IMG/VR virus record: IMGVR_UViG_3300042691_039794 | Location: 11,565 to 75,564 of that record | Length of the DNA: 64,000 bases | Source of the DNA: a virus | Direction: 5' to 3' (one strand) | Part shown: positions 1 to 64,000 of the stretch, piece by piece | How positions within the stretch are numbered: position 1 is the first letter of the stretch | Layout of the letters: each line of letters begins with the position of its first letter | The notes under the pieces: generated by a model | Database searches by the model: none | Told to the model about the DNA's origin: nothing | Seen by the model: the letters and a program-made list of their open reading frames with translations, nothing else | Program-made: the position numbers and the translations under genes

Positions 1-1
1 A

Positions 2-451
2 ATATTTCCGTCAGGGAATGGTGAGTTGGCTGAAATGGATAAAATGGCATACACCCCATCTGATGCGGTTGGTGAATATATCGAAAACTTCACAGCGGCG
101 GCGTTGGAAAACATTGATTACGACACTTTCGAACCAAACAAAGAATGGGTTGACGATAATATTGTAGGGTCTTCAAGAACCGGTAATAATCCAGATTGGG
201 CAAATGCAGTAGAAACACCTACAAACAAAAAAAGAAAAGAAATCAAAGACAAAAATCTTTGGAGAAAAACTGAGTTAAAGGCCTACAATAAAGCACCACA
301 ACCTGTGTATAAAGAAACTGCAGGAAATAGTAAAGATGGGTCATCAAATATAATGAAAGCTTTGGAAAGTCATAACAGAGAAGATAAAAAGTTGACAGAG
401 GAATTTTCTAGAATGAAAAACTTGATTGGGTACTCTTCAAAAACTCAATAA
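2..451 (+). CDS. 3' part of a hypothetical phage protein (starts before the window)
   Basis: Frame is open from position 2. Ends EEFSRMKNLIGY, a helix motif often seen in large-phage late proteins. Confidence 0.75.
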   Translation: MFPSGNGELAEMDKMAYTPSDAVGEYIENFTAAALENIDYDTFEPNKEWVDDNIVGSSRTGNNPDWANAVETPTNKKRKEIKDKNLWRKTELKAYNKAPQPVYKETAGNSKDGSSNIMKALESHNREDKKLTEEFSRMKNLIGYSSKTQ

Positions 452-491
452 TTTACTTTTATAATCTTCTTAATAGTTTTTCATGTAAGTC

Positions 492-962
492 ATGGAAAAT
501 AACTTTTACGAATATATTGCAAGACCACTTTCTAAAGAAGAAATTGATATTTTAATAAAAAGAAATAATATAATACCAGAAAAGATGGAGTTATATTATG
601 ATTTCTGTTTTTCTTTATACAATCTAATACTAGAAACTTTTTTAGGTGACACATCTTCAGTCAATGAAACAAAAGTCGAAATGAATGAGTCCGACATGGT
701 AAATCATTTTAATTGGTGTTGGCAAAAAACAATCAACAATTTTGAGAAAGAAGGCATCAATTTCAATACTGATGGGGACCATAAATTTTATTTCAAGGAT
801 TTTTTCCTTGAAATTTTTTATTTGCAAAAAAATGATAAAATTAAAAGTGCGATAGACATTTTTTTTGAAGACATTTTCGGTAAAGACAAAAAATACACTC
901 AATCAGACATGGACATAATGTTGAATATTTACAACTACTTAGATAGAAATTTAATCATATAG
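492..962 (+). CDS. hypothetical protein
   Basis: 156-aa ORF preceded by a TTTACT...TAGTTT promoter-like sequence. Confidence 0.8.
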   Translation: MENNFYEYIARPLSKEEIDILIKRNNIIPEKMELYYDFCFSLYNLILETFLGDTSSVNETKVEMNESDMVNHFNWCWQKTINNFEKEGINFNTDGDHKFYFKDFFLEIFYLQKNDKIKSAIDIFFEDIFGKDKKYTQSDMDIMLNIYNYLDRNLII

Positions 963-964
963 TG

Positions 965-993
965 TTTACAAAAACACTTTTTAAGAATAAATT
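965..993 (+). promoter_or_regulatory. sigma70-like promoter TTTACA-N17-TAAATT
   Basis: Same 17-nt spacing recurs at 13621, 32026, 3980 and 50240. Confidence 0.5.
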
Positions 994-1025
994 ATAAATA
1001 ATAAACGATTTTAAAAAAACAAAAA

Positions 1026-1202
1026 ATGAATACGTTAGAACAAATCAAAACACTTACCGAACAACTTAACAGTGATACTACAAAGTTTTTTAATGGTAAC
1101 AAAAGTGCTGGTACAAGAGCAAGAAAATCGGCACAAGAACTAAAGGCATTATTACAATTATTAAGAACTGAAATTTTGAATCATAAAAAAACAGACCAAT
1201 GA
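1026..1202 (+). CDS. histone H1-like Hc1-family small protein (58 aa, not in the ORF track)
   Basis: MNTLEQIK...KFFNGNKSAGTRARKSAQELK; GNKxAGTRARK is the Hc1 signature. Confidence 0.8.
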   Translation: MNTLEQIKTLTEQLNSDTTKFFNGNKSAGTRARKSAQELKALLQLLRTEILNHKKTDQ

Positions 1203-1387
1203 TCAAATTAGAAACTTTTTTATTTTTCATTTTTGTATTTTCTTGTTTATCTTTGATAAACATAGTTGTAAAATTTATAGTCAACTTGTTACAACCTAAA
1301 CCTGATAAAATTAAACTTACGAGACAGGAACTATTTTTCTATGGTTTTACTCTTAGTTATATATTGACATACTTAATAAAAAATTAA
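1199..1387 (+). CDS. small two-TM membrane protein
   Basis: Two hydrophobic segments; ATGA overlap with the upstream gene. Confidence 0.7.
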   Translation: MIKLETFLFFIFVFSCLSLINIVVKFIVNLLQPKPDKIKLTRQELFFYGFTLSYILTYLIKN

Positions 1388-1389
1388 TA

Positions 1390-1794
1390 ATGAGTTTATT
1401 CAACGAATTTAACATTTTGTTTCCGTATTTGAACTCGGTCCGAAAATTAGAGAATTATCTATCTTTTGACGTGGAATTTCCAAAAAAATGGAAAATACCT
1501 AAAAGGTTTGTCAATGAAGAGCAAATAGTAGAAAGAACAGAGTCAGGTTCAGAATTCAGAAATTTTTCATTTGTTTGCCCTTTTGTTGAAAATGGTGTAG
1601 AAGAAACAATTAAAAATCTAAAAAGTATCATTTCATACAATAAAGAATTAGAAGAAAAAGAAAAATTGTTTAACTCAAAAGTACAAGAACTTAAAAATAT
1701 TTTTGAAAAACAAAATTTAGAAAAATTACATAGCTTGAAATTTGAATTAATTAATAAAGAATTAACTTTTGATGATGGAGAAGAAACCAAATAG
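1390..1794 (+). CDS. hypothetical protein with C-terminal coiled coil
   Basis: 134-aa ORF in operon. Confidence 0.8.
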   Translation: MSLFNEFNILFPYLNSVRKLENYLSFDVEFPKKWKIPKRFVNEEQIVERTESGSEFRNFSFVCPFVENGVEETIKNLKSIISYNKELEEKEKLFNSKVQELKNIFEKQNLEKLHSLKFELINKELTFDDGEETK

Positions 1795-1978
1795 TAAGTT
1801 AGAAAAAGAAATTGATTGGTATTTGAATGAAATCGAAAAAGATAAAAAAGATCTTGAACTACAAAAAGAAAGTTTTATTGAAAACATAAAAAAATTCAAT
1901 AAAGAAGATCTATTACCAAAAAAACCACAAAAGTTAACAATATGGCAAAAAATAAGGAAGTCATTGATGGGATATTAG
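1769..1978 (+). CDS. hypothetical protein
   Basis: Overlapping-operon ORF; ATG start likely at 1772 or 1775. Confidence 0.7.
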   Translation: MMMEKKPNSKLEKEIDWYLNEIEKDKKDLELQKESFIENIKKFNKEDLLPKKPQKLTIWQKIRKSLMGY

Positions 1979-2256
1979 AAAAACTTGCGTTGATCTCCGA
2001 AGCTAGTCAAGATATATTTGAAGACGCAAAACCAACAATAATATACGAACTGTCAGATAAGGACTATAAGGAGGTCCAAGACAATTTCAGAGACGTTGAT
2101 AAAAAATACAATAAGTTCAGAATAGAAATTTCAGGCGTAGATTTTATTATCATTAATTCAGAAAAAGTTGAAGATAAAAAAGTTGAAGAAGTTACATTAA
2201 TGACCAAAATAAAAAGATTATTTTCTAAAAGTAGTAAATCTCCTGTAAAGAATTGA
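1942..2256 (+). CDS. hypothetical protein
   Basis: 104-aa ORF. Confidence 0.7.
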   Translation: MAKNKEVIDGILEKLALISEASQDIFEDAKPTIIYELSDKDYKEVQDNFRDVDKKYNKFRIEISGVDFIIINSEKVEDKKVEEVTLMTKIKRLFSKSSKSPVKN

Positions 2257-2850
2257 TTTATCAATTCCAAAAGAACTAAGTTGTTCATACAATAATTTTT
2301 TCTGAACGGATGAAGTATCTGTAACAACGATACAATCCGTTCTTTTTTTGTCTATTAAAAAATTAGATAGACATTTCAAAAATCTTAAAGATTCGTCACT
2401 TGTTTTGAAAGTAAACATAGAAAAGTTATTATCTTCTTGTACAAAAATTTTATTGTTTAAAACAAAAACTATCTTTATCACATTTGTTGATAAATAATTT
2501 TCATAAAAATCTGTAAGATCTATTTTTTTATTTTTTTGATTATCGACAAATTTTTCTTCGATCGAAAACTTACTAATTTCTATCAGTTTATATTTGGAAT
2601 CATCTAAATCCAATTTTATTTGTCTTCCATAGTCGTCTTTGAAAAAATAACTCGTAAAATCATTTTTGTTTTTAGTTATCAAACCAATTTCAAAGTCACA
2701 AGAATCGTAACCATCAATTATCTTTTCGAAATATACCTCATTACTTTTTTTTAATTCTTCGAAAAAAAATTTAGCCTTTTCCTCTGTTTTAAATTTGTTG
2801 ATTATTTTTTTCTTTTTTTTATTTTTGAAAAGTATTACCATGTAATTCAT
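2218..2850 (-). CDS. hypothetical protein
   Basis: 210-aa ORF, divergent from dnaJ. Confidence 0.75.
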   Translation of the reverse strand: MNYMVILFKNKKKKKIINKFKTEEKAKFFFEELKKSNEVYFEKIIDGYDSCDFEIGLITKNKNDFTSYFFKDDYGRQIKLDLDDSKYKLIEISKFSIEEKFVDNQKNKKIDLTDFYENYLSTNVIKIVFVLNNKIFVQEDNNFSMFTFKTSDESLRFLKCLSNFLIDKKRTDCIVVTDTSSVQKKLLYEQLSSFGIDKSILYRRFTTFRK

Positions 2851-2879
2851 GAATTAATTATAAAAAAATTTTTTTTTAA

Positions 2880-3797
2880 ATGAACAACGAAAACTATTAT
2901 AATATATTGGGAGTGAACGAAAACGTTTCACAGGATGAACTTAAAAAGGTTTATAGAAAACTTGCAAAAGAAAAACATCCAGATGCGGGGGGAAATGAAG
3001 ACGAGTTCAAGAAGATATCAGAAGCATATGATATTTTAGGGAACGAAGAAAAAAGGTCTGATTATGATAGAAGAAGAAAAAACCCATTTGGTGGATTTGG
3101 AGACATGGGGGACATTTTTTCAAGTATGTTCAATCAAAACAAACAAAGAAGATCCGTACCGATTACAAAACTTGATATGAATGTGGGAGTTTTGGAGTCA
3201 TATAAAGGAGTGAAAAAACAAGTTTCTTATCAAAGAAAAAAAATGTGTGACCCTTGTCAAGGATCTGGTGGAAAAAAACAAACTTGTCAAACTTGTAAAG
3301 GAGAAGGGGTGTTATGGAAAGAATTTGGTAGTGGGATGTTTGTTCAGATGGTGCAAACAGTTTGTAATGTGTGTAGTGGTTTTGGTGAAAAAATAATCGA
3401 ACCTTGTTTTGTGTGTAATGGAACAGGAAATAGAGGGGAAATTAAACAAGTTGAAATAAAATTACCACACGGAGTTGATAATGGTCAATTTGTTAAATTA
3501 ACAGGTATGGGTGATTTTGCTGATGGTACATATGGGGATTTAATTGTTAGAGTTAATTTACAACCAGAAAGCAACTTTGACAAGTACGAAAATCATTTAG
3601 TTTATAATGCTTTTTTAAATTTGGATGATATCAAAAATGGAAATCTGAACGTTCCACATCCTGATGGTGAATTGAATGTTAAACTCCCCAAAAAAATAGA
3701 CACATCAATTCCTCTCAGAGTTAAATCCAAAGGATTTAAATACAACACAGTTGGAGATTTGATTATAAATCAATACTTGAGATTTGACAGAGATTAA
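2880..3797 (+). CDS. dnaJ: DnaJ co-chaperone
   Basis: J-domain with HPD, four CxxCxGxG repeats, C-terminal domain (PHGVDNGQ, GDLIV). Confidence 0.95.
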   Translation: MNNENYYNILGVNENVSQDELKKVYRKLAKEKHPDAGGNEDEFKKISEAYDILGNEEKRSDYDRRRKNPFGGFGDMGDIFSSMFNQNKQRRSVPITKLDMNVGVLESYKGVKKQVSYQRKKMCDPCQGSGGKKQTCQTCKGEGVLWKEFGSGMFVQMVQTVCNVCSGFGEKIIEPCFVCNGTGNRGEIKQVEIKLPHGVDNGQFVKLTGMGDFADGTYGDLIVRVNLQPESNFDKYENHLVYNAFLNLDDIKNGNLNVPHPDGELNVKLPKKIDTSIPLRVKSKGFKYNTVGDLIINQYLRFDRD

Positions 3798-3955
3798 AAA
3801 AGTGATTTAATATCTTTGATCATAGATATCAATCCATATATTGATAGAAAGGTCATTATTCCACCCAAAATAAAAACTAATCTTTGGGTAATTTTAACTT
3901 GTTTACTTTCCTTACAAGTTGGGCATTTAACTTCTGTTGCTTTTTTATTTTCCAT
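3794..3955 (-). CDS. small membrane protein with CxxC (53 aa, not in track)
   Basis: MENKKATEVKCPTCK...LVFILGGIMTFLSIYGLISMI. Confidence 0.6.
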   Translation of the reverse strand: MENKKATEVKCPTCKESKQVKITQRLVFILGGIMTFLSIYGLISMIKDIKSLF

Positions 3956-3979
3956 ACTTATAATTTAATTATCAGTCAG

Positions 3980-4010
3980 TTGAAAATAAATATCAAAAAC
4001 ACTATATTTG
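3980..4010 (+). promoter_or_regulatory. host-type promoter TTGAAA-N17-TATATTTG, 4 nt before ATG
   Basis: Matches the Bacteroidota -7 consensus TAnnTTTG. Confidence 0.65.
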
Positions 4011-4014
4011 AACT

Positions 4015-4854
4015 ATGTTAAGTTATATTGGAGGTAAAAGTAAGATTGGAAAGTGGATCGTCCCTTTCTATGATAAAAATATGGAGGTTTATTTAGAGAC
4101 CTTTGGAGGGATGTTTTGGTGTTTTTATAATATGGACCTAAAACAATTTCCAAACCTAAAAAAAGTTGTTTATAACGACTTTAACCCACTTAATTACAAT
4201 TTATTCAAGTGCGTTCAAAACCCAACAGAATTACTACGATCAATCAACTCTATTGATTGTCAAAAACAGGGGGTTGATGTTACACCTGAACTATATCGTG
4301 AACAATTTGTAAGCTTTCAGGCTGAAATTTTTAATCAAGGTTTCAGCGTACAACCTGGCAATTATGAAGTGGCCGCCAAATACGTTTATATTCTAACACA
4401 AGTTTTCAGTGGGTCAAAACCTGAAACATCAAACTTCATTGATCTTAAAGGAAAATACAAATCAAAGTATCTTACGTTTAGAGACAAGTTATCTAAACCT
4501 GATTGGGTGGATCATTTTTTAAAAATCACTGACGTTGAGAATATGGATTTTTCCGATGTAGTTCAAAAGTATGACTCACCATCAACATACATTTATTTGG
4601 ATCCGCCTTATTGGAAAACTGAAAACTACTACTCAAACCACGACTTTGATAGACAAGATCATGAGAGGTTGGCAAACGTATTACACGGAGTCCAAGGTAA
4701 GTTTTCATTATCATATTATGATTTTGAACTACTTCACAAGTGGTTTCCTGAAGATCAATATACTTGGGTTAGAAAAGAATTTGCAAAGGCGGCGGCAGCC
4801 AAGAAGGGTGAGAAACAAAACATGGGGGAAGAATTACTTATTATGAACTATTAA
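4015..4854 (+). CDS. D12/Dam-class DNA adenine methyltransferase
   Basis: YIGGKS, ETFGG, NDFN and YLDPPY motifs. Confidence 0.9.
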   Translation: MLSYIGGKSKIGKWIVPFYDKNMEVYLETFGGMFWCFYNMDLKQFPNLKKVVYNDFNPLNYNLFKCVQNPTELLRSINSIDCQKQGVDVTPELYREQFVSFQAEIFNQGFSVQPGNYEVAAKYVYILTQVFSGSKPETSNFIDLKGKYKSKYLTFRDKLSKPDWVDHFLKITDVENMDFSDVVQKYDSPSTYIYLDPPYWKTENYYSNHDFDRQDHERLANVLHGVQGKFSLSYYDFELLHKWFPEDQYTWVRKEFAKAAAAKKGEKQNMGEELLIMNY

Positions 4855-4872
4855 TTTTTTTTTATAATCAAA

Positions 4873-4880
4873 TATTTATT
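4873..4880 (+). promoter_or_regulatory. late-type motif TATTTATT
   Basis: Recurs before about 12 genes in the window. Confidence 0.55.
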
Positions 4881-4894
4881 AAAAAAACAAATTC

Positions 4895-6793
4895 ATGGAC
4901 TTAGTCAAAATATTGTCTACTGTAGTAGAAAAAAAATCTATTAGTACAAAACTTGTTATTAATGAGGCGTTGTCAAAAAAAGTAATTGAGAAACTTTTGA
5001 AAAAATTTAAAACGCAAACAAAAGATGACGATTCGGTTATTCTTAAAACAATCGAAGGTTTTAGTAAATTCAAAGATAGTTTACCAACTGGTAAGAGGGA
5101 TATTACTCAATATGATTATTTACCTTTAAAAAATATCGTTCTAACTAAAGAAACAAAAAAATTAGAAAAAGAATCATATCCAAAATACATAGAACAAAAT
5201 AAAGGGGCCAATAAAAACGATGTAAAAAAAGCCCTTAAAAAATATTTTGAGTTGTATCCTTTGTTGGCTCCAAATCAAAGAAATTTAGACAACCTACCAT
5301 ACCTGAAATTAATTGAATTCTTACAACAAAAGTTTAATACAATTATTACAGCCGCGGCAACAAAAAAGTTCAAAGAAGAAGCACCTTCAATCACAAATGA
5401 GCAATTAATTTATTATATATCTGCTTACTTAGACAACTATAATAACTTGCCTGAAACTACACCACCAATATTATTCATGACTTTTGAACAATTGGAACAT
5501 GTGGTTGATGGTTTGGGTGGAATTTCTGACGATTTGAAAAAACCAAAAGGTCAGTATGACGACATCGAAAGAATCTATGATCAAGACAACCTTTTGATAT
5601 TTAAACCAAACGGAAAAGAACAATGTGTAAGATTGGCACATGGTAGAAGTTGGTGTATATCAAGAGAAGGAGGAAGTAATCTTTATTACAATTATAGATT
5701 AGATAAAAATTTAACAATCTACTATGTTATAGATTTAGATAAACCATACGGTGATTTAGATTTTGCTAGTGTAATACTTGTTGATAAATACGGTAGAAAA
5801 AGAATTGCAGATGGAAAAAATATGGCAGGAGGATACTCTGGACATAACGTAGAAAGTTGGGACACAATAAGTAAAAAAGTTCCAAAAATTGCCGACAAAG
5901 AGAATTTATTTGTACCTGACCCATTAACTGATGAAGAACAGGATCTATTTTACAAATATAGAAATGCATCAGTAAGTCAAGATGCGGTAAAAGAATTAGG
6001 AAGTGTACACGCAGCAGAAATGTGGTTAGAATTAAGAAGCCCGGATCTTAGCAATTATTCAAACGGAAGTACTGTATATTCAAATTTACCTGACGAACTT
6101 AAGAAAAAATATATAAGTTTAGATTTAGGACTGACATCTGAAATGATTAAAAATTCTTCACCTGAGGTTTTAAAACTTTATGCGTCACGTCAATTAGAAA
6201 AGATACTTAGAAAGTCACTAAAAGAATTGAAAAGCACTGATATTAGTTTCTTAAAAACACCAATTATGGCTCAACATAAGGAAGGTTTGAAAGAAAGATT
6301 TGCTAGTGAATTAACTATGGGCGGTAATGACAAAGGATATATTTCTTTGGAATACCCTAACGATATAAGTTCCAAATTTGCCGCTTTGTATGGTTTTGAT
6401 ACTTTTTTCGATTCATTACCAAATGACATTGAGTTTTTAACTTTGGAAAATAAATCAGGAGAACCTATGACGGAAAAAATACCTGAAAGTATTTCGAGAT
6501 TCCAAAATCTAACCACATTGGTTATTATAAATTTTATAGATGAATTACCAAACAACATTGGAGATTTGAAAAATTTAGGTTTTTTGAGTATTAATGATTG
6601 TCCGAATCTAAAATCTTTTCCCGACTCTATTTCCAAACTCAGTTGTTTAGAGTATTTTTCACTCGAAGGATCAAACACCTCACATTTAAAATTACCTGAA
6701 AGCGCAAAACCATATATGAAACTTCATTCTGATTTTGTTGAGTTAGATTTTCCTGAGAATATGAGACAACATTGCGAACCAATAAAATATTAG
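4895..6793 (+). CDS. putative late protein: conserved WC (PcfJ-like) domain plus C-terminal leucine-rich repeats
   Basis: KP...SWCIS...YYVID motif; LRRs IPESISRFQNLTTLVI, LPNNIGDLKNLGFLSI, FPDSISKLSCLEYFSL. Confidence 0.8.
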   Translation: MDLVKILSTVVEKKSISTKLVINEALSKKVIEKLLKKFKTQTKDDDSVILKTIEGFSKFKDSLPTGKRDITQYDYLPLKNIVLTKETKKLEKESYPKYIEQNKGANKNDVKKALKKYFELYPLLAPNQRNLDNLPYLKLIEFLQQKFNTIITAAATKKFKEEAPSITNEQLIYYISAYLDNYNNLPETTPPILFMTFEQLEHVVDGLGGISDDLKKPKGQYDDIERIYDQDNLLIFKPNGKEQCVRLAHGRSWCISREGGSNLYYNYRLDKNLTIYYVIDLDKPYGDLDFASVILVDKYGRKRIADGKNMAGGYSGHNVESWDTISKKVPKIADKENLFVPDPLTDEEQDLFYKYRNASVSQDAVKELGSVHAAEMWLELRSPDLSNYSNGSTVYSNLPDELKKKYISLDLGLTSEMIKNSSPEVLKLYASRQLEKILRKSLKELKSTDISFLKTPIMAQHKEGLKERFASELTMGGNDKGYISLEYPNDISSKFAALYGFDTFFDSLPNDIEFLTLENKSGEPMTEKIPESISRFQNLTTLVIINFIDELPNNIGDLKNLGFLSINDCPNLKSFPDSISKLSCLEYFSLEGSNTSHLKLPESAKPYMKLHSDFVELDFPENMRQHCEPIKY

Positions 6794-6796
6794 AAT

Positions 6797-7093
6797 ATGA
6801 AAAACATAGATTGTGAGATCTACATAAGCCAACTAATTTCTTTCTTTGAAAACAACCCAAACGATTTAATGATTTTGATTGGGGACTTACAAAAAAAAGA
6901 TTTCTACGATAAGTTAAAAGAGAGGTGTAAAAAAAATTCTGAAAATGGAGATGATTACATTTTGAGTCGACAACAGATTGTTGACATCATATTAGAATTA
7001 AAAATACCCGAACTTAATAATGTTGTAGACCCACAAAACCTTATTGATGGTGTGATACAAAAAACCAAATGGGGAGAAATTAATTTAAATTAA
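6797..7093 (+). CDS. hypothetical protein
   Basis: 98-aa ORF. Confidence 0.8.
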   Translation: MKNIDCEIYISQLISFFENNPNDLMILIGDLQKKDFYDKLKERCKKNSENGDDYILSRQQIVDIILELKIPELNNVVDPQNLIDGVIQKTKWGEINLN

Positions 7094-7127
7094 ACTCAAA
7101 AAAATTTTATAATTAAAAAAAAAGTTT

Positions 7128-7135
7128 TATCTTTG
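7128..7135 (+). promoter_or_regulatory. TAnnTTTG promoter
   Basis: TATCTTTG upstream of the DUF932 gene. Confidence 0.55.
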
Positions 7136-7157
7136 TATTCTAATAACAAAACAATAT

Positions 7158-7913
7158 ATGGAATACACATCAGAACTAATCAAAAAATTTGCCCCTTCGG
7201 CATTCGCAACTTCCCCATCTCCAAAAATGACAAACAAATATACCTTTGTTCCTACGGATCAGGTTATTGAGTTTTTTGATCGTGAAGGATGGAAAGTTTC
7301 ATCAGTAAAACAAACTGGTAAAGGTATACATGGTCTTCACGAGATCAAGTTTCGAAACAGTGAATTACCAAAAGTAGGAGACACTTTGGTTGAGGCCATA
7401 ATCCGTAATTCACACAACGGCACATCGGCTTTCTCCATGAGTGCAGGACTTTTTCGTTTGGTATGTTCTAACGGACTTACAGTACCAACCGCAGTTGCTG
7501 AAAAATTTACAATGAGACACAATCATTTTGGTCTTGATGATGTTAAAGAGTTGGCTGACAATTTTTCAAAAAAACTACCTTTAATTGAAACATCAGTCGG
7601 AAGTATGATGGCTCGTGAGTTAAACACAGATGAAAAAATTGATTTTGTTCGCAAATCTGCACAAATCCGTTTTGGAGTTGAAAAAACTTTGAACGATTTG
7701 GAAATCATGAACTTGTTAACCCCGAACCGAAAAGACGATGAAGGAGACGACATGTGGAGAATCTTTAACGTAGTACAAGAAAAATTTGTAAGAGGAGGAG
7801 CACAGGTGATGAACAACAAAGGACGAGTTGTTAAAATGAGAAAAATTGATAACATACTTTCTCAAAACACAATCAATACGAAACTTTGGCAATTAGCGGA
7901 AGAAATGATTTAA
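7158..7913 (+). CDS. DUF932/DUF945-family protein
   Basis: NSHNG...GLFRLVCSNGL and WRIFNVVQE motifs. Confidence 0.85.
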   Translation: MEYTSELIKKFAPSAFATSPSPKMTNKYTFVPTDQVIEFFDREGWKVSSVKQTGKGIHGLHEIKFRNSELPKVGDTLVEAIIRNSHNGTSAFSMSAGLFRLVCSNGLTVPTAVAEKFTMRHNHFGLDDVKELADNFSKKLPLIETSVGSMMARELNTDEKIDFVRKSAQIRFGVEKTLNDLEIMNLLTPNRKDDEGDDMWRIFNVVQEKFVRGGAQVMNNKGRVVKMRKIDNILSQNTINTKLWQLAEEMI

Positions 7914-7918
7914 TTAAT

Positions 7919-7949
7919 AAAAAGTGGTGACTTTGTTACCACTTTTTTT
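7919..7949 (+). terminator. intrinsic terminator
   Basis: AAGTGGTGAC-TTT-GTTACCACTT followed by a T tract. Confidence 0.8.
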
Positions 7950-7960
7950 ATATTGTAAGT

Positions 7961-8311
7961 ATGGAAGAAAAATTATTATTTAGTAAAGAATCAAATTTTT
8001 TGGATATTTTGGAAAAAACGCAAAATAAAATATATTGTTCTGTGTATCTTTCATCACAATATTCCTTAACTCCCGAATTATTAATGTCAAAAAACTATCA
8101 AGTTGAGTATTTAGATTCTGTTGAGATTAATGGAAAAATATATCACAAACAGGGTATTTTTAAAAACAAATCCAATATTTATTTATATCTTGCTAAAAGC
8201 AAAGTTTCACTATCATCTTATGAAATAAAAGTTTTTTATGAATCAGAAAAAATGAGTGAAGCTTTATTCTTCATTAAAAATTTAAATAAACTAAAAGAAA
8301 ATGGAAATTAG
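7961..8311 (+). CDS. hypothetical protein
   Basis: 116-aa ORF. Confidence 0.7.
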   Translation: MEEKLLFSKESNFLDILEKTQNKIYCSVYLSSQYSLTPELLMSKNYQVEYLDSVEINGKIYHKQGIFKNKSNIYLYLAKSKVSLSSYEIKVFYESEKMSEALFFIKNLNKLKENGN

Positions 8312-8615
8312 TAGTATCGATCTCAATGAAAAGATCAAAAACAATGAAAAATTAATCGTTGAATTTTGGGCTCCTTGGTGTGGTCCTTGTCAAATGATGA
8401 AACCGGTGTTTGAAGGAGTTGCATCAACCAACGAATCCAATGTACAAATGTATACGATGAATATCGATAATAACAGAGAAGTTGCAATGTCATTAGGCAT
8501 AAGAAACATCCCAACTGTAAAAATGTTTAACATGGGTCAAATTGTTGAAACAAGAGTAGGAGTTTTAAATGAATCCCAAATAAAAGAACTTGTAACCGAA
8601 TTAGTAAATGGATAA
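8301..8615 (+). CDS. trxA: thioredoxin
   Basis: FWAPWCGPC and IPT motifs. Confidence 0.95.
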   Translation: MEISSIDLNEKIKNNEKLIVEFWAPWCGPCQMMKPVFEGVASTNESNVQMYTMNIDNNREVAMSLGIRNIPTVKMFNMGQIVETRVGVLNESQIKELVTELVNG

Positions 8616-8901
8616 AATAGTAGTACTTTATACGATGAAATCTTGCCCATTTTGTCATATTTTAAAAGAAATGTTAGAAAAAGAAAATCTACCCTTCATC
8701 GATAGAGATATTGACGAATATCCTGAAGAATATGATTTATTTACAAAGGCAACTGGTAATGAATATGTACCTTCATTTATGACAATTGAATCACCCGAAA
8801 CCTCCCCAATATCAAAATTATTTGCACCTGAAAGAGATTTTGACGAAATTACCGATGGATTACAAATAATAAAAGAATTTTATGAAAAATCCCCTAAATA
8901 A
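8608..8901 (+). CDS. glutaredoxin-like protein
   Basis: YTMKSCPFC and YVP motifs. Confidence 0.85.
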   Translation: MDKIVVLYTMKSCPFCHILKEMLEKENLPFIDRDIDEYPEEYDLFTKATGNEYVPSFMTIESPETSPISKLFAPERDFDEITDGLQIIKEFYEKSPK

Positions 8902-8913
8902 AAGGGGATTTTT
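8885..8913. terminator. bidirectional terminator between convergent genes
   Basis: AAAAATCCCCT...AGGGGATTTTT. Confidence 0.75.
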
Positions 8914-8916
8914 AAT

Positions 8917-9603
8917 TTAGAATATTATTACATCTTTTAATCTATCTTGAACCAAATAAGGTTTTTCAAAATTCTGAAACAATATGTCTTCGTAGAATTC
9001 AAAATTATCGAACCTTTTATTAAACTCAACCAAGTCGAAATCAAAAACATCAAGAATTAAATTTTTGATTACCTGTGTTTCGTAAATTGATTTACACCCA
9101 ATTTCTAAATCATATTCCTCATCCAAATTTTTCAAACGCATTGTCATTTCTTTGATACCTACTGTTGATGATATTTGATTTAGAATATAATGGTAGTAGT
9201 AATAAATTGATCTACCACAATCTAAACTATAACCGAATGGAAATTCAGATCTGACCGATACAAAGTTTTCATCATTATTACTTTCAACATAAACATCTTT
9301 GTGTACTTGTAGTTTTATAAATTTTTTTTCTGAAATTTCTTGATCATATTTTATTACATCAACAATATTGAAAGTTTTGTTTTCATATATCGCCAAATGA
9401 TCATCGAACCATTTAGAAAACTCATCTTGTATTTCAGTTAAATCTAAAATTGTTTTGGAAGTGGTTACGCCATTAACTAAAAAAAAAGGACCACAGTCGG
9501 TAACCTCAATTATAGTTTTTTCTTTTTTGTCGATTTTGGAAAGGATATAATCTGCAAATAAATTTACAGTTGTGTTTTTTGTGTCTCTTATTAATTTTCT
9601 CAT
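8917..9603 (-). CDS. hypothetical protein with degenerate similarity to SAM synthetase (MetK)
   Basis: Pattern ADYILS...EVT...LVNGVTT; GRSIYY..YI; DVFDF...KPY. Catalytic motifs are absent. Confidence 0.45.
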   Translation of the reverse strand: MRKLIRDTKNTTVNLFADYILSKIDKKEKTIIEVTDCGPFFLVNGVTTSKTILDLTEIQDEFSKWFDDHLAIYENKTFNIVDVIKYDQEISEKKFIKLQVHKDVYVESNNDENFVSVRSEFPFGYSLDCGRSIYYYYHYILNQISSTVGIKEMTMRLKNLDEEYDLEIGCKSIYETQVIKNLILDVFDFDLVEFNKRFDNFEFYEDILFQNFEKPYLVQDRLKDVIIF

Positions 9604-9654
9604 TATTGATTTTTAAAAAAAATAATAAATTAAAAAAAAACTATAAACACTTTT

Positions 9655-10611
9655 TCAAATGTATTCTGATATATAATCATTTATTATGTTTTTGATATTC
9701 GAAGATGAAATTTCATCATCTAACTCAAGTTGCTCAATGCATCCATGATAAGTCATCTCTCTAAGCATATCATCGGGACCATAAGTGTCAAAAATATTAA
9801 TTTTATAATTTGAAAAACACTCAAAAAAGTTTCTTAAAAAATTATTGAAATCAACAAATTTTAAATATCCCCCATTATATATTTTTGGATAAAATATCTC
9901 ACTTAGTGAGTTTAAAACTGTTTTTTTCCAATTATCATATATGTTTTTTTTATAAGAAAAATTATATAAAGACAATAAATTTTCACGAAGACCCTCAAAT
10001 GTATCTGTGTATAAAACGGACAAAAACAAATGGTCAGTTCTTAATATCTCATCAATATTATTTCTAATATTGAAAGTACCGTTTTCAAAATAATTTTCAA
10101 CTGAACCTTGATTAAACTCAAAATCACCCAAATCTAAATTTATTGACCCAAAATTTTCTAAAATAAAATTTTTTAAATATCTTTTATTTTCTGGTGTAAA
10201 TTGTTTCAATATATCATAGTAAAAATCAATTTCAGATTCGGAAACATAATCCAAGTTTTCCATTTTTTGAAATTTAGGGTAGTCATTTTCAGAAAAAAAC
10301 GCGTCAAGGTTCCTAAAGTTGTAAAATTGAAAGTAGTATTTATCATCTACAACATTTACCATGGGAATTTTGGATAAAAAATAATTGGGACCAACTTCAT
10401 CAAGTATTACTAAACAAATCTCATTAAATTTATATTCATCAATACCGTAAAAACAATGATCCCAAATCTGATCTAAATCCAACTTATGAACCATTTTTTT
10501 TGGTTTCAAATATTTGAAAACAAAATTTGTAGTTGATCCAAATATTCTTAAAACTAAATCTGCATCGGTACCTCCATTGTTAAATAAAGTTATTAATCGA
10601 GACGCATTCAT
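9655..10611 (-). CDS. hypothetical protein, paralog of 10614-11729
   Basis: Shares the N-terminal FNNG...IF...LDLDQI pattern and the ...INDYISEYI ending. Confidence 0.75.
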   Translation of the reverse strand: MNASRLITLFNNGGTDADLVLRIFGSTTNFVFKYLKPKKMVHKLDLDQIWDHCFYGIDEYKFNEICLVILDEVGPNYFLSKIPMVNVVDDKYYFQFYNFRNLDAFFSENDYPKFQKMENLDYVSESEIDFYYDILKQFTPENKRYLKNFILENFGSINLDLGDFEFNQGSVENYFENGTFNIRNNIDEILRTDHLFLSVLYTDTFEGLRENLLSLYNFSYKKNIYDNWKKTVLNSLSEIFYPKIYNGGYLKFVDFNNFLRNFFECFSNYKINIFDTYGPDDMLREMTYHGCIEQLELDDEISSSNIKNIINDYISEYI

Positions 10612-10613
10612 AG

Positions 10614-11729
10614 TCAGATGTAATCGTAAAACAATTCGTTAATATTTTTTGTTGTTCTACTCCAGTCAGGATATTCAGGAACTCTAAAATCAATACACTC
10701 AATCTCGTCGTTATTCATCATACCAACCATTAATTGAATAAACCCACCAAAGTATTCTAAATAAGAATCACTATAATAACCACCTTTATTATTTTCTAAA
10801 AACATATCAATTATGTTTTGAAAATTCCTGATTTTAATGTAACTATCATATCTAGTCACTTTAGACCCATCAGTTCTAGTAACCTCTCTTGGAACCTCAC
10901 TAATTCTTCCTTCAAAGTATTCATCTAAACCACGATAAACTAAATCGTATACCTCATCTTCATATGCACTATTTTCTGCTTGCCAATATAAACTTCTTAA
11001 ATTAGAACCTAACTCATCTAAATCATTTTTACATAACTCGTTAAACGCACCTTCATCATTGACTAAACCATTTAAGTCTTGAGCCCTTATTCTAAAATAA
11101 CCTTCAGTTCCTTGTTCTTCAGAAAGTTCAGAAAAAAAGTCAGAGTCATAATCCTCTAAAGATAATTCTGTATCTCCGATTTCTTTAAAAATAATATCTT
11201 TAAGTGCTGTAATGTTTGCGTCATCCAGTTCCTCAACAACTTGATGATGGGTTACACTATTGTCAAAATACCAATCATGTCCCAAACCATCTTCACTTAA
11301 AACAAGTTTTGCAACATCTCTGGCATTTCCATCTCGTCTTCCACCACAAAAAAGAATTTCTAATTCTTCTCTATCTCTTAAATGAAGATAAAAACCGTCT
11401 GGTCTAATAACTACATCAGTAATAAGATTATGTGTAATAAACCATATTGTGTTTTTATAGTTGTTTTCTAAACCATAAAGTAAAAAGTGATTTTTAAATT
11501 GATCTGGCATGTCATCATAATCCACGTCTGATAACATATTATTTTCTACAAAAAAAGAAAAAAGATTGTCATCATAAGAATCACCAGGTATTTGATCGAT
11601 ATCGATTTCTTGTAATAAATTTTTACTTTTTATAAATTTCAAAAAACTTAAAATATTATTTCTAAAAATTTTACTTATAAAGTCCCAATCACCATTGTTG
11701 AAATATTCTATTATAGTTTTAACAGTCAT
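10614..11729 (-). CDS. acidic hypothetical late protein
   Basis: 371-aa ORF; TATTTATA at 11740-11733. Confidence 0.8.
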   Translation of the reverse strand: MTVKTIIEYFNNGDWDFISKIFRNNILSFLKFIKSKNLLQEIDIDQIPGDSYDDNLFSFFVENNMLSDVDYDDMPDQFKNHFLLYGLENNYKNTIWFITHNLITDVVIRPDGFYLHLRDREELEILFCGGRRDGNARDVAKLVLSEDGLGHDWYFDNSVTHHQVVEELDDANITALKDIIFKEIGDTELSLEDYDSDFFSELSEEQGTEGYFRIRAQDLNGLVNDEGAFNELCKNDLDELGSNLRSLYWQAENSAYEDEVYDLVYRGLDEYFEGRISEVPREVTRTDGSKVTRYDSYIKIRNFQNIIDMFLENNKGGYYSDSYLEYFGGFIQLMVGMMNNDEIECIDFRVPEYPDWSRTTKNINELFYDYI

Positions 11730-11741
11730 ACTTATAAATAT

Positions 11742-11769
11742 AAAAAAAGGTGGAAAACAATTCCCACCT
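11742..11769 (-). terminator. intrinsic terminator
   Basis: AGGTGGGAA...TTTTCCACCT followed by T7 on the minus strand. Confidence 0.7.
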
Positions 11770-11796
11770 CAGTTAAGATCAATAAACCAACAACAA

Positions 11797-11934
11797 TTAT
11801 TTGTTTTTATAATATTTTTCAACAATCTTTTTGATATTTTCGTTAACAGTTTTTACTTTAGATTGTTGTTGAGTTTTAACTTCTTGTTGAGGTGTTTGAG
11901 CTTGATTGGCTTTATTTTTACATCCGCATCCCAT
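11797..11934 (-). CDS. 45-aa MGCGCK peptide (not in track)
   Basis: MGCGCKNKANQAQTPQQ...IVEKYYKNK, with its own TATTTATT motif and terminator. Confidence 0.7.
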   Translation of the reverse strand: MGCGCKNKANQAQTPQQEVKTQQQSKVKTVNENIKKIVEKYYKNK

Positions 11935-12016
11935 GATTTATGTTTATTATTGTTTATTTTATATATAATAAATATAACCTCAAATTTTATTTGTAAAGTA
12001 TCAAATATTTATAAAT

Positions 12017-13618
12017 GTGAAAAAAATAGTACTTACTGAAAAAAATTTAATTAGTTTAATAAATTTAATAATTGAGAATGTCAATCAAGAACAAGAAGTA
12101 ATTGAGTTGTCATCAGAACAATTTTTGAATCTTTTAAAACGAGTCAATTACAACTACCAAGGATTAAAAAACATTGCTCAGTTCAAAAATAAAAGATTTA
12201 AAATTACTGAAGCATTAAATTTAACAGGTCTCCCTATAAAAACTTTATATGATATAGAGGTTGATGGACCACTAATTTTGAAAAGATCTAAAATTGAAAA
12301 AATTTATAATGTTGTAGTTGGTGGTTCATTAGATATTTCTGACACGAAAATTTCCGAAATTCCTCAAGTCCATACAAATAGATTAATTTATCATGGTAGT
12401 ACACTTGCCGAAATAGAAAGAAAAAGAAAATTACAAATCAAATTTGACGAACAAGAAGAAAGAAGAGAAGAAAATGAATGGGATGAAGAAAACACTGATG
12501 AAGAATCTGAAATGGCACATGCCGTTTTTGAATTTGCCGTTAATAGTGGACATGTTGGTAAAATTGATACTGAAACAGTAAAGGCATTAAAACAAAATAT
12601 AGAATCATTAGTTGAAAAACAAATTGAGTTAGACAAAAAACAAGATTCTTTAGACACAAACGACGATGAATGGAATTCAAAATGGGATGAAATTCAAGAA
12701 AAAATTGATGAAATAGAAAATGAAATAAAAGATTTAGAATCTGAGTTAGATGATGAAACAACCGATAAAGTTGATGTCTATAATTTTTATCCTGAGGGTA
12801 GAAGTCATTATGATATGAAAGTTTATCTTTCTCTTGATAATGGATTTGAATATGTGGTGTCAACATATAGTAACGCGATGTCATCGTTAGAAGATTATTA
12901 CCAAGAATGGGTTGACAACCCAACAGATTATCTTTCGAGTGAATTTCTTGAGGGTTATGTGGATGGTGATCAAGTTGCAGAATATTTAGAAGATTCATTC
13001 AGAGATAGTGTCTACGATTCTCCTGAATCTTATGATGTGACCCGTTTTTTAAGTAAAGATCAAGAAACCGAAATATGGTTACTTGAAATGGAAAAGTGGG
13101 TTTATGAGAATGAAGGATTAAGAGTCCCAATAATGTACCCAACAAAAGAAATAGACGGAAAAGTTTTTGATTTTGAAGATTCAGAAGGTAACAGATTTCA
13201 ATATGTAAACACAAGTACAAATCCAAATACTTCAAATTGGGTTTTATATAAAGAAGGGCAAGTTATACCTCCTCACCAAATATATGATGATGAAAATACT
13301 GAAGAACACAATGAAGAACGTGAAAGTAGAATATCGGATATTGATTATGAAATAGAGGAAATTAAAGATAATCCAGATGGGGATTTAGATGATGAATCTG
13401 TAGAATCTGTTGTGGAAGATATGAAATATGACGCAGAAAGAAACCCAATGAGTTATGTAAATGATTATGGATTAGATAGTGTATACTTCATAGATACAAC
13501 ACGAATACTTAATGATTTGATTGATAATTCATCATTTGAAGTTTTAGCATACTACGATGGAAATTACGATGAGATCAATATTAATGGAACCGATTATGTG
13601 GTTTTTAGAATCGATTGA
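12017..13618 (+). CDS. very acidic late protein with N-terminal LRR-like repeats and a coiled coil
   Basis: GTG start after TATTTATA; leader MKKIVLTE; LNLTGLPIKTL and VGGSLDISDTKISEI repeats. Confidence 0.8.
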   Translation: MKKIVLTEKNLISLINLIIENVNQEQEVIELSSEQFLNLLKRVNYNYQGLKNIAQFKNKRFKITEALNLTGLPIKTLYDIEVDGPLILKRSKIEKIYNVVVGGSLDISDTKISEIPQVHTNRLIYHGSTLAEIERKRKLQIKFDEQEERREENEWDEENTDEESEMAHAVFEFAVNSGHVGKIDTETVKALKQNIESLVEKQIELDKKQDSLDTNDDEWNSKWDEIQEKIDEIENEIKDLESELDDETTDKVDVYNFYPEGRSHYDMKVYLSLDNGFEYVVSTYSNAMSSLEDYYQEWVDNPTDYLSSEFLEGYVDGDQVAEYLEDSFRDSVYDSPESYDVTRFLSKDQETEIWLLEMEKWVYENEGLRVPIMYPTKEIDGKVFDFEDSEGNRFQYVNTSTNPNTSNWVLYKEGQVIPPHQIYDDENTEEHNEERESRISDIDYEIEEIKDNPDGDLDDESVESVVEDMKYDAERNPMSYVNDYGLDSVYFIDTTRILNDLIDNSSFEVLAYYDGNYDEININGTDYVVFRID

Positions 13619-13657
13619 TGTTTACTAGAACAACAAAATGTCATATTATTTTAATTA

Positions 13658-14434
13658 ATGGCAAAAAAGAAAAAAATAGAGTTTCTTATGGATACCGATT
13701 GGATGTTTGAAAAACCAATTGATAGAGAACATAAAGAATATAAATTATTATCTTATTTTCAAAAAATGGGAGAAAAGTTAGACAAACTAGAACTTTATCC
13801 AGGATTTATTGAATTGTCACTACACCTCATCAACTTACAAACTTTAATAAAAGATAGAAAGTTAATTTACACAAACAAAAGTTTTAATTCAATTGACGAC
13901 GAATTATTGGTAAGAGATCTTAAATTAAGAGAAATACCACAAATGTCAGAACAAGAATACAAAGAATTCTTATCTATATTAACTTATTCCACCCCTAGAG
14001 TTTTTGAGTATTTTAATATCGCTAAATCAGTTTGGACTGCAGTTTATGACTCAGTGGATTTGGTCCTCAAAAAAAATAAAAAAAACACAAATTCATCAAA
14101 AGGATATTTTTATTTCACCAAAAAATCTGACAACAAAATTTTTGTATGGGAATATGAAATAAAACCCGCATCTAAAAAATCGCCTGAATTTAAAACAAAC
14201 GTTACGTTGATTTACAACGATGATGTAAAAAATTTGACATTAGCCAAAATAATTTCTAACTTTTCTAATTGGGAAGATAAAAGAACATTACCAGTATTTC
14301 AAATGGACAGTAAAGGGGATTTTCCAATAGAAGAAACACTATTACCTTTATTTAAGAGAAGATTAATTTCTTTCATCAACCACAATAAATTAAACACTGA
14401 GTTTCAAAGGTTGGTAGAAAAAAAAGAAGATTAG
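13658..14434 (+). CDS. hypothetical protein
   Basis: 258 aa; TTTACT-N17-TATTAT promoter at 13621. Confidence 0.8.
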   Translation: MAKKKKIEFLMDTDWMFEKPIDREHKEYKLLSYFQKMGEKLDKLELYPGFIELSLHLINLQTLIKDRKLIYTNKSFNSIDDELLVRDLKLREIPQMSEQEYKEFLSILTYSTPRVFEYFNIAKSVWTAVYDSVDLVLKKNKKNTNSSKGYFYFTKKSDNKIFVWEYEIKPASKKSPEFKTNVTLIYNDDVKNLTLAKIISNFSNWEDKRTLPVFQMDSKGDFPIEETLLPLFKRRLISFINHNKLNTEFQRLVEKKED

Positions 14435-14437
14435 AAA

Positions 14438-14620
14438 ATGGGATTCAACAAAAGGTTTCTTAAAAAAGAGAATATATTAAAAAACTTACACCACATTATG
14501 ATCTATCTTGATGCTGATGCTATAATTTGTACTGACGAATTCTCAAAGAAAGTTTATCAAGAATTTCAAAATAACCCTAATGAAAAAGATATTATAGATT
14601 TTATAAACAAAACAAAATGA
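14438..14620 (+). CDS. hypothetical protein
   Basis: 60-aa ORF in operon. Confidence 0.7.
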   Translation: MGFNKRFLKKENILKNLHHIMIYLDADAIICTDEFSKKVYQEFQNNPNEKDIIDFINKTK

Positions 14621-14874
14621 AAAAAGAAACAACTATAGAAGTAAATTTAGGCGTGGGGTTAAATATGATTTTTCCATCACCCACAAATATCATATTATCA
14701 AGTGATGAAAACATTGAAATTGAGTATGAAAATTATTTAAAATTTGTAAAAACACTTAAAGAACCTGATTACAATTATTTGGTGGAAGATATAAATAATA
14801 ACACTTTAAGAGAAATGACATTTGACGAGTTTGTATTGACTCACTATCAAGATAATAATTCAAATATTGATTAA
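14617..14874 (+). CDS. hypothetical protein
   Basis: 85-aa ORF. Confidence 0.65.
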   Translation: MKKETTIEVNLGVGLNMIFPSPTNIILSSDENIEIEYENYLKFVKTLKEPDYNYLVEDINNNTLREMTFDEFVLTHYQDNNSNID

Positions 14875-14876
14875 AA

Positions 14877-16004
14877 ATGAAAGTTAAATTAGAATACGTT
14901 TGGTTGGATGGATACAAACCTGAACCAAATTTGAGAAGCAAAGTAAAAATAGTTGAATACGAGAAAGTTAAAAATGCATTTTTGGATGGAAAATTCCCCA
15001 TATGGAATTTTGACGGATCATCAACTCTCCAAGCTGAAACAGGTAACTCAGATAGATTATTAAAACCTATAAGACATTATGTTGCTGATGTTACTTCCAC
15101 AGTTTATGTTTTATGTGAGGTATTAAATCCTGATGGAACTCCACACGAATCAAACAAAAGATCACAAATTAGTCAAGGATATGAAGATCTTTGGTTTGGG
15201 TTTGAACAAGAATATTTCATTCGTGAAGAAATTAATGGAAACATATTGGGACACAAAAGAAATATTTTAAAAGGACAGGGTGAATATTATTGTGGTGTTG
15301 GACATAACGTGGTAGGTCGTTCATTTGTTGATGAACATTTAAACATGTGTTTGAATTATGGAATTGATATTACCGGTATAAACGCGGAGGTTGCACTTGG
15401 TCAGTGGGAGTATCAAGTTTTCTCTCAAGGAAAACACAAAGGTGGAGATGATCTTTGGATGACAAGATACTTCTTACTTAAAATTGCAGAAAAATACGGA
15501 TACCATATCGAACTTCACCCAAAACCATTAACACACGGAGAGTGGAATGGATCAGGACTCCACACGAATTTTTCAACTGATAAGATGAGAAATGAAGGGA
15601 ATGAAGAATATTTTATGGCTTTATTTAACGCATTTGAGGCTAGACATGATGATCACATCAAGGCATATGGGTCTAACAATAACCTTCGTTTGACTGGACA
15701 ATACGAAACTCAATCAATCGATAAATTCAGTTGGGGTGTTTCTGACCGAGGAGCGTCAATTCGAGTACCTCAAGACACCGCTAAAGAATGGAAGGGGTAT
15801 ATTGAGGATCGAAGACCGGGATCAAATGCCGACCCATATAAAATCATTCGTGAGATTGTTAACTCATTGGAAACTACTCATCAAATCTATGAAATGAAAA
15901 ATATGATGAACACATATGTTGATGTAAAACCATTGGAAGGAAAATATGGGACAAAATCAAACGATGAGTTATTAAGCGAATATAGAGAAGAAGAGGCGGA
16001 ATAA
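14877..16004 (+). CDS. glnII: glutamine synthetase type II
   Basis: EYVWLDG, LRSK, WNFDGSST, GFEQEY, NAEV..GQWEYQ, WNGSGLHTNFS, RGASIRVP, EDRRP. Confidence 0.95.
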   Translation: MKVKLEYVWLDGYKPEPNLRSKVKIVEYEKVKNAFLDGKFPIWNFDGSSTLQAETGNSDRLLKPIRHYVADVTSTVYVLCEVLNPDGTPHESNKRSQISQGYEDLWFGFEQEYFIREEINGNILGHKRNILKGQGEYYCGVGHNVVGRSFVDEHLNMCLNYGIDITGINAEVALGQWEYQVFSQGKHKGGDDLWMTRYFLLKIAEKYGYHIELHPKPLTHGEWNGSGLHTNFSTDKMRNEGNEEYFMALFNAFEARHDDHIKAYGSNNNLRLTGQYETQSIDKFSWGVSDRGASIRVPQDTAKEWKGYIEDRRPGSNADPYKIIREIVNSLETTHQIYEMKNMMNTYVDVKPLEGKYGTKSNDELLSEYREEEAE

Positions 16005-16222
16005 TGGAACAAGTTAATCACCCACAACATTACGGAGGAGAAGAAAATATTTATGAGGCAATCAAAGTGATTGATGCTTGGGATTTAGGGTTTAGTTTAG
16101 GTAATACAGTAAAATATATTAGTCGTGCAGGAAAAAAAGGAAAAGATAAAGAACTCGAGGACCTCAGAAAGGCGTTATGGTACCTCCAACACCACATCGA
16201 AACGCTCGAAAACAGGATTTGA
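16004..16222 (+). CDS. DUF3310-family protein
   Basis: VNHPQHY...GNTVKYISRAGKK...EDLRKALWYL. Confidence 0.9.
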   Translation: MEQVNHPQHYGGEENIYEAIKVIDAWDLGFSLGNTVKYISRAGKKGKDKELEDLRKALWYLQHHIETLENRI

Positions 16223-16514
16223 TCGAGAGATTACAGTTTTAGACGCACTTACAACGCCAAACGAGTTGATGAGAGAAACTCTTATTAATTTTATGTGGGG
16301 GTTTCTTGGAAATTCAATTGTGGTGTTTGTCGCTAAAGAACTGGACTTTCTAGTTTTAATTAACTATATCGTCTACTACATCCTAATTTCTTATATTGTG
16401 AACAGAAAAAAATACGAAACCATGTTAGGAAAATTTATTGTGCTTCCTGGCTCGGCAGCGGCAGGTGCTTATACAGGATATAAAGTTGCACAAATGTTAA
16501 CAGAACTATTATGA
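16125..16514 (+). CDS. multi-pass membrane protein (start uncertain)
   Basis: Three hydrophobic segments; GTG start lies inside DUF3310. Confidence 0.65.
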   Translation: MQEKKEKIKNSRTSERRYGTSNTTSKRSKTGFDREITVLDALTTPNELMRETLINFMWGFLGNSIVVFVAKELDFLVLINYIVYYILISYIVNRKKYETMLGKFIVLPGSAAAGAYTGYKVAQMLTELL

Positions 16515-16660
16515 AAGAAAACTGGAATCCAAACGATCATCAAGGTAAATCAAGATTTAGTTTAGAAACAAGTTACAGGATTTTATTTGTTTGTATCATG
16601 ATTGCATCAATAGTTTGTACATGGGGATTGATTATCGAATTAATTAAAATTATATTTTAA
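16511..16660 (+). CDS. 49-aa single-TM protein (not in track)
   Basis: MKENWNPNDHQGK...ILFVCIMIASIVCTWGLII; fills the gap in the operon. Confidence 0.65.
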   Translation: MKENWNPNDHQGKSRFSLETSYRILFVCIMIASIVCTWGLIIELIKIIF

Positions 16661-16662
16661 CT

Positions 16663-17514
16663 ATGATAGAAACAGGAAAAATTATAAATGGTGATTGTAT
16701 TGAGGTAATGAAAACATTACCTGAAGGATCAATTGATTTAGTGGTTACAAGTTGTCCTTATGGTGTTGGTATTGCATATGATGTACATGAGGATGATGTT
16801 GAGTTTGAAGACTATAAAGTATTTAGTCGTAACTGGTTGACAGAAACATATAGAGTGTTGAAGGATGACGGAAGAATTGCTCTTAACATTCCTTATGAGA
16901 TCAATCGTCAAAAAAAAGGTGGTCGTATCTTTTTTGTTTCAGAGATGTGGCAAATTATGAAAGAGATTGGTTATGGGTTCTTTGGTATTGTTGATTTAGA
17001 AGAACAATCACCACATAGAAGTAAAACAACAGCTTGGGGTTCTTGGATGAGCCCATCATCACCTTATATTTATAACCCAAAGGAGTGTGTAATATTAGCA
17101 TACAAAAACAAACACATTAAAAAAGTAAAAGGACAACCTGAGTGGACAGGTGAATTAACAGAAATTGAAAATGAGGATGGAACAAAAAGAAACAAAATCG
17201 TCTACGATGAAAACGATAAGAAAGAGTTCATGGAACTTGTCTTTGGTCAGTGGAATTATTTTGCTGACACTAAATCTCTCACTAAGGCAACCTTCTCAAT
17301 GGACATCCCGACCAAAGCGATCAAAATTTTATCATATAAGAACGATATAATTTTAGATCCCTTTTGTGGTAGTGGAACATCAATGGTTGCGGCTCAGATA
17401 TTAGGTCGTAAATGGTTAGGTATTGAACTATCTCAAAACTATTGTGAAATTGCTCGGGGTAGAGTTGCCTCTTTCATCTTGGATTCAACTCAAAAAGGTT
17501 TAGTACTTAATTAG
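16663..17514 (+). CDS. beta-class N4-C/N6-A DNA methyltransferase
   Basis: GDC, VTSCPY (motif IV variant), ILDPFCGSGT, GIELS. Confidence 0.9.
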   Translation: MIETGKIINGDCIEVMKTLPEGSIDLVVTSCPYGVGIAYDVHEDDVEFEDYKVFSRNWLTETYRVLKDDGRIALNIPYEINRQKKGGRIFFVSEMWQIMKEIGYGFFGIVDLEEQSPHRSKTTAWGSWMSPSSPYIYNPKECVILAYKNKHIKKVKGQPEWTGELTEIENEDGTKRNKIVYDENDKKEFMELVFGQWNYFADTKSLTKATFSMDIPTKAIKILSYKNDIILDPFCGSGTSMVAAQILGRKWLGIELSQNYCEIARGRVASFILDSTQKGLVLN

Positions 17515-17856
17515 AACTTCGTCCCCTTCACTTAGGTTATATTTTTTACAATCACCAGATGGTAATTCTAAAACTAAATTACCATCTCCTTCGAATCGAG
17601 GACAGTCATTACTATCCGATTCATTACAAGGTTTACAATCATGGTGTATTTTTGATATTCGATTGTTTTTTATAAAAATAATATCCAAAGGAGTGATACA
17701 ATTTTTCATCCAAAAATTGTGAGTACCCTCACCCATCATAAAAAGTAAACCATCAAAATTGTGATTAAACTTTTTACCCATCATTCCCGAATTAATATCT
17801 TTTTGTGAAATCAAACATTTCACGTTATAAAAGTTATCGTTTATCATTACTCTCAT
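17500..17856 (-). CDS. DUF192-family protein
   Basis: GMMG...GLLF...FWMKN...PLDIIFI...VLELPSG; start reassigned to the ATG at 17856. Confidence 0.9.
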   Translation of the reverse strand: MRVMINDNFYNVKCLISQKDINSGMMGKKFNHNFDGLLFMMGEGTHNFWMKNCITPLDIIFIKNNRISKIHHDCKPCNESDSNDCPRFEGDGNLVLELPSGDCKKYNLSEGDEVLIKY

Positions 17857-17868
17857 ATTTATAAATAT
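17855..17868. promoter_or_regulatory. perfect 14-bp palindrome ATATTTATAAATAT giving back-to-back TATTTATA motifs
   Basis: Fills the 15-bp gap between the divergent ATGs at 17856 and 17872. Confidence 0.65.
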
Positions 17869-17871
17869 ATC

Positions 17872-18294
17872 ATGAAAACATTTAAAAGATCTTCGGGTGT
17901 TCTTGTAAAAAAAGGTAATCAAGTTTTACTATGTAAAAGGGCGCCAAATCAAAATTTTGAAAGGAAATGGTCAATTCCTATGGGAGGTATTGAAGGAGAT
18001 GAAACCCCAATAAATGCCGCTCATAGAGAATTTTTTGAAGAAACAAATTTAAAAATAGATGATGATTTGAAACTAGTCGGATTCATCAACAAATATATAA
18101 AAGAATCAAAAACTAAAAGAGGTATTGTTTACGTTTATCTTTTAGAAAGTGATGACGATGAATTCTTACCTGATTTAGAAAACGCTAAAGATGGGCATGA
18201 ACATACAGAATGTAAGTATTTTGACAAAAATGAAATGCCTTTGGATGAAAAAAATGAAGATTTAATTAAAATTATTGAAAAAATATTGAAATAA
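17872..18294 (+). CDS. Nudix hydrolase
   Basis: GGIEGDETPINAAHREFFEETN Nudix box. Confidence 0.9.
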   Translation: MKTFKRSSGVLVKKGNQVLLCKRAPNQNFERKWSIPMGGIEGDETPINAAHREFFEETNLKIDDDLKLVGFINKYIKESKTKRGIVYVYLLESDDDEFLPDLENAKDGHEHTECKYFDKNEMPLDEKNEDLIKIIEKILK

Positions 18295-18312
18295 TTTTTG
18301 TATCTTTGTTTT

Positions 18313-18507
18313 ATGAGAACAATATCCTTAAACATTGTGGTTAATTCACACTTGAGTGACTCCTTGATTGAAGTCACTTTTAATCCTGAACTCGCTAAAG
18401 ACAGAATCAGATTTGTTAAAATATTAATAAATCGTTATCCTAACCTTGATCAAAGAATTAGTGAAGAAACCCTTAACAAAATTTGGGAAGAAGAAATTGG
18501 TTTCTAA
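18313..18507 (+). CDS. hypothetical early protein
   Basis: ATG lies 4 nt after TATCTTTG (18301-18308). Confidence 0.7.
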   Translation: MRTISLNIVVNSHLSDSLIEVTFNPELAKDRIRFVKILINRYPNLDQRISEETLNKIWEEEIGF

Positions 18508-18566
18508 TTTGTAAAAAATGTTCATAAATAGTTTTTTATTTCAGAATTTTCAATTACCTTTGTTAT

Positions 18567-18842
18567 ATGAATAAGACAGGATACAAGATAAAAATAATGA
18601 ATGAAAAGTTCGGAGATTTGATCAACGAAACATTTGTTGATCAAACACAGTTTAAGTTATTTTTGAAGATGGTGCACGCAAGTGTTGAACTTAAAGAAGA
18701 TTTGACTTTTTTCAACGGGGAAACTTTCTATGTTCACATACCCTATAAAGTTTTGAGTGATTCTGTAATTGTTACAAAAGTTTTAGAACTCAATTTGAAT
18801 GAACAAGTTAGAAGTAAAATCGAAGCTCTTGTTACAGTTTAG
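18567..18842 (+). CDS. hypothetical early protein
   Basis: ATG lies 4 nt after TACCTTTG. Confidence 0.75.
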   Translation: MNKTGYKIKIMNEKFGDLINETFVDQTQFKLFLKMVHASVELKEDLTFFNGETFYVHIPYKVLSDSVIVTKVLELNLNEQVRSKIEALVTV

Positions 18843-18845
18843 TTT

Positions 18846-18895
18846 CTTTGTTTGAGTTAAAAACAAAGTGGTGGAGTCGATCCATTTTGGACGAC
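18846..18895 (+). ncRNA. candidate structured 3'-UTR or small RNA (two hairpins)
   Basis: CTTTGTTT/AAACAAAG stem, TGGTGGA linker, GTCG-A-TCCA/TGGA-CGAC stem. Confidence 0.35.
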
Positions 18896-18902
18896 CTTAT
18901 AG

Positions 18903-18928
18903 AAAAGGTGAATCAGTTCACCTTTTTT
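18903..18928 (+). terminator. intrinsic terminator
   Basis: AAAAGGTGAA-TCAG-TTCACCTTTTTT. Confidence 0.85.
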
Positions 18929-18950
18929 AATTTAAGATATTTATAATAGT

Positions 18951-20210
18951 ATGAAAAAAGTTGTTATATCACAAAATCAAGCAAGTTTCATTTCCAAAGT
19001 TTTTTTAAATGAGGCATTAGGGGTACCACAATCTATTTTAGATTCGGGTGAAAAATTATATGATCAGATTTTAACCAATTTGAAATCTATTACGGAAAAA
19101 GAAGAAGAGTATGAATTTACAGGTAACCTTGACTTTGAGATTGGAGATAAAAAAAAGAAAAAAATAACTTCATACGAATTGACAGTCAGGACAGAAACAT
19201 TTGAAAATTACAATGAAAAACCTCAAGTAATCTCAATGGCAGTTGGAACGAATTTTGCATTCGACAGAACATTACTTAAAAAAGTAACAGAACCATCTAC
19301 CGAGTTACACATGTCAATTACCTTTGCAGTTTCAGAAGATTGGGAACCAAACGAGTTATATGAATTTTTTCAAAATCATAAAGTCGAACAAACGGCATCT
19401 TTAGCACACGAAATAAAACATATGTATGACAAACAAGTTAGACCAACAGCTATGGTTGGTCATGACGCAGAATATCAAGCAACACAACACAAAGATAGTT
19501 TCGGAATACCAATAATTGATCATGAATTTTTTAGAAACATGTATTTTGTTGCTGTTGCAGAAAACTTAGTAAGAACAACGGAAATTGCATCACAAATGAA
19601 ATCATTGAATGTAACAAAGAAAAATTTTGAAAATTTTCTAAAAAATGAAAGAACCTACAAAGAATTGGTAGGAATCAAAAATTTTACTTTTGATTATTTT
19701 ATTTCGGAACTAAAAAACCAAATGAATAGAGTAGACGCTTTATTAGATTACATCGGAGAAAATCCAAATAAAATGACAGAAGACGAAAAAATCAAATCGG
19801 TTTTGGAAGTTGTATATATTTCAATCGTTAACAATAGGTTAAAATTTTTTATGGATATGACATCTAGACCTGCCGATAATTTTTTAAGATTCGGACAACA
19901 ATTAGGGGCTTTACCTAGTTTTATGGGAAAAGATGTCACCCAATTAGAAAAAGTTGACGAAGTAAGAGAAAATTTTTTAAAATTTACCACAAGATTTCAA
20001 AAAGATCCGATCAAATTTTTTCAGTATGAATGTAAAAAATTTAATTTTGTTGCAGACAAACTTATTAGAAAAATAATTAAACTTTACGACATGGCAAATG
20101 ACGATGAGACCCAAGTTACGGAATCAATTCAAAATTGGGATCTCCACCAAAAACTTATGGAAAAAAAATATGGTAAAAGAAAAATACACACAAAATATCT
20201 TTATAAATAA
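18951..20210 (+). CDS. late protein with HExxH motif (putative zinc metallopeptidase)
   Basis: SLAHEIKHMYD; TATTTATA upstream; leader ending FLNE. Confidence 0.65.
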   Translation: MKKVVISQNQASFISKVFLNEALGVPQSILDSGEKLYDQILTNLKSITEKEEEYEFTGNLDFEIGDKKKKKITSYELTVRTETFENYNEKPQVISMAVGTNFAFDRTLLKKVTEPSTELHMSITFAVSEDWEPNELYEFFQNHKVEQTASLAHEIKHMYDKQVRPTAMVGHDAEYQATQHKDSFGIPIIDHEFFRNMYFVAVAENLVRTTEIASQMKSLNVTKKNFENFLKNERTYKELVGIKNFTFDYFISELKNQMNRVDALLDYIGENPNKMTEDEKIKSVLEVVYISIVNNRLKFFMDMTSRPADNFLRFGQQLGALPSFMGKDVTQLEKVDEVRENFLKFTTRFQKDPIKFFQYECKKFNFVADKLIRKIIKLYDMANDDETQVTESIQNWDLHQKLMEKKYGKRKIHTKYLYK

Positions 20211-20571
20211 AATAACAGTTTTTTTATTTTTATTACTTTTTACATCAGTAACTCCATCAACGAAAGAATACAAAGGAATTGCTTCTTACTATGGAAAAAC
20301 TTGGACTGGTAGATTAACTTCTTCGGGAGAAAAATTTTATGCCGACAGTTTAACTGCCGCACATAAAACATTCAAATTTGGCACAATTTTGAAAGTAACA
20401 AATACAATAAATGATTCTGTTAGATATGTAAAAGTTAATGATAGATTACCTAAAAGTTCTAAATTTATTATTGATCTTAGTTATGGAACTGCAAAACAAC
20501 TTAACTTTCTTAAACGAGGAGTAATCCCTGTTGTTTTAGTTCCTGTCGACACCGTAAAAATCATAAAATAA
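20170..20571 (+). CDS. RlpA-family (DPBB) lytic transglycosylase
   Basis: ASYYG...TSSGE...LTAAHKT..FGT...VNDR...IIDLS; N-terminal hydrophobic segment. Confidence 0.9.
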   Translation: MVKEKYTQNIFINKITVFLFLLLFTSVTPSTKEYKGIASYYGKTWTGRLTSSGEKFYADSLTAAHKTFKFGTILKVTNTINDSVRYVKVNDRLPKSSKFIIDLSYGTAKQLNFLKRGVIPVVLVPVDTVKIIK

Positions 20572-20607
20572 TTTTCCCAACCCAATTTAATTTCCTATCT
20601 TTGTTTC

Positions 20608-20841
20608 ATGTGGACAACTAAAGAAACAAAAAGAGAATATCGTGGGGTAACAATATGGAAGTTTGAAGGATCAAAAGTTAAAGACTCCTTCAGACGTGGA
20701 GACCCACGCACATTTCAAAAAGACGATAAGAGGTTTACAAAATGGCATTCTTATCAGGTTGAGCTATTTGGTATTAAATACGAATCAGAATTGTTAAGAG
20801 ACGTAAAAAAGTATATTGATTCAATCTTTGATAAAATATGA
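20608..20841 (+). CDS. hypothetical early protein
   Basis: ATG lies 4 nt after TATCTTTG. Confidence 0.7.
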   Translation: MWTTKETKREYRGVTIWKFEGSKVKDSFRRGDPRTFQKDDKRFTKWHSYQVELFGIKYESELLRDVKKYIDSIFDKI

Positions 20842-21020
20842 AAAAACCTTGTAAGGAATGTCCACATGTAATTCGTAATCGTCATAATGATATGATTGTA
20901 GAGTTCGGTAAGAGAAGTGGAAAGAAACACAACTGTCACATGACAGAAGGGGTAAAAGATTTATGGAATGTTACAGATAAAAAATTAGAATGTTATGGAT
21001 CAAGAAATGAAAAAGTTTAG
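20838..21020 (+). CDS. small Cys/His-rich putative metal-binding protein
   Basis: PCKECP...HNCH...CYG. Confidence 0.65.
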   Translation: MKKPCKECPHVIRNRHNDMIVEFGKRSGKKHNCHMTEGVKDLWNVTDKKLECYGSRNEKV

Positions 21021-21201
21021 ATTACCAAGAAAAACAAAAAAGAAACTAGAAAAAGATTTTTACACTTATCCAAAAAGTGAACAAAACACTTATTTAGTTG
21101 CTTGGCCATCAAAATACGAGGAAGATTATATTGCATATAAAAAAGGATTGTTAAGAGGTTTAAAAGAAGAATCAAAAAAAAGATTAAAAGATGAAAGATA
21201 G
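20995..21201 (+). CDS. basic hypothetical protein
   Basis: FRLPRKTKKK motif. Confidence 0.65.
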   Translation: MDQEMKKFRLPRKTKKKLEKDFYTYPKSEQNTYLVAWPSKYEEDYIAYKKGLLRGLKEESKKRLKDER

Positions 21202-21412
21202 AGAGATGATTTACGGAGTTTGTGATAAGACAGGATCTTGTGATTCTTATTTTGGTTTTTTTAAGACCAGAGAGGGTGCAGAACATGAAGTTGAAATCCA
21301 AGCCAAAAGACTCAAAGAAGATTTGGGTATGATGGATATTGAAATAAAATCAGATAGGGCAATTTCTCAAGGTAAGTTAGTTATTGTAATCCACCAATAT
21401 GTTTTGAGATGA
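21191..21412 (+). CDS. hypothetical protein, paralog of 25246-25491
   Basis: IYGVCDKTGSCDSYFGFFK. Confidence 0.75.
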   Translation: MKDREMIYGVCDKTGSCDSYFGFFKTREGAEHEVEIQAKRLKEDLGMMDIEIKSDRAISQGKLVIVIHQYVLR

Positions 21413-21564
21413 TCAACCCAACAGGAAAAAAATTAGAGAAACTTTTATTTGGAATGTTTAACGACAGAGTTGAAAGTGATACTATTTCATACGAGAATGA
21501 GATTAAATCAAACATCAACACATCCCTTAGTAATTTACTAGAAAAACTTAATAACGAAGCATAA
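21409..21564 (+). CDS. 51-aa hypothetical protein (not in track)
   Basis: Start and stop overlap both neighbours. Confidence 0.6.
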   Translation: MINPTGKKLEKLLFGMFNDRVESDTISYENEIKSNINTSLSNLLEKLNNEA

Positions 21565-21806
21565 TGAATGACTACCAACAAAGATTGATAAACGAAATGT
21601 TATCAAAATTATTAGAAGCTAGAAGTTATATTAATATTAGTATTGTATTAACAATATTATTTTTATTAGAGTTTGTTTTAGTTTTACTTGGTTATGGTAA
21701 GTTTGATTTTTTCTACTTCTCAATATTAATTGTTACCTTTGTTGGTAACACACATATGAATAGAAAACACAAAATCGCAATGAAAGAATATGAAAACACT
21801 ATCTAG
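21564..21806 (+). CDS. two-TM membrane protein
   Basis: Hydrophobic segments; resembles 31508-31786. Confidence 0.7.
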   Translation: MNDYQQRLINEMLSKLLEARSYINISIVLTILFLLEFVLVLLGYGKFDFFYFSILIVTFVGNTHMNRKHKIAMKEYENTI

Positions 21807-22038
21807 AATTATTTTATTACTACTATTATCTTTTTCATGTACGAAAAAAGAATATAGATACGAAATACACGGTAAAATATATGTACCTACTAGTGGATTA
21901 AGTGGTTTACATGATGCCGTTTGGTACGCTGACAGCATTGATTACAGTGGGGATACTTTATTTTACATAAACAGTAATGGTGCCCGAGTGAATATAAGAC
22001 CACCATATAAGTTAATTGACCATAAAAAGAAAAAATGA
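21790..22038 (+). CDS. putative lipoprotein
   Basis: Lipobox LSFSC. Confidence 0.65.
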   Translation: MKTLSRIILLLLLSFSCTKKEYRYEIHGKIYVPTSGLSGLHDAVWYADSIDYSGDTLFYINSNGARVNIRPPYKLIDHKKKK

Positions 22039-22616
22039 AAACATATAAACAACTACCAATTCCTGAAGACACTGCTTGGGAAAGAAAAACATTATTCGGA
22101 ATGTTACACTGGAGAATTAGAAATTTTCTAACCAGTTGTAATAACCTCATCAAATGGTTTCCTACTATTTGGTACGACAGAGATTGGGACGGTCACTTCA
22201 TCTTAAAAATCTTACAAAAGAAAATAGAGTTCCAAAGAAAAGAACTTGTTAACGCCAACCGACACACAAGAATCGAATCGGACAATCGTGACATGACTTT
22301 AGCCCTTAATTTACTTGAAAGAGTAAAAGAAGAATATTACAGTTTGGAATGTATGGATTATTGGGATTCTGAAATAGTATTTGATGATGTCCCTGAAACC
22401 CCTGAACTTAAGTCTGTAGAGGTTAATACAACGGCAGAGAGATATGATGAATACTTAGCAAAATACCCATCTTCAGTTCGAGTGCTTACCAAAGAACACG
22501 GTGAAGAATTGGATAAAGAACGTTTATGCTTGATGGTATCTAACTATAACCACAAAAAGGCGAATAAACTTCTTTTTCGTATTTTAGAAGAAAGATTAGC
22601 CTATTGGTGGGATTAA
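22035..22616 (+). CDS. hypothetical phage protein
   Basis: W..IW.DRDWD motif; ends WWD. Confidence 0.8.
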   Translation: MKTYKQLPIPEDTAWERKTLFGMLHWRIRNFLTSCNNLIKWFPTIWYDRDWDGHFILKILQKKIEFQRKELVNANRHTRIESDNRDMTLALNLLERVKEEYYSLECMDYWDSEIVFDDVPETPELKSVEVNTTAERYDEYLAKYPSSVRVLTKEHGEELDKERLCLMVSNYNHKKANKLLFRILEERLAYWWD

Positions 22617-22641
22617 AAATATTATTTATATTTTTGTAAAA

Positions 22642-23007
22642 ATGAAAAAGGTAGAAACAAAATTTGGAACTTATATTGATATGGAAACAAAAAGCAACAC
22701 AGAATTAACCAGTGATAAAATCAAGGTATTCGTAGAAAGATTGAAAAAGATTGGTATTGAAGTTAAACTTCAGGGTAACTTTCCTTGGGTTTATCTTGAT
22801 GAAATCTGTGGTATCAAAGTAAAAGAAAAGTTTGCAGGTAATCACGGGTTTACTATAATCTTTCTTCCTGGTAGAATCGACTCACCACCATCTGATTTTA
22901 CAGATATTGGGGAGACATTCAAACTAATACGAAAGTATAGTAGAGAAGCAAAACTTGTTGAGTTAATGAGAATGGACGAAAAAGACGGAATGTATGACAC
23001 TGAATGA
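22642..23007 (+). CDS. hypothetical protein
   Basis: GNFPWVYLD motif; TATTTTTG upstream. Confidence 0.75.
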   Translation: MKKVETKFGTYIDMETKSNTELTSDKIKVFVERLKKIGIEVKLQGNFPWVYLDEICGIKVKEKFAGNHGFTIIFLPGRIDSPPSDFTDIGETFKLIRKYSREAKLVELMRMDEKDGMYDTE

Positions 23008-23383
23008 ATTAAGGGTGGGTAGTGTAGTGACCCACCCACTTTTTGGTACACCAACAAAGGTTAGGTCAATCGCCTTCAACGGACTTTATATAGGAACTCC
23101 AAATGGTGGCCCAATTCATATTGACGACTTCAAACCTGTTGAGATAACAGATAAGGTATTGGAGTTATTAAAGTTTATTAGAATGGTGGAAACGGCCCCT
23201 GGTATTGGTGAGTTTGATTGGTGGGAAACCGACGATCTGTCACTGACACATATACACGAAGGTCTGTATGGTGTTGATGGGTTAAGTGGTATTAAACCGA
23301 TGAGATATGTTCATCAGTTACAAAATGCATATTTTGTTGTAACAGGAAATGAATTAGATACAGAAGAATTATTATATTTGTAA
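22994..23383 (+). CDS. hypothetical phage protein
   Basis: ELRVG...YVHQLQNAYF..TGNEL pattern typical of Bacteroidota phages. Confidence 0.75.
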   Translation: MTLNELRVGSVVTHPLFGTPTKVRSIAFNGLYIGTPNGGPIHIDDFKPVEITDKVLELLKFIRMVETAPGIGEFDWWETDDLSLTHIHEGLYGVDGLSGIKPMRYVHQLQNAYFVVTGNELDTEELLYL

Positions 23384-23385
23384 AA

Positions 23386-23808
23386 ATGGAAAAAGAAAAA
23401 CAAAAATACAGAATCTATTTAGATGATGTTCGTACACCAGTTGATAAAGATTGGATTGTTGTTCGTTCTTACGATGAGTTCGTTCAAAAGATCAACGCAA
23501 TTGGTTTGGAGAACATTGAACTCATCTCTTTAGATCACGACTTGGGTGATAGTGCAATGAGAGAATGGCATTACGGTGTTGTAAAAAACTACACTATTAA
23601 CTACGATAACATTACCGAAAAAACTGGTATGGATTGTACTAAATGGTTAGTGAATCAATGGTTAGATGGTAAACCTGTTGTTGAAGTTGTGGTTCATTCT
23701 GCAAATGCGGTTGGAAGTGGGAACATGATGGGTTACATTAACAATTACCTACACTTAAATAGAATGGAACAAAATTGCGTAAGAGTTAAAATTGAACACA
23801 CAGTATAG
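23386..23808 (+). CDS. cyclic-phosphate-processing receiver-like protein (RNA-repair associated)
   Basis: IYLDDVR.P...W..VR.Y..F...ISLDHDLG...TG.D...HSAN.VG. Confidence 0.85.
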   Translation: MEKEKQKYRIYLDDVRTPVDKDWIVVRSYDEFVQKINAIGLENIELISLDHDLGDSAMREWHYGVVKNYTINYDNITEKTGMDCTKWLVNQWLDGKPVVEVVVHSANAVGSGNMMGYINNYLHLNRMEQNCVRVKIEHTV

Positions 23809-23811
23809 ATT

Positions 23812-24069
23812 ATGGAATTAGAAAAATTTGAACAAGCAAAAAAAGTAAAAGAAGATCTTGATAGATTAGAAAGACAAAAACGAAAATTGGAATACGCTCT
23901 TGGATCTTGTAGGTTGGGGGTAACTATTAGTTTTACACAGGGGCCGTTTAATAGAAAAGATGAGGTTTCTATTAATAGTATTAGTATTATTAAAGAAATG
24001 ATAACCAAAGAACTTGAAAGAGTGGCGGAAGAAATTGAGTTAATTAAAAAAGAATTTGAAAAAATATAG
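23812..24069 (+). CDS. hypothetical protein
   Basis: 85-aa ORF. Confidence 0.7.
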   Translation: MELEKFEQAKKVKEDLDRLERQKRKLEYALGSCRLGVTISFTQGPFNRKDEVSINSISIIKEMITKELERVAEEIELIKKEFEKI

Positions 24070-24072
24070 AAA

Positions 24073-25206
24073 ATGGAAAATTTAAATAGTGTATGTTATG
24101 TTGGTGTGATTGGTGAAATCCGACCAATAGAAGGGGCAGATAACATAGAACTTGCAATGGTTGGTGGTTGGCAAGCAATCACCAAAAAAGGCGAATACCA
24201 AGTTGGTAATAAGGTTGTTGTTGCAACCACTGATGCTGTGATCCCACAAGCGTTATCTGACCTTATGGGGGTGACTGGTTACCTTCGTAAAGGTCAACGA
24301 GTTAGAACAGTAAAACTTCGTGGAGTTTACTCTGAATGTTTGTTAATACCGTTCAAGTACTTAGCACCAAAATCTTTAGAGAACAATGTTGAGGAAGGTC
24401 ACGACATGATGGGTATTTTAGGTGTTACCAAATACGAACCACCAGTCAAAATGGTTGAGATGAGTGTTGGAGGTAGAAAAATCAAATACCACCAAAACCC
24501 TAACTTCCATGTTTACTACAAGTTTCCTAACTTGAAGAATGTACCTGAGTTGTTCACCGAAGAAGATGTTGTTACAATCACTCGTAAACTTCACGGAACA
24601 AATGCTCGTTACGGTATCGTTAAAAAGAAAAAACTTTCTTTGTTGGATCGTGTTAGAAAGTTCTTTGGAAACAAGTGGGTTGAGTTTGAATATGTTTATG
24701 GATCCCATAATGTTGAGAAAGGTTCTGACTCTCAAGGTTTTTACTCTACCGATGTTTGGAGAACTGTTGCGGATGAATACAAGATCAAAGAAAAGTTGTG
24801 GGATTATGTGAAAACTTACTTCATTCCTCAACATTTAGGTAGTGGTGTTGTGATCTATGGTGAGATCTACGGACACGGGATCCAAAAAAACTATGAATAT
24901 GGTTTACAGGATATTAAGTTTGCAGGTTTCGATGTTGAAATCAATGGTGAATACAAAGATTTTAGTGTTGAACGAGGGATATTTAACACCTTAGATTTAC
25001 CAACCGTTGAAGTTTTGTATAAAGGTAATTGGTCTAAAGAAGAACAAGACAAACATGTTTTTGGAAACTTTATTGAAGGAACCAAAGTTCCACATGAAGG
25101 TATTGTTGTGAAGTCAATCACTGGTGATCGTCACAAAGTAGCAAAAGTTATCAATCCTGATTACTTAATCTACGGAGAGAAAAATAATGTTGGTGACTCC
25201 CATTGA
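24073..25206 (+). CDS. RNA ligase, DRB0094/Rnl2-like, with N-terminal OB domain
   Basis: PIEGADNIE, KLRGVYS, motif I TRKLHGTN, YGEIYG, EGIVVK, KVINPDYL. Confidence 0.9.
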   Translation: MENLNSVCYVGVIGEIRPIEGADNIELAMVGGWQAITKKGEYQVGNKVVVATTDAVIPQALSDLMGVTGYLRKGQRVRTVKLRGVYSECLLIPFKYLAPKSLENNVEEGHDMMGILGVTKYEPPVKMVEMSVGGRKIKYHQNPNFHVYYKFPNLKNVPELFTEEDVVTITRKLHGTNARYGIVKKKKLSLLDRVRKFFGNKWVEFEYVYGSHNVEKGSDSQGFYSTDVWRTVADEYKIKEKLWDYVKTYFIPQHLGSGVVIYGEIYGHGIQKNYEYGLQDIKFAGFDVEINGEYKDFSVERGIFNTLDLPTVEVLYKGNWSKEEQDKHVFGNFIEGTKVPHEGIVVKSITGDRHKVAKVINPDYLIYGEKNNVGDSH

Positions 25207-25222
25207 TGGAGTCACCTTTTTT
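25192..25222 (+). terminator. intrinsic terminator overlapping the ligase stop codon
   Basis: GGTGACTCC/GGAGTCACC followed by T6. Confidence 0.85.
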
Positions 25223-25245
25223 ACTTATCATTTAAAAAACAAAAA

Positions 25246-25491
25246 ATGGCAGAAGAAAACGACCTGATATACGGAGTCTACGACAAAACAAGAGGTGTTG
25301 GAGGATGTGATGACTACTTTGGATACTTCAAAAAACATAAAGATGCTAAATCTGAAATGAAAACTCAGTTTGAACATCTAAAACAAAAAAACCCAAAAGA
25401 GACTTTGAAATTGTATAAGGACAGAGTCGTTAAAGTGAAAGATAAAACAGAAGATATATTGATAATTATTCATCCAATTTTAGTAAGATAA
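25246..25491 (+). CDS. hypothetical protein, paralog of 21191-21412
   Basis: IYGVYDKT...GCDDYFGYFK. Confidence 0.75.
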   Translation: MAEENDLIYGVYDKTRGVGGCDDYFGYFKKHKDAKSEMKTQFEHLKQKNPKETLKLYKDRVVKVKDKTEDILIIIHPILVR

Positions 25492-25495
25492 TTTT

Positions 25496-26413
25496 ATGGG
25501 ACTTAAAAGATTAAAAAAAGAAAATGATTTTTTGAATTTGTCATTGATAGAAATAATTTCATCAATCGACCCAAGTAAAACTAAAAAATACACACAGTTT
25601 TTAGTTAAAATGATCAAAAAAGATATGAAAAGTAGATTAGGAACTCAAAAATATGATGAATTAAATCCTCATTGGGAAAAAGTTTCTTCCAAGTTTGACT
25701 GGGAAAAAAATCAAATGAAATCAATTATTACATTACAATTGTTGAAACATTTGTTTCCCTATGACGGAATAACAAATTTTGTTACTTTTTGTGAATTTTC
25801 AGAAAAAAAAATGATCGATGATAATGATATATCAAAGTACTCTACATGGGAAAAAATTCAATCTGAAAATTATTTTGCACAAAATAAAGAAGAATTAAAG
25901 AAATGTAAAAAGGATATAAAAATAATTTTGGACAATGAAGATTATTTGATTTTGAAACCATTAAGTCATTTGTCTTCAGTAAAGTATGGATATAACACAA
26001 AATGGTGTACAGCGGCTTTGAATGATCCTGATTATTTTTATAATCATTCTTATGATGGAATTCTTATTTATGTTATTGATAAAATTACAAACAAAAAATT
26101 TGCCTTCTATCGAAAAGGGATATTTAAAAATTCTGGATTACAAGTTTATAATTCTGAAGACGAAAGAATTGATTCCTATCAAACAGGAATACCAAGAGAC
26201 GTTTTAGAAATTTTATTTAAAGAAACCGACCCAATTTACAACAAAAACAATTTCGAGTATTTCAATGACGACCAAAAAAAGAAAATTGCAAATTCTAGAT
26301 TATTAGAAGAAATACCGGCACCTATTATACCAATCAATCGACATAATACTACGTTCAATTATGAGGATTTTTTGACACAATCAACCGATAATTTATTAGA
26401 CGAGTTACCATGA
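25496..26413 (+). CDS. WC (PcfJ-like) domain protein
   Basis: DPSKTKKY; KPLSH.SS.KYG.NTKWCT; LIYVIDK. Confidence 0.75.
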   Translation: MGLKRLKKENDFLNLSLIEIISSIDPSKTKKYTQFLVKMIKKDMKSRLGTQKYDELNPHWEKVSSKFDWEKNQMKSIITLQLLKHLFPYDGITNFVTFCEFSEKKMIDDNDISKYSTWEKIQSENYFAQNKEELKKCKKDIKIILDNEDYLILKPLSHLSSVKYGYNTKWCTAALNDPDYFYNHSYDGILIYVIDKITNKKFAFYRKGIFKNSGLQVYNSEDERIDSYQTGIPRDVLEILFKETDPIYNKNNFEYFNDDQKKKIANSRLLEEIPAPIIPINRHNTTFNYEDFLTQSTDNLLDELP

Positions 26414-26601
26414 AAAAAAAAGTTTTAGTTAGATTGGAAGATTCTATGATTTATAAAACACATATAGAAATTGATTTTACAAAAGTTAAAAATATCATGC
26501 CATTTCCAAATGATGTTTTTTTTGAAATCGATAATTTGAAAGTCGCCATCAAACGTGAAGAATGGGACAAAATACAAGAAGAAATGTTAAAAATTAATTA
26601 G
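26410..26601 (+). CDS. hypothetical protein
   Basis: 63-aa ORF. Confidence 0.65.
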   Translation: MKKKVLVRLEDSMIYKTHIEIDFTKVKNIMPFPNDVFFEIDNLKVAIKREEWDKIQEEMLKIN

Positions 26602-26605
26602 TAAT

Positions 26606-27619
26606 ATGAAAGAAAATATAGAAGATATGATTATTGATTTGAAAAATTTGGATTCAATGGATCCTGAAATGATTATGAACGATTATTTAAATGAACCATA
26701 TGACGACCGAATTGAATACACCAACAACGATAAATCCCAAAGTACCAATTCAACAACTCCAACATGTTGGGGAACGTTGCAAGACGAAGAATTTGTTCCG
26801 GCATTTAAATCAGTTGATAAAGTACCTGCTGGTATTTATGAGATAGTATGGAATAGATCACTTTCTCAACACACAATAAAAAAACAACCATTTAAAACAG
26901 ATGAATTATATCAATTACCTTCTTACGAAATTCAAGACATTCTTAAAGACATCCAAAATTTTTGGGATCGTAGAGACAAATATCGAGAGTATAACTTTGT
27001 TCATAAGCGTGGGATTTTAATGTATGGCGAACCTGGTTGCGGTAAATCAGGAATAATACAGTTGATTTCAAAACAACTAATTGAAAACGACGGAATTATT
27101 CTTAACATCAAAGATCACGACGATGTTGAATATTTTATTGACTTCATTGCAACATTTAGAAAAATTGAACCAAATAGACCATTGATTGTTTTATTGGAAG
27201 ATATTGATTCTATTGCCGGAGAAAGTAATCATTCTACAAGTAAACTATTGAACATCCTTGATGGTGTAAAACAAATTGAAGATGTTGTATATATTGCAAC
27301 AACAAACTACCCTGAAAAATTACAAGAAAGAATTACAAACCGACCTTCTCGTTTTGATAGACGTTACAAAGTGGAACTTCCTAATGATGAAATTAGAGAA
27401 GCTTACATTCGTCACAAATTGAAAGAAGAAGATTTAGAAAATGTTGACATCTCTGAATGGGTTAGAAGAACCGAAGGAATGTCATTATCTCACTTGAAAG
27501 AAGTTGTAATATCAACTATTGTTATGGGTAGAGAATTCGAGGAAGTGATGGATAACCTTGAAGGATTGAAAAAAGCACCATCAATTAAAGGATCAGGAAA
27601 AGTAGGATTTAACAGATAA
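26606..27619 (+). CDS. AAA+ ATPase
   Basis: RGILMYGEPGCGKS, LLEDID, LLNILDG, ATTN, RPSRFD. Confidence 0.92.
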   Translation: MKENIEDMIIDLKNLDSMDPEMIMNDYLNEPYDDRIEYTNNDKSQSTNSTTPTCWGTLQDEEFVPAFKSVDKVPAGIYEIVWNRSLSQHTIKKQPFKTDELYQLPSYEIQDILKDIQNFWDRRDKYREYNFVHKRGILMYGEPGCGKSGIIQLISKQLIENDGIILNIKDHDDVEYFIDFIATFRKIEPNRPLIVLLEDIDSIAGESNHSTSKLLNILDGVKQIEDVVYIATTNYPEKLQERITNRPSRFDRRYKVELPNDEIREAYIRHKLKEEDLENVDISEWVRRTEGMSLSHLKEVVISTIVMGREFEEVMDNLEGLKKAPSIKGSGKVGFNR

Positions 27620-27622
27620 GAT

Positions 27623-27775
27623 ATGAAAAAAGGAATTTATTATTTACCGTTGTTTTTATTAATATTATTTATAATGGTTGGAACATTTTATTGTGGTGAT
27701 TATTTAGGTTTCGCCATGTCAACATTATCTATGTTGTTGTTAGGTGAGGTTTATTATTTAAGATTTATAAAATGA
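27623..27775 (+). CDS. 50-aa membrane protein (not in track)
   Basis: Hydrophobic; ATGA overlap downstream. Confidence 0.55.
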   Translation: MKKGIYYLPLFLLILFIMVGTFYCGDYLGFAMSTLSMLLLGEVYYLRFIK

Positions 27776-27969
27776 TTATAGAACACGAAGGAAAAATTTA
27801 TGAAACAGTAATATCAAAACCAATAAAAGTTGGCGATTTATATTACGATTGTATGGTACACAAAGTGAGAGAATGTCAATCTTTCATTTGTTTTGATCCA
27901 TGGTCGTTAAAATTAGAAGAAATCAAAAAAGAAAAAAAAATATTGACTGATGCTGTAGAATTGAAATAA
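27772..27969 (+). CDS. hypothetical protein
   Basis: 65-aa ORF. Confidence 0.6.
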   Translation: MIIEHEGKIYETVISKPIKVGDLYYDCMVHKVRECQSFICFDPWSLKLEEIKKEKKILTDAVELK

Positions 27970-28011
27970 AACACTATCTTTGTGGTGTAATCAATTAAAC
28001 CCATCACAATT

Positions 28012-28740
28012 ATGTCAACTTTAACTCTCGTTCAAAACTACCAAGGTTCTAACTCTTTCGTCCTTAAAATGAAAGATGTAATTTCTAAATATGGTAAACT
28101 TACCGTAGGTCAAGCATTAGCGGTTGAAAAAATCCTTAGTGCTCCTGTTGAAGTAAAAAAAGTTGAGTTGACTGAAGACATGAAAAAAATTCAGGCGTAC
28201 GCTGGTGAGAACTCTTTTGTTAAAGAGATCCAGTCTAAACTTGAGAAGTATGGTAAGTTGTCAGACAAACAAGTATCAGCGGCAATTAACCAAATCCAAA
28301 AAGAAGAGAGCAAATCTCAAATCAAAAAAATGAATATCCCTGCGGAAGGAGACACCATCCAAGTTGGTCGTAAGATCGGTCAACAAATGAAAGATACCTA
28401 CGGACTTCAGTTCAATCCTACAATCTTGGATATCACTAAAGTTTTAGGAATTTCACCTAAAGCTGTTAAGTTCGCAGGTAAGATGACCGTAAAGAGGGCT
28501 AAAGTTTGTGTATGTTGTGCTAAGACCTTGACCGACGAGTTTTCAATGTTGACTACAATGGGTAAGACATGCGCAAAACACATGGGTGTTGAATACATCA
28601 AAGACAAGAGTCAAACAGATCGTTTTCGTGAGGACTACCTTAAACGAGTAGAAGAGATCGGAGTTATGGAATTTTGGGTTCCTAAATCCCAACTTAAGAA
28701 TTGGGAAGGTGAAACCAACTTCTTACTTGAGATTTTATAA
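28012..28740 (+). CDS. early protein with a duplicated N-terminal module and a DUF6011-like Zn finger
   Basis: Two YxGxNSFV...KYGKL repeats; CVCCAKTLTD...MGKTCAK; own promoter (27975) and terminator. Confidence 0.75.
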   Translation: MSTLTLVQNYQGSNSFVLKMKDVISKYGKLTVGQALAVEKILSAPVEVKKVELTEDMKKIQAYAGENSFVKEIQSKLEKYGKLSDKQVSAAINQIQKEESKSQIKKMNIPAEGDTIQVGRKIGQQMKDTYGLQFNPTILDITKVLGISPKAVKFAGKMTVKRAKVCVCCAKTLTDEFSMLTTMGKTCAKHMGVEYIKDKSQTDRFREDYLKRVEEIGVMEFWVPKSQLKNWEGETNFLLEIL

Positions 28741-28745
28741 ATATT

Positions 28746-28770
28746 AACCCCAACTTTAATGTGGGGTTTT
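28746..28770 (+). terminator. probable terminator
   Basis: AACCCCA/TGGGGTT stem. Confidence 0.65.
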
Positions 28771-28783
28771 ATATTTATATCAT

Positions 28784-29302
28784 ATGGATAGATTAATAGA
28801 AAGAGTTATTAAACAATATTTGTTAGAAACAAGAAAATTTCCCAAAAAAAAAGGAATGGAAGTTTATGACAGAATGATGTACAACATTGTGTCAACATAC
28901 CATCAATGGTTCGATAGACATGGGGACAATAGCTATGATAAAAATTATGATATATTCTTTGAAAAAAATGTTTCTGACGATGATTATCGAGTTGGAGTTT
29001 CAGATTCAATTTTAATCCCTCTTATCAAAAAAGAAATTGGCAATATAATCGAAAGTTTCAAAATACATAATCCATGTAACAAAAGAATTATTTTCACCAA
29101 AAAAAGAAATGATAATCAAGATGAAGAATATTTTGATTTTATTGAATTCATAGTTCAAAAAGATGGTAATGAGTTAAAAATTGTTACCTCAGCATTTTCT
29201 GAAGATGGTAATTTTTTATTTTTTGGTGTTAGACCAAGAAGTAAAAAAGAAAATTTAAAAGAAAGTTCTTGTAAAAGTGGTGAAATAGTTGTGCAATTAT
29301 AA
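28784..29302 (+). CDS. hypothetical late protein
   Basis: TATTTATA at 28772; leader MDRLIERVIKQYLLE. Confidence 0.75.
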   Translation: MDRLIERVIKQYLLETRKFPKKKGMEVYDRMMYNIVSTYHQWFDRHGDNSYDKNYDIFFEKNVSDDDYRVGVSDSILIPLIKKEIGNIIESFKIHNPCNKRIIFTKKRNDNQDEEYFDFIEFIVQKDGNELKIVTSAFSEDGNFLFFGVRPRSKKENLKESSCKSGEIVVQL

Positions 29303-29323
29303 AAAATACACTATCTTTGTAAA

Positions 29324-29543
29324 AGAATTGATTGTTATTGGTTCAATCATTAAAAAATACCAATCGTAGGGTGTCTGGCGTAATCCGACACAGGTTTAAA
29401 TTCCGACCCCAAGGTAAAAATTATCCCCATCTTGATGGTGGGGATCTTATTTAAGAGCCCCCATTCCTATAGGATGGGTTTTTAGGACCGTTATCCGTTA
29501 GGGTAACAATTGAAAGGGGGAATTCGCTACTCCCCCTTTTTTT
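29324..29543 (+). ncRNA. candidate standalone structured ncRNA of about 220 nt
   Basis: TATCTTTG promoter 29312-29319, GC-enriched non-coding run of five or more hairpins, strong terminator. Confidence 0.65.
29513..29543 (+). terminator. intrinsic terminator
   Basis: AAAGGGGGA/TCCCCCTTT followed by a T tract. Confidence 0.85.
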
Positions 29544-29571
29544 ATTAATAAAAAATATCTATGATTAGATC

Positions 29572-29649
29572 ATGATTGCAGGAATTGTATATATTATTCT
29601 TATTTTTATATTTGGTATATTTGGTAAACACAGAAAATTTTTAAAATGA
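29572..29649 (+). CDS. 25-aa hydrophobic micropeptide
   Basis: MIAGIVYIILIFIFGIFGKHRKFLK; ATGA overlap with the next gene. Confidence 0.45.
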   Translation: MIAGIVYIILIFIFGIFGKHRKFLK

Positions 29650-30245
29650 AAACTATATTTTTAGATAATGATGGAGTGATTTGTCTCTCCAACAATTGGG
29701 GTGAGAGAGCAAAAAAATGGGCGAACTTTAAAAGAGATAACCCTGAAGTTGAATTTACAAGTAGACCTGTTCAGTGTAGATTTGACGACTTTGATGATAA
29801 GGCCGTCAAGGTATTAAACGAGATACTTGAACAAACTGGTGCTGAGATCGTTGTGAGTTCTGATTGGAGATTACATGCAACATTGGAAGAACTTGGTGAA
29901 TACTACGAGAGTCAAGGGATTATCAAACGACCTATTGCAGTTACAGATCAATTCAAAGATCTATTCCCTAAGGAATGGAACGCGTTTAGATTTCGTGCTG
30001 AATTAGAATTAGAAAGAAGTATGGAGATAGGACATTGGATAGAGAATCATCCCGAGGTTACTCATTGGGTTGCGGTTGATGATTTGAATATGAGCCCTGA
30101 GTTTTTATCCAAATACTTCTCACATAGTGAAAACGAAGGTAAAAATCCCGGTTTATCTAATTTTGTACTAACACCAAGATCAAGAGAGGGCATCAAACAA
30201 TCGGGAATTAAAGAAAAAATTATTAAATTTCTAACAAATGAGTAA
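29646..30245 (+). CDS. HAD-family phosphatase of the Swiss-Army-knife RNA-repair type
   Basis: IFLDNDGV, IVVSSDWR, R..EI..W, WVAVDD. Confidence 0.85.
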   Translation: MKTIFLDNDGVICLSNNWGERAKKWANFKRDNPEVEFTSRPVQCRFDDFDDKAVKVLNEILEQTGAEIVVSSDWRLHATLEELGEYYESQGIIKRPIAVTDQFKDLFPKEWNAFRFRAELELERSMEIGHWIENHPEVTHWVAVDDLNMSPEFLSKYFSHSENEGKNPGLSNFVLTPRSREGIKQSGIKEKIIKFLTNE

Positions 30246-30411
30246 TAGGTTTAAAAATCTCAAAATTGGAGATAGAGTAAAAACTAAATTGTCTGGTATG
30301 GCAACTGTAGTGGAAATTGGTTGTTATGGCGGACACATGGTAAAATTGTTATGTGACAATCCAAGGTGGTTTTGCCCATATTTTTATGAAACTGAATTAG
30401 AATTAATATGA
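30238..30411 (+). CDS. 57-aa SH3/KOW-like protein (not in track)
   Basis: KIGDRVK...ATVVEI...ELELI. Confidence 0.6.
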   Translation: MSNRFKNLKIGDRVKTKLSGMATVVEIGCYGGHMVKLLCDNPRWFCPYFYETELELI

Positions 30412-30797
30412 TGACAAAAGAAGAGATGAATGATTACCTTGAATCAATAGGCGGACTTGAGAATGGTATGTTTTCGAACAAACCAAAAATTTTCACTTGT
30501 GATTTTTTTTATGTTGACGAAGGATGGTACGCATTAATAAAAAATTTGATTGATGATCTTTTACAATTAGGTTGGGATAAAAAAGTAACTCAAGTTAAGG
30601 AAAAGTTTGGAGGACTGAGGTTTTATATCTGTAATGGGTCAGATGAAATTTTCAAAAGAATTACAATTGCTGAAGAAGAAAGTTATAAAATTTGTGAAAC
30701 TTGTGGACAAATTGGAACGTTAAGAACAAATATAGGTTGGTATTTAACACTATGCAACAAACATTATGATGAAAAATATAAAAAAACTATTTCATGA
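30408..30797 (+). CDS. conserved phage protein (KEKFGGLRFY family)
   Basis: GW..LI, QVKEKFGGLRFY, CETCG, TLC..H. Confidence 0.8.
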   Translation: MMTKEEMNDYLESIGGLENGMFSNKPKIFTCDFFYVDEGWYALIKNLIDDLLQLGWDKKVTQVKEKFGGLRFYICNGSDEIFKRITIAEEESYKICETCGQIGTLRTNIGWYLTLCNKHYDEKYKKTIS

Positions 30798-31083
30798 TAG
30801 ACCAGATCTTTTAGAAAATACAGAAGTCAAAAAATTGATAGAATACACGCAAGAACTTGAAGGACAAATTTTTGAAAGAAAAGTTGAAGATACTTATGAT
30901 AAAGAACATATGTTAAAATCTATGATCTCAGATATTTTATTAAGTTGTAAAGAATACGATGAAAACAAGATACTCCAAGAAAGATATCCTGATTTATATA
31001 AAAAAATTGATGCGGATGATTTAGTAAAAAATTTAATGAACTATATTATAACTATGAACTCTAAAAATAATTTAAAAATATAA
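30766..31083 (+). CDS. hypothetical protein
   Basis: 105-aa ORF. Confidence 0.7.
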   Translation: MMKNIKKLFHDRPDLLENTEVKKLIEYTQELEGQIFERKVEDTYDKEHMLKSMISDILLSCKEYDENKILQERYPDLYKKIDADDLVKNLMNYIITMNSKNNLKI

Positions 31084-31085
31084 AA

Positions 31086-31403
31086 ATGGAACAAAATGCA
31101 AAACAAAAAGTCAAACTAATCATGGTTGAAAATCAACCATATATTGTTTGTTCAGATAAGTTAAAAGTTGGTGACAAAGCACTCGTCACAGTTGGTGGTC
31201 AATTCCCTTCGGTTGTACTATGTGAAAACGAAATGGTCTTAAATTTGATAGTTGATTCGAAACTTTCACTAACAAATGCCTTTAAAGTTTTTATGGAACC
31301 TGACGCAATAAAATTCGAAAGTCAACAAATTGAAAAAATATTAGAAAACGACGGTTTGTTAGAGGTCGAGTATGACGGAAAAAATTATAAATATTCATTA
31401 TGA
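31086..31403 (+). CDS. hypothetical protein
   Basis: 105-aa ORF. Confidence 0.7.
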   Translation: MEQNAKQKVKLIMVENQPYIVCSDKLKVGDKALVTVGGQFPSVVLCENEMVLNLIVDSKLSLTNAFKVFMEPDAIKFESQQIEKILENDGLLEVEYDGKNYKYSL

Positions 31404-31504
31404 TGGAAATAGAAAAATATGTTCAAATGATAGGAATTCCTTTAGTTCTTATTGGCATATTGATTCATCTTATTTACAGACATTTTAAAAAAAGACCAAA
31501 ATAA
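31400..31504 (+). CDS. 34-aa membrane micropeptide
   Basis: MMEIEKYVQMIGIPLVLIGILIHLIYRHFKKRPK. Confidence 0.55.
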   Translation: MMEIEKYVQMIGIPLVLIGILIHLIYRHFKKRPK

Positions 31505-31507
31505 GAC

Positions 31508-31786
31508 ATGGAAAACTTTTCGGAAGATCAAATAAATGAAATGATTTCTGAAATCAAATCAAAAAAAAGACAAACCAAGTTTGTTTTGGTCATTTCAATT
31601 TCAATGTTGTTTTTTGAATTTTTCTTTCTTTTAATAAATAAATTTAAATTGGACTACATGTTTCTATTTGTAGTCCTTTTTCTTTTATTTCAAATTTACA
31701 TGGGATTTATTAAATCATTAGAACAAAATGTAACAATTATATTTTTGGAAGATTTAAAAAAACATAAATTAACTAAAAAAAAATAA
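31508..31786 (+). CDS. two-TM membrane protein
   Basis: Hydrophobic segments. Confidence 0.7.
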   Translation: MENFSEDQINEMISEIKSKKRQTKFVLVISISMLFFEFFFLLINKFKLDYMFLFVVLFLLFQIYMGFIKSLEQNVTIIFLEDLKKHKLTKKK

Positions 31787-32007
31787 TGGATGTTTTGGAT
31801 CTTCATGGAATTAAACACGCCGACGTTCAAAAAGTTTTGGATTCTTTTCTTTTCGAAAACATGAAACACAACAAGAAAAAAGTAGAAATAATTACAGGAT
31901 TGAGTGAACAAATGAAAATAATTGTGAAAAATGTTTTAGAAGATTATAGTTTTGATTTTGAACAGGATTTTATAAATCCAGGAAAAATTATAGTCCATCT
32001 TGTTTGA
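31786..32007 (+). CDS. standalone Smr-domain protein
   Basis: LDLHG...EIITG...NPG. Confidence 0.75.
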   Translation: MDVLDLHGIKHADVQKVLDSFLFENMKHNKKKVEIITGLSEQMKIIVKNVLEDYSFDFEQDFINPGKIIVHLV

Positions 32008-32075
32008 GTAAATTAACATAAAACATTTACAAGATTTAGTTTTTTTCTTAATTTTTTTTAAATAAAACATACAAC

Positions 32076-32252
32076 ATGGACAAAAGAATTATACACGAAC
32101 AATTATTGAATGAACACAGGATGTTGATCAATAAAATTTCTGATATCAAATCACAATCTGTAGAATTGAATCCTCAACAGAAAAATGAAATTTCTAATTT
32201 GGAAAAAAAAGTAAAACTAATCGCTGAAAAATTATATAATTTATACAAATGA
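32076..32252 (+). CDS. 58-aa coiled-coil protein (not in track)
   Basis: Follows TTTACA-N17-TAATTT; ATGA overlap with rfbB. Confidence 0.65.
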   Translation: MDKRIIHEQLLNEHRMLINKISDIKSQSVELNPQQKNEISNLEKKVKLIAEKLYNLYK

Positions 32253-33172
32253 AAGTAGTAGTAACAGGTGGTGCAGGATTTATTGGATCCGCGTTTATAA
32301 ATCATTTATTGGATAATTTTAAGTGTGATGTTCTTTGTGTGGATAAATTAACCTATGCCGGCGAAAGAAAAAATATAAAACATGATGTTTCTTTCTTACA
32401 AAAAGATATTTGTGATTTGACATCAGAAGACCTTGGTGAATTTGATTACATTGTACATTTTGCCGCTGAATCTCACGTAGATAATTCTATAAAAAATGGT
32501 TTACCATTCATCAGGACAAATGTAGAAGGGACATTCAACTTGCTGGAAATCTCAAGAAAAAACAAAAATTTAAAAAAATTTATTCATATTTCAACCGATG
32601 AGGTTTATGGTGACATGGCAGAGCTAGAAAAAGATTATCTTGCCAAAGAAACTGATCCTTTAAGCGGAAGTTCATATTACTCCGCAACAAAAGCCGCTTC
32701 TGACATGTTAGTACTTTCAGCGAATAGAACATATAATTTACCTTTTTTGATTACCAGAACTTGTAATAATTTTGGGGAACATCAGTTTGAGGAAAAATTT
32801 TTACCAACAGTTGCAAGGTCAATCAAAAATGGACAACCAATCCCTGTTTATGGTGATGGTAATCAAATTAGAGAATGGATGTATGTTTATGACAATGTAA
32901 AAATAATTTGTGAATTAATGTTTGATAATACTGTAAAAAATGAAATATATAATATCGGTACTGAATATAGATGTACTAATCTAGAAATAATTCAAAAAAT
33001 AGGAAAAATTATGAACATGGAAGTGACTTATAAAAATGTTCAAGACCGATTAGGACATGACAAAAGATATGGTTTGGATTCTACAAAAACAAAGAAATAT
33101 TTTAAAACGATAAAAAATGAAATCCCAAGATTTGTAACTCTTGATGATTTTCTACACAAAATGTATTCCTAA
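32249..33172 (+). CDS. rfbB: dTDP-glucose 4,6-dehydratase
   Basis: TGGAGFIGS, DKLTYAG, HFAAESHVD, STDEVYG, YSATK, DRLGHDKRY. Confidence 0.92.
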   Translation: MKVVVTGGAGFIGSAFINHLLDNFKCDVLCVDKLTYAGERKNIKHDVSFLQKDICDLTSEDLGEFDYIVHFAAESHVDNSIKNGLPFIRTNVEGTFNLLEISRKNKNLKKFIHISTDEVYGDMAELEKDYLAKETDPLSGSSYYSATKAASDMLVLSANRTYNLPFLITRTCNNFGEHQFEEKFLPTVARSIKNGQPIPVYGDGNQIREWMYVYDNVKIICELMFDNTVKNEIYNIGTEYRCTNLEIIQKIGKIMNMEVTYKNVQDRLGHDKRYGLDSTKTKKYFKTIKNEIPRFVTLDDFLHKMYS

Positions 33173-33174
33173 AA

Positions 33175-33426
33175 ATGACTGGGTTATTGATAAAAAGAAA
33201 TAACGAATGGGTTGTAAAATACGACAGAGGTCATGAGGTTTTATTTTACGAAATTTGTGAACAATCAAAAATATGGACCCAAAAAGAAAGCGTGTTAAAA
33301 TTTTTACACGAAAATGTAGAAGTAGAATTCAACTTGATTGTTAGCGGTTCTTATGATCGAAATAAACAAGAACAAGTTAGGGAATTTTGCGCTAAAATAA
33401 TACTAGTCGAACACAGTAGCATATGA
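33175..33426 (+). CDS. hypothetical protein
   Basis: 83-aa ORF. Confidence 0.65.
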   Translation: MTGLLIKRNNEWVVKYDRGHEVLFYEICEQSKIWTQKESVLKFLHENVEVEFNLIVSGSYDRNKQEQVREFCAKIILVEHSSI

Positions 33427-34058
33427 TAGATAACTATGAAATTTTAGAAAATGGACTTATAAAACAACTTGAATTTATATCTAAAATACAGGAATATAAT
33501 TTTCAATATGTTGATGAAAGGTATAATAAATATGGTGAGAAAGGACCCCAAATGGCAGGATTAAGATTTGGATATCTATTAGGTATTTTGGGATTCACTC
33601 CCGAATCAATATTAGATGTTGGATTTGGTAATGGTGACTTTTTGAAAGTATGTAAACAAGGTGTTGACAAGTGTTATGGAAACGATATTTCTGAATATCC
33701 ACTACCGAATGGTGTTGAATTTGTAAAAGATATTACTGAGAATTTTTATGACGTTATTTCTATGTTTGACGTTTTGGAACATTTTGAAGATATTTCTTTT
33801 GTAAAAAATCTTAAATGTAACTATATGTACATTAGTTTACCTTGGTGCCATAACTTTTCTGATGAATGGTTTGAAAACTGGAAACATAGAAGACCGGATG
33901 AACATTTATGGCATTTCAATCAAAAATCTATTGAAAAATTTTTTAATGAAATGGGATTTGATATGGTCGTTTATTCGGACATTGAAGACACAATAAGAAA
34001 ACCAAGTGACGAACACCCAAACATATTAACTTGCATTTTCAAAAAAAGAAAATCGTAA
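33423..34058 (+). CDS. class I SAM-dependent methyltransferase
   Basis: ILDVGFGNGDF, FDVLEH, PDEHLWHF. Confidence 0.85.
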   Translation: MIDNYEILENGLIKQLEFISKIQEYNFQYVDERYNKYGEKGPQMAGLRFGYLLGILGFTPESILDVGFGNGDFLKVCKQGVDKCYGNDISEYPLPNGVEFVKDITENFYDVISMFDVLEHFEDISFVKNLKCNYMYISLPWCHNFSDEWFENWKHRRPDEHLWHFNQKSIEKFFNEMGFDMVVYSDIEDTIRKPSDEHPNILTCIFKKRKS

Positions 34059-34973
34059 ATGAAATTTGGGTTCAAAATTTCAGGTTGTTTTGGAGATGTT
34101 TTATATTCTACACCCGTTCTTAAGTATTTGAGTAAATGTCATAACGATGTTTTAAATGTAGAAACAAATTACCCAGAAGTATTTGAAAATAATCCATATG
34201 TTGGTAAAGTATATAATCCTGAAGAAGGACAAATAATACCACACGATCAAATATTTTATGATTGTAATGGACACAATTTTGGTGATGTACAAAAACAAAT
34301 CAGAAAAATGTATTTGACTGATTATTGGTCAACACATTTAGGTTTTATTCTTTCACCCGAGGAAAAAACTATAGAATATTTCCCACAAAAACTGGACATT
34401 GATTTACCAAACAAAAAATATATTGTTATTAATCCGTCAAAAACATGGGATTGTAGAACATGGTCTAAACAAAATTGGGAAGAACTTACTAACAAAATTA
34501 TAGAGTTTGGTATTGACGTGGTTGTTGTTGGTAAAAATATTGTCTATAATGAAGACGACAAAAAAACTTCATTACAAGTTGAAAATTCAAATGTGATAAG
34601 TTTGGTGGATAAATTAAATTTATCCCAACTTTGGCATCTTTTAGAAAATAGTTCGATGGTTATAACAATGAATGCGGGATTATTACCTTTTGCTGGCACA
34701 ACTGATTGTAAAATTTTACAACTAGGAGGCGCAATAAATCCTTATTACAGAACACCCTATAGAAAAGGTTCACAAGATTACAAACATAAATTCATAAGTG
34801 GTTCTTGTGATTTGTTTTGTCAATCAGACATGAAGTACAATGTTTTAGGTGATAAAAAAATAACAAGATGGAATGGATACAGATCGCCGGGTTGTTATGA
34901 AAATAAACCAACCTTTGAATGCCATCCATCGGTTAATGCCGTTTTCAATGGAGTTTTGGAATTTTTAAAATAA
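34059..34973 (+). CDS. GT9 (heptosyltransferase-like) glycosyltransferase
   Basis: GDVLYSTP, INP...RTW, LVDKLNLSQL...IT.NAGL. Confidence 0.75.
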   Translation: MKFGFKISGCFGDVLYSTPVLKYLSKCHNDVLNVETNYPEVFENNPYVGKVYNPEEGQIIPHDQIFYDCNGHNFGDVQKQIRKMYLTDYWSTHLGFILSPEEKTIEYFPQKLDIDLPNKKYIVINPSKTWDCRTWSKQNWEELTNKIIEFGIDVVVVGKNIVYNEDDKKTSLQVENSNVISLVDKLNLSQLWHLLENSSMVITMNAGLLPFAGTTDCKILQLGGAINPYYRTPYRKGSQDYKHKFISGSCDLFCQSDMKYNVLGDKKITRWNGYRSPGCYENKPTFECHPSVNAVFNGVLEFLK

Positions 34974-34978
34974 AACAA

Positions 34979-35416
34979 ATGAAAAATTTAAATGATTTTA
35001 GGATTGTAAAATTTGTGTATCCATTCCCTTTGACAGAATTAGAAGAAATGTTGTGGGGAAAAATGACAATTGAGGAATCCAAGTGGGCAATACAATTAAC
35101 TTTGAAAGGTATCAATGAAACTGGTGGTGATGAAAACAGTTGTTGGGACCTGTTGTTTCTTGATTCAAAACTACAAGAAAAAATAGAAACCATACTTGAA
35201 AAGTATTCGATACAATATAGTTTGGAATATCACAATGATAAAATTTTGAATTTTGACAAATATGAAAATTTTTTTAGTGATAAATTTTTAAAAAAGTTTA
35301 ATGAATATTTGAAACAAAATTTGACAGTTGATGAAATTTTAGATAATATTTTGAAAGTTGGGGTGGAAAATATTTCAGTATTTGAAAAATATTTTTTAGA
35401 CAATTTTAATATTTAA
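34979..35416 (+). CDS. hypothetical protein
   Basis: C-terminal VDEILDNI...G.E..S..EK.FL motif (DUF6576-like). Confidence 0.7.
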   Translation: MKNLNDFRIVKFVYPFPLTELEEMLWGKMTIEESKWAIQLTLKGINETGGDENSCWDLLFLDSKLQEKIETILEKYSIQYSLEYHNDKILNFDKYENFFSDKFLKKFNEYLKQNLTVDEILDNILKVGVENISVFEKYFLDNFNI

Positions 35417-35430
35417 AAATTCGAAATAAT

Positions 35431-35523
35431 ATGGTAAAAAATGATGGACCTGAGATTGAATTGATGTTTTGTGTAATGGTTGGTATTTTTTTGGGAATTT
35501 TATTGATTAATTTGATGAAATAA
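35431..35523 (+). CDS. 30-aa membrane micropeptide
   Basis: MVKNDGPEIELMFCVMVGIFLGILLINLMK; resembles the N-terminus of 50498. Confidence 0.5.
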   Translation: MVKNDGPEIELMFCVMVGIFLGILLINLMK

Positions 35524-35528
35524 TTACC

Positions 35529-35834
35529 ATGGGATTTGACAAAAAAATATTAGAGTTGAGTAGAACTATCTACCAAACCTCAATAATGGCACATAGTACA
35601 AAAAAAGACCCATCTCATCAAATTGAACAAATCAAAAATTTGATCAGAGAGTTTATAAGAGTCGAGGTAGTTCCATATGAATTGACTGATTCAGAAAAAA
35701 TGAGTTTTATACTAAAAAATGAGATGAAAATTTGTGACGCAATATCTAAAGGACATAAAGCAACCGATCAAGATGAGTTTGCTGAAGTAAGAAAAAAAAT
35801 GAAAAAATATAGACAAGATTTAAAATTAATATGA
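35529..35834 (+). CDS. hypothetical protein
   Basis: 101-aa ORF. Confidence 0.75.
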   Translation: MGFDKKILELSRTIYQTSIMAHSTKKDPSHQIEQIKNLIREFIRVEVVPYELTDSEKMSFILKNEMKICDAISKGHKATDQDEFAEVRKKMKKYRQDLKLI

Positions 35835-36118
35835 GCGAAGATAAAATACCTTACCCCTTAAAAAACTCACAACTTGGACCTGATGGGGCATTTGATGATC
35901 AGAATGGAAAAAAAGTTTGTATTGGATCAGATGGTTACTACGATGACGATGAAGATATGTCAATTTGGGATAATACTTTAAGAGACGGACTTGAAGAAAT
36001 TGAAGTATTTGAGACAATTCAAAAAATAAGAAACTACTATAATGGTCACCACAATATTGATGGAAGACCACCCTCAAGAAAAGATTTTAATGATTACCTT
36101 GATTCGTTAGAAAAATAG
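35831..36118 (+). CDS. hypothetical protein
   Basis: WDNTLRDGLE motif. Confidence 0.7.
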   Translation: MSEDKIPYPLKNSQLGPDGAFDDQNGKKVCIGSDGYYDDDEDMSIWDNTLRDGLEEIEVFETIQKIRNYYNGHHNIDGRPPSRKDFNDYLDSLEK

Positions 36119-36133
36119 TTTTATTTTTTCTTT

Positions 36134-36373
36134 ATGACAGAAAAAGAACTATATCTTCTTGGGTTTGAAAAACATCACATGGAAGAAGACGATGATTATT
36201 ATTACTACCTTGATGTAGTGAGTGGATTAGGATTTATAACCTGCACAAGTTTTCAGGCAAATGAGAACGGATGGTATGTGGAAATATTCAATACAGAACC
36301 ATCAATTAGATTCACAAAGTTTGGCGAACTTCAAGGAATACTCAATCAACTAACAAGTGCAATCGTAAAATGA
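36134..36373 (+). CDS. hypothetical protein
   Basis: 79-aa ORF. Confidence 0.7.
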   Translation: MTEKELYLLGFEKHHMEEDDDYYYYLDVVSGLGFITCTSFQANENGWYVEIFNTEPSIRFTKFGELQGILNQLTSAIVK

Positions 36374-36606
36374 TAAAACATTACCCCCAACCTAAAGAAA
36401 AATACCAACACTATAAAGGTGGTCAGTACGAAGTTATTTGTATGTGTAATCATACAGATACCAATGAACCACTTGTAATTTACAAATCACTTTCTTTTGG
36501 TTCACAATACGCAAGACCATTTTCTGAGTGGTACGATGAGGTCGAAACTAAAAAATGGGGAAATAAAGAATATTCAGTTTTAAGATTTGAAAAAATAGAA
36601 GAGTAA
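36370..36606 (+). CDS. DUF1653-family protein
   Basis: YQHYKGG.YEV...HT.T.E.LVIY...RP. Confidence 0.85.
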   Translation: MIKHYPQPKEKYQHYKGGQYEVICMCNHTDTNEPLVIYKSLSFGSQYARPFSEWYDEVETKKWGNKEYSVLRFEKIEE

Positions 36607-37778
36607 TGAATACATTAGACAAACAATACCAAGAATTACTCCAAGACATATTGGATAATGGAGTAACAAAAAGTGATCGTACAGGGACTGGAACCAAATC
36701 TATTTTTGGTTATACAATCCGTCATAATATGAGTGAAGGATTTCCTGTGTTAACAACCAAGAAAATGGCGTGGAAGACGATGGTTACCGAATTGTTATGG
36801 TTCCTTCGTGGTGATACAAATATTAAATTCCTTGTTAATAACGGTTGTCACATTTGGGATGGTGATTCTTATAAAGCATATGAAAAGTGGTACGATGAGG
36901 TAGCAGTTCATTCTCCGTTTGGAGAGGTGCCAAGAATGACAAAGGAAAGCTTTATCAAAGCGATTGGGCTTGATGATGAGTTTGCTAAGAAGTGGGGTGA
37001 TTTAGGGCCAGTATACGGTAAGCAATGGAGAAGATGGGGTAGAAAGAATGTGACTAATTACGACTTAAAGGATGTAAAAGGTTCCGACCAACATAAAGTA
37101 ATACAGGCAATTGAAAATGGTGAAGATGTTACCAAGTATGGTGTTAAAATAGAATACCAAAACAATTCAATAGACCAAATCCAAAACCTAATCAACGACC
37201 TTAAAACAAATCCTGACTCAAGACGACTAATGGTTAACGCTTGGAATGTAGGTGAATTAGACCAAATGGTTTTACCACCTTGTCATTATGGATTTCAAGT
37301 TTATACAAGAGAGTTGAGTAGTGGTGAACGTAGAGATTGGGTCATCAAAAATAGAAGTCAACAAATGCCTAAGTTTTTTGATAGATTAGGATGGGAAGGT
37401 AATGTTGCTGAAGTTCTTGAAAATTTTAATGCCCCAACCAAAGCAATCTCTCTAATGTGGAATCAACGTTCAGTAGATACATTCTTAGGTTTACCATTCA
37501 ACATTGCATCTTACGGACTTCTACTTACAATCTTGGCTAAAGAAGTTAACATGGTTCCTGACCAGTTAATTGGAAACTTAGGTGATACTCATCTTTACCT
37601 TAACCATCTTGAACAGGCGAAAGAACAAATTGGAAGAGAACCATTTGAGTTACCAACCTTAAATCAGTTCCCAACTTATGAAGGGTCAAGACCATCAATA
37701 GAATCTTATGTGGTAGGTGATTTCACACTAAAAAATTATCAATCACACGAAACAATTAAAGCGCCACTTTCTAATTAA
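36606..37778 (+). CDS. thyA: thymidylate synthase
   Basis: DRTGTGT, ELLWFL.G, PVYGKQWR, PDSRR, LPPCH, QRSVD.FLGLPFN, HLYLNH. Confidence 0.97.
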   Translation: MNTLDKQYQELLQDILDNGVTKSDRTGTGTKSIFGYTIRHNMSEGFPVLTTKKMAWKTMVTELLWFLRGDTNIKFLVNNGCHIWDGDSYKAYEKWYDEVAVHSPFGEVPRMTKESFIKAIGLDDEFAKKWGDLGPVYGKQWRRWGRKNVTNYDLKDVKGSDQHKVIQAIENGEDVTKYGVKIEYQNNSIDQIQNLINDLKTNPDSRRLMVNAWNVGELDQMVLPPCHYGFQVYTRELSSGERRDWVIKNRSQQMPKFFDRLGWEGNVAEVLENFNAPTKAISLMWNQRSVDTFLGLPFNIASYGLLLTILAKEVNMVPDQLIGNLGDTHLYLNHLEQAKEQIGREPFELPTLNQFPTYEGSRPSIESYVVGDFTLKNYQSHETIKAPLSN

Positions 37779-37781
37779 AAA

Positions 37782-38606
37782 ATGAATAAAATTTTAGAAA
37801 TTTTTAAACAGTTCAAAACTGAATTGGTGTGGATTTATTTTTTCATGTTGATTACAGAATTATCAATTCTTGCAACACCACTCCTTCTTGGAAAAAGTAT
37901 TGATGGATTGATAAACGGAAATTGGTATTGGTTAATATTTCTTGGGATTTCATACTTCATATCAAACTTTTTCAATTACAAAAGAATGGTATATGACACC
38001 AAAGTTTATACAAAAATTTACAATAGTATTGTTTTTAGATTTTTAAAAAAAAATAATGTTGATGTATCTACAAAAATTGCAAGAACCGACATGGCACACC
38101 AGATAGTTGGTGTTTTAGAGGGTTATGTTCATTATTATATTGCAACAGTTGTAACAATTTTAGGATCAATAGGTTTCATTTATTCTGAAAATTGGAGAGT
38201 TGGATTACTTGTAACTTTAGGGTTTATTTTAATACTTCTTGCTGTTTTAGTTTTTTATAAAAAAATTAAACAAGCAATCAAAGTTAGAAACAATCAATAC
38301 GAAAAAAAGGGTGAGGCGTTAGAAAAAGGTTATTTAGAGTCAATATCTTTTTTTAACAGAAGAGGAAAATTAGAAATTTTTGAATCCACACTACAGGGTA
38401 AAAATTGGTTTTTGATTGGATCAATTAAAAATTTATTTTTATTTCTATCTATAATCCTTCTTGTTACAACAACGGAAAACATAACAATAGGAAGTGTGGT
38501 TACGGTTTACTCCTATGTTAATAATTTTATGATTTCATTGTTATCAGTTCCTGTGGCTGTTGAAATGTTTTCGAGATTAAGTGATATATTAAAAAGAATA
38601 AATTAA
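37782..38606 (+). CDS. ABC-exporter transmembrane domain without an ATPase domain
   Basis: About six TM helices; PLLLGKSIDG, YDTKVYTKIY, ITIGSV..VYSY. Confidence 0.75.
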   Translation: MNKILEIFKQFKTELVWIYFFMLITELSILATPLLLGKSIDGLINGNWYWLIFLGISYFISNFFNYKRMVYDTKVYTKIYNSIVFRFLKKNNVDVSTKIARTDMAHQIVGVLEGYVHYYIATVVTILGSIGFIYSENWRVGLLVTLGFILILLAVLVFYKKIKQAIKVRNNQYEKKGEALEKGYLESISFFNRRGKLEIFESTLQGKNWFLIGSIKNLFLFLSIILLVTTTENITIGSVVTVYSYVNNFMISLLSVPVAVEMFSRLSDILKRIN

Positions 38607-38610
38607 AATT

Positions 38611-38847
38611 ATGAACAAACAAAATGATTGGAATGATCCTGTATTATCAGATGGAGATTTCCCACAAGAAAACAAAACAAAATTCCAAGTAGGAGACAAA
38701 GCAATTAAAGTTAAAGGATATAAGTTCCCTTGTACTATCGTATCAGTATTTCAAACCGTAGAAGGAAATGTCCGAGTAGTGGGTGAAATGGATGAATATG
38801 GACTTCTTCATATCTTTAACGAAGATCAATTAGAAAAACAAAATTAA
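38611..38847 (+). CDS. DfrB/R67-like (type II DHFR, SH3-fold) protein
   Basis: FxxGD..K..G..F...IV...T...E....GLLHIF...LE.N is co-linear with the R67 core; 78 aa. Confidence 0.6.
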   Translation: MNKQNDWNDPVLSDGDFPQENKTKFQVGDKAIKVKGYKFPCTIVSVFQTVEGNVRVVGEMDEYGLLHIFNEDQLEKQN

Positions 38848-38848
38848 A

Positions 38849-39142
38849 ATGAAAGAAAAAGAAATTAAAGAAGAAAAGATTCAAACAAAAAAAAGAATCT
38901 ACAAACCAAAAAAAAGAATCATACATGAAGTTGATATAAAAACATTGGAAACTTCAGATGATTTAGATGATATGTATTTGAGGTCAGGAGAAGTTTATCA
39001 AAAAGTTATTAAAAAACCTAAACAAGCCGGATCCTACAAAATAGGAAAAAGTTTTCATGTTTTTTTTGACAAAAAACCTAAAGTAATTCATAGATTTTTC
39101 ACAAAATTATTTTTAGGTTGGACTTGGCACAATCAAAAATAA
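38849..39142 (+). CDS. hypothetical protein
   Basis: KKP..HRF..K..LGW.W C-terminal motif. Confidence 0.7.
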   Translation: MKEKEIKEEKIQTKKRIYKPKKRIIHEVDIKTLETSDDLDDMYLRSGEVYQKVIKKPKQAGSYKIGKSFHVFFDKKPKVIHRFFTKLFLGWTWHNQK

Positions 39143-39196
39143 TCTTTTTAAATTAGTTAAATCAATTTCATTCTATATTTATAAATAAAAATAGAT

Positions 39197-40081
39197 ATGA
39201 AAGTTTTAAAATTAGGATCTAAAGGAAAAGAGGTTGAAGATCTTCAAAAATACTTAAAAATTAAAGTTGATGGTGATTTCGGACCTAAAACAGAAGAGTC
39301 AGTAAAAAAATTTCAAACTGCAAATAAATTAGTTGCTGATGGTATTGTTGGTGAAAAAACATGGAATGCCATGGGTTTTTATATTACCACTGAGTTATCT
39401 GAAACGATAATATCCACTGAAAAATTGATCATAGATCAAAAATACATGGATAAAGATGAGTATTTGGCAGGACCAACAAAAAAAGAATATTTGTTTTTAC
39501 ACCATACCGCTGGAGGACACGACCCTTATTCTGTTATTAAAATGTGGAATAACGACACTCGAGGAAGAGTAGGGACAGAATTTGTTATGGGAGGTCAGTC
39601 CGTGTTCAACGGCAATGACATATATGATGGGTCTCTTGTTCAATGTTTTCCTGAGGGTGCTTATGGTTGGCACTTAGGTGAAAATGGATCACAACACATG
39701 CATACTCACTCGGTTGGTATTGAAGTTTGTAATTTTGGACCAATTAAAAATGGTTTAACTTATACTGGTCAAAAGGCAAATCCACTTCAAATTGTGGAAC
39801 TTAAACAACCATTTAGAGGATCAAAATTTTATCATAGATATTCTGATAAACAAATCAGTACACTCAAATCATTCATTTTATACATTGCAGAAAGAGATAG
39901 TATTGACGTAAGAAAAGGTTTGGTACAAGAGATTAAAAGTAAAGGTGCTGCAGGTTTCGAATTCAATTCTGACGCTTACTACGGGAAAATAAAAGGTATG
40001 TGGACACACACCAACACAAGAAAAGATAAATCAGACATGTTTCCTCAACAAGAACTCATCGACATGTTATTAAGTTTGTAA
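39197..40081 (+). CDS. PG-binding domain plus N-acetylmuramoyl-L-alanine amidase
   Basis: DGDFGPKT/DGIVG PG-binding repeats; LHHTAG, WH, SVGIEVCN, HTN.R.DK.D. Confidence 0.9.
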   Translation: MKVLKLGSKGKEVEDLQKYLKIKVDGDFGPKTEESVKKFQTANKLVADGIVGEKTWNAMGFYITTELSETIISTEKLIIDQKYMDKDEYLAGPTKKEYLFLHHTAGGHDPYSVIKMWNNDTRGRVGTEFVMGGQSVFNGNDIYDGSLVQCFPEGAYGWHLGENGSQHMHTHSVGIEVCNFGPIKNGLTYTGQKANPLQIVELKQPFRGSKFYHRYSDKQISTLKSFILYIAERDSIDVRKGLVQEIKSKGAAGFEFNSDAYYGKIKGMWTHTNTRKDKSDMFPQQELIDMLLSL

Positions 40082-40083
40082 AA

Positions 40084-40641
40084 ATGAAATTTTTGTTTTC
40101 TGAATCTCAAAGTGAATCTTTGATAAATTTATTTGATAAAACTATACAAAAACATGGGTTACAAAAAGTTTTGTATAAGTACAAACTATCGATGAATGAT
40201 GCGATCAGATTAATTGGTGATTTACCAATCAATAGATTTACAAATGAAGATTTATATGAACTATGTGTTTATTTTGTAATCAGAGATAAAAAATATTGGA
40301 ATGAAGGATTGAGTGATGGAGATTTTAGATTAACTTTTGAAGTGGATAGTTTTGTTGGTACAATAAACACTTTATTTGTTTCATTGTCATTAAAACAAAC
40401 ATTTGAATTGAATGGTATGGCAACTCCTTATTGGGATGCATCAAGTGCATTACCAATTGATTTTGATTATTTTTCATATAAAATTGGATATGATATAACA
40501 GGTGACTTTTTTGAAAGAGTCGATTTGAAAAATAAATTTCAAAATTTAGGTGAAGTTGTCCAATGGTTGTATAAAGATTATCCTTTTGTAGTTTTCGAAG
40601 AAAATTTGAAAGTTGTTAAAAAGATGATGGAAAATTTATAA
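40084..40641 (+). CDS. hypothetical late protein
   Basis: Leader MKFLFSESQ; ATPYWD motif. Confidence 0.7.
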   Translation: MKFLFSESQSESLINLFDKTIQKHGLQKVLYKYKLSMNDAIRLIGDLPINRFTNEDLYELCVYFVIRDKKYWNEGLSDGDFRLTFEVDSFVGTINTLFVSLSLKQTFELNGMATPYWDASSALPIDFDYFSYKIGYDITGDFFERVDLKNKFQNLGEVVQWLYKDYPFVVFEENLKVVKKMMENL

Positions 40642-40703
40642 TTTCACCCATCAGGGGAAAAGATCCCCAACTTGGTCACACCAATAATATTTAAATTTTT
40701 GAA

Positions 40704-40886
40704 ATGGAAAATGTTGACATTCTAAAAGAAGTAAAACCACTTCTTGATGAACTTAAAAGAATCCAAGGAAAAGAATCCGAAGAATTGGTCCTACGTTTGG
40801 AAGATAAACTTGAAAAAAAAGAAGAACAACTCCAACTTAAAAACGATCAAATGAAATTGGAGATTCATAGATTATCAGGATTATGA
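40704..40886 (+). CDS. small coiled-coil protein
   Basis: 60-aa ORF. Confidence 0.65.
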   Translation: MENVDILKEVKPLLDELKRIQGKESEELVLRLEDKLEKKEEQLQLKNDQMKLEIHRLSGL

Positions 40887-40978
40887 TTACAATTATTTTA
40901 GCAATTACACTCGGATCATTATTTTCTATTGGACTTATTAAAATAACAGAAAAGTATAAAAATAGAAATAAAAAATAA
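40883..40978 (+). CDS. 31-aa membrane micropeptide
   Basis: MITIILAITLGSLFSIGLIKITEKYKNRNKK. Confidence 0.5.
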   Translation: MITIILAITLGSLFSIGLIKITEKYKNRNKK

Positions 40979-40985
40979 AATAGTT

Positions 40986-41011
40986 AATCCCCACTCAAAA
41001 GGTGGGGTTTT
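40986..41011. terminator. terminator between convergent genes
   Basis: AATCCCCAC/GTGGGGTT. Confidence 0.75.
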
Positions 41012-41016
41012 CTGTT

Positions 41017-41853
41017 TTACTTAAGTAAGTTATAATATTCTTTAAAGTGTTTGATACGATCAGGTAAACCAATTGTTCCACCATTCACTCTTTTTGTTAC
41101 TGAAGTAACTGTTGCATCATCAGCACCTTTATCGCAAATCGCCCAAAGTTTATTTGAATCAAAGAAGAAAGCTGCAGACGCTAAAGGATATTTGGTTGCA
41201 ACCAAGTCAGGATTCGCAACACAATCTTCACCAATAAATTTTGTAAAGTTTGTATAGTTTGCCTTTCCTGTTAATTGGATATAACCTCTACCTCTAAATT
41301 TAAATCCTTCTTTAGATGCTTCATCTCCATTACCCATTCTTGATGCGTAAACACGAGCGGCAATCTTTTCAGGTTGACGAGCGTAAGATTCATTTAAGTT
41401 ACCAGGAAAATACTTTCCGAAGATCTTCTTCAAACCATCCGCAGAGTAATTCAAGTTTTCACTTACTGCCTTGAAATTACCTGACTCATGACCACATTGT
41501 GCCAAGAAGTGAGCTAATCTCAAATTATTTGTAATATTGAATTTCTTTGCAGTTTCAGGAATCTGAGCAAGAACCGCATCAGGAATATGACCCTTTAACT
41601 TCTCAATATTTAATGGACCTCCTGATGGGATAACCACATCCTCTTTAATAACTTCTGTGGTAGGTTTTGACTCACCAAATAGTTTAGCCCATGTTGCATC
41701 ACCAACGATACCATCATCTTTTAAACCATTCGCTTTTTGCCAAGCTTTAACCGCAGCTTCTGTTTTTGGTCCGAATTTACCTATGGCTTCTACACCTAAT
41801 TTTTCTTGGAGTTTTTTTACATCAGCTCCTTCTGATCCGACTTTTAATATCAT
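41017..41853 (-). CDS. PG-binding domain plus GH19 endolysin
   Basis: AHFLAQCGHES, ENLNYS, FRGRGYIQLTG..NY, VNGG..G..DR; start reassigned to MILKVGS. Confidence 0.92.
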   Translation of the reverse strand: MILKVGSEGADVKKLQEKLGVEAIGKFGPKTEAAVKAWQKANGLKDDGIVGDATWAKLFGESKPTTEVIKEDVVIPSGGPLNIEKLKGHIPDAVLAQIPETAKKFNITNNLRLAHFLAQCGHESGNFKAVSENLNYSADGLKKIFGKYFPGNLNESYARQPEKIAARVYASRMGNGDEASKEGFKFRGRGYIQLTGKANYTNFTKFIGEDCVANPDLVATKYPLASAAFFFDSNKLWAICDKGADDATVTSVTKRVNGGTIGLPDRIKHFKEYYNLLK

Positions 41854-41962
41854 AATGTTAGATTTTCCTATAAATAGTAAATTCATTAACAAAGTAAAGT
41901 TTTTCTTATAAAAAAATGATCAGTTCGTGGTTTTTAAGATACTTATTAGTAAATGAAAAAAT

Positions 41963-42562
41963 ATGGGATACACAAGAGAACAGGTCGAGGCTGCCGTTAA
42001 AGCCAAAGGTTATGTTTATTTCGAAGACGCCTCAAACAAGGGTTACGACATAAACATTATAGGTATAAGAAACGCGGCTACCGGTCAAAAGGTAACAAAC
42101 GCGTTTGATGACTTATTAACGATAAGTTACAAAGATGAAACAGGAGCGTGGAAATACCACGAATGGCCAGCAACCACAGATCCTGGTAAAAAAGGTGTGT
42201 TGGAATATCACAACTCTGCCGGTGTTGCAAGACTTGTTGAAGGTCAGTACAGAGGTTCACACTCTATTGGTCTTCACCAAGGTAAATACGAAGCTTTAAG
42301 ACAGGCAAAAAATGTTAAAGTTTATCGTGACCCAAATCGTGATTTAACTTATGATGAAACAAAAATTGCTGAAGGAGTTTTTGGTATTAACATTCACAAG
42401 GCAGGTGCCGATTCAACTTATGTTGAGAATTGGAGTGAGGGATGTCAGGTGTTTAAGAAGTCGGCGGATTTTGAATCTTTTATGAAGATCTGTAGATTGG
42501 CTCGAGACAAACACGGAAACTCTTTCACATATACTCTTATTGAGAGTTCAGACATAAAATAA
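41963..42562 (+). CDS. YkuD/L,D-transpeptidase-like peptidoglycan enzyme
   Basis: TTDPG; GINIH...WSEGCQV (His...SxGC motif). Confidence 0.65.
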   Translation: MGYTREQVEAAVKAKGYVYFEDASNKGYDINIIGIRNAATGQKVTNAFDDLLTISYKDETGAWKYHEWPATTDPGKKGVLEYHNSAGVARLVEGQYRGSHSIGLHQGKYEALRQAKNVKVYRDPNRDLTYDETKIAEGVFGINIHKAGADSTYVENWSEGCQVFKKSADFESFMKICRLARDKHGNSFTYTLIESSDIK

Positions 42563-42586
42563 AACTAAACTTTAAGAACTACGAAA

Positions 42587-44494
42587 ATGAAACAACTAAA
42601 AAGCCTGTTGATCGGGCTTTTGCTATTCTTACCATTTATTGGTAAGGCACAGGTACCTGCAGCACCATCAAATGGTCTATGGGGAATTATCGCAGCCCAA
42701 TATCAAGTTGGGACAACAGCACAAGGCACAACAGATGCGAAGATCACACTTCAAAATACTACCCTAACAAAATTTGCGGGTACTCAATTTAGAGTGTTCT
42801 ACGATAATGTAGCGTTTACAAATGCAACGGTATCTTTAATTGGATCACCAACAAACTTAGACCTTCAGTATATTACAAATACGGCAAATGGTTACATTAC
42901 CATTACACTTGTTTACACAGGTCCAAGTGCGACTTACACAATACCAAATGGTGAAAGATTTTTAATTACTTTCACTCATGCGGCGGCGGCAACATTTAAT
43001 AACTTGGCGTCGATCAGTAACTTAACTTGGTCAGGACCTCAAACCTTTACACCGTATGCCGCAAAACAAGATGGTATGGATACTACGTTAAGTGTTCATA
43101 ACTATGGTGGTGTTTTCACTCCTGTTAACTTCGCTTATCACGGAACATTCACAAACGTTACTGGATCTGCGGCTAAGTATTTAAACTTGGCTTTACAGAG
43201 AAGACCGTTTGGTGGGAACACATGGACACAACACTCAACTTATGTTACTGATATCAACGGGGACTTTAGTATTTCAGTTCCTTTAGATACAACATATTGG
43301 GATGTTAGATTGGCAATCCAAGGAGACACAATGGGTGTTGGTAATATTATCTCATCAACAGATGCTCAGTTAATAAATCAGTGGGTTTTAGGAAACGGAA
43401 CTATGACTGGATTTAATTACTACTCTGCGGATGTTAACGGATCTAATAACATAACCGTATCTGATGTATGGGGTGTGTTTGGTAGAATCTCAGGAAGATT
43501 TAACTCATGGCCAAACAACACAAAAGATGTTAAATTCTTTACAGCATCTGAATACACAACAATCAATGGATCAGCAACTAACTACACATCAACTATTGCA
43601 GGTGTAACAAACTTTACATTTGATATCCTACCGGGTCAACCTGACTCAGTTGTATATTATGTATTGGTTCCTGGTGATGCTAACGGTACAGGTTATAACA
43701 TGGCTCGTGTTACTCCTATCGAAGTATTGGTTGGACCAATACCAGGTTTGGAATCACAAATCTATAATGTGATCGATACTAAAGTTGAGTATGACTTCCC
43801 TACAACAACTATAGAAGTTAATGTTCCTCATATTTCGGTTGAATCTGGAAACTTGGTAAACCTTCCTGTGAAAGTATTCACAAACGGAGAGGAGTTATCA
43901 GCACTTCAATTCGGTTTGAAATATGATACAGACCTTTTAGAATTTAAAGGAATCATTTCTTCATCAAATGCAATGGAGTGGATCACATATGTGAATCCAA
44001 ATGACGGACAAATAGATTGGGGTGGGTTTGATCAAACAAACAACGAACAAACTTTAAAAGATGGTGATGAGGTTGTTACATTACAGTTTATTGCAAAACA
44101 ACCACAAACACTTTGGGAAGATAGTCCATTGTATACTTCATTGAAGTTTGCAGGTACGAAAGACTCAAAGGATTTAACAATAACACCAACTAACGGAATC
44201 CTACAAGTATTAAAAAGTAACATGGGAGATGTTAACGGAAACACAATACAAGTTAATCCTAATCCTGTTGTAGATGAAGTTACAATCACCTTCAAAGTTG
44301 AAGAAACAACAATCGCAAACCTTTCAGTTTATGATGTGGTTGGAAGAAAGTTGATCACAATTTTAGATGGGCAGTTACCAAATGGTGAATATACCTATAA
44401 TGAAAGTTTAGGTACATTAAAACCAGGACTTTATGTGGTAACATTAACTATGGAAAATGGAGGAACAAAAGTTTCCAAAATTGTAAAACAATAA
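42587..44494 (+). CDS. secreted scaffoldin-like protein: cohesin, beta-sandwich, dockerin, cohesin, T9SS CTD
   Basis: SP ...GKA/Q; AGTQFRVFYD and SALQFGLKYD cohesin motifs; ADVNGSNNITVSD; NPNP...YDVVGR...PGLY...KIVK. Confidence 0.8.
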   Translation: MKQLKSLLIGLLLFLPFIGKAQVPAAPSNGLWGIIAAQYQVGTTAQGTTDAKITLQNTTLTKFAGTQFRVFYDNVAFTNATVSLIGSPTNLDLQYITNTANGYITITLVYTGPSATYTIPNGERFLITFTHAAAATFNNLASISNLTWSGPQTFTPYAAKQDGMDTTLSVHNYGGVFTPVNFAYHGTFTNVTGSAAKYLNLALQRRPFGGNTWTQHSTYVTDINGDFSISVPLDTTYWDVRLAIQGDTMGVGNIISSTDAQLINQWVLGNGTMTGFNYYSADVNGSNNITVSDVWGVFGRISGRFNSWPNNTKDVKFFTASEYTTINGSATNYTSTIAGVTNFTFDILPGQPDSVVYYVLVPGDANGTGYNMARVTPIEVLVGPIPGLESQIYNVIDTKVEYDFPTTTIEVNVPHISVESGNLVNLPVKVFTNGEELSALQFGLKYDTDLLEFKGIISSSNAMEWITYVNPNDGQIDWGGFDQTNNEQTLKDGDEVVTLQFIAKQPQTLWEDSPLYTSLKFAGTKDSKDLTITPTNGILQVLKSNMGDVNGNTIQVNPNPVVDEVTITFKVEETTIANLSVYDVVGRKLITILDGQLPNGEYTYNESLGTLKPGLYVVTLTMENGGTKVSKIVKQ

Positions 44495-44517
44495 ACCCTA
44501 AATAAACAAAAACAAAA

Positions 44518-44862
44518 ATGTCAGAAGAACAAGAAACACAAGAGACTAATGACGGGACATGGTCAGGTCTTAAAAAAACAATCATCGGAACTTTAACAAC
44601 AGTTATAGCCGGTGGTGGTATTTGGTTAAGTACAATTTTATTTGGTGGTAGTAGTGAAGAACCGAAAGAGGAAACAAAAACAGAACAGTCTGGAGGTCAA
44701 GCACCAATCACAATAAATGTACAACAAAACCAAGAAAATAAACAAAAAACAGAGAACAACAATGGGGGTGGTGTAGTTCGTGAGAGAATCATCGAAAGAC
44801 CTGCACAACAACCAGCGGCACAACCTGAGAAACCTAAAAAAGTAGAAGAGGAATCTTGGTAA
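44518..44862 (+). CDS. single-TM protein with a Q/E/P-rich tail
   Basis: TM TIIGTLTTVIAGGGIWL. Confidence 0.75.
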   Translation: MSEEQETQETNDGTWSGLKKTIIGTLTTVIAGGGIWLSTILFGGSSEEPKEETKTEQSGGQAPITINVQQNQENKQKTENNNGGGVVRERIIERPAQQPAAQPEKPKKVEEESW

Positions 44863-44889
44863 TAAATAAACAATAAATAAAAACAAAAA

Positions 44890-45174
44890 ATGGGACACAA
44901 GAAAACAAAAAAATCATTCTTAGTAAGAATGTTCATGGATCATAACGATATCAACGAAAAATCAATAGTTGGTTTTGGTTCATTTTTAATGATGGTTATC
45001 TGTCTTGGTGTAGACATCTGGACAGGATTTCACGGACAAAAAATGCCAATCAATCAATTTATCTATGATGGATTTTTATGGATCACTTTAGGTTCATTTG
45101 GAATTGCATCAGTTGATAAGTATTTTGCTGGTAAGAATCCAACTAACGAGGAAGAGGAAGAAGTAGAAGGGTAA
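44890..45174 (+). CDS. two-TM protein (holin-like)
   Basis: Two TM helices, basic N-terminus, acidic C-terminus. Confidence 0.6.
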   Translation: MGHKKTKKSFLVRMFMDHNDINEKSIVGFGSFLMMVICLGVDIWTGFHGQKMPINQFIYDGFLWITLGSFGIASVDKYFAGKNPTNEEEEEVEG

Positions 45175-45908
45175 TGAAAAGAATACTTTACATATTACCA
45201 TTTCTAATGATCGGATGTAAAACTGTAGCTCAGCCCCCTCAAGGAGGGGGTATTGGCTCTGTTAAAACAGAACAATATGTTGCAGATTTTGAAAAGAAAC
45301 AATCAATAGACTCGGTTGCTGATTACGATGGATCTATTCAGGTTCCTATCCAATTATTAAAGATTGGAATTAACGAAGAACTTTATGAATTATATCCTGA
45401 GTTAAAAGATAAAAGAGTAGGTCTTGGTGTTACAAATATTGTAATTGAATATTTGGAATATACCAACAGATTTATTTTCACCGAAGAAAAGGAAGATATC
45501 AAACAAAGAATGATTGCTCAAGACAAGGCATCAGACAAAGGTATATCTTCAAATAAAATAGAAGTAAAAGGTAATGTTGTTTTGGCTAAGTACTTCGTTT
45601 ATATTGAGGTATATGATTTTTCAGTATCAGAAGACGAGATTGTAAAAGTTAATGGACAACAAACCGTAAATCAAACTACAAGATTAGGTCTTCAGATCAA
45701 ATTTGTAGATGCTGAAACAAGTCAGGTGATTGTAGGATCAGGACTTGGAGAAGCGGTAACAATTAAAACAACATCAATCTTGGGTGATATCTCAGATGAT
45801 GTTAAATTCAACCAATCAACTGTAGGTATATCTACAAAAAAAGCTTTAGAAACAGCCTCATCAAGAGTTGTGACTAGACTTATATCAAAAGGTGTATTTC
45901 CGAAGTGA
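45174..45908 (+). CDS. CsgG/HfaB-like outer-membrane lipoprotein
   Basis: Lipobox MIGC; GVTNIVIEYL..TNRF...E; LQIKFVDAETSQV..GSG.G. Confidence 0.7.
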   Translation: MKRILYILPFLMIGCKTVAQPPQGGGIGSVKTEQYVADFEKKQSIDSVADYDGSIQVPIQLLKIGINEELYELYPELKDKRVGLGVTNIVIEYLEYTNRFIFTEEKEDIKQRMIAQDKASDKGISSNKIEVKGNVVLAKYFVYIEVYDFSVSEDEIVKVNGQQTVNQTTRLGLQIKFVDAETSQVIVGSGLGEAVTIKTTSILGDISDDVKFNQSTVGISTKKALETASSRVVTRLISKGVFPK

Positions 45909-47569
45909 GAATAAACATTTTCATATCTTTGTTGTTCGTCCTATTTAGTTTTTTCAAACTAAACGCACAGACCTACAACTATTCTTACACTGATCCTTGT
46001 ACAGGAAACATAAAAAACCTTATAGTCCCCATCAATGGTTCAGTCACGGTGGGGTACTATGGTTTTGTTGAGAATTTTACTCAACAACAATTTACAGATG
46101 GAACTTTTGAAACTTGGGCTAACCAAGTTTTTTCGCAATATGAAGGATCACCATGTTCAGAGATAATTGGACTTGGTGGGCAGATTAACATCGGACAAGA
46201 TGTTGCTTTAAATACAATAGGTATAATCAATTCTCTTTCGTCTTTAATGGACATATCAAATGGGGCAACCGACTTTTTGAGTGGATCATTAAATGCGGCG
46301 TCAAATTCTTCTAATACCCAAGGAAGTAAAGGTAATAAGAAGAATGGGAATAATTCCCAAAATGGAAGTGGAAACAATACACCAAATACTAATAACACCA
46401 CAACCAATAATACTCAAAATCAAACAAATGGAACAAGTAACACTACTGAAGGAAGTACAACCACTTCTGGAACAAATGAAACAAGTTCAAACAACGGAGG
46501 AAATGGAACCACTAATCAAAATGGTGGAACTGAAAATCCAACACCAGCAGGAGGAACTTCAACTGAGGGTGGATCAAATGCGAATGGAAATTCACAGGCT
46601 AGCCAGCCTATAAACAATCAAAACCAAGGTAATGAAAATAATAGTAATAATACTAGTGGCGTCGATCCTGGGAACGCTAGTGTCGTTGGGAATAGTGGGA
46701 ATGTGGAAGGATCTAACCAACAAGGACAACAAGAATTAACCAATAATGGTTCTACAACTAACCCTAACGGTAATGGTTCTAATGGTGGTGGGAACTCTGG
46801 TGTGGGGGGTAATGGTGGAAACCAACCTAACACAGAAGAAACAACACCACAAGAAGAACAAGGAGGAGGACAAACCAATATTACACAAGGGGCTACAAAA
46901 ACAATAAATCAGAATAAGGAAGGTGGTAAACCTACAGTAATTGCATCGAGTGATTTTGTAGGTTTCAACTTTCAAAACTCTGAAGTTAGAACAGGATTGA
47001 AACTAACGGGTGGATATCATAACATGCGTTGGGATGGCGAAACTGCTCGTGGTGGTTTGGTTGATTATGTATCGGCACAACAGGGACCTAACATGACTGG
47101 ATACCATGCGTGGATCAACAAAAGAAGTGTTGGTCTTTTATCAGGAACTTTATCTTTAGGGTTTGAAGGTAGAGGATCTGTCTATGGGACAATTGCAGGA
47201 GGACAAATGTTTATGTTCCCAAAAATTCCAAGTTTGAAAGCGGTTTATATGGGAACCGTATCATACGGTCAGGTATATAAAACTCAGTTCTTAGGAACTG
47301 CAATGATTGCAGGAGGGATGTATGACTTGAAGTTTGGAAAAAGAATAGATGTTAAACTTATGAGTTTATTTGTTTATTCACCATATGTCAGTTATTACAA
47401 TGATTTAGTATTAAAATCTCCTTATGTAATCTTACCAAGTATTGGAACCAATATAAGTATTACAAAGAGATTTAAATTCAACATAAATGCAGGAGGGGCG
47501 TGGGCAATAAAGGTAAACACTCTAAATTATACAATAACATGTGGAACAAGATTATTAGTTGGACAATAG
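45905..47569 (+). CDS. secreted protein with an N/G/T/Q-rich linker and a probable C-terminal beta-barrel
   Basis: SP ...LNA/Q; about 200-aa low-complexity linker; amphipathic strands. Confidence 0.75.
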   Translation: MRINIFISLLFVLFSFFKLNAQTYNYSYTDPCTGNIKNLIVPINGSVTVGYYGFVENFTQQQFTDGTFETWANQVFSQYEGSPCSEIIGLGGQINIGQDVALNTIGIINSLSSLMDISNGATDFLSGSLNAASNSSNTQGSKGNKKNGNNSQNGSGNNTPNTNNTTTNNTQNQTNGTSNTTEGSTTTSGTNETSSNNGGNGTTNQNGGTENPTPAGGTSTEGGSNANGNSQASQPINNQNQGNENNSNNTSGVDPGNASVVGNSGNVEGSNQQGQQELTNNGSTTNPNGNGSNGGGNSGVGGNGGNQPNTEETTPQEEQGGGQTNITQGATKTINQNKEGGKPTVIASSDFVGFNFQNSEVRTGLKLTGGYHNMRWDGETARGGLVDYVSAQQGPNMTGYHAWINKRSVGLLSGTLSLGFEGRGSVYGTIAGGQMFMFPKIPSLKAVYMGTVSYGQVYKTQFLGTAMIAGGMYDLKFGKRIDVKLMSLFVYSPYVSYYNDLVLKSPYVILPSIGTNISITKRFKFNINAGGAWAIKVNTLNYTITCGTRLLVGQ

Positions 47570-48537
47570 TATTTTTTTGTGTGTTCTCATTAAACGCACA
47601 AAACTTTACATATTCAGGTTACATAAGAAATGCTGATGGTACTGGAGCTGTTAATGTACCTGTTAAATTATATAAAAGAACTACGCCCGTAATAAATGGG
47701 TTCACATCTCAAAATAACTACAACGGACATTCTTACTATAGATCTACAGGATCTATGTTTTGGAGCGATGCTAGACAAGCTTGTCTGAATATGGGAGGAC
47801 ACTTGGTTACGGTAACAAGTGCTGCTGAAAACTCTTTTATATTTGGGATTTGGCCTTCAGGTTGGATTGGATTAACAGATGAAGTAGTTGAGGGTCAATG
47901 GAGATGGGTTACAAATGAAACATACTCCTACACCTCATGGAATCCTGGTGAACCAAATAATGCGGGTAACGAAGATTATGTTCAATTTGTGGGGGGTGGT
48001 AAATGGAATGACTTACCAAACGGAGTATCCTTACCATATGTGTTAGAGTTTGAATATATAGTAACATACACACCATGGGTATTACATCAAACAGTATACA
48101 CAAACGCTTCAGGATATTATAATTTTTCACAACCAACAAACCCATCAGTTGAATGGTACATACAGTACGACGCACCAACACCAGTAACTGCATTACAAAT
48201 AACTGATATGGTTGAAGTTTCTAAATTGGTATTAGGGATAACCTCAATTAAAAGTATTCACTACCATAGGTATGATGTTAACTATGATGGTAGAATAAAT
48301 GTTGCAGATGAAAACTACATTAATCTTAGACGATACGGTTTTTTTGGTGGGTGGATTAATATGAGTCCATCTAGATTATTCACACCTGCACAATACACAA
48401 CATTAACGACAAATACAACAGACATGAGAATAGCAATTCCTGGTGTATCATCTATAACAATAAACTCACCTGTAAGTGGGGGATCGCAAAACTATTACTT
48501 GATAGCTCCTGGGTATAAAACAACAGTCAGTTACTAA
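47539..48537 (+). CDS. secreted C-type lectin plus dockerin-like protein
   Basis: SP ...LNA/Q; W..A...C...GGHL, WIGL.D, W..GEPNN, WND; YDVNYDGRINVAD. Confidence 0.85.
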   Translation: MWNKIISWTIVFFCVFSLNAQNFTYSGYIRNADGTGAVNVPVKLYKRTTPVINGFTSQNNYNGHSYYRSTGSMFWSDARQACLNMGGHLVTVTSAAENSFIFGIWPSGWIGLTDEVVEGQWRWVTNETYSYTSWNPGEPNNAGNEDYVQFVGGGKWNDLPNGVSLPYVLEFEYIVTYTPWVLHQTVYTNASGYYNFSQPTNPSVEWYIQYDAPTPVTALQITDMVEVSKLVLGITSIKSIHYHRYDVNYDGRINVADENYINLRRYGFFGGWINMSPSRLFTPAQYTTLTTNTTDMRIAIPGVSSITINSPVSGGSQNYYLIAPGYKTTVSY

Positions 48538-49334
48538 TGAAAAAACTTTTAATTACACTTTTAATACCTTTTGGGTTGTTTAGTCAAGGACCGCCACCAC
48601 CTCAACAAACATCCACAACTACACAAGATTTTGGTAATACCCAAAATAATATTAACGGAGTTCAAGGTAGATCTTTTGGTGGAGGATCAATAGTTAAACC
48701 AAATCCAATTCTAACATCCGCAGATTTCGCATTTATCCAAAACCCAACATATGAAACTGGATGGAGATATGGGACGGGTATTGGTTATAGTCGAATTAAC
48801 ATGGGTAAAGGTTTTGGAGTAAACGCAATGTTAACTTTTGATTTAACCCAACAAACATATTCTTTGTATTACAGAAAAAATGATTGGTATTTTCATTTAA
48901 ACACTGGTAAAATGGGTTTTACTTTAAACAATGGGTTTAGTGTGACTAAAATATGGGAACTTGGAAAAATGTATGATTTAACATTAGGGGTTCAGGTAGG
49001 TAATTCAGTGGTTATAAACGGTGATAAAAATTCGATAGGTGCTTATTTTGTTAATGTACCGTACTTAGTTTTATTGGGTCAAAAAGAAATAATAATATCA
49101 AAAAAATTAGAATGGAGACCCGAGGGATTTATTACTCTGTGTTCACCATATTATGATATAGGAAAAAAATACTTCTCAACATCAAACACATTCAACGTTG
49201 TTGTAGGGAATAATATTTCATACAATTTATCTAAAAAATTTAGGTTGAATATTGATTGGAGAATGAATATGAATACAACCCCAAAGTGGGGTTTAATGAA
49301 TAATGTTCTTATTGGAACAAACTTAAAATTTTAA
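48537..49334 (+). CDS. outer-membrane beta-barrel protein
   Basis: SP ...LFS/Q; alternating strands; terminal ...IGTNLKF (BAM-type signal). Confidence 0.75.
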   Translation: MKKLLITLLIPFGLFSQGPPPPQQTSTTTQDFGNTQNNINGVQGRSFGGGSIVKPNPILTSADFAFIQNPTYETGWRYGTGIGYSRINMGKGFGVNAMLTFDLTQQTYSLYYRKNDWYFHLNTGKMGFTLNNGFSVTKIWELGKMYDLTLGVQVGNSVVINGDKNSIGAYFVNVPYLVLLGQKEIIISKKLEWRPEGFITLCSPYYDIGKKYFSTSNTFNVVVGNNISYNLSKKFRLNIDWRMNMNTTPKWGLMNNVLIGTNLKF

Positions 49335-49337
49335 AAT

Positions 49338-49790
49338 ATGAAAAATATAATCTTACTACTTGGTATGTTACTACTTGGTAACCTCGCAACGGCACAACAG
49401 TGTGTTTATGTTGATTCAGTTTACAACACTGCTAAACTAAAAGAAATGGGAAACAGAGATATCAGGTTTGGTATTCGACAAATTGTTGAGGATGAACTAT
49501 CCGAAAAGTTTTGTTTATCTGAGGAAGGAAAAGATATTGATGTTGAAGTATTTTACTTTGGATTACCTAAAACTACAATTAGAATTGTTGGTGTTGAAAA
49601 GACCGAATCAGTTACTCAAGTTGGTGTTAGATTATACTATGATGGTAAATGTTATGAAGGGATTGGAGAGTCAGAAACAGAGATCAGAGCAATTATGATT
49701 GAGGTTAAAGAAGGTATGTTACCTTTTGAAAAAATGACTGTATCATCGGCATTAAAAAAGGCTATACACGAAGCCGTTATCAAAATATGA
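49338..49790 (+). CDS. secreted CsgG-fold paralog of 45174-45908
   Basis: SP ...ATA/Q; GIRQIVEDEL, GIGES, F...TV..ALKKA align with 45174. Confidence 0.65.
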   Translation: MKNIILLLGMLLLGNLATAQQCVYVDSVYNTAKLKEMGNRDIRFGIRQIVEDELSEKFCLSEEGKDIDVEVFYFGLPKTTIRIVGVEKTESVTQVGVRLYYDGKCYEGIGESETEIRAIMIEVKEGMLPFEKMTVSSALKKAIHEAVIKI

Positions 49791-50239
49791 AAATATGGCA
49801 ACTTTTGATATTGTTAATGTTTTGGTCATCATCTTTCTCGCAAATCCGTATCGCTGATGTTGGGGATGGTTGGAAAGGTAAAGTAGAACAAGCATTAGAT
49901 ACTATAAAGAAATACGACATTCAAAAGTATTATCTGATTATGGAAAACTGTTCTAATGTTGCTTATTGGAATGGAGGGTTCTCAACCACAGAAGGAGATA
50001 GTACAATCACTATACCGGCAAGAGAAATGAACGATGGAAATATCTATAACATTTCTGCGATTTTAGTTCACGAAACAATACATTTATACTTCAAAGGAAC
50101 CAAGTTCAATTTGAATCCAAACACCGAAGAAGTAATTGCATATCAACACGAACTTGAATTTTTAGAAAAGATTCCATGTGTTGATCCATGGTTAATTGAA
50201 AATGCCAAAAACAAAATCAAATTTTATTCAAAACCATAG
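49787..50239 (+). CDS. secreted putative zinc metallopeptidase
   Basis: SP ...SFS/Q; ILVHETIH...EEVIAY. Confidence 0.7.
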   Translation: MKIWQLLILLMFWSSSFSQIRIADVGDGWKGKVEQALDTIKKYDIQKYYLIMENCSNVAYWNGGFSTTEGDSTITIPAREMNDGNIYNISAILVHETIHLYFKGTKFNLNPNTEEVIAYQHELEFLEKIPCVDPWLIENAKNKIKFYSKP

Positions 50240-50274
50240 TTGATTTAGTTAATCAATTGGTCTATTTTTGAGGT

Positions 50275-50496
50275 ATGAAAAGAATTGCACTCATATCTCT
50301 TTTATTACTTTTGTTCTCTTGTGTCCCAACATATAAATACAAAATTACTAATTCAAAAGGAAATTCATTTTACTGTAATTTCTATAACGAAACGGGTAAT
50401 GGGTGCATTTTTTTTAATAAAAACCCTGGTTTAAACAATACACCAGGAGAACCACACATGATTTGTGGTGAATATAAAATTGAAAAGTTAAAATAA
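50275..50496 (+). CDS. small lipoprotein
   Basis: Lipobox LFSC; ATG lies 4 nt after TATTTTTG. Confidence 0.7.
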   Translation: MKRIALISLLLLLFSCVPTYKYKITNSKGNSFYCNFYNETGNGCIFFNKNPGLNNTPGEPHMICGEYKIEKLK

Positions 50497-50497
50497 A

Positions 50498-50752
50498 ATG
50501 GAAAAAGAAGGACCGGATGTTGGATTATTGTTTGTGATGATATTAGGTTTTTTATTAGGTATGGTTTTAATATCTTGTGAGGAAAAAAAAGAACCAGAAA
50601 TTGTAATAGAATTATCAAAAGATAGTAAAAACTCTACTAGTAATGTTGATGAATATGCCTATCAAGGTTGTGAGTATATAGTGGTAGGGCCAATAAACCG
50701 TAGATGGGGTTCACATAAAGGAAACTGTAAAAACCCAATTCATAAAAAATGA
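50498..50752 (+). CDS. small putative lipoprotein
   Basis: LISC; GCEY...HKGNCKNPIH motif. Confidence 0.7.
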   Translation: MEKEGPDVGLLFVMILGFLLGMVLISCEEKKEPEIVIELSKDSKNSTSNVDEYAYQGCEYIVVGPINRRWGSHKGNCKNPIHKK

Positions 50753-51072
50753 CAGATCAAGAAATCGTTAAATACGGAGAAATACAATACCTAAAAGGTA
50801 GATTAGATGAACTTTTCAAAGCTCTATCAACAATAACCAATATGGACAGGAAAAGAAGACTGGACCAACGAATTGAAAAATACTTCAACAAATTAAAAAA
50901 AGTTGATGAAGTCGCATTTCATTTATATCAAGTAGAGTTGAGTAACAGACAAAGATCAAAAGAAAAATCTAAAAACGAAATTAAAGATTTACTTGAACAA
51001 ATTTTAATAAATGAGAATATCATGAATGAAGATATTCTTGAAAGGATCAAAAAACAAATTGATCGTTACTGA
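50749..51072 (+). CDS. hypothetical protein
   Basis: 107-aa ORF. Confidence 0.7.
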   Translation: MTDQEIVKYGEIQYLKGRLDELFKALSTITNMDRKRRLDQRIEKYFNKLKKVDEVAFHLYQVELSNRQRSKEKSKNEIKDLLEQILINENIMNEDILERIKKQIDRY

Positions 51073-51452
51073 TGAGTGATAAAAAACCTGACAATGTTTC
51101 TGATAACCCTGGGTTGTTACCATACGGTAGTAATGTTGGTGCTCCGGCAATAGTCGTTACTGACATACAACACTGGAAGGAACCAAGAGTCATATCTGTT
51201 AATCAACAATTCGAAGATAAGTTTTTAGAACTCAAGAAAGAGTATGAAAAATTAATTGAAGAATACAGATGGAATGATTTAGTTTACAAAGCAAAGTTTA
51301 GTTTCGAACCTGTTATTGGAAAAACTTATCATCTATATTATAATAAAGATGGTAAGATATTTCTTTCGGTTATCTCGCCAAGTGAATGGAAGTTCGAACA
51401 CATCGGATCTTTCAAATACAATCACGACAATAAATGGATAAAAATAGATTGA
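51072..51452 (+). CDS. DUF2452-family protein
   Basis: LPYG..VGAP; VY.AKF.FEP.IG..YHLY...FLS.I.P.EW. Confidence 0.8.
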   Translation: MSDKKPDNVSDNPGLLPYGSNVGAPAIVVTDIQHWKEPRVISVNQQFEDKFLELKKEYEKLIEEYRWNDLVYKAKFSFEPVIGKTYHLYYNKDGKIFLSVISPSEWKFEHIGSFKYNHDNKWIKID

Positions 51453-51508
51453 TATGTTTTACAAATTTAGATATAATTTACTCAAATATATTTTACGAAT
51501 CATAAGAA

Positions 51509-51919
51509 ATGGAACAACTAAACACACACCCAATTAAGAAATCCGATTTAGGATTTCATGGTAACCTTTTTGGGGGGAAATTACTCGCGTGGATTGACGC
51601 TTCTGCCGCAGGATATGCAATGCAACTTTGTGATACACCAAGAATGGTGACCGTATCTATTGATCAATGTAACTTCGAAAGACCAGCAAAAGAAAGTCAG
51701 TTATTAAAAATTTATGGATTTCCTTGTAGAATTGGAAATACTTCATTAACTTTGTATATGGAAGCAAGAGCCCATAGTGTTTACACAGGAAAACAAGATT
51801 TGGTTTTAAAAACACAAATTACATTTGTCCAAATTGATGAAGGGGGTAATCCGATTCCACTTGGAGAAAAAGCTAAAAAAAGAATATCTAATTTAATTGA
51901 ACAAAATGAACGCGACTAA
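51509..51919 (+). CDS. acyl-CoA thioesterase (HotDog fold)
   Basis: DL..HGNLFGG.LL.WID, VTVSID, IGNTS, FV.ID. Confidence 0.88.
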   Translation: MEQLNTHPIKKSDLGFHGNLFGGKLLAWIDASAAGYAMQLCDTPRMVTVSIDQCNFERPAKESQLLKIYGFPCRIGNTSLTLYMEARAHSVYTGKQDLVLKTQITFVQIDEGGNPIPLGEKAKKRISNLIEQNERD

Positions 51920-52100
51920 AGATTTTGAATTTGTACTAAGAGTATTACACTCAAGTGAAAACCTCGACCACATTAAAACATCCGATAAGTTATTTGAAAA
52001 CTTCAAGGACAAATGGAAAAAAAGAATGGAATGTTATGAGCTTGTAGATTACATGTTCAAATACAAAGTGGAAAGAAAAAGAAATAAAAAAAATATATGA
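51897..52100 (+). CDS. hypothetical protein
   Basis: Short ORF; ATG likely at 51906. Confidence 0.6.
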   Translation: MNKMNATKDFEFVLRVLHSSENLDHIKTSDKLFENFKDKWKKRMECYELVDYMFKYKVERKRNKKNI

Positions 52101-52789
52101 AACTTACAATAATATCAGATACTCACAACCACCACAAAAGAGTTACAGATGATTTACCAGGAGGTGACTTATTAATTCATGCTGGTGACCTTAGTTCTAT
52201 GGGTTATCAACATGAGATTGAAAATTTTGCAAAATGGTTTGATAGTTTGGACAACTATTCAACTAAAGTTTTTATTTCAGGTAATCACGATTGGGGATTT
52301 CAAAACAACACTGAAAAAATAAGAGGCCTTTTGACTGGTTATAAAAATATCGATTACCTTCAAGACGATTTTATGGGAATAATAGAAGGTGGTGGACCTG
52401 AGGTTAAAATTTGGGGTAGCCCATGGCAACCTGAGTTTTATAATTGGGCATTCAACTTACCACGAAATGGTGATGAGTTAAAGGCAAAGTGGGATATGAT
52501 TCCTGAAGATATTGATATATTGATCACTCATGGACCGGCTTGGGGTATTTTAGATGATGTTGAAGGTAATAGAAACGTTCATCTTGGATGTGAATTGTTG
52601 GCAGAACGAATCAAACAAATAAAACCAAAGATTCATATCTGTGGACATATTCATACTGGATATGGACATTATTATAATGGGCACACACACTTTTTTAATG
52701 CTTCAGTTTTGAATGAAAGATATGCATATTCTCATTTACCATGGAATATTGATTGGAATCCAATAACAAATGAAATTGTTTTTTTATAA
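52097..52789 (+). CDS. calcineurin-like metallophosphoesterase (MPPED/239FB type)
   Basis: SDTH, HAGD, GNHD, THGP, GHIH. Confidence 0.9.
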   Translation: MKLTIISDTHNHHKRVTDDLPGGDLLIHAGDLSSMGYQHEIENFAKWFDSLDNYSTKVFISGNHDWGFQNNTEKIRGLLTGYKNIDYLQDDFMGIIEGGGPEVKIWGSPWQPEFYNWAFNLPRNGDELKAKWDMIPEDIDILITHGPAWGILDDVEGNRNVHLGCELLAERIKQIKPKIHICGHIHTGYGHYYNGHTHFFNASVLNERYAYSHLPWNIDWNPITNEIVFL

Positions 52790-53286
52790 TGGAAAGAGCA
52801 CATATAATAGATAGTAAAATTTTCAAAGACCATAGAGGAAGTTTTAGTCCGCTTGATTTATCTAAAAATGACAAAAATTGGGTTCAGAGTAATATCAGTG
52901 TAAATCCCCGTAAATATACTTTACGGGGACTACATTTCCAAAAAAATGAGTTTGCTCAAGCTAAACTAATTAAAGTAATCTCAGGTAAGATATTGGATTT
53001 TGTGGTTGATATGAAAAATGTTTCAGATGATTACAATAAAGTATTCTTTTTTGAAATGAATGAAGGTGATGAATTGTATGTACCAAGATATTTTGCACAT
53101 GGGTTTATAACGACCGAAGAAAACACGGTAGTTCAATATTTGGTGGACAACGACTATAGTCCTGAAAATGAAGGTGTGAAAGTTTGGAAAAATTATTCTG
53201 AGATTGTTGATCGTATTAAAAAAATGGGAGTTTTTATAGATGATGAAATAATTGTCATTGCTGATAAAGATTTAGTTGAAAAATAA
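52789..53286 (+). CDS. rfbC: dTDP-4-dehydrorhamnose 3,5-epimerase
   Basis: DHRGSF, TLRGLHFQ, QAKLI, P..FAHGF. Confidence 0.92.
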   Translation: MERAHIIDSKIFKDHRGSFSPLDLSKNDKNWVQSNISVNPRKYTLRGLHFQKNEFAQAKLIKVISGKILDFVVDMKNVSDDYNKVFFFEMNEGDELYVPRYFAHGFITTEENTVVQYLVDNDYSPENEGVKVWKNYSEIVDRIKKMGVFIDDEIIVIADKDLVEK

Positions 53287-53318
53287 AATTATTATAGTAT
53301 TTATAATAAAAAAAAGTT

Positions 53319-53846
53319 ATGAAAAAAGATTTGAACGACAAACTATTTGAAGAATTCAAAAAAAGAGGCCTTTTTGAGCAAGAAGATGACGAAGATGAAG
53401 AGGATGACGATGATACAGATGAGAATGATGATGACGACGATGAGGACAACTCAGATGAGAATGAAACTAACGAAGATTTTTGCGAAATGGTTTGCAAACT
53501 TCTCAATTCACAACATCAGGCACATGTTTTTCATTTTGCAGTAACAGGTAAAGGATCTTACGCAGCGCACAAAGCACTCCAAAACTATTATGAGTCGATT
53601 GATGGATTAGTTGACGGTTTAGTAGAATCTTATCAAGGTAAATACGGTTTATTGTCAAATTATAAAAGTTACAAAATAGAAAATTATAAAAATATCAAAA
53701 AAATAATTTCTTATTTTGATAGATTACTTGATGATGTTGAAAATCTCAGAGAATCTGTAGAAGATGGATTTTTACAAAATCAAATTGATACAATTGAAGA
53801 ATTAATTAATTCTACTCTTTACAAATTGAAATATTTGAACGATTGA
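53319..53846 (+). CDS. ferritin/Dps-like protein (DUF5856 type) with a poly-Asp/Glu N-terminal tract
   Basis: H..H...SYAAHKAL..YY..I....D.L.E.YQG; LQN.ID.I. Confidence 0.75.
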   Translation: MKKDLNDKLFEEFKKRGLFEQEDDEDEEDDDDTDENDDDDDEDNSDENETNEDFCEMVCKLLNSQHQAHVFHFAVTGKGSYAAHKALQNYYESIDGLVDGLVESYQGKYGLLSNYKSYKIENYKNIKKIISYFDRLLDDVENLRESVEDGFLQNQIDTIEELINSTLYKLKYLND

Positions 53847-53847
53847 A

Positions 53848-54255
53848 ATGAGCAGGTTTACTGAACAAGAAATTCATAAACTAAATGTTTTAAAAAGAAT
53901 TATACTTCTTAGATCAAAATTACCACAAGTTTATGGACCACAAAGTGTCAAAATTGAGGTTAATGATTACGATAAAAATGAACAAGGAGATTTTATTGAA
54001 ATAAGTTTTTCTTTGAAAATTTTCAATGTAGATTGTGACGAGTGTTCTTTTGATATGGATTATTTCACAGAGACAATTCATAAAATTTATAGAAATCTAT
54101 ATACTACATCTCAAATTTTGGTTAACTCAAACTTACAAAGTGATCAATCAGGAAACAGTTTAAGAGGAATTTTAACACATAAAATTACTTATCGTAATGA
54201 TTCAATAGAAGAGATAGAATTTGGAATTTTTTACGATTGTGATGATCAAAATTAA
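53848..54255 (+). CDS. hypothetical protein
   Basis: 135-aa ORF. Confidence 0.65.
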   Translation: MSRFTEQEIHKLNVLKRIILLRSKLPQVYGPQSVKIEVNDYDKNEQGDFIEISFSLKIFNVDCDECSFDMDYFTETIHKIYRNLYTTSQILVNSNLQSDQSGNSLRGILTHKITYRNDSIEEIEFGIFYDCDDQN

Positions 54256-55107
54256 TCATTTTGATGTGGAAACCACGTCTGACCTTACCCAACCATAAGT
54301 ACGAACCCAACTCACATCATTGTCAAGTTTGACTAAATACCATGTTTTGCCATCATCACCTTTTTTAGAACTTTGAACAACACCAATTGGATCGGGATAA
54401 TAAACATCGTTAATTATATTATTTATCAGACCATTGTTAACGTAAGGTTCAGTTCTAACATTTGCATAATTTGAATCACTGGTTTTTTTAGGGTAAATAA
54501 TTTTTCCAATTACCGATTGGACAACAGGTTTTTTTGTCTTGAGTTCTTCGGCATATTTTTTAAACGCTTTTTGATTATTGACCATTCTTTCTGCAACTGT
54601 GCCAGGTATGTTCGATTTAGAAAAATCAACATTCCACCCTTCTAAATATTTTTTTGATGCGGAATCCCATTTGTTTGCATTAATGTCTTGAACCCACTGA
54701 TAAGATTTTTTAGCTTCACCTCTGAAAACTGAATTAACTAAAGCTCTTTGAACGTAAATCGGGTAAGATTCAAATTTTGGAAAAATATCTTTTGCTTTGG
54801 ACTCTTCATCTGCAATATCTTTTTTAAGAACACTCTCAGCTTCAGAATTGGATAATTTTTTTCCATACTTAGCGTACTGACCAGTGTGTCCATAACCAAT
54901 TGTTAAAATACCACCTTTTTTATCTTTTGGTGTTACAATAAATTTTTTAGGTCTATTTGGATCTTTATCGTCATATACATAATGCTCCCCTTTTGAATTA
55001 ACAACTTTGGACTCATATTTTTTTATGGTATCCATCATCACTTTGTCCCCAACTACAGATTCCTTCAATAAGTTAAACTGTTTATAAGAAATAATTATTT
55101 TTTTCAT
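54256..55107 (-). CDS. GH24-type lysozyme with a C-terminal SH3b-like domain and late-type leader
   Basis: IKKYE...YDD...LTIGYGH; ANVRTEP...WY.V...GWVRSD. Confidence 0.8.
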   Translation of the reverse strand: MKKIIISYKQFNLLKESVVGDKVMMDTIKKYESKVVNSKGEHYVYDDKDPNRPKKFIVTPKDKKGGILTIGYGHTGQYAKYGKKLSNSEAESVLKKDIADEESKAKDIFPKFESYPIYVQRALVNSVFRGEAKKSYQWVQDINANKWDSASKKYLEGWNVDFSKSNIPGTVAERMVNNQKAFKKYAEELKTKKPVVQSVIGKIIYPKKTSDSNYANVRTEPYVNNGLINNIINDVYYPDPIGVVQSSKKGDDGKTWYLVKLDNDVSWVRTYGWVRSDVVSTSK

Positions 55108-55163
55108 TTTTTATAAATACTTTATAAAACTTAAAATAAGACATATCTTTTTATAAAAAAATT

Positions 55164-55517
55164 ATGGCACACCCTATAATTCACGCAAAATCATCGGCAA
55201 AAAAATTTGGAGGTCAATGGGAAGATTATATTCATTTACATAATTGGATGGATGAAACCAAAGCTTGGGTTGGTAATCAAAATCATAGAATGTTTAGACA
55301 TCATTCCGAGGGGATTTTTGAAATGGAAAAAAAATTTGGAGAAACTTTCATGAATAGTGAAAATAAAATTGTTTATGTTAGATACGTAGGCGAACAACAT
55401 GTAAGGGAAGATTGTTATAATCACATACCAAGTGCTAGTGAGTGGATTAAATGTCTCACTATGAGAGAAAAACCTATATGGATGTCCAGAACATTGGATT
55501 TAAATTTTGATGACTAG
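55164..55517 (+). CDS. DUF6915-family protein
   Basis: MAHP..HA.SS.KKFGG...H.W.DETK...HR..RHH.EG...GEQHV.ED. Confidence 0.8.
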   Translation: MAHPIIHAKSSAKKFGGQWEDYIHLHNWMDETKAWVGNQNHRMFRHHSEGIFEMEKKFGETFMNSENKIVYVRYVGEQHVREDCYNHIPSASEWIKCLTMREKPIWMSRTLDLNFDD

Positions 55518-55529
55518 ATATTTAATAAT

Positions 55530-56198
55530 ATGAAGAAATTATTTTTATTGGTTCAGAGGTATATGATTGCTAATCGAAAAAATGAGTTAGAAATCAGAAT
55601 GTATTTGGACGAAACAGGAATTTTTGAAATAAATTTAGATGGATCTTACGGACAATCAGTGCCAAGTTTTATTGAAAAATTTTGTGATCAATTAGTTGAA
55701 AAGCATTTAAGTGACTTTTACATCACCAATGAAAATGGTAGAATTGATTTAGAATGCGAAATTAACTTATTAGATAAAATTGTTTCATTAACAGCTTCAG
55801 AATACGTGATCGGTGAAGATTACTCAGAATCTGATGGAGATTTTGAAAAAGAAAGTGGTAATTATGAAACTATGTTAAATTATTTTACAGGAACAAGCAC
55901 AACTGAATTAGCTTCAGATTATGATGGAGGTGGTGACAGTGGAGATTTGGGTAGTTGGCAAATTAATCAAGGATATATTTCTTCACATGAGATTCCAAAT
56001 GACGTAGAAGATATTTTTTGGAGATTACTTGAATATCACTATGGAGGGTGGGAAATAAATGAAGGATCTTCTGGTAGTATAAGCATAAACCTTTATCGTG
56101 ATGAAATATCTTACACGATTAGTCACGTTTGGAATACTGAAGAATACGTAGAATGTTCGCCTGGAACAATTACTATCAAATTCGAAGATTTAGATTAA
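55530..56198 (+). CDS. DUF6878-like acidic protein
   Basis: YDGGGDSG and GWEINEGSSG motifs. Confidence 0.6.
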   Translation: MKKLFLLVQRYMIANRKNELEIRMYLDETGIFEINLDGSYGQSVPSFIEKFCDQLVEKHLSDFYITNENGRIDLECEINLLDKIVSLTASEYVIGEDYSESDGDFEKESGNYETMLNYFTGTSTTELASDYDGGGDSGDLGSWQINQGYISSHEIPNDVEDIFWRLLEYHYGGWEINEGSSGSISINLYRDEISYTISHVWNTEEYVECSPGTITIKFEDLD

Positions 56199-56218
56199 TT
56201 TCATTTTATTTTTAGAAC

Positions 56219-58207
56219 ATGAAAATATTAATATCCGAAGAACAAGCTAAATTTATATTCGGACAAAAATATATTTGTCCGAAATGTAAACACACTTGGG
56301 AAATTGAAAAAAAAGATAAAGATCCGAAACTATGTCATTGGTGTGGTTGGGACGATGAGGAAAACACTTATGATGACAACAAGTTATTAACTTTTTGGGA
56401 AAAAGAATCAAAAAAAGATCAAAGAAAGTTAAATTGGGTTGAAGAAAACAAAATTTGGGAAAAAAAGGAAAAAAAATCTTCTTTAGTCGAAGAAATTCAA
56501 AAAATACTTCAAGAATCTCTAACTTCAGGAACGCCCACTTGGGAATTGATTGCGGAACTTTTTGAAGGAATTTTAAAAAAAGGAGAAAAAGAATCTTTAA
56601 CCCAAGAAGAAAAAAAACTCATAGTCGATATTTTTGAAAAATCAAACTTTGAGAATAAACCCGAAAGACAATTTGCGGAGGAGAGTGAAAATGTACTAAC
56701 AAAACAGGCTTTCGAATACTTCAGAAAAAACTTCTCATCTATTTCTGAGATCAGCTTTATTAAAACAATTTATCCCCAAATTGAAACAGGTATCAAAAAT
56801 ATAAATTATACAAGGGCCAAAAGTATCTACAAAGAATACGTAGAAAAATTAGTTGAAAAAGAAAATTGTGATTATTGTCAGACGGCTAAAGAAATACTCG
56901 ATTTAGAAACCAAAAGCGATTTATCTCCCGCTCAACTTTTAGAATTGGAGGAAAAATGGAATGTATTAAAACAAAAAAGAAATTTGCAATTTCCTGATAA
57001 TAAATTAGGACAAGAATTAGAAACCGAGGTTGATAAAATTTTGGAAAATCAAAAAAAATTAAACGAATATCAAATACAACTTACTAAAATCTCGCCCAAT
57101 GAAAATGTTGTTGTTAAAATCGATATAAAAAATAAATTCAGCGAAAGTGACCTTAGTAAAAAAATATCGGAGGCAATTAGAACCGCAATACAAAATAACC
57201 CAACTAGAAAAGTCGAAACGTCAAACATTGAAAGTACCTTCAAGAATATGGATGAAGATATCTATAACCCTAAACTTGCAAATACCGAATTTTATGATGA
57301 AAATGGATTGAATAAAAAATTTGTAGAGGCTTTAAATAAAGAAAAACCTAACTTTTTGAAAAATTTAAAAAATGGTAAATATCAAAATGTTTTAGATGCA
57401 GACGGTAATTGGAGTCCATTAAACAAATTAGACACCAATCAAGGAGATAGAATCGCTTTATTTTCTGATTATGTTCAAAAAGAAATCGGTAAAAATATTG
57501 ATGAATTGTCGGAAGAGGAATTTAATCAAGCTGTTGGTCAATTCATAAATGACTGTAAGAAAAATCCTGAAAAAATTAATGGTTTAATAGACGCAAATGT
57601 GGAAAAATATACCACGAACATTCTAAAAAATACGGAAGTCGGAGACGTTATTGAACAAAATTTTATAAACAGAATCCAAGAAATATTTCCAGATTCAAAA
57701 ATTGTATTTAGGGGAACTAATGGAAATGCTTTGGACAAAGCAGGTATAGATGCTTGGATGAAAAATTCGGACGGAACTTATGTTCCATTACAATTTAAAA
57801 AAGGAAATGATCTTAAAATTAACCCAATTTCAAATAAAACTTCAGGTATTGAAAAGAACGAAGGTTATTCGGTTTTTGTTTCATCTGCAGTTTATTTAAA
57901 ATCAGGATATTTGGGCGTTGAGGATGGATTAGGAAATTGGATTTTGTTTCCACCACAACAACTTTATACCGCGGCAGACAAAATTTTGTTACCTAACGGT
58001 AAATACAAAGTTACACGATATGAAATGAAAACTGACAAGTTTGGTAATCCAGTTCAGGGTTTTACTTCAGGGTCAAAAAGAACACATTATATTGATGTAT
58101 TACCGGATGTACCTGGCAAAGAAGTTTACGTCGGGTTTCAACAACCAACAGATTTAGGAAAAAAAATAGATATTGAATTTGATAAACCTTTAGACACCGA
58201 TTTATGA
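56219..58207 (+). CDS. large late protein: Zn ribbon, helical core, putative PD-(D/E)xK nuclease-like domain
   Basis: CPKC...CHWC; G...E...D..GID...PLQFK. Confidence 0.55.
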   Translation: MKILISEEQAKFIFGQKYICPKCKHTWEIEKKDKDPKLCHWCGWDDEENTYDDNKLLTFWEKESKKDQRKLNWVEENKIWEKKEKKSSLVEEIQKILQESLTSGTPTWELIAELFEGILKKGEKESLTQEEKKLIVDIFEKSNFENKPERQFAEESENVLTKQAFEYFRKNFSSISEISFIKTIYPQIETGIKNINYTRAKSIYKEYVEKLVEKENCDYCQTAKEILDLETKSDLSPAQLLELEEKWNVLKQKRNLQFPDNKLGQELETEVDKILENQKKLNEYQIQLTKISPNENVVVKIDIKNKFSESDLSKKISEAIRTAIQNNPTRKVETSNIESTFKNMDEDIYNPKLANTEFYDENGLNKKFVEALNKEKPNFLKNLKNGKYQNVLDADGNWSPLNKLDTNQGDRIALFSDYVQKEIGKNIDELSEEEFNQAVGQFINDCKKNPEKINGLIDANVEKYTTNILKNTEVGDVIEQNFINRIQEIFPDSKIVFRGTNGNALDKAGIDAWMKNSDGTYVPLQFKKGNDLKINPISNKTSGIEKNEGYSVFVSSAVYLKSGYLGVEDGLGNWILFPPQQLYTAADKILLPNGKYKVTRYEMKTDKFGNPVQGFTSGSKRTHYIDVLPDVPGKEVYVGFQQPTDLGKKIDIEFDKPLDTDL

Positions 58208-58425
58208 TGAATAAAACACCATTCCAAACCTTCATCAAAGAACTTGAAAACAGAAATATGAAAGAATCTGAAATTTATCAATTGGCAAAAGAGTTGCAAA
58301 AAAACGAAAGATCAATGATTAACGGAGTTTATGATTCTGGCCATTTTGACTCTGAAATGAAAAGAACAAAAAAAAATTATTATGACAATAAATTTGATTC
58401 TTATTTTCGGATTTCTAACCAATAA
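58204..58425 (+). CDS. hypothetical protein
   Basis: 73-aa ORF. Confidence 0.65.
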   Translation: MMNKTPFQTFIKELENRNMKESEIYQLAKELQKNERSMINGVYDSGHFDSEMKRTKKNYYDNKFDSYFRISNQ

Positions 58426-59689
58426 CTTTTTTTGATCTTTTTTGTCGGTGAAAAGAAATTACAAATCTGTGAACTTCATTTTGAACCTCAGCGAGCAAAA
58501 ACCCAAAATCATTTCGTGGAATATCAAATGACGACCCATCAATCAAGTGAATTGTTTGAGATTGGTGTTTGTCATTTTTAGAAATAGAAATTAAATCAAT
58601 ACGAGACAATAAATCAAGAGATTCAAACACTTGTTTTGCAACACCCAACTGACCCTTACCGCCATCGATAATAACTAATGAAGGTAGTTCTTGTTTTTCA
58701 TTCAAAAGACGTGTAAAACGACGAGAAATAACTTCAGTGAAAGAAGCGTAGTCATCAGGACCCTCAACACTTTTGATATTGAACTTACGATAGTTTGACT
58801 TATCAGTTTTACCATTTTTGTAACGAACTAAAGCGGACACCTGACAATCACCGGCAGTGTGAGAGTTGTCAAACGCCTCAATCAAAGTAGGGACATTTAC
58901 AAGACCCAAAGATTCTTTGAATTGACGGGCAACATCATTGTATTTTCTAACGCGAAAAGGCTCAAGTTTTTTCTCAAGTAAATCAACCACAGAGATTTTG
59001 TTTTTTAACTCGTTGGCTTTTTCGAACTCCATGGAATCGGAAAAATATTTCATAGATTTTTTCAGACGAGAACGAACCTTGTCAAACTCAAAAGAAAATA
59101 CTTCTTTCATCTCATTTACAATTTTCTTGTATGAGAACTTCAGAATGTTTGAAATACAAGGAGCATTACAACGACCAAGATGAAACTCCAAACAGGTTTT
59201 GAACTTCTCGTTTGAAATGTTTTCTTCAGTCAAGTTGTAAGAACAAGATCTTAGATTGAAAATGTCATGAACCATTTCATAAATTTCATAACAAGAGTTG
59301 GAACTCGTGGATTCCAAAAGAACCTCACCTGAAAAGTTAGAAGGATTACAAACTTGTAAACGAGGAAACTCCTCATCACTTATAGTAATAAACCAACGAC
59401 GAGATCTGTCGTCTTTTGCTTTAATATTATATTTTGGCTTCAAAGATTTTATAAGTTCATCCTCCAACAAAAGAGCTTGTGATTCATCGTTTGTAGTCAT
59501 GAACTCAACATCACGGATTTCGTTTACCAAAAAAGTTGTCTTCTGATCTTTGTGATTTTTTTGAAAATAAGATTTTACTCGTTTAGGAAGATACTTCGAT
59601 TTGCCAACATAGATGATCTGACCCTTCTCATTTTTGAAAAGGTAACAACCGCTAGATTGGGGAATGTTTGAAAGTTTCTCTGTGATCAC
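58415..59689 (-). CDS. uvrC: UvrC-like excinuclease lacking the C-terminal HhH domain
   Basis: GCYLFK...IYVGKSK, PKYN, Cys cluster, FE.A, EAFDNSH, YRKFNI, DDYA, IIDGGKGQL, NEVHRF. Confidence 0.9.
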   Translation of the reverse strand: MITEKLSNIPQSSGCYLFKNEKGQIIYVGKSKYLPKRVKSYFQKNHKDQKTTFLVNEIRDVEFMTTNDESQALLLEDELIKSLKPKYNIKAKDDRSRRWFITISDEEFPRLQVCNPSNFSGEVLLESTSSNSCYEIYEMVHDIFNLRSCSYNLTEENISNEKFKTCLEFHLGRCNAPCISNILKFSYKKIVNEMKEVFSFEFDKVRSRLKKSMKYFSDSMEFEKANELKNKISVVDLLEKKLEPFRVRKYNDVARQFKESLGLVNVPTLIEAFDNSHTAGDCQVSALVRYKNGKTDKSNYRKFNIKSVEGPDDYASFTEVISRRFTRLLNEKQELPSLVIIDGGKGQLGVAKQVFESLDLLSRIDLISISKNDKHQSQTIHLIDGSSFDIPRNDFGFLLAEVQNEVHRFVISFHRQKRSKKVIG

Positions 59690-59693
59690 AATA

Positions 59694-59701
59694 CAAATAT
59701 A
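59694..59701 (-). promoter_or_regulatory. TATATTTG promoter 4 nt before the uvrC GTG
   Basis: TAnnTTTG consensus. Confidence 0.6.
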
Positions 59702-59913
59702 GTAAAAATATATGTTACGGCAAAGCTAAGTGGTTACCTTTGTGTTAAGTATTTCGAATTATACAAATTTAGTCGGATAAAATACTATCTATTAATAGAA
59801 AACTTTTATGTTATGTTCATATTCTTTACGACCGCAGTTTTTTTCTTTGTAGTAATTTCAAAAGATAGAAAAGATTACTTTGATTATCACGGAAAATAGT
59901 TTACACTTACAAT

Positions 59914-60627
59914 ATGGAGTTAAATAAATTTCTAACCATAGTAATCCCTTGTAAGAATGAAAAAGACATTATTCAAAAAACTTTGGATTTACTTAACTAT
60001 CAATCAGACATAAAAGGAGTTCAAGTTATTGTATGTGACAATTCCAATGACCAAATTACAAAAGAGAATCTCAAAAAAAGATCAAATTCAAAAACCGATC
60101 AGTTTTATTTACGAGTTACTGATGGTGGTTTACCTGGAGTTGCCCGAAACAGAGGTTTTGAAAATGTCAATACACCATATGTCTTATTTATGGATTCGGA
60201 TGTATACCTCCTTGATCCAAAAACAATCAAAAGATCAATTCTAAAAATACTTCAAAAAAACTTGGATCTTGTTACAACTAAGTTCAGAAGTGATAATGGA
60301 AAGTTCAATTATATTTATAAAACTTTTGATTTACTACAAACACTTTCTAAATGGTCTACCCCTTTTTGTTTGGGAGGATATATGTTAATCAAATCAGAAA
60401 CATTCAGACAACTTAATGGTTTTGATGAAGAAGTAAAAGTTGCTGAAGATTATTACTTTTCAAAACAAATTAAACCAAAAAAGTTTTCAAGAATTAATAA
60501 TGTGGTTTTCACACCACCAAGAAGATTTGAAAACAAAGGACTTAAGTATATGATTAAGTTATTCTTTGGATCATTCTTCAATCATAAAAATAAATCATAT
60601 TTTACGAGAGACAAAAATTACTGGTAA
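59914..60627 (+). CDS. GT2 glycosyltransferase
   Basis: IVIPCKNE, D.S.D, ARN.G, FMDSD, GFDE...AED, RRF. Confidence 0.9.
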   Translation: MELNKFLTIVIPCKNEKDIIQKTLDLLNYQSDIKGVQVIVCDNSNDQITKENLKKRSNSKTDQFYLRVTDGGLPGVARNRGFENVNTPYVLFMDSDVYLLDPKTIKRSILKILQKNLDLVTTKFRSDNGKFNYIYKTFDLLQTLSKWSTPFCLGGYMLIKSETFRQLNGFDEEVKVAEDYYFSKQIKPKKFSRINNVVFTPPRRFENKGLKYMIKLFFGSFFNHKNKSYFTRDKNYW

Positions 60628-61340
60628 TGAAGAAGTGGAAAACCGTAGTCATGAGTGATCTACATTTAGGGGCTCGTCAGTCACAAACAGATAAGATACT
60701 GAAGTTTTTAGAAGAAAATGAGATGGAAACTTTAATATTGAATGGGGATATTATTGATGGATGGGCAATTAGAAGTGGGGGTAAGTGGACAAATGATTGT
60801 ACAAAAATCATTAGAAAATTTATCAAATTATCTGAAGGAAAAACTAAAGTAATTTACATTAGAGGAAACCATGATGATTTCTTAAAAGATTTTATACCTT
60901 TTAAGTTAAACAATATCGAAATAGTGAGAATGTATAATCATGTTGGGGTTGACGGTAGAAGTTACTATTGTTTCCATGGAGATGTTTTGGACTTTGTTAT
61001 TATGAAAGCCAGATGGTTAGCAGTTGTTGGTGGTTGGTCTTATGATTTTGTAATCAAATTAAACACAATGTATAATAAGATCAGAAAAATGTTCAATCTA
61101 AAGTATCACTCTTTGGCTAATGACATTAAACAAACAGTAAAAGGGGCTATTAACTTTGTATCCGATTTCGAAACTGGAGCAAAAGGTTTAACAAAAGAAA
61201 AAGGTTATGATGTTGCGGTTTGCGGTCACATCCATCAACCCAAATTGGAAATTGATTACATGAATTCGGGAGATTTTTGTGAAAATTCAACATGTCTTGT
61301 TGAAGATAAAAAAGGAAAATGGTATATTTTAACCATATGA
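60627..61340 (+). CDS. LpxH-like (UDP-2,3-diacylglucosamine diphosphatase family) metallophosphoesterase
   Basis: SDLHLG, GDIIDGW, GNHD, HGD..D, CGHIHQP, Y.NSGD. Confidence 0.85.
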   Translation: MKKWKTVVMSDLHLGARQSQTDKILKFLEENEMETLILNGDIIDGWAIRSGGKWTNDCTKIIRKFIKLSEGKTKVIYIRGNHDDFLKDFIPFKLNNIEIVRMYNHVGVDGRSYYCFHGDVLDFVIMKARWLAVVGGWSYDFVIKLNTMYNKIRKMFNLKYHSLANDIKQTVKGAINFVSDFETGAKGLTKEKGYDVAVCGHIHQPKLEIDYMNSGDFCENSTCLVEDKKGKWYILTI

Positions 61341-61612
61341 AAAATATAATTTTAATTTTAATTTTTTTGTTACCTGTCAAATTACTTTCTCAAGAAAAAA
61401 AAGATAGCATACCACATTTGATATCCCAAGGTACAACAAGTTGTCTACTTTCTACATTACCAATCATAGGTGGTGTTGGAGTAATTATGGATGGAGGCGA
61501 TATGAAAACAAAATCCCAATCATATGTATTTTTTGGTGTCGGTGTCATTATGAATGTAGATGCACTATTCGCATTTCGTAGGGTGAAATATCTTTCAAAA
61601 CATAGGATATAG
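61337..61612 (+). CDS. membrane or secreted protein
   Basis: SP ...LLS/Q followed by two hydrophobic segments. Confidence 0.65.
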   Translation: MKNIILILIFLLPVKLLSQEKKDSIPHLISQGTTSCLLSTLPIIGGVGVIMDGGDMKTKSQSYVFFGVGVIMNVDALFAFRRVKYLSKHRI

Positions 61613-61660
61613 GTATTTTCTTTAAGTTTTATTTTTTCTATACTTAAAATAAAACTTAAT

Positions 61661-62233
61661 ATGAAAACCTTAATTTTATCTTTATTCGTGAGTTTATTTA
61701 CAATTGTAAGTTTCTCACAAATTCCCGTCAATGTTTATGTTGTCAACCCTAATGGATGTCCTTATTCTTTAACAAACACATGGAGTAGTCCGACAGGTGC
61801 AGGAAATGCGTCAGTCACTTCTGTTGATTCATTGGTTAATCAAGAAGTTTGGCACTTAGATGTACAAGACACATCAAACCAAGCAATGTTAACTGTGTGT
61901 GCAATTCCAGCACCACCTTGTAATTGTCCCATGGAATGTATGGGGCCAACACCAATTTATCCTAACATCTCAATTACTCTTTTGTTGTGTTCTAACATGA
62001 ATGTTGATGAATTGGAAGTGATCACAATTGAAAATCCACTTCTTGGTTTAGTTGTAATACCAATGACAGAATCAACAACTTTCTATCTAATCAATTCAGA
62101 AAGTAAAATTGTCAAGTGGGCAAAAAACACAAACTCACCGTCTTTTGATTCAGACGATTTACAATCAGGAATTTACCATTTAGTATTGGAGACACCAACG
62201 GGTAAAAAAATCTATAAACTAATAAAACTATAA
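61661..62233 (+). CDS. secreted Cys-containing protein with a degenerate T9SS CTD
   Basis: SP ...SFS/Q; NP...YLIN..SKIV...LQSGIYHL...KLIKL. Confidence 0.7.
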   Translation: MKTLILSLFVSLFTIVSFSQIPVNVYVVNPNGCPYSLTNTWSSPTGAGNASVTSVDSLVNQEVWHLDVQDTSNQAMLTVCAIPAPPCNCPMECMGPTPIYPNISITLLLCSNMNVDELEVITIENPLLGLVVIPMTESTTFYLINSESKIVKWAKNTNSPSFDSDDLQSGIYHLVLETPTGKKIYKLIKL

Positions 62234-62242
62234 AAACAAAAA

Positions 62243-62785
62243 ATGAAACAACTTGTTATTGATCCTGCCCATTCTGATTTGGGTTTCAAAATCAGACACT
62301 TAATGGTATCTAATGTGAAAGGTACATTAACTAACTACTCAGGTGGTATGACTTACACTGCAGAAGATATGAGCGACGCTCAAGTAAGATTTGAGGCTGA
62401 GGTAAATTCTATTTCTACAGGAAACTCTGACCGTGATACACACTTAAACGCAGAAGATTTCTTCAACACAGAAAGATTCCCAAGAATGTACTTTGAATCA
62501 ACAATGGTTAATGTCGAAAACCAAAAAATGAAAGGTGAGATGACCATCAAAGATACAACAAAAGAAATTGAGTTGACTATTGAATATAACGGTAAGAGTG
62601 TTGATCCTTGGGGTAATACAAAACATGGTTTTGAAATTACAGGAACAATCAACCGTTCTGATTTTGATCTTACATGGAACGCACCTCTTGAAACAGGAGG
62701 ACTTCTTTTAAGCGATGAGGTTAAATTGACACTCGATGTTCAGATGATGGAAATGGTTGAACAAACTGAAGAACAACCAGCGTAA
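62243..62785 (+). CDS. yceI: YceI-family protein
   Basis: IDPAHS..F..RHLM.S.V.G, SI.TG...RD.HL...DFF, DPWG, INR.DF...WN. Confidence 0.92.
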   Translation: MKQLVIDPAHSDLGFKIRHLMVSNVKGTLTNYSGGMTYTAEDMSDAQVRFEAEVNSISTGNSDRDTHLNAEDFFNTERFPRMYFESTMVNVENQKMKGEMTIKDTTKEIELTIEYNGKSVDPWGNTKHGFEITGTINRSDFDLTWNAPLETGGLLLSDEVKLTLDVQMMEMVEQTEEQPA

Positions 62786-62813
62786 TATAATTTCAGTACA
62801 ACACTAAAATATA

Positions 62814-62850
62814 GAAATCCCCACTAAAAAAGTTGGGGATTTTTCTTTTT
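62814..62850 (+). terminator. intrinsic terminator
   Basis: AAATCCCCA/TGGGGATTT followed by a T tract. Confidence 0.75.
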
Positions 62851-62881
62851 TATATCATTTACATTTACTATATTTTAGTAT

Positions 62882-63112
62882 ATGTTACGACACCAAAACC
62901 CAATTCACATTAACGCTACAACAACAGGATTTGCGTCACCAGCAGAAACCTATGTTGACAAACGACTTGATTTAAATGACCTAATTGTAAAGGATCATTA
63001 CACAACATTTTATTTCAAGTATTCAGGGCCAACCGTATTTGGAATCAATCAAGATTATATTACTCAAAAATATACTACATCTTGGAATGAATTACCGCTT
63101 GTTTTTATTTAG
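62882..63112 (+). pseudogene. in-frame chimera of a UmuD N-terminus and a UmuC C-terminal tail (deleted umuDC remnant or mini-protein)
   Basis: GFASPAETYVDKRLDLNDL...FYFKYSG joined to QDYITQKYTTSWNELPLV. Confidence 0.7.
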
Positions 63113-63126
63113 TGAGGTATTTATAA

Positions 63127-64000
63127 ATGATGAAAAATCTTATTAGACGAATAATAAAAGAGGAAGTAAAAAAGTTACTTAACGAAAGTGGTATTAGAGA
63201 TATTAATAATATTGCTGAAAGATATAAAAAGGCAAAAATATATTTTCACCAAGATTTAGATGGCGTTGCAACTGCAATTGCCATGAAAAAATATTTGGAG
63301 GATTATGGAATAAAAGTTGTTGACGCTGAAATTATCCAATATGGTGGTAAAGAATTTGCAATTAGAAAACCAGATTTAGAAGAAGAAGCACGAGGAGAAG
63401 TAATGCCCGTGTTGGTTGACTTTGCTCACGGAAAACCAATGTTTGTTATTCACACGGATCATCACGATTCTCAAGCCGGAGTTGAAAAAGACACGGCAAC
63501 AAGTTTCAAACATGCCAGATCTAATGTTGAAACAATATCGCAATCAGTATCACCAAAAGAATTATTTACAGATGACGACATTAAAATAATATCAACCGTT
63601 GATTCTGCCAATTATGCTATTAACAAGATCACACCAGAAATGGTTATGAAGTTTATTTTCAAAATTGATAAAAATAAATCATCACAGGAAAATAAAATGT
63701 TGATGGGTTTGGTCACAAACAAGCTATTGTTGGCATATAAAAACTACCCAAAGTTCATGGAGTATTTGGTGTTGAATACTGAACCATCGATAGAAAACTT
63801 GTATAATAATATCAAAAAGTTAGCTAAAGAAAGAAATTACGCCGACACTGATACTATGATTAAAAATCAAGAAAAATATTTGAAAGATAGAAAAGAAGGT
63901 ACAAAAAGTAATCCAGGTGTTGAAGTTGTTGGTAATATACTAACACAGATGGATTTGGGGTCAATGAAAAAAGGATCATATGATAGATATGTACCCTTTC
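63127..64000 (+). CDS. DHH-family phosphoesterase, runs off the window (not in track)
   Basis: MMKNLIRRIIKEEVKKLLNE leader; FHQDLDG, LVDF, TDHH, VDSA; TATTTATA at 63118. Confidence 0.85.
   Translation, partial: MMKNLIRRIIKEEVKKLLNESGIRDINNIAERYKKAKIYFHQDLDGVATAIAMKKYLEDYGIKVVDAEIIQYGGKEFAIRKPDLEEEARGEVMPVLVDFAHGKPMFVIHTDHHDSQAGVEKDTATSFKHARSNVETISQSVSPKELFTDDDIKIISTVDSANYAINKITPEMVMKFIFKIDKNKSSQENKMLMGLVTNKLLLAYKNYPKFMEYLVLNTEPSIENLYNNIKKLAKERNYADTDTMIKNQEKYLKDRKEGTKSNPGVEVVGNILTQMDLGSMKKGSYDRYVPF

Follow-up and report, generated by a model that had tools for sequence, protein, structure and literature searches.

The question raised by this locus is whether a protein of 78 amino acids encoded close to a phage thymidylate synthase gene is a dihydrofolate reductase (DHFR) of the DfrB type, i.e. 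a relative of the small, four-subunit and trimethoprim-insensitive plasmid enzyme R67, and whether it would recycle folate for that synthase. The window, which means the whole stretch of 64,000 nucleotides that was analysed, originates from a 75.5-kb IMG/VR virus record assessed by CheckV as about 26% complete, and the genome of the phage is thus implied to be about 290 kb; relatives of 274-292 kb exist. As the source is an IMG/VR virus record and phage lysins adjoin the gene, the phage can be counted among the tailed phages. Auxiliary genes typical of jumbo phages were noticed in the window (2880-3797, 14877-16004, 24073-25206, 32249-34973 and 58415-59689), which encode a full DnaJ, a glutamine-synthetase-like protein, an RNA ligase, a sugar epimerase with a methyltransferase and a GT9 heptosyltransferase, and a UvrC-like GIY-YIG/RNase H nuclease. 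A Bacteroidota host is hinted at by the gene at 42587-44494 on the plus strand, whose 635-aa product combines a cohesin domain with the Por_Secre_tail domain (C-terminal sorting in type IX secretion).

The open reading frame is located at 38611-38847 on the plus strand (78 aa plus stop, ATG to TAA). Its N-terminal tail (aa 1-22, 38611-38676) is variable, probably disordered, and absent or different in most homologs, and it is followed by a core (aa 23-76, 38677-38838) predicted as an SH3-like barrel of five strands on the basis of AF2 strands, Foldseek and VIA-align. A frame that is so short and annotated by name nowhere might be suspected of having arisen by chance in AT-rich phage DNA and of being no real gene, and this suspicion, which we regard as virtually excluded, is already refuted by the homolog clusters and by dN/dS. 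Homologs form 551 clusters at 90% identity in a word-indexed search, an exhaustive search returned, at E<=0.001, the representatives of 414 clusters made at 50%, and the ORF is under strong purifying selection, with dN/dS of 0.04-0.15 at dS of 0.57-0.93 in comparison to seven related viral loci. Moreover, it is tightly packed in a row of same-strand genes, separated from its neighbours by 4 and 1 bp, and its AF2 fold prediction is confident. The homologs are called "hypothetical protein" in the source records, and Pfam and PHROGs likewise give them no name. Their lengths vary from 52 to more than 300 aa with variable ends, therefore the 78-aa length shared with R67, to which the initial annotation had drawn attention, is a coincidence, whereas the disordered N-terminus mentioned along with it is reproduced by the model (pLDDT 55-59).

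RNA-library contigs of relatives were considered as evidence of expression of 38611-38847 and set aside, because they show neither level nor strand and may come from carried-over DNA. This applies to a 225-nt contig from lake water which covers 38490-38714 with 3 differences, and to several marine contigs which match parts of the ORF at 85-92%. Habitat labels of the DNA runs, based on partial word shares only, are freshwater, lake, sediment, wastewater and "fungus metagenome".

When the ORF is searched alone, its likeness to DfrB is not significant. No match to Pfam DHFR_2 (PF06442) was returned at E<=10, with the curated cut-off of that family at 25 bits, and single-sequence searches of PHROGs and the PDB gave no PHROG and no R67 chain; VtrC, SPASM and phosphoglycerate mutase appeared in these searches and were rejected as noise. 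The search for PF06442 across the whole 75.5-kb record returned nothing. BLASTP of the ORF with one canonical DfrB gave an E-value of 0.076, and its comparison with a DfrB profile an E-value of 0.015 at a probability of 3%.

At the family level the likeness goes beyond chance. Alignment A1 comprises the ORF and 143 diverse homologs (144 sequences), and its profile, run with hmmsearch against 177,635 distinct PDB sequences at E<=10, returned four sequences, all of them R67/DfrB, with no Tudor or KOW protein among the matches. The best was 2p4t, the Q67H mutant of R67, with an E-value of 0.0018 over about 55 residues and one gap of a single residue. For a comparison of families, viral contigs were scanned for the back-translated motif of the C-terminal DfrB strand, which gave one 69-aa DfrB as a seed, and alignment A2 was made of 40 canonical DfrB taken from PF06442-labelled proteins including DfrB2. 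Aligned with hhalign, A1 and A2 match over the whole domain (E 8.3e-6, probability 83.5%, 58 columns, again one single-residue gap), placing K33 on K32, G64 on G64, L66-H67-I68-F69 on V66-Q67-I68-Y69, and L74-E75 on L74-E75. The alignment with a single gap that the initial annotation had given for the R67 core was in this way recovered by both programs, as was the replacement of VQIY by LHIF. Identity of the ORF to canonical DfrB is about 21-27% across the Foldseek, BLASTP and hhalign alignments. An independent kind of evidence is offered by the ESM Atlas, where a cluster that is 100% PF06442 stands among the nearest neighbours, having 176 features in common with the protein (0.91). The DHFR_2 search that had been suggested as a check fails for the ORF alone and reaches only a part of its family, since 23 of the 144 members of A1 touch DHFR_2 when scanned singly against Pfam (best E 7.3e-5), which makes it by far the commonest Pfam family among them. 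Judged by these comparisons, the 78-aa protein is confirmed as a real, distant relative of DfrB, and the phage clade carrying LHIF falls outside the present boundary of the Pfam DHFR_2 family.

Canonical VQIY-type DfrB genes were also seen on high-G+C viral contigs of IMG/VR (L081, 6541-6750, minus strand; L083; L084, 10439-10621, plus strand). They have Pfam DHFR_2 and are annotated as trimethoprim resistance protein, and one of them is located beside a DNA polymerase III beta-clamp-like gene. Viral members of cluster I (VQIY-type) have been reported (PMC12486381).

The fold was modelled by AF2 as a single chain with A1 supplied as the alignment. Mean pLDDT is 83; blocks within residues 21-78 reach 87-95, residues 1-20 stay at 55-59 and have no secondary structure, and strands are predicted at 30-33, 40-48, 54-60, 66-70 and 74-76. 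Foldseek against the PDB ranked R67 entries first to seventh with 2p4t leading (TM about 0.82 on the target, rmsd 1.8 A), at an identity of 24-27%. VIA-align, a method independent of Foldseek, placed 1vie first among 48,161 representative chains (Z 8.6, 59 residues, rmsd 2.1 A) and as the sole chain with Z>=8, followed by chromo, Tudor and KOW barrels with Z of 7.0-7.6. The model thus predicts an R67-like, SH3-like barrel of five strands and about 55 residues; nevertheless the fold alone is not diagnostic of R67, because the chromo, Tudor and KOW barrels come within about one Z unit of it.

This closeness could be taken to mean that the protein is an unrelated SH3/Tudor/KOW-like binder of nucleic acid or protein, and that its likeness to R67 and its position near thyA are coincidental. 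Motifs of the form GD-x-V-x-K are common in SH3/Tudor/KOW-like barrels, and no single-sequence match leads from the ORF to DHFR_2 or R67. Against such a coincidence it has to be considered that the A1 profile retrieves R67/DfrB and nothing else from the PDB, that the hhalign alignment spans the whole domain with functional positions in agreement, and that linkage to thyA, described below, has been kept through changed order, changed distance and very different phages. An unrelated barrel is thus disfavoured and, in our opinion, very improbable.

The codon of K33, the counterpart of R67 K32, is found at 38707-38709 (+), and the LHIF motif of strand beta-4 (aa 66-69), the counterpart of V66-Q67-I68-Y69, at 38806-38817 (+), both according to the register of hmmsearch and hhalign. 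Across the 144 sequences of A1, G36, Y37 and H67 are invariant and K33 is Lys in 98%; the four positions of the motif are conserved at 97% (L66), 100% (H67), 97% (I68) and 96% (F69). As the invariant His of the family sits at Gln67 of R67, the Q67H mutant 2p4t is the best PDB match by sequence as well as by structure. Park, Bradrick and Howell are said to have reported in 1997 that Q67H binds both ligands far tighter, with inhibition by substrate and cofactor, and this behaviour matches the inhibition by NADPH which was reported for an LHIF homolog.

That homolog comes from the survey of Lemay-St-Denis et al. (Mol Biol Evol 2025), in which 386 DfrB homologs were collected and 148 tested (PMC12486381). 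According to this work, activity in the DfrB family is tied to the tetramer, to a positive residue at position 32 and to a nonpolar/polar/nonpolar/aromatic beta-4 motif, with no residue strictly conserved among active homologs; K32 of R67 holds NADPH and DHF by their negatively charged tails, and LHIF is listed in Table 1 as an experimentally active motif (PMC12486381). In the window protein K33 provides the positive residue at the K32 position and L66-H67-I68-F69 the beta-4 pattern. The viral cluster II protein A0A6J5PTB3, with LHIF as its beta-4 motif and 24% identity to DfrB1, conferred trimethoprim resistance on E. coli, behaved as a tetramer in SEC and reduced dihydrofolate with a kcat of 1.07 per s and a Km(DHF) of 160 uM, showing substrate inhibition by NADPH and the lowest efficiency of its set (PMC12486381). 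A homology search among longer proteins returned UFOVP972_42 (174 aa, from an uncultured Caudovirales phage), to which the core of the window protein is 78% identical and 95% similar over 55 residues with no gap. UFOVP972_42 is probably the same protein as A0A6J5PTB3, which would fit its LHIF motif, its phage source and its 24% identity to a DfrB.

The gene belongs to a plus-strand row in which a DUF1653 gene (36370-36606) precedes a thymidylate synthase gene, thyA (36606-37778; Pfam PF00303 Thymidylat_synt, E 3.1e-95; PHROG 160), encoding a ThyA of 390 aa with insertions. It is followed by a gene (37782-38606) for a multi-pass membrane protein of 274 aa, ABC_membrane_3-like (PF13748, E 1.8e-19) with no ATPase domain. 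The DfrB-type ORF starts 4 bp past the membrane-protein gene, 832 bp from the end of the upstream thyA on the same strand and inside the 20 kb applied to published cluster II, and with one gene in between it is indeed located two genes downstream of thyA, as originally described. An ORF of 97 aa on the same strand begins 1 bp after it. By their domain matches, two lysins with PG_binding_1 come next, an Amidase_2 type (39197-40081, plus strand) and a Glyco_hydro_19 type (41017-41892, minus strand), at most 3 kb apart and just downstream of the DfrB-type gene. The membrane-protein gene was found in only 4 of 80 related loci, where it is 91-100% identical, so it is a local insert outside the conserved pair, whose two genes are otherwise often direct neighbours. 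The interval between thyA and the DfrB-type gene, which measures anything from about 10 bp to 3 kb, resembles a hot spot for insertions.

Linkage to thyA among homologs, proposed as a check in the initial annotation, was found in nearly all records examined. ThyA is encoded in 45 of 49 longer viral records with a homolog, and in 43 of these 45 it lies at most 3.5 kb from the homolog (in 44 at most 10 kb). The gap has a median of 271 bp and does not exceed 50 bp in 17 records; both genes share a strand in 44 of the 45, with thyA upstream in 38 and downstream in 7. As the linkage outlives rearrangement, it reflects more than synteny passed on by descent. Deviating cases are a near-complete relative of 465 kb with thyA 195 kb away and a complete genome of 68 kb with a gap of 8.5 kb; no thyA was found in the record fragments of one lineage (L049-L053). 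The only cultured phage with a homolog is Pelagibacter phage Kolga, the only match of a tblastn search against 50,697 deposited phage genomes, in which the DfrB-like domain forms the C-terminus of gp36 and stops 4 bp short of the gene for thymidylate synthase.

Two side observations concern ThyA itself. With 390 aa against the 266 positions of the Pfam model, it contains about 120 residues of insertions, and contigs of relatives, from RNA libraries and other sources, pass over or substitute the blocks at approximately 36875-36972, 37037-37170 and 37319-37440 within thyA, which suggests that these insertions vary between relatives. In comparison to its neighbours, ThyA is much less conserved between related loci (50-70%).

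It was stated in the initial annotation that no gene of the FolA type is present in the window, which agrees with our searches: neither a FolA-type gene nor ThyX was detected, either in the window or in the rest of its 75.5-kb record, which represents about 26% of the genome. The same genes were counted in the 49 longer viral records with a homolog, each taken whole, six of which are at least 90% complete. FolA-type DHFR_1 is found in none of the 49 and none of the six, ThyX likewise in none of the 49 and none of the six, and ThyA in 45 of the 49 and all of the six. The four records with no ThyA are fragments of 6-22% completeness.

Considering all this, we believe it is likely that the 78-aa protein is a working DfrB-type DHFR of the cluster II/LHIF branch which serves the phage ThyA. 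By analogy with R67 and with the published homolog, the SH3-like barrel of 55 residues would assemble in four copies as a D2 tetramer around a single central pore, which is positively charged in the DfrB family. This pore would be lined by the beta-4 strands (L66-H67-I68-F69), which would position the rings for hydride transfer, K33 at the pore mouth would hold the charged tails of NADPH and dihydrofolate, and the transfer itself would proceed by proximity, with no catalytic side chains. The dihydrofolate which the phage ThyA releases in the infected cell would in this way be converted back to tetrahydrofolate, and dTMP synthesis would be sustained in a phage that presumably has neither FolA nor ThyX. 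Tetramer, DHFR activity and trimethoprim insensitivity may be expected of the window protein on the same analogy. The natural folate-recycling role put forward in the initial annotation is supported by homology and fold, by the key positions K33 and LHIF, by purifying selection, by thyA linkage in relatives from which FolA and ThyX are absent, and by the published biochemistry of the LHIF homolog. Weighing against it are the score of the ORF, which is below the DHFR_2 threshold, the LHIF homolog being the poorest catalyst of its set, a fold that is not diagnostic by itself, the one relative with its thyA 195 kb off, the lineage whose fragments show no ThyA, and the completeness of the record of only 26%, so that a FolA may be encoded elsewhere in this genome. 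The role is not new, as folate recycling was already proposed in 2025 for the viral cluster II homologs, all four of which have a thyA no farther than 20 kb away, in genomes without FolA (PMC12486381), and the window protein adds one member to them.

The same biochemistry can be read in another way. A0A6J5PTB3 was described as "more of a binder than a catalyst", and DfrB catalysis was proposed to have arisen from binding (PMC12486381). The protein could accordingly be a binder with the DfrB fold, either of NADPH or folate or as a tetramerising partner or regulator of ThyA, for which DHFR activity in vitro would be a side activity. Its core is more conserved than a permissive "rudimentary" enzyme needs, with H67, G36 and Y37 invariant in all 144 sequences; it is 80-96% identical in loci whose adjacent ThyA is 50-70% identical, and the C-terminal extension of some homologs echoes segments of ThyA. 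However, trimethoprim resistance in E. coli conferred by the LHIF homolog needs real DHFR turnover in vivo, a ThyA phage with neither FolA nor ThyX needs some DHFR unless that of the host serves, and in a D2 tetramer of 55-residue chains nearly all residues take part in the core, the interface or the pore, so that the conservation might need no other explanation. A mere binder is for these reasons distinctly unlikely in our view. As a related minority opinion, the strong constraint on the core of the clade, which is not what one would expect of a "permissive, rudimentary" enzyme, may suggest that the LHIF clade is a tightly constrained module which partners ThyA physically, for channelling or as a subunit sensing NADPH or folate. 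The invariant H67, G36 and Y37, a domain that outconserves ThyA, and the ThyA-like C-terminal extension as a docking device would all fit such a partnership, to which we would give a small but serious chance.

The extension was seen in many longer homologs (UFOVP972_42, i.e. P0422, aa 59-174; P0501; P0127; P0139), and echoes two segments of the phage ThyA. Its segment KEQFINRIKTDPEFSEKWG matches residues 113-131 of the window ThyA at 58% identity with a pairwise E-value of 3e-4, and the segment "..ERELSLEER...NIPTK.I.L..N" matches residues 229-293 with an E-value of 0.001. P0501 (317 aa, on a contig of 1.3 kb) runs into a full C-terminal half of ThyA at 39% identity (E 1e-38), without the central part of ThyA that bears the catalytic Cys. 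The extension could be a docking module derived from ThyA, the remnant of a fusion, or an artefact of assembly or gene calling. P0127 was also considered as a tandem of two DfrB domains, a natural model of the dimer, and was dismissed, as it has two matched stretches and yet no tandem.

Returning to the reading as a DHFR of the LHIF branch, the clade far exceeds its published description in size and also surpasses it in conservation, with 295 IMG/VR loci in comparison to four viral members of cluster II. These 295 confirmed loci were found with the pattern LHIF[NS]ExQL, which among 185,579 prokaryote species, one genome each, gave three loci, all of them in MAGs. The contigs bearing these three "cellular" loci (L086, L087 and L088) are assigned to "Saccharibacteria" (185 kb), Lachnospiraceae (115 kb) and Alphaproteobacteria (1.5 Mb), and the former two might be phage contigs placed in the wrong bin. 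In the same database the 90% clusters of the LHIF clade number 551, to which 123 longer forms are added, and those of canonical DfrB 312; the clade is thus represented by at least as many clusters, although the counts are only roughly comparable as they come from word-indexed searches. The DHFR_2 label is carried by none of the listed homologs of the clade, and the metagenome mining in the published survey went through this label (PMC12486381). By analogy with the known enzymes, a large freshwater phage lineage would close its thymidylate cycle with a trimethoprim-insensitive enzyme of 55 residues and not with FolA, and current annotation overlooks it, since Pfam, PHROGs and source records leave it "hypothetical". 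The concept has been published; what is added here is the scale of the clade and the constraint on it, and a profile built from the clade would allow routine annotation of phage DHFRs.

Among the known systems, the canonical comparators are R67 and DfrB1-DfrB2, the plasmid type II DHFRs (PF06442; 1vie, 2rh2, 2rk1; mutant 2p4t). R67 and the window protein have in common a five-strand SH3-like barrel, observed in the one and predicted in the other, of about 55 residues, a disordered N-terminus and the same overall length, as well as the equivalent of K32, the pattern of the pore strand, and G64, I68, L74 and E75 in register. They differ in VQIY against LHIF, with Gln67 of R67 replaced by an invariant His, and in the interface residues W38, W45 and H62 of R67, which are not kept in the window protein. 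R67 is a resistance cassette of integrons and plasmids, whereas the window gene is a metabolic gene of a phage. The suggestion that it bears on the origin of the resistance family is weak, because the phage clade is a distant branch with about 21-27% identity to canonical DfrB; judging by the title of a 2024 ISME J paper, Burkholderiales are the original hosts of clinical dfrB.

Much closer is the viral cluster II homolog A0A6J5PTB3, which shares LHIF and the Lys at the K32 position with the window protein, and both are about equally far from canonical DfrB (around 24%). Like the viral cluster II genes, the window gene is phage-borne and linked to thyA, and no FolA was found in its relatives; in the window, a membrane-protein gene separates it from thyA. 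UFOVP972_42 has about 115 extra residues at the C-terminus, where the window protein bears no extension, its additional part being an N-terminal tail of 22 residues. A0A6J5PTB3 was assayed biochemically; the window protein is known here by sequence and model. A bifunctional bacterial DfrB-TS fusion with the motif LHIY has also been described (PMC12486381). In it a cluster II DfrB domain is likewise functionally coupled to a thymidylate synthase of the ThyA type, as one polypeptide in contrast to the separate genes of the window, 832 bp apart. Finally, phages may have a DHFR of the FolA type, as in the case of T4 frd, which lies next to td, the thymidylate synthase gene. The job proposed for such an enzyme beside ThyA is the same, whereas its fold and mechanism are unrelated, and it can be regarded as a functional analogue only.

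What the first reader, a model, noticed from the sequence alone, without database searches (positions are those of the whole stretch)
41963..50239. Candidate new system: a phage-encoded outer-membrane display apparatus (cohesin/dockerin scaffold, lectin, twin CsgG-like proteins, twin beta-barrels)
Seen: nine same-strand genes, the last six with touching or overlapping ends. They are visibly less AT-rich than the flanks and nearly all are envelope-targeted. In order: an LD-transpeptidase-like enzyme, a cohesin/dockerin/T9SS-CTD protein, a 1-TM protein, a 2-TM protein, a CsgG-like lipoprotein, a linker-plus-barrel protein, a lectin-dockerin protein, a second barrel, a second CsgG-fold protein and a secreted HExxH protein. 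Three internal paralog pairs suggest one complex that evolved together. Known: cohesin-dockerin pairs assemble cellulosomes, CsgG forms the curli secretion pore, and T9SS exports CTD cargo in Bacteroidota. Inference: the phage builds a modular glycan-binding structure on the infected cell. Possible roles are sticking to new hosts or particles, masking receptors or excluding superinfection, or helping breach the outer membrane (a GH19 endolysin is divergently linked). I know of no described system with this combination.
Basis: partly seen in the sequence, partly recalled or inferred. Interest (0 to 1): 0.9.

Follow-up and report, generated by a model that had tools for sequence, protein, structure and literature searches.

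The report
Phage envelope module beside lysis genes
A large family of big Flavobacterium-type phages carries a conserved, phage-only block of exported genes, always next to the lysis genes: a T9SS-tagged cohesin/dockerin protein, a swappable lectin, two CsgG-fold proteins, a tethered 12-strand outer-membrane barrel and small inner-membrane proteins. It most likely builds a complex in the infected cell's envelope, but its role is not yet known.

Summary
The window is part of a 75.6 kb IMG/VR phage contig, and complete relatives are 270-292 kb. From 42587 to 50752, twelve consecutive same-strand genes encode signal-peptide, lipoprotein or transmembrane proteins. Eight of 11 ATG-ORFs look signal-peptide-like, against 6 of 94 elsewhere in the window.

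The domain calls mostly hold:
- Cohesin, T9SS type A CTD and C-type lectin (EPN/WND) pass the Pfam cut-offs. The dockerin is sub-threshold but has the motif.
- o5 has the CsgG/LptE/PelC fold and reaches Pfam CsgG through intermediates. It has no CsgG-like membrane hairpins, so a pore is unsupported.
- o6 is a small N-terminal domain, an Asn/Gly/Ser/Thr/Gln tether and a 12-strand barrel.
- All three paralog pairs are real at BLAST or profile level.
- The LD-transpeptidase label for o1 was not verified.

In 48 full-length related loci, o2, o3, o5, o6, o7 and o9 co-occur 48/48. A small 2-TM holin-like protein sits beside o5 in about 46/48, and a GH19 endolysin lies within 6.5 kb in 42/48. The second barrel is accessory (2/48). 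A Sec-exported nuclease often fills its slot (19/48).

The module occurs in the isolate Flavobacterium phage immuto and is essentially absent from 185,579 bacterial species genomes. Function is unproven. I found no description of it. Other first-stage notes on this same genome flagged the same stretch.

The parts
41017..41892 (-). GH19 + PG_binding_1 endolysin, with no signal peptide. It flanks the module.
   Evidence: Pfam hits. It lies within 6.5 kb of o5 in 42/48 full loci, on either side and in either orientation, and is also adjacent in distant clades.
41963..42562 (+). o1: cytoplasmic 199-aa candidate wall-acting enzyme. His145 and Ser158-x-Gly-Cys161 are invariant. The YkuD-like label is unverified.
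   Evidence: phrog_3000 at E 1e-37 and phrog_33083 'endolysin' at E 3e-12. No Pfam or PDB hit. Alignment A10. Near the module in 21/48 loci.
42587..44494 (+). o2: signal peptide, N-terminal beta domain (weakly cohesin-like), dockerin-like module (about 245-300), cohesin (409-508) and T9SS type A CTD (557-635).
   Evidence: Across orthologs the CTD is found in 29/29, cohesin in 24/29 and dockerin in 11/29. It is the only CTD protein over the Pfam cut-off in each complete genome. A weak second cohesin-like hit falls in the N-terminal part. In phage immuto it is split into gp014 and gp015, each with its own signal peptide.
44518..44862 (+). o3: bitopic inner-membrane protein, N-terminus inside. 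It has a roughly 70-aa low-complexity periplasmic stretch that ends in a conserved acidic-Trp tip (EEESW / EDAPW).
   Evidence: Sequence and alignment A8. Present in 48/48 loci.
44890..45174 (+). o4: 94-aa protein with two TM segments and a charged C-terminal tail. It has holin-like architecture only.
   Evidence: Alignment A9. No PHROG or Pfam family. Either the o4 type (20/48) or a second 2-TM type (26/48) lies directly beside o5. In distant clades the o4 type lies next to the endolysin.
45174..45908 (+). o5: lipoprotein (LMIGC lipobox) with the CsgG/LptE/PelC fold. It is among the most conserved genes of the module.
   Evidence: AF2 model at pLDDT 58.8. Foldseek CsgG 4uv2 at E 1e-8. VIA Z 10-11.5 for Cj1090c, CsgG and PelC, with LptE at 9.2. 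The profile reaches proteins that pass Pfam CsgG. 6024 relatives at E<=1e-3, and some JGI records name it CsgG. Some orthologs lack the lipobox Cys.
45905..47569 (+). o6: signal peptide, N-terminal domain with two invariant Cys (23-89), helix (90-121), disordered Asn/Gly/Ser/Thr/Gln tether (118-340) and C-terminal 12-strand outer-membrane barrel (344-553).
   Evidence: AF2 model, with the barrel at pLDDT about 80. VIA: NalP Z 22.9, EstA 22.2, KdgM Z 19.2 at rmsd 1.6, FapF 18.9. Foldseek. The tether is 74-277 aa in orthologs. Present in 48/48 loci.
47539..48537 (+). o7: signal peptide, C-type lectin domain (EPN and WND motifs) and dockerin-like module shared with o2. It has no CTD.
   Evidence: Lectin_C at E 7e-16. 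PDB C-type lectins down to E 1e-25. Module shared with o2 at E 3e-9. In orthologs the payload is CTLD, CTLD+Laminin_G_3, GEVED or CTLD+Ig_7. The ATG at 47539 is the likely start.
48537..49334 (+). o8: signal peptide and a barrel-only paralog of the o6 barrel, ending in ...NLKF. Accessory gene.
   Evidence: hhalign to the o6 C-terminus: 84.6%, E 6.8e-6. Atlas features point to outer-membrane barrel families, which is a lead only. Present in 2/48 loci. In 19/48 loci a Sec-exported Endonuclease_NS gene fills this slot.
49338..49790 (+). o9: small, non-lipidated secreted paralog of o5, with a conserved Cys just after the signal-peptide cleavage site.
   Evidence: hhalign of A1 against A2: 91.7%, E 8e-7. 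Alignment A2. Present in 48/48 loci.
49787..50239 (+). o10: secreted 150-aa protein with invariant HExxH (H95, E96, H99) plus E114, E115 and E122. Candidate small Zn-metallopeptidase.
   Evidence: Alignment A5. No PDB hit. Nearest named Atlas clusters are DUF6647 and eCIS_core, leads only. Present in 46/48 loci, sometimes divergent upstream of o2.
50275..50752 (+). o11 (50275-50496) and o12 (50498-50752): two small Cys-rich lipoprotein-like ORFs (LLFSC, VLISC). Accessory genes.
   Evidence: Sequence. No Pfam hit. o12 is present in 11/48 loci and o11 in 1/48.

Best explanation
This is a phage-specific envelope module that is inherited together with the lysis genes. It most likely assembles a complex spanning the infected Flavobacteriia cell's envelope and puts a glycan-binding unit on or outside the outer membrane.

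Proposed steps:
1. (Shown by sequence) Every product from o2 to o12 carries a Sec signal peptide, a lipobox or TM segments, so all leave the cytoplasm.
2. (Inferred from the domain) o2 is taken across the outer membrane by the host T9SS through its type A CTD.
3. (Inferred) The dockerin-bearing lectin protein o7 has no CTD. It docks on the o2 cohesin, either in the periplasm so that it rides out with o2, or after release.
4. (Inferred from folds and gene order) The CsgG/LptE/PelC-fold proteins o5 and o9 sit on the periplasmic face of the outer membrane next to the 12-strand barrels o6 and o8. The inner-membrane protein o3 reaches them with its extended tail. This set would serve as an anchor or gate, not as a CsgG pore.
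5. (Speculative) The output is lectin occupation of variable host surface glycans around the time of lysis. That would mask receptors on infected cells and debris, or exclude other phages. The secreted HExxH protein, and in many relatives a secreted nuclease, would be further lysis-time effectors.
For: - Phage origin and host: an IMG/VR contig with complete relatives of 270-292 kb. The isolate Flavobacterium phage immuto carries the module.
- Envelope targeting: 8/11 against 6/94 ORFs.
- Core co-occurrence 48/48, retained in clades where o5 is only 37-40% identical to the query (P0163) used to find them.
- CTD in 29/29 o2 orthologs, and o2 is the only CTD protein over the Pfam cut-off in each complete genome.
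- Cohesin and dockerin hits are essentially confined to o2 and o7 in those genomes.
- The natural split of o2 in immuto gives an SP+dockerin protein and an SP+cohesin+CTD protein. This is a fusion/fission pattern that suggests the two parts work together.
- The o7 payload swaps between CTLD, Laminin_G_3, GEVED and Ig_7. That pattern is expected for recognition of variable surface ligands.
- The folds of o5 and o6.
- Near-absence from 185,579 bacterial species genomes.
Against: - No experiment or expression timing is available. RNA-library contigs only show that pieces are present.
- Both structure models have low overall confidence (pLDDT 58.8 and 55.0).
- The cohesin-dockerin pairing, the piggyback export and any o5-o6-o3 contacts are all untested.
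- The dockerin is below the Pfam cut-off in the window.
- A holin-like gene inside the module, and two wall hydrolases beside it in most relatives, fit a lysis machine at least as naturally.
- Type A CTD cargo is often released rather than displayed (background knowledge).
Confidence: 0.4

Rival explanations
1. The module is the outer-membrane step of lysis in these Bacteroidota phages. It would replace spanins. o3 (inner-membrane anchored, with an extended periplasmic tail) and o5/o9 (outer-membrane associated), together with the o6 barrel, would link the two membranes and disrupt or open the outer membrane once the 2-TM holin-like protein and the GH19/o1 hydrolases have acted. o2 and o7 would be accessory.
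For: - A 2-TM holin-like gene lies directly beside o5 in about 46/48 loci.
- GH19 lies within 6.5 kb in 42/48 loci, on either side.
- In distant clades the order is o9, then the o4-like gene, then the endolysin, then o1; or the endolysin, then the o4-like gene, then o2.
- The o3-o4-o5 order resembles holin/i-spanin/o-spanin cassettes.
- No recognisable spanin was seen in the window.
Against: - o3 has no evident coiled coil. o5 is a 240-aa globular, very conserved protein, unlike the small proline-rich o-spanins.
- Some o5 orthologs lack the lipid anchor.
- A T9SS-exported cohesin protein and a lectin with swappable payloads are not needed to break a membrane, yet both are core genes (48/48).
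- In immuto the annotated endolysin lies about 8 kb away.
Confidence: 0.25
2. The module is a nutrient-capture device of the auxiliary-metabolic-gene type. The lectin would capture glycans or particles, KdgM/Tsx-like 12-strand barrels would admit oligosaccharides or nucleosides, and a secreted nuclease would feed nucleotide salvage for a very large phage genome.
For: - The closest barrel superposition by rmsd is KdgM (Z 19.2, rmsd 1.6), followed by NanC and the Vibrio oligogalacturonate porin. Tsx also appears at Z 12.9.
- A Sec-exported Endonuclease_NS gene lies inside the module in 19/48 loci, and also in immuto and L096.
- Neighbouring genes include thymidylate synthase, a metallophosphoesterase and, in immuto, ribonucleotide reductase.
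- A 2026 preprint reports that 10-22-strand phage outer-membrane proteins often neighbour transport genes.
Against: - Fold similarity among 12-strand barrels is generic, and autotransporter domains score higher.
- The nuclease and the second barrel are accessory genes.
- No inner-membrane transporter lies in the module.
- This reading does not explain the CTD-cohesin protein, o3, o5/o9 or the holin-like gene.
Confidence: 0.1
3. It is not one system. It would be a hotspot where unrelated exported accessory genes (morons) have accumulated next to the lysis cassette.
For: - Several slots are variable: o8 or the nuclease, o11/o12, the o4 type or the alternative 2-TM type, and the position of o10.
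- Phage genomes often collect accessory genes near lysis genes (background knowledge).
Against: - Six genes co-occur 48/48 in a fixed order and persist in clades with 37-40% identity.
- There are three internal paralog pairs.
- The genes overlap or abut, as in an operon.
- All core families are restricted to these phages.
Confidence: 0.1
4. The proteins are virion parts or virion decorations, for example lectin fibres, and are not host-envelope proteins.
For: Lectin, Laminin_G_3 and Ig-like domains are common on phage tails and heads (PMC7824862).
Against: - Cleavable Bacteroidota-type signal peptides, a lipobox and a T9SS CTD are present on nearly every product.
- Outer-membrane barrel folds.
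- No clear cohesin or dockerin (at the Pfam cut-off) outside the module in three complete genomes.
- In immuto the module lies among replication and nucleotide-metabolism genes, not structural genes.
Confidence: 0.05

Closest known systems
T9SS cargo anchored by co-encoded outer-membrane barrels in Bacteroidota (SprB/SprF, PorP-like proteins, PorZ/PorQ). Recalled background knowledge.
   Same: A CTD-bearing secreted protein is encoded beside outer-membrane beta-barrel genes. The host phylum matches. Cell-surface anchorage of the cargo is the expected outcome.
   Different: - The CTD here is type A, not type B.
- The barrels have 12 strands and no PorP_SprF, PorV or other Pfam match.
- The genes are phage-encoded and restricted to phages.
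Cellulosome-type cohesin-dockerin assembly
   Same: There is a Pfam-significant cohesin and dockerin-like Ca-loop modules on two proteins. The cohesin sits on the exported or anchoring protein, and dockerins sit on a client with swappable payload domains.
   Different: - No glycoside hydrolases are present; the payloads are lectin or adhesin domains.
- There are only one or two cohesins.
- Export is by a T9SS CTD rather than by SLH or sortase anchoring.
- The setting is a lytic phage.
- Binding was not tested.
CsgG curli channel, and the wider LptE/PelC/PqiC/LpoB fold of outer-membrane lipoproteins
   Same: o5 is an outer-membrane-type lipoprotein with this fold (Foldseek E 1e-8, VIA Z about 10-11). 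It reaches Pfam CsgG through intermediate sequences. Like LptE-LptD and PelC-PelB, it is encoded next to a barrel.
   Different: - There is no direct Pfam CsgG hit.
- The two low-confidence loops, 123-135 and 203-213, are short and polar, so there are no membrane hairpins.
- No CsgA, CsgB, CsgE or CsgF was identified.
- Some orthologs are not lipidated.
Type Va autotransporter beta-domains, and the FapF amyloid secretion barrel
   Same: o6 has an N-terminal domain, a helix and a C-terminal 12-strand barrel. The best structural matches are NalP, EstA, Hbp and AIDA-I (Z 21-23), and their alignments start at model residues 48-80, well upstream of the barrel. FapF scores Z 18.9.
   Different: - A 74-277 aa disordered tether lies between the helix and the barrel.
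- There is no sequence similarity.
- The 'passenger' is only about 70 aa.
- The placement of the helix rests on a model region with pLDDT 57-69.
Single phage-encoded outer-membrane or periplasmic proteins (lambda Lom and Bor, T5 Llp, Cor) and the outer-membrane proteins and sortase-display modules of huge phages (bioRxiv 10.64898/2026.10.24.761521)
   Same: The phage places its own proteins in or on the host envelope. The preprint reports 1,603 barrel outer-membrane proteins in 1,303 huge phages, and proposes display of phage proteins on host surfaces.
   Different: - This is a conserved multi-gene set rather than a single gene.
- The preprint's main text does not mention CsgG, cohesin, dockerin, T9SS, lectin or Flavobacterium.
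Holin / endolysin / spanin lysis cassettes
   Same: The region holds a small 2-TM protein with a charged tail, wall hydrolases without signal peptides, a bitopic inner-membrane protein and an outer-membrane lipoprotein in adjacent genes.
   Different: - No holin or spanin family was matched.
- The lipoprotein is large and globular.
- Seven further exported proteins, including a T9SS substrate and a lectin, are core to the block.

Membership tests
T9SS type A cargo | C-terminal Por_Secre_tail / TIGR04183 sorting domain above the curated cut-off | tested here: met
   PF18962 scores 35.1 bits against a cut-off of 27, and TIGR04183 scores 38.2 against 23. It is present in 29/29 orthologs.
T9SS type A cargo | N-terminal Sec signal peptide | tested here: met
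   MKQLKSLLIGLLLFLPFIGKAQ, by a hydrophobicity rule.
T9SS type A cargo | Secretion that depends on the host T9SS | not testable with these tools
   This needs expression in a wild-type and a T9SS-mutant Flavobacterium.
Cohesin-dockerin system | Cohesin domain above the Pfam cut-off | tested here: met
   37.2 bits against a cut-off of 24.1. Present in 24/29 orthologs. One hit over the cut-off per genome.
Cohesin-dockerin system | Dockerin with paired Ca-binding loops, above the Pfam cut-off | tested here: inconclusive
   - The window scores 19.3 and 17.4 bits against a cut-off of 22.9.
- 11/29 orthologs match at E<=0.01, the best at 7.8e-5.
- In whole-genome searches, one ortholog passes at 24 bits.
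- The PDB ScaB dockerin matches at E 0.004.
- The second loop is canonical (DVNGSNNITVSD, DVNYDGRINVAD). The first loop is degenerate.
Cohesin-dockerin system | Physical cohesin-dockerin binding | not testable with these tools
This needs multimer modelling or a pull-down.
CsgG (curli secretion channel) | Match to Pfam PF03783 | tested here: not met
   - Neither o5 nor o9 has a hit at E<=0.1.
- The link is transitive only: the o5 profile hits P0163 (E 1e-31), P0258 and P0251, which themselves pass PF03783.
CsgG (curli secretion channel) | CsgG-like alpha/beta fold | tested here: met
   Foldseek 4uv2 at E 1e-8. VIA Z 10-10.9 for CsgG entries, which ties with Cj1090c and PelC; LptE scores 9.2. 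The model pLDDT is only 58.8.
CsgG (curli secretion channel) | Two amphipathic hairpins per protomer that build the 36-strand membrane barrel | tested here: not met
   The only unmodelled loops are 13 and 11 residues long and polar (GISSNKIEVKGNV and LGDISDDVKFN). This is judged on a low-confidence model.
CsgG (curli secretion channel) | Curli partners CsgA/B/E/F in the locus | tested here: not met
   No curli-family Pfam or NCBIfam hit was found in any module protein.
Type Va autotransporter | C-terminal 12-strand barrel | tested here: met
   The model has 12 strands across 344-553 at pLDDT about 80. NalP scores Z 22.9, rmsd 3.0, with 234 residues aligned.
Type Va autotransporter | Autotransporter beta-domain sequence family, with a pore helix joined directly to strand 1 | tested here: not met
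   There is no Pfam hit, and a 222-aa disordered tether separates the helix from strand 1.
C-type lectin (Ca-dependent carbohydrate recognition domain) | Lectin_C domain with EPN and WND motifs | tested here: met
   PF00059 at E 7e-16. PDB mannose receptor, langerin and DC-SIGN at E 1e-25 to 1e-14. GEPNN and WNDL are present in the sequence. Sugar binding was not tested.
Holin | Membership of a described holin family | tested here: not met
   There is no PHROG or Pfam match for o4 or its orthologs. Only the architecture fits: 94 aa, 2 TM segments and a charged tail.
L,D-transpeptidase (YkuD), for o1 | Match to YkuD by sequence or profile | tested here: not met
   There is no Pfam hit at E<=0.1. 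The PDB profile search returns only chance hits. An invariant His145...Ser158-x-Gly-Cys161 spacing resembles the YkuD motif as I recall it, which is a lead only.

The most novel reading that the evidence does not exclude
A lytic phage family builds its own multi-part envelope apparatus in Bacteroidota. An inner-membrane tether (o3), ring-type CsgG/LptE-fold proteins (o5, o9) and a tethered 12-strand barrel (o6) would form a trans-envelope base. The host T9SS would be hijacked to export a cohesin adaptor that carries CTD-less dockerin clients, with swappable lectin or adhesin heads, to the cell surface. This would be piggyback secretion through cohesin-dockerin pairing. The whole device would be wired to the holin so that surface glycan binding and lysis are coordinated.
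Probability: 0.25. Interest if true: 0.85.

Novelty: new variant of a known kind. Interest (0 to 1): 0.7.

Why it matters
Phage-encoded host-envelope proteins are known mostly as single genes such as Lom, Bor and Llp. Since a 2026 preprint they are also known as widespread outer-membrane proteins and sortase modules in huge phages. This case is different: a fixed set of six or more genes, restricted to phages, and very abundant in lakes, estuaries and wastewater (6024 relatives of o5).

The set combines a T9SS substrate, a cohesin-dockerin pair, a swappable lectin, CsgG-fold proteins and a tethered barrel, and it sits inside the lysis region. If it is a display device, it would be the first case of a phage using T9SS and cohesin-dockerin docking to decorate its host. 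If it is a lysis device, it would fill the unknown outer-membrane step of lysis in Bacteroidota phages.

Either answer can be tested now, because the cultured pair Flavobacterium sp. LMO8 and phage immuto carries the module.

Tried and rejected
- Megablast of the region against GenBank phages found no match. Only the protein-level search found immuto.
- Single-sequence and profile searches of the PDB gave nothing usable for o1, o5, o8, o9 and o10.
- PHROGs gave no family for any gene except o1.
- NCBIfam added only the CTD.
- BLASTP of the o2 N-terminal domain against its cohesin was not significant. Only weak Pfam cohesin hits to that region appear, in two other genomes.
- BLASTP of o6 against o8 was not significant. 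The relationship shows only at profile level.
- The sigma-70 promoter/terminator scan and the Bacteroidota -7 motif count were near chance and gave no operon boundary.
- RNA-library runs are Logan contigs. Near-identical pieces of o1-o2, o3-o5, o6 and o9 are present in two metatranscriptome studies. This shows neither transcription nor timing, and stretches without cover mean nothing.
- The genome-contig scan found only two MAG contigs, both with phage-like content.
- The o6 barrel family has no named or Pfam-bearing relative among 161 hits.
- The BFVD fold search returned only one CsgG-named uncultured-phage protein.
Whether the o6 helix lies inside the barrel is therefore inferred only from where the VIA alignments start.
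- The virion-part reading was rejected for the reasons given under the rival explanations.

Full report
WHAT THE WINDOW IS
The window is bases 11565-75564 of a 75.6 kb IMG/VR virus record that CheckV rates 26% complete. Relatives found through the o5 protein include contigs of 270-292 kb rated 99-100% complete. This is therefore a large or jumbo tailed phage.

One cultured relative carries the same block: Flavobacterium phage vB_FspM_immuto (160 kb, host Flavobacterium sp. LMO8). A Bacteroidota host also fits the T9SS sorting domain. The signal peptides end in AQ or SQ, which I recall as usual in that phylum. Near-identical DNA occurs in lake, estuary and wastewater metagenomes from several studies.

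THE OBSERVATION
GC is 0.33-0.39 across the block against about 0.27-0.31 beside it, though a few other window segments are as high.

A simple hydrophobicity rule finds signal-peptide-like N-termini on 8 of 11 ATG-ORFs in 42500-50800, against 6 of 94 in the rest of the window. o6 (GTG start) also has one. o3 has one TM segment and o4 has two. The envelope-targeted run continues through two small lipoprotein-like ORFs to 50752. o1 (41963-42562) and the divergent GH19 gene have no signal peptide.

WHAT EACH PROTEIN IS

o2
- It carries a Pfam cohesin (E 4e-9) and a T9SS type A sorting domain (PF18962 and TIGR04183, both over their cut-offs). It also has a dockerin-like module just under the Pfam cut-off.
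- Among 29 non-redundant orthologs, the CTD is found in 29, the cohesin in 24 and the dockerin in 11.
- The dockerin-like stretch has a canonical second Ca-loop and a degenerate first one. A family profile hits a solved ScaB dockerin at E 0.004.

o7
- It has a true C-type lectin domain with EPN and WND motifs.
- It shares a 150-residue dockerin-containing module with o2 (E 3e-9).
- It has no CTD.

o5
- It is a lipoprotein. Its AlphaFold model has low confidence (pLDDT 58.8), but it gives CsgG as the top Foldseek match (E 1e-8).
- VIA-align ties Cj1090c (an LptE-like protein), CsgG and PelC at Z 10-11.5, with LptE just below at 9.2.
- There is no direct Pfam hit. However, a profile of the family (270 clusters at 50% identity) reaches proteins that do pass Pfam CsgG/LpoB. 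Some of these are fused to kinase or caspase domains.
- I conclude that o5 belongs to the CsgG/LpoB/LptE-type superfamily of outer-membrane lipoproteins.
- The only unmodelled loops are 11-13 polar residues long. I therefore see no equivalent of CsgG's membrane hairpins and no support for a CsgG-type pore.

o9
- It is a shorter, non-lipidated paralog of o5 (hhalign 91.7%, E 8e-7).

o6
- The model shows a small N-terminal domain with two invariant cysteines, a long helix, a disordered tether and a 12-strand barrel at pLDDT about 80.
- The barrel matches autotransporter beta-domains best (NalP Z 22.9), then KdgM (Z 19.2, rmsd 1.6) and FapF (Z 18.9).
- The autotransporter alignments start at model residues 48-80, so they extend well upstream of the barrel and may take in the helix, which could then lie in the lumen. 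I could not inspect the coordinates.
- The tether is 74-277 residues long and 53-87% Asn/Gly/Ser/Thr/Gln across orthologs.

o8, o10 and o1
- o8 is a barrel-only paralog of the o6 barrel (hhalign 84.6%, E 6.8e-6). It ends in a terminal Phe of the kind I recall as typical of outer-membrane proteins.
- o10 keeps an invariant HExxH plus three glutamates, but it matches no family.
- o1 matches phrog_3000 and the C-terminal domain of a PHROG annotated as endolysin. The YkuD reading rests only on motif spacing and was not confirmed.

CONSERVATION AND CONTEXT
I used the 48 related loci that extend far enough on both sides of o5.

Counts:
- o2, o3, o5, o6, o7 and o9 are present in 48/48.
- o10 is present in 46/48.
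- The GH19 endolysin lies within 6.5 kb in 42/48.
- o1 is present in 23/48, and within 6.5 kb of o5 in 21.
- o8 is present in 2/48.

A small 2-TM protein with a charged tail lies directly beside o5 in about 46/48 loci. It is either the o4 type (20) or a second type (26). In 19/48 loci the slot between o7 and o9 holds a Sec-exported DNA/RNA non-specific endonuclease. The same enzyme lies at the edge of the module in immuto and inside it in a distant clade.

Three more distant loci were found with remote o5 relatives and share only 37-91% identity with those queries. They keep the order o2, o3, o5, o6, secreted protein, o9, with the o4-like gene, a PG-binding endolysin and o1 immediately alongside.

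GH19 and o1 move from one end of the module to the other between lineages but stay attached to it. The module is thus a conserved unit, and it is evolutionarily glued to the lysis genes.

It is also restricted to phages. One scan of 185,579 species genomes found two MAG contigs, both with phage gene content. The o5 and o6 families contain only unnamed metagenomic proteins, apart from a few JGI 'CsgG' labels.

CLUES TO MECHANISM
Each complete genome has exactly one CTD protein over the Pfam cut-off (o2) and one cohesin over the cut-off. Dockerin-like hits fall essentially only in o2 and o7. The cohesin and dockerin parts therefore belong to the module and not to the virion.

In immuto, o2 is naturally split into two genes. 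gp014 carries a signal peptide, the N-terminal domain and the dockerin module. gp015 carries its own signal peptide, the cohesin and the CTD. This fusion/fission pattern suggests that the dockerin part and the cohesin-CTD part work together. It also suggests that the cohesin-CTD unit is the exported adaptor.

The o7 slot carries different heads in different phages: C-type lectin, lectin plus Laminin_G_3, GEVED, or lectin plus Ig_7. Such swapping is typical of proteins that recognise variable surface ligands. It is hard to explain for a protein that never leaves the periplasm.

As I read the structures, members of the o5 fold (LptE, PelC, PqiC, CsgG) typically work as rings or plugs attached to outer-membrane barrels or trans-envelope structures. 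Here both fold copies are encoded next to a barrel gene (o5-o6 and o8-o9).

o3 is anchored in the inner membrane. Its extended periplasmic tail ends in a conserved acidic-Trp tip, which could reach these outer-membrane parts.

BEST READING AND RIVALS
I favour (0.4) a phage-built envelope complex that uses the host T9SS to put a cohesin adaptor and its dockerin-bearing lectin client at the cell surface. In this reading o5, o9, o6 and o3 form an outer-membrane base. The complex would act around lysis, for example by masking glycan receptors on infected cells and debris or by excluding other phages.

The main rival (0.25) is that the block is the missing outer-membrane step of lysis in Bacteroidota phages. 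The embedded holin-like gene and the attached hydrolases argue for it. The core status of the T9SS cargo and the swappable lectin argue against it.

The remaining rivals rate lower, for the reasons given in their entries:
- a nutrient-capture reading (0.1);
- a 'hotspot of unrelated genes' reading (0.1);
- a virion-part reading (0.05).

None of these readings has been tested experimentally. RNA-library contigs contain pieces of the module but prove nothing about expression.

COMPARISON WITH WHAT IS KNOWN
Full-text searches found no paper that links phages with T9SS cargo, cohesin-dockerin or CsgG-fold proteins in this way. A jumbo-phage survey discusses lectins only as virion parts.

A preprint of October 2026 reports that 18% of huge phages encode barrel outer-membrane proteins, and that some gut phages carry sortase-plus-substrate modules for surface display. 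Its main text does not mention CsgG, cohesin, dockerin, T9SS, lectin or Flavobacterium.

The general idea, that big phages remodel the host envelope, is therefore already in print. This particular multi-gene module appears undescribed. I rate it a new variant of a known kind. There is a real chance that it is a new type of apparatus.

Other first-stage notes on this same genome flagged the same stretch and its parts. I tested their paralogy and lectin claims here.

Noticed in passing
L012:13423-14010, L018:14075-14665, L085:5142-5720 (immuto gp012), L096:6836-7420: A Sec-exported DNA/RNA non-specific endonuclease (Pfam Endonuclease_NS, E 1e-21 to 1e-28) sits inside or at the edge of the module. 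It is present in 19/48 full loci and in two other clades. The window itself lacks it and has the o8 barrel in that slot.
   Followed up: partly
window 61661-62233: A 190-aa ORF with a clear signal peptide and a weak, sub-threshold T9SS CTD match (19-20 bits against a cut-off of 27). It is preceded by a 97-aa multi-TM ORF at 61319-61612. This may be a second, degenerate T9SS-type cargo.
   Followed up: partly
window 39197-40081, 41017-41892, 41963-42562, 54256-55107: Four candidate peptidoglycan-acting enzymes lie within 16 kb: Amidase_2+PG_binding_1, GH19+PG_binding_1, o1 and a phage lysozyme. None has a signal peptide.
   Followed up: no
window 36606-37778: The thymidylate synthase is 390 aa, against a 266-position Pfam model matched end to end, so it carries about 120 aa of insertions. 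Contigs from other runs laid here skip 113-174 bases at about 37037-37173 and 37319-37494. These are probably relatives without the insertions.
   Followed up: no
window 37782-38606: A 274-aa multi-TM protein matches Pfam ABC_membrane_3 (E 2e-19) directly downstream of thyA. No ATPase partner was noticed.
   Followed up: no
window 50498-50752: The small lipoprotein-like o12 has acidic residues right after the lipobox Cys (CEEKKEPE). This resembles the Bacteroidota lipoprotein surface-export signal as I recall it. o5 (CKTVAQ) does not have them.
   Followed up: no
P0220, P0221, P0225, P0241, P0258: Distant relatives of o5 are fused to caspase (Peptidase_C14) or Ser/Thr kinase domains. The fold therefore also serves as a non-pore periplasmic module in cellular proteins.
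   Followed up: partly
L057:14815-15558, and L086:4205-4948 (- strand): Some relatives carry a further secreted 247-aa barrel with a Pfam DUF481 / OMP_b-brl match, next to the module or within a few kb of it. Extra outer-membrane barrels are thus a recurrent accessory.
   Followed up: partly
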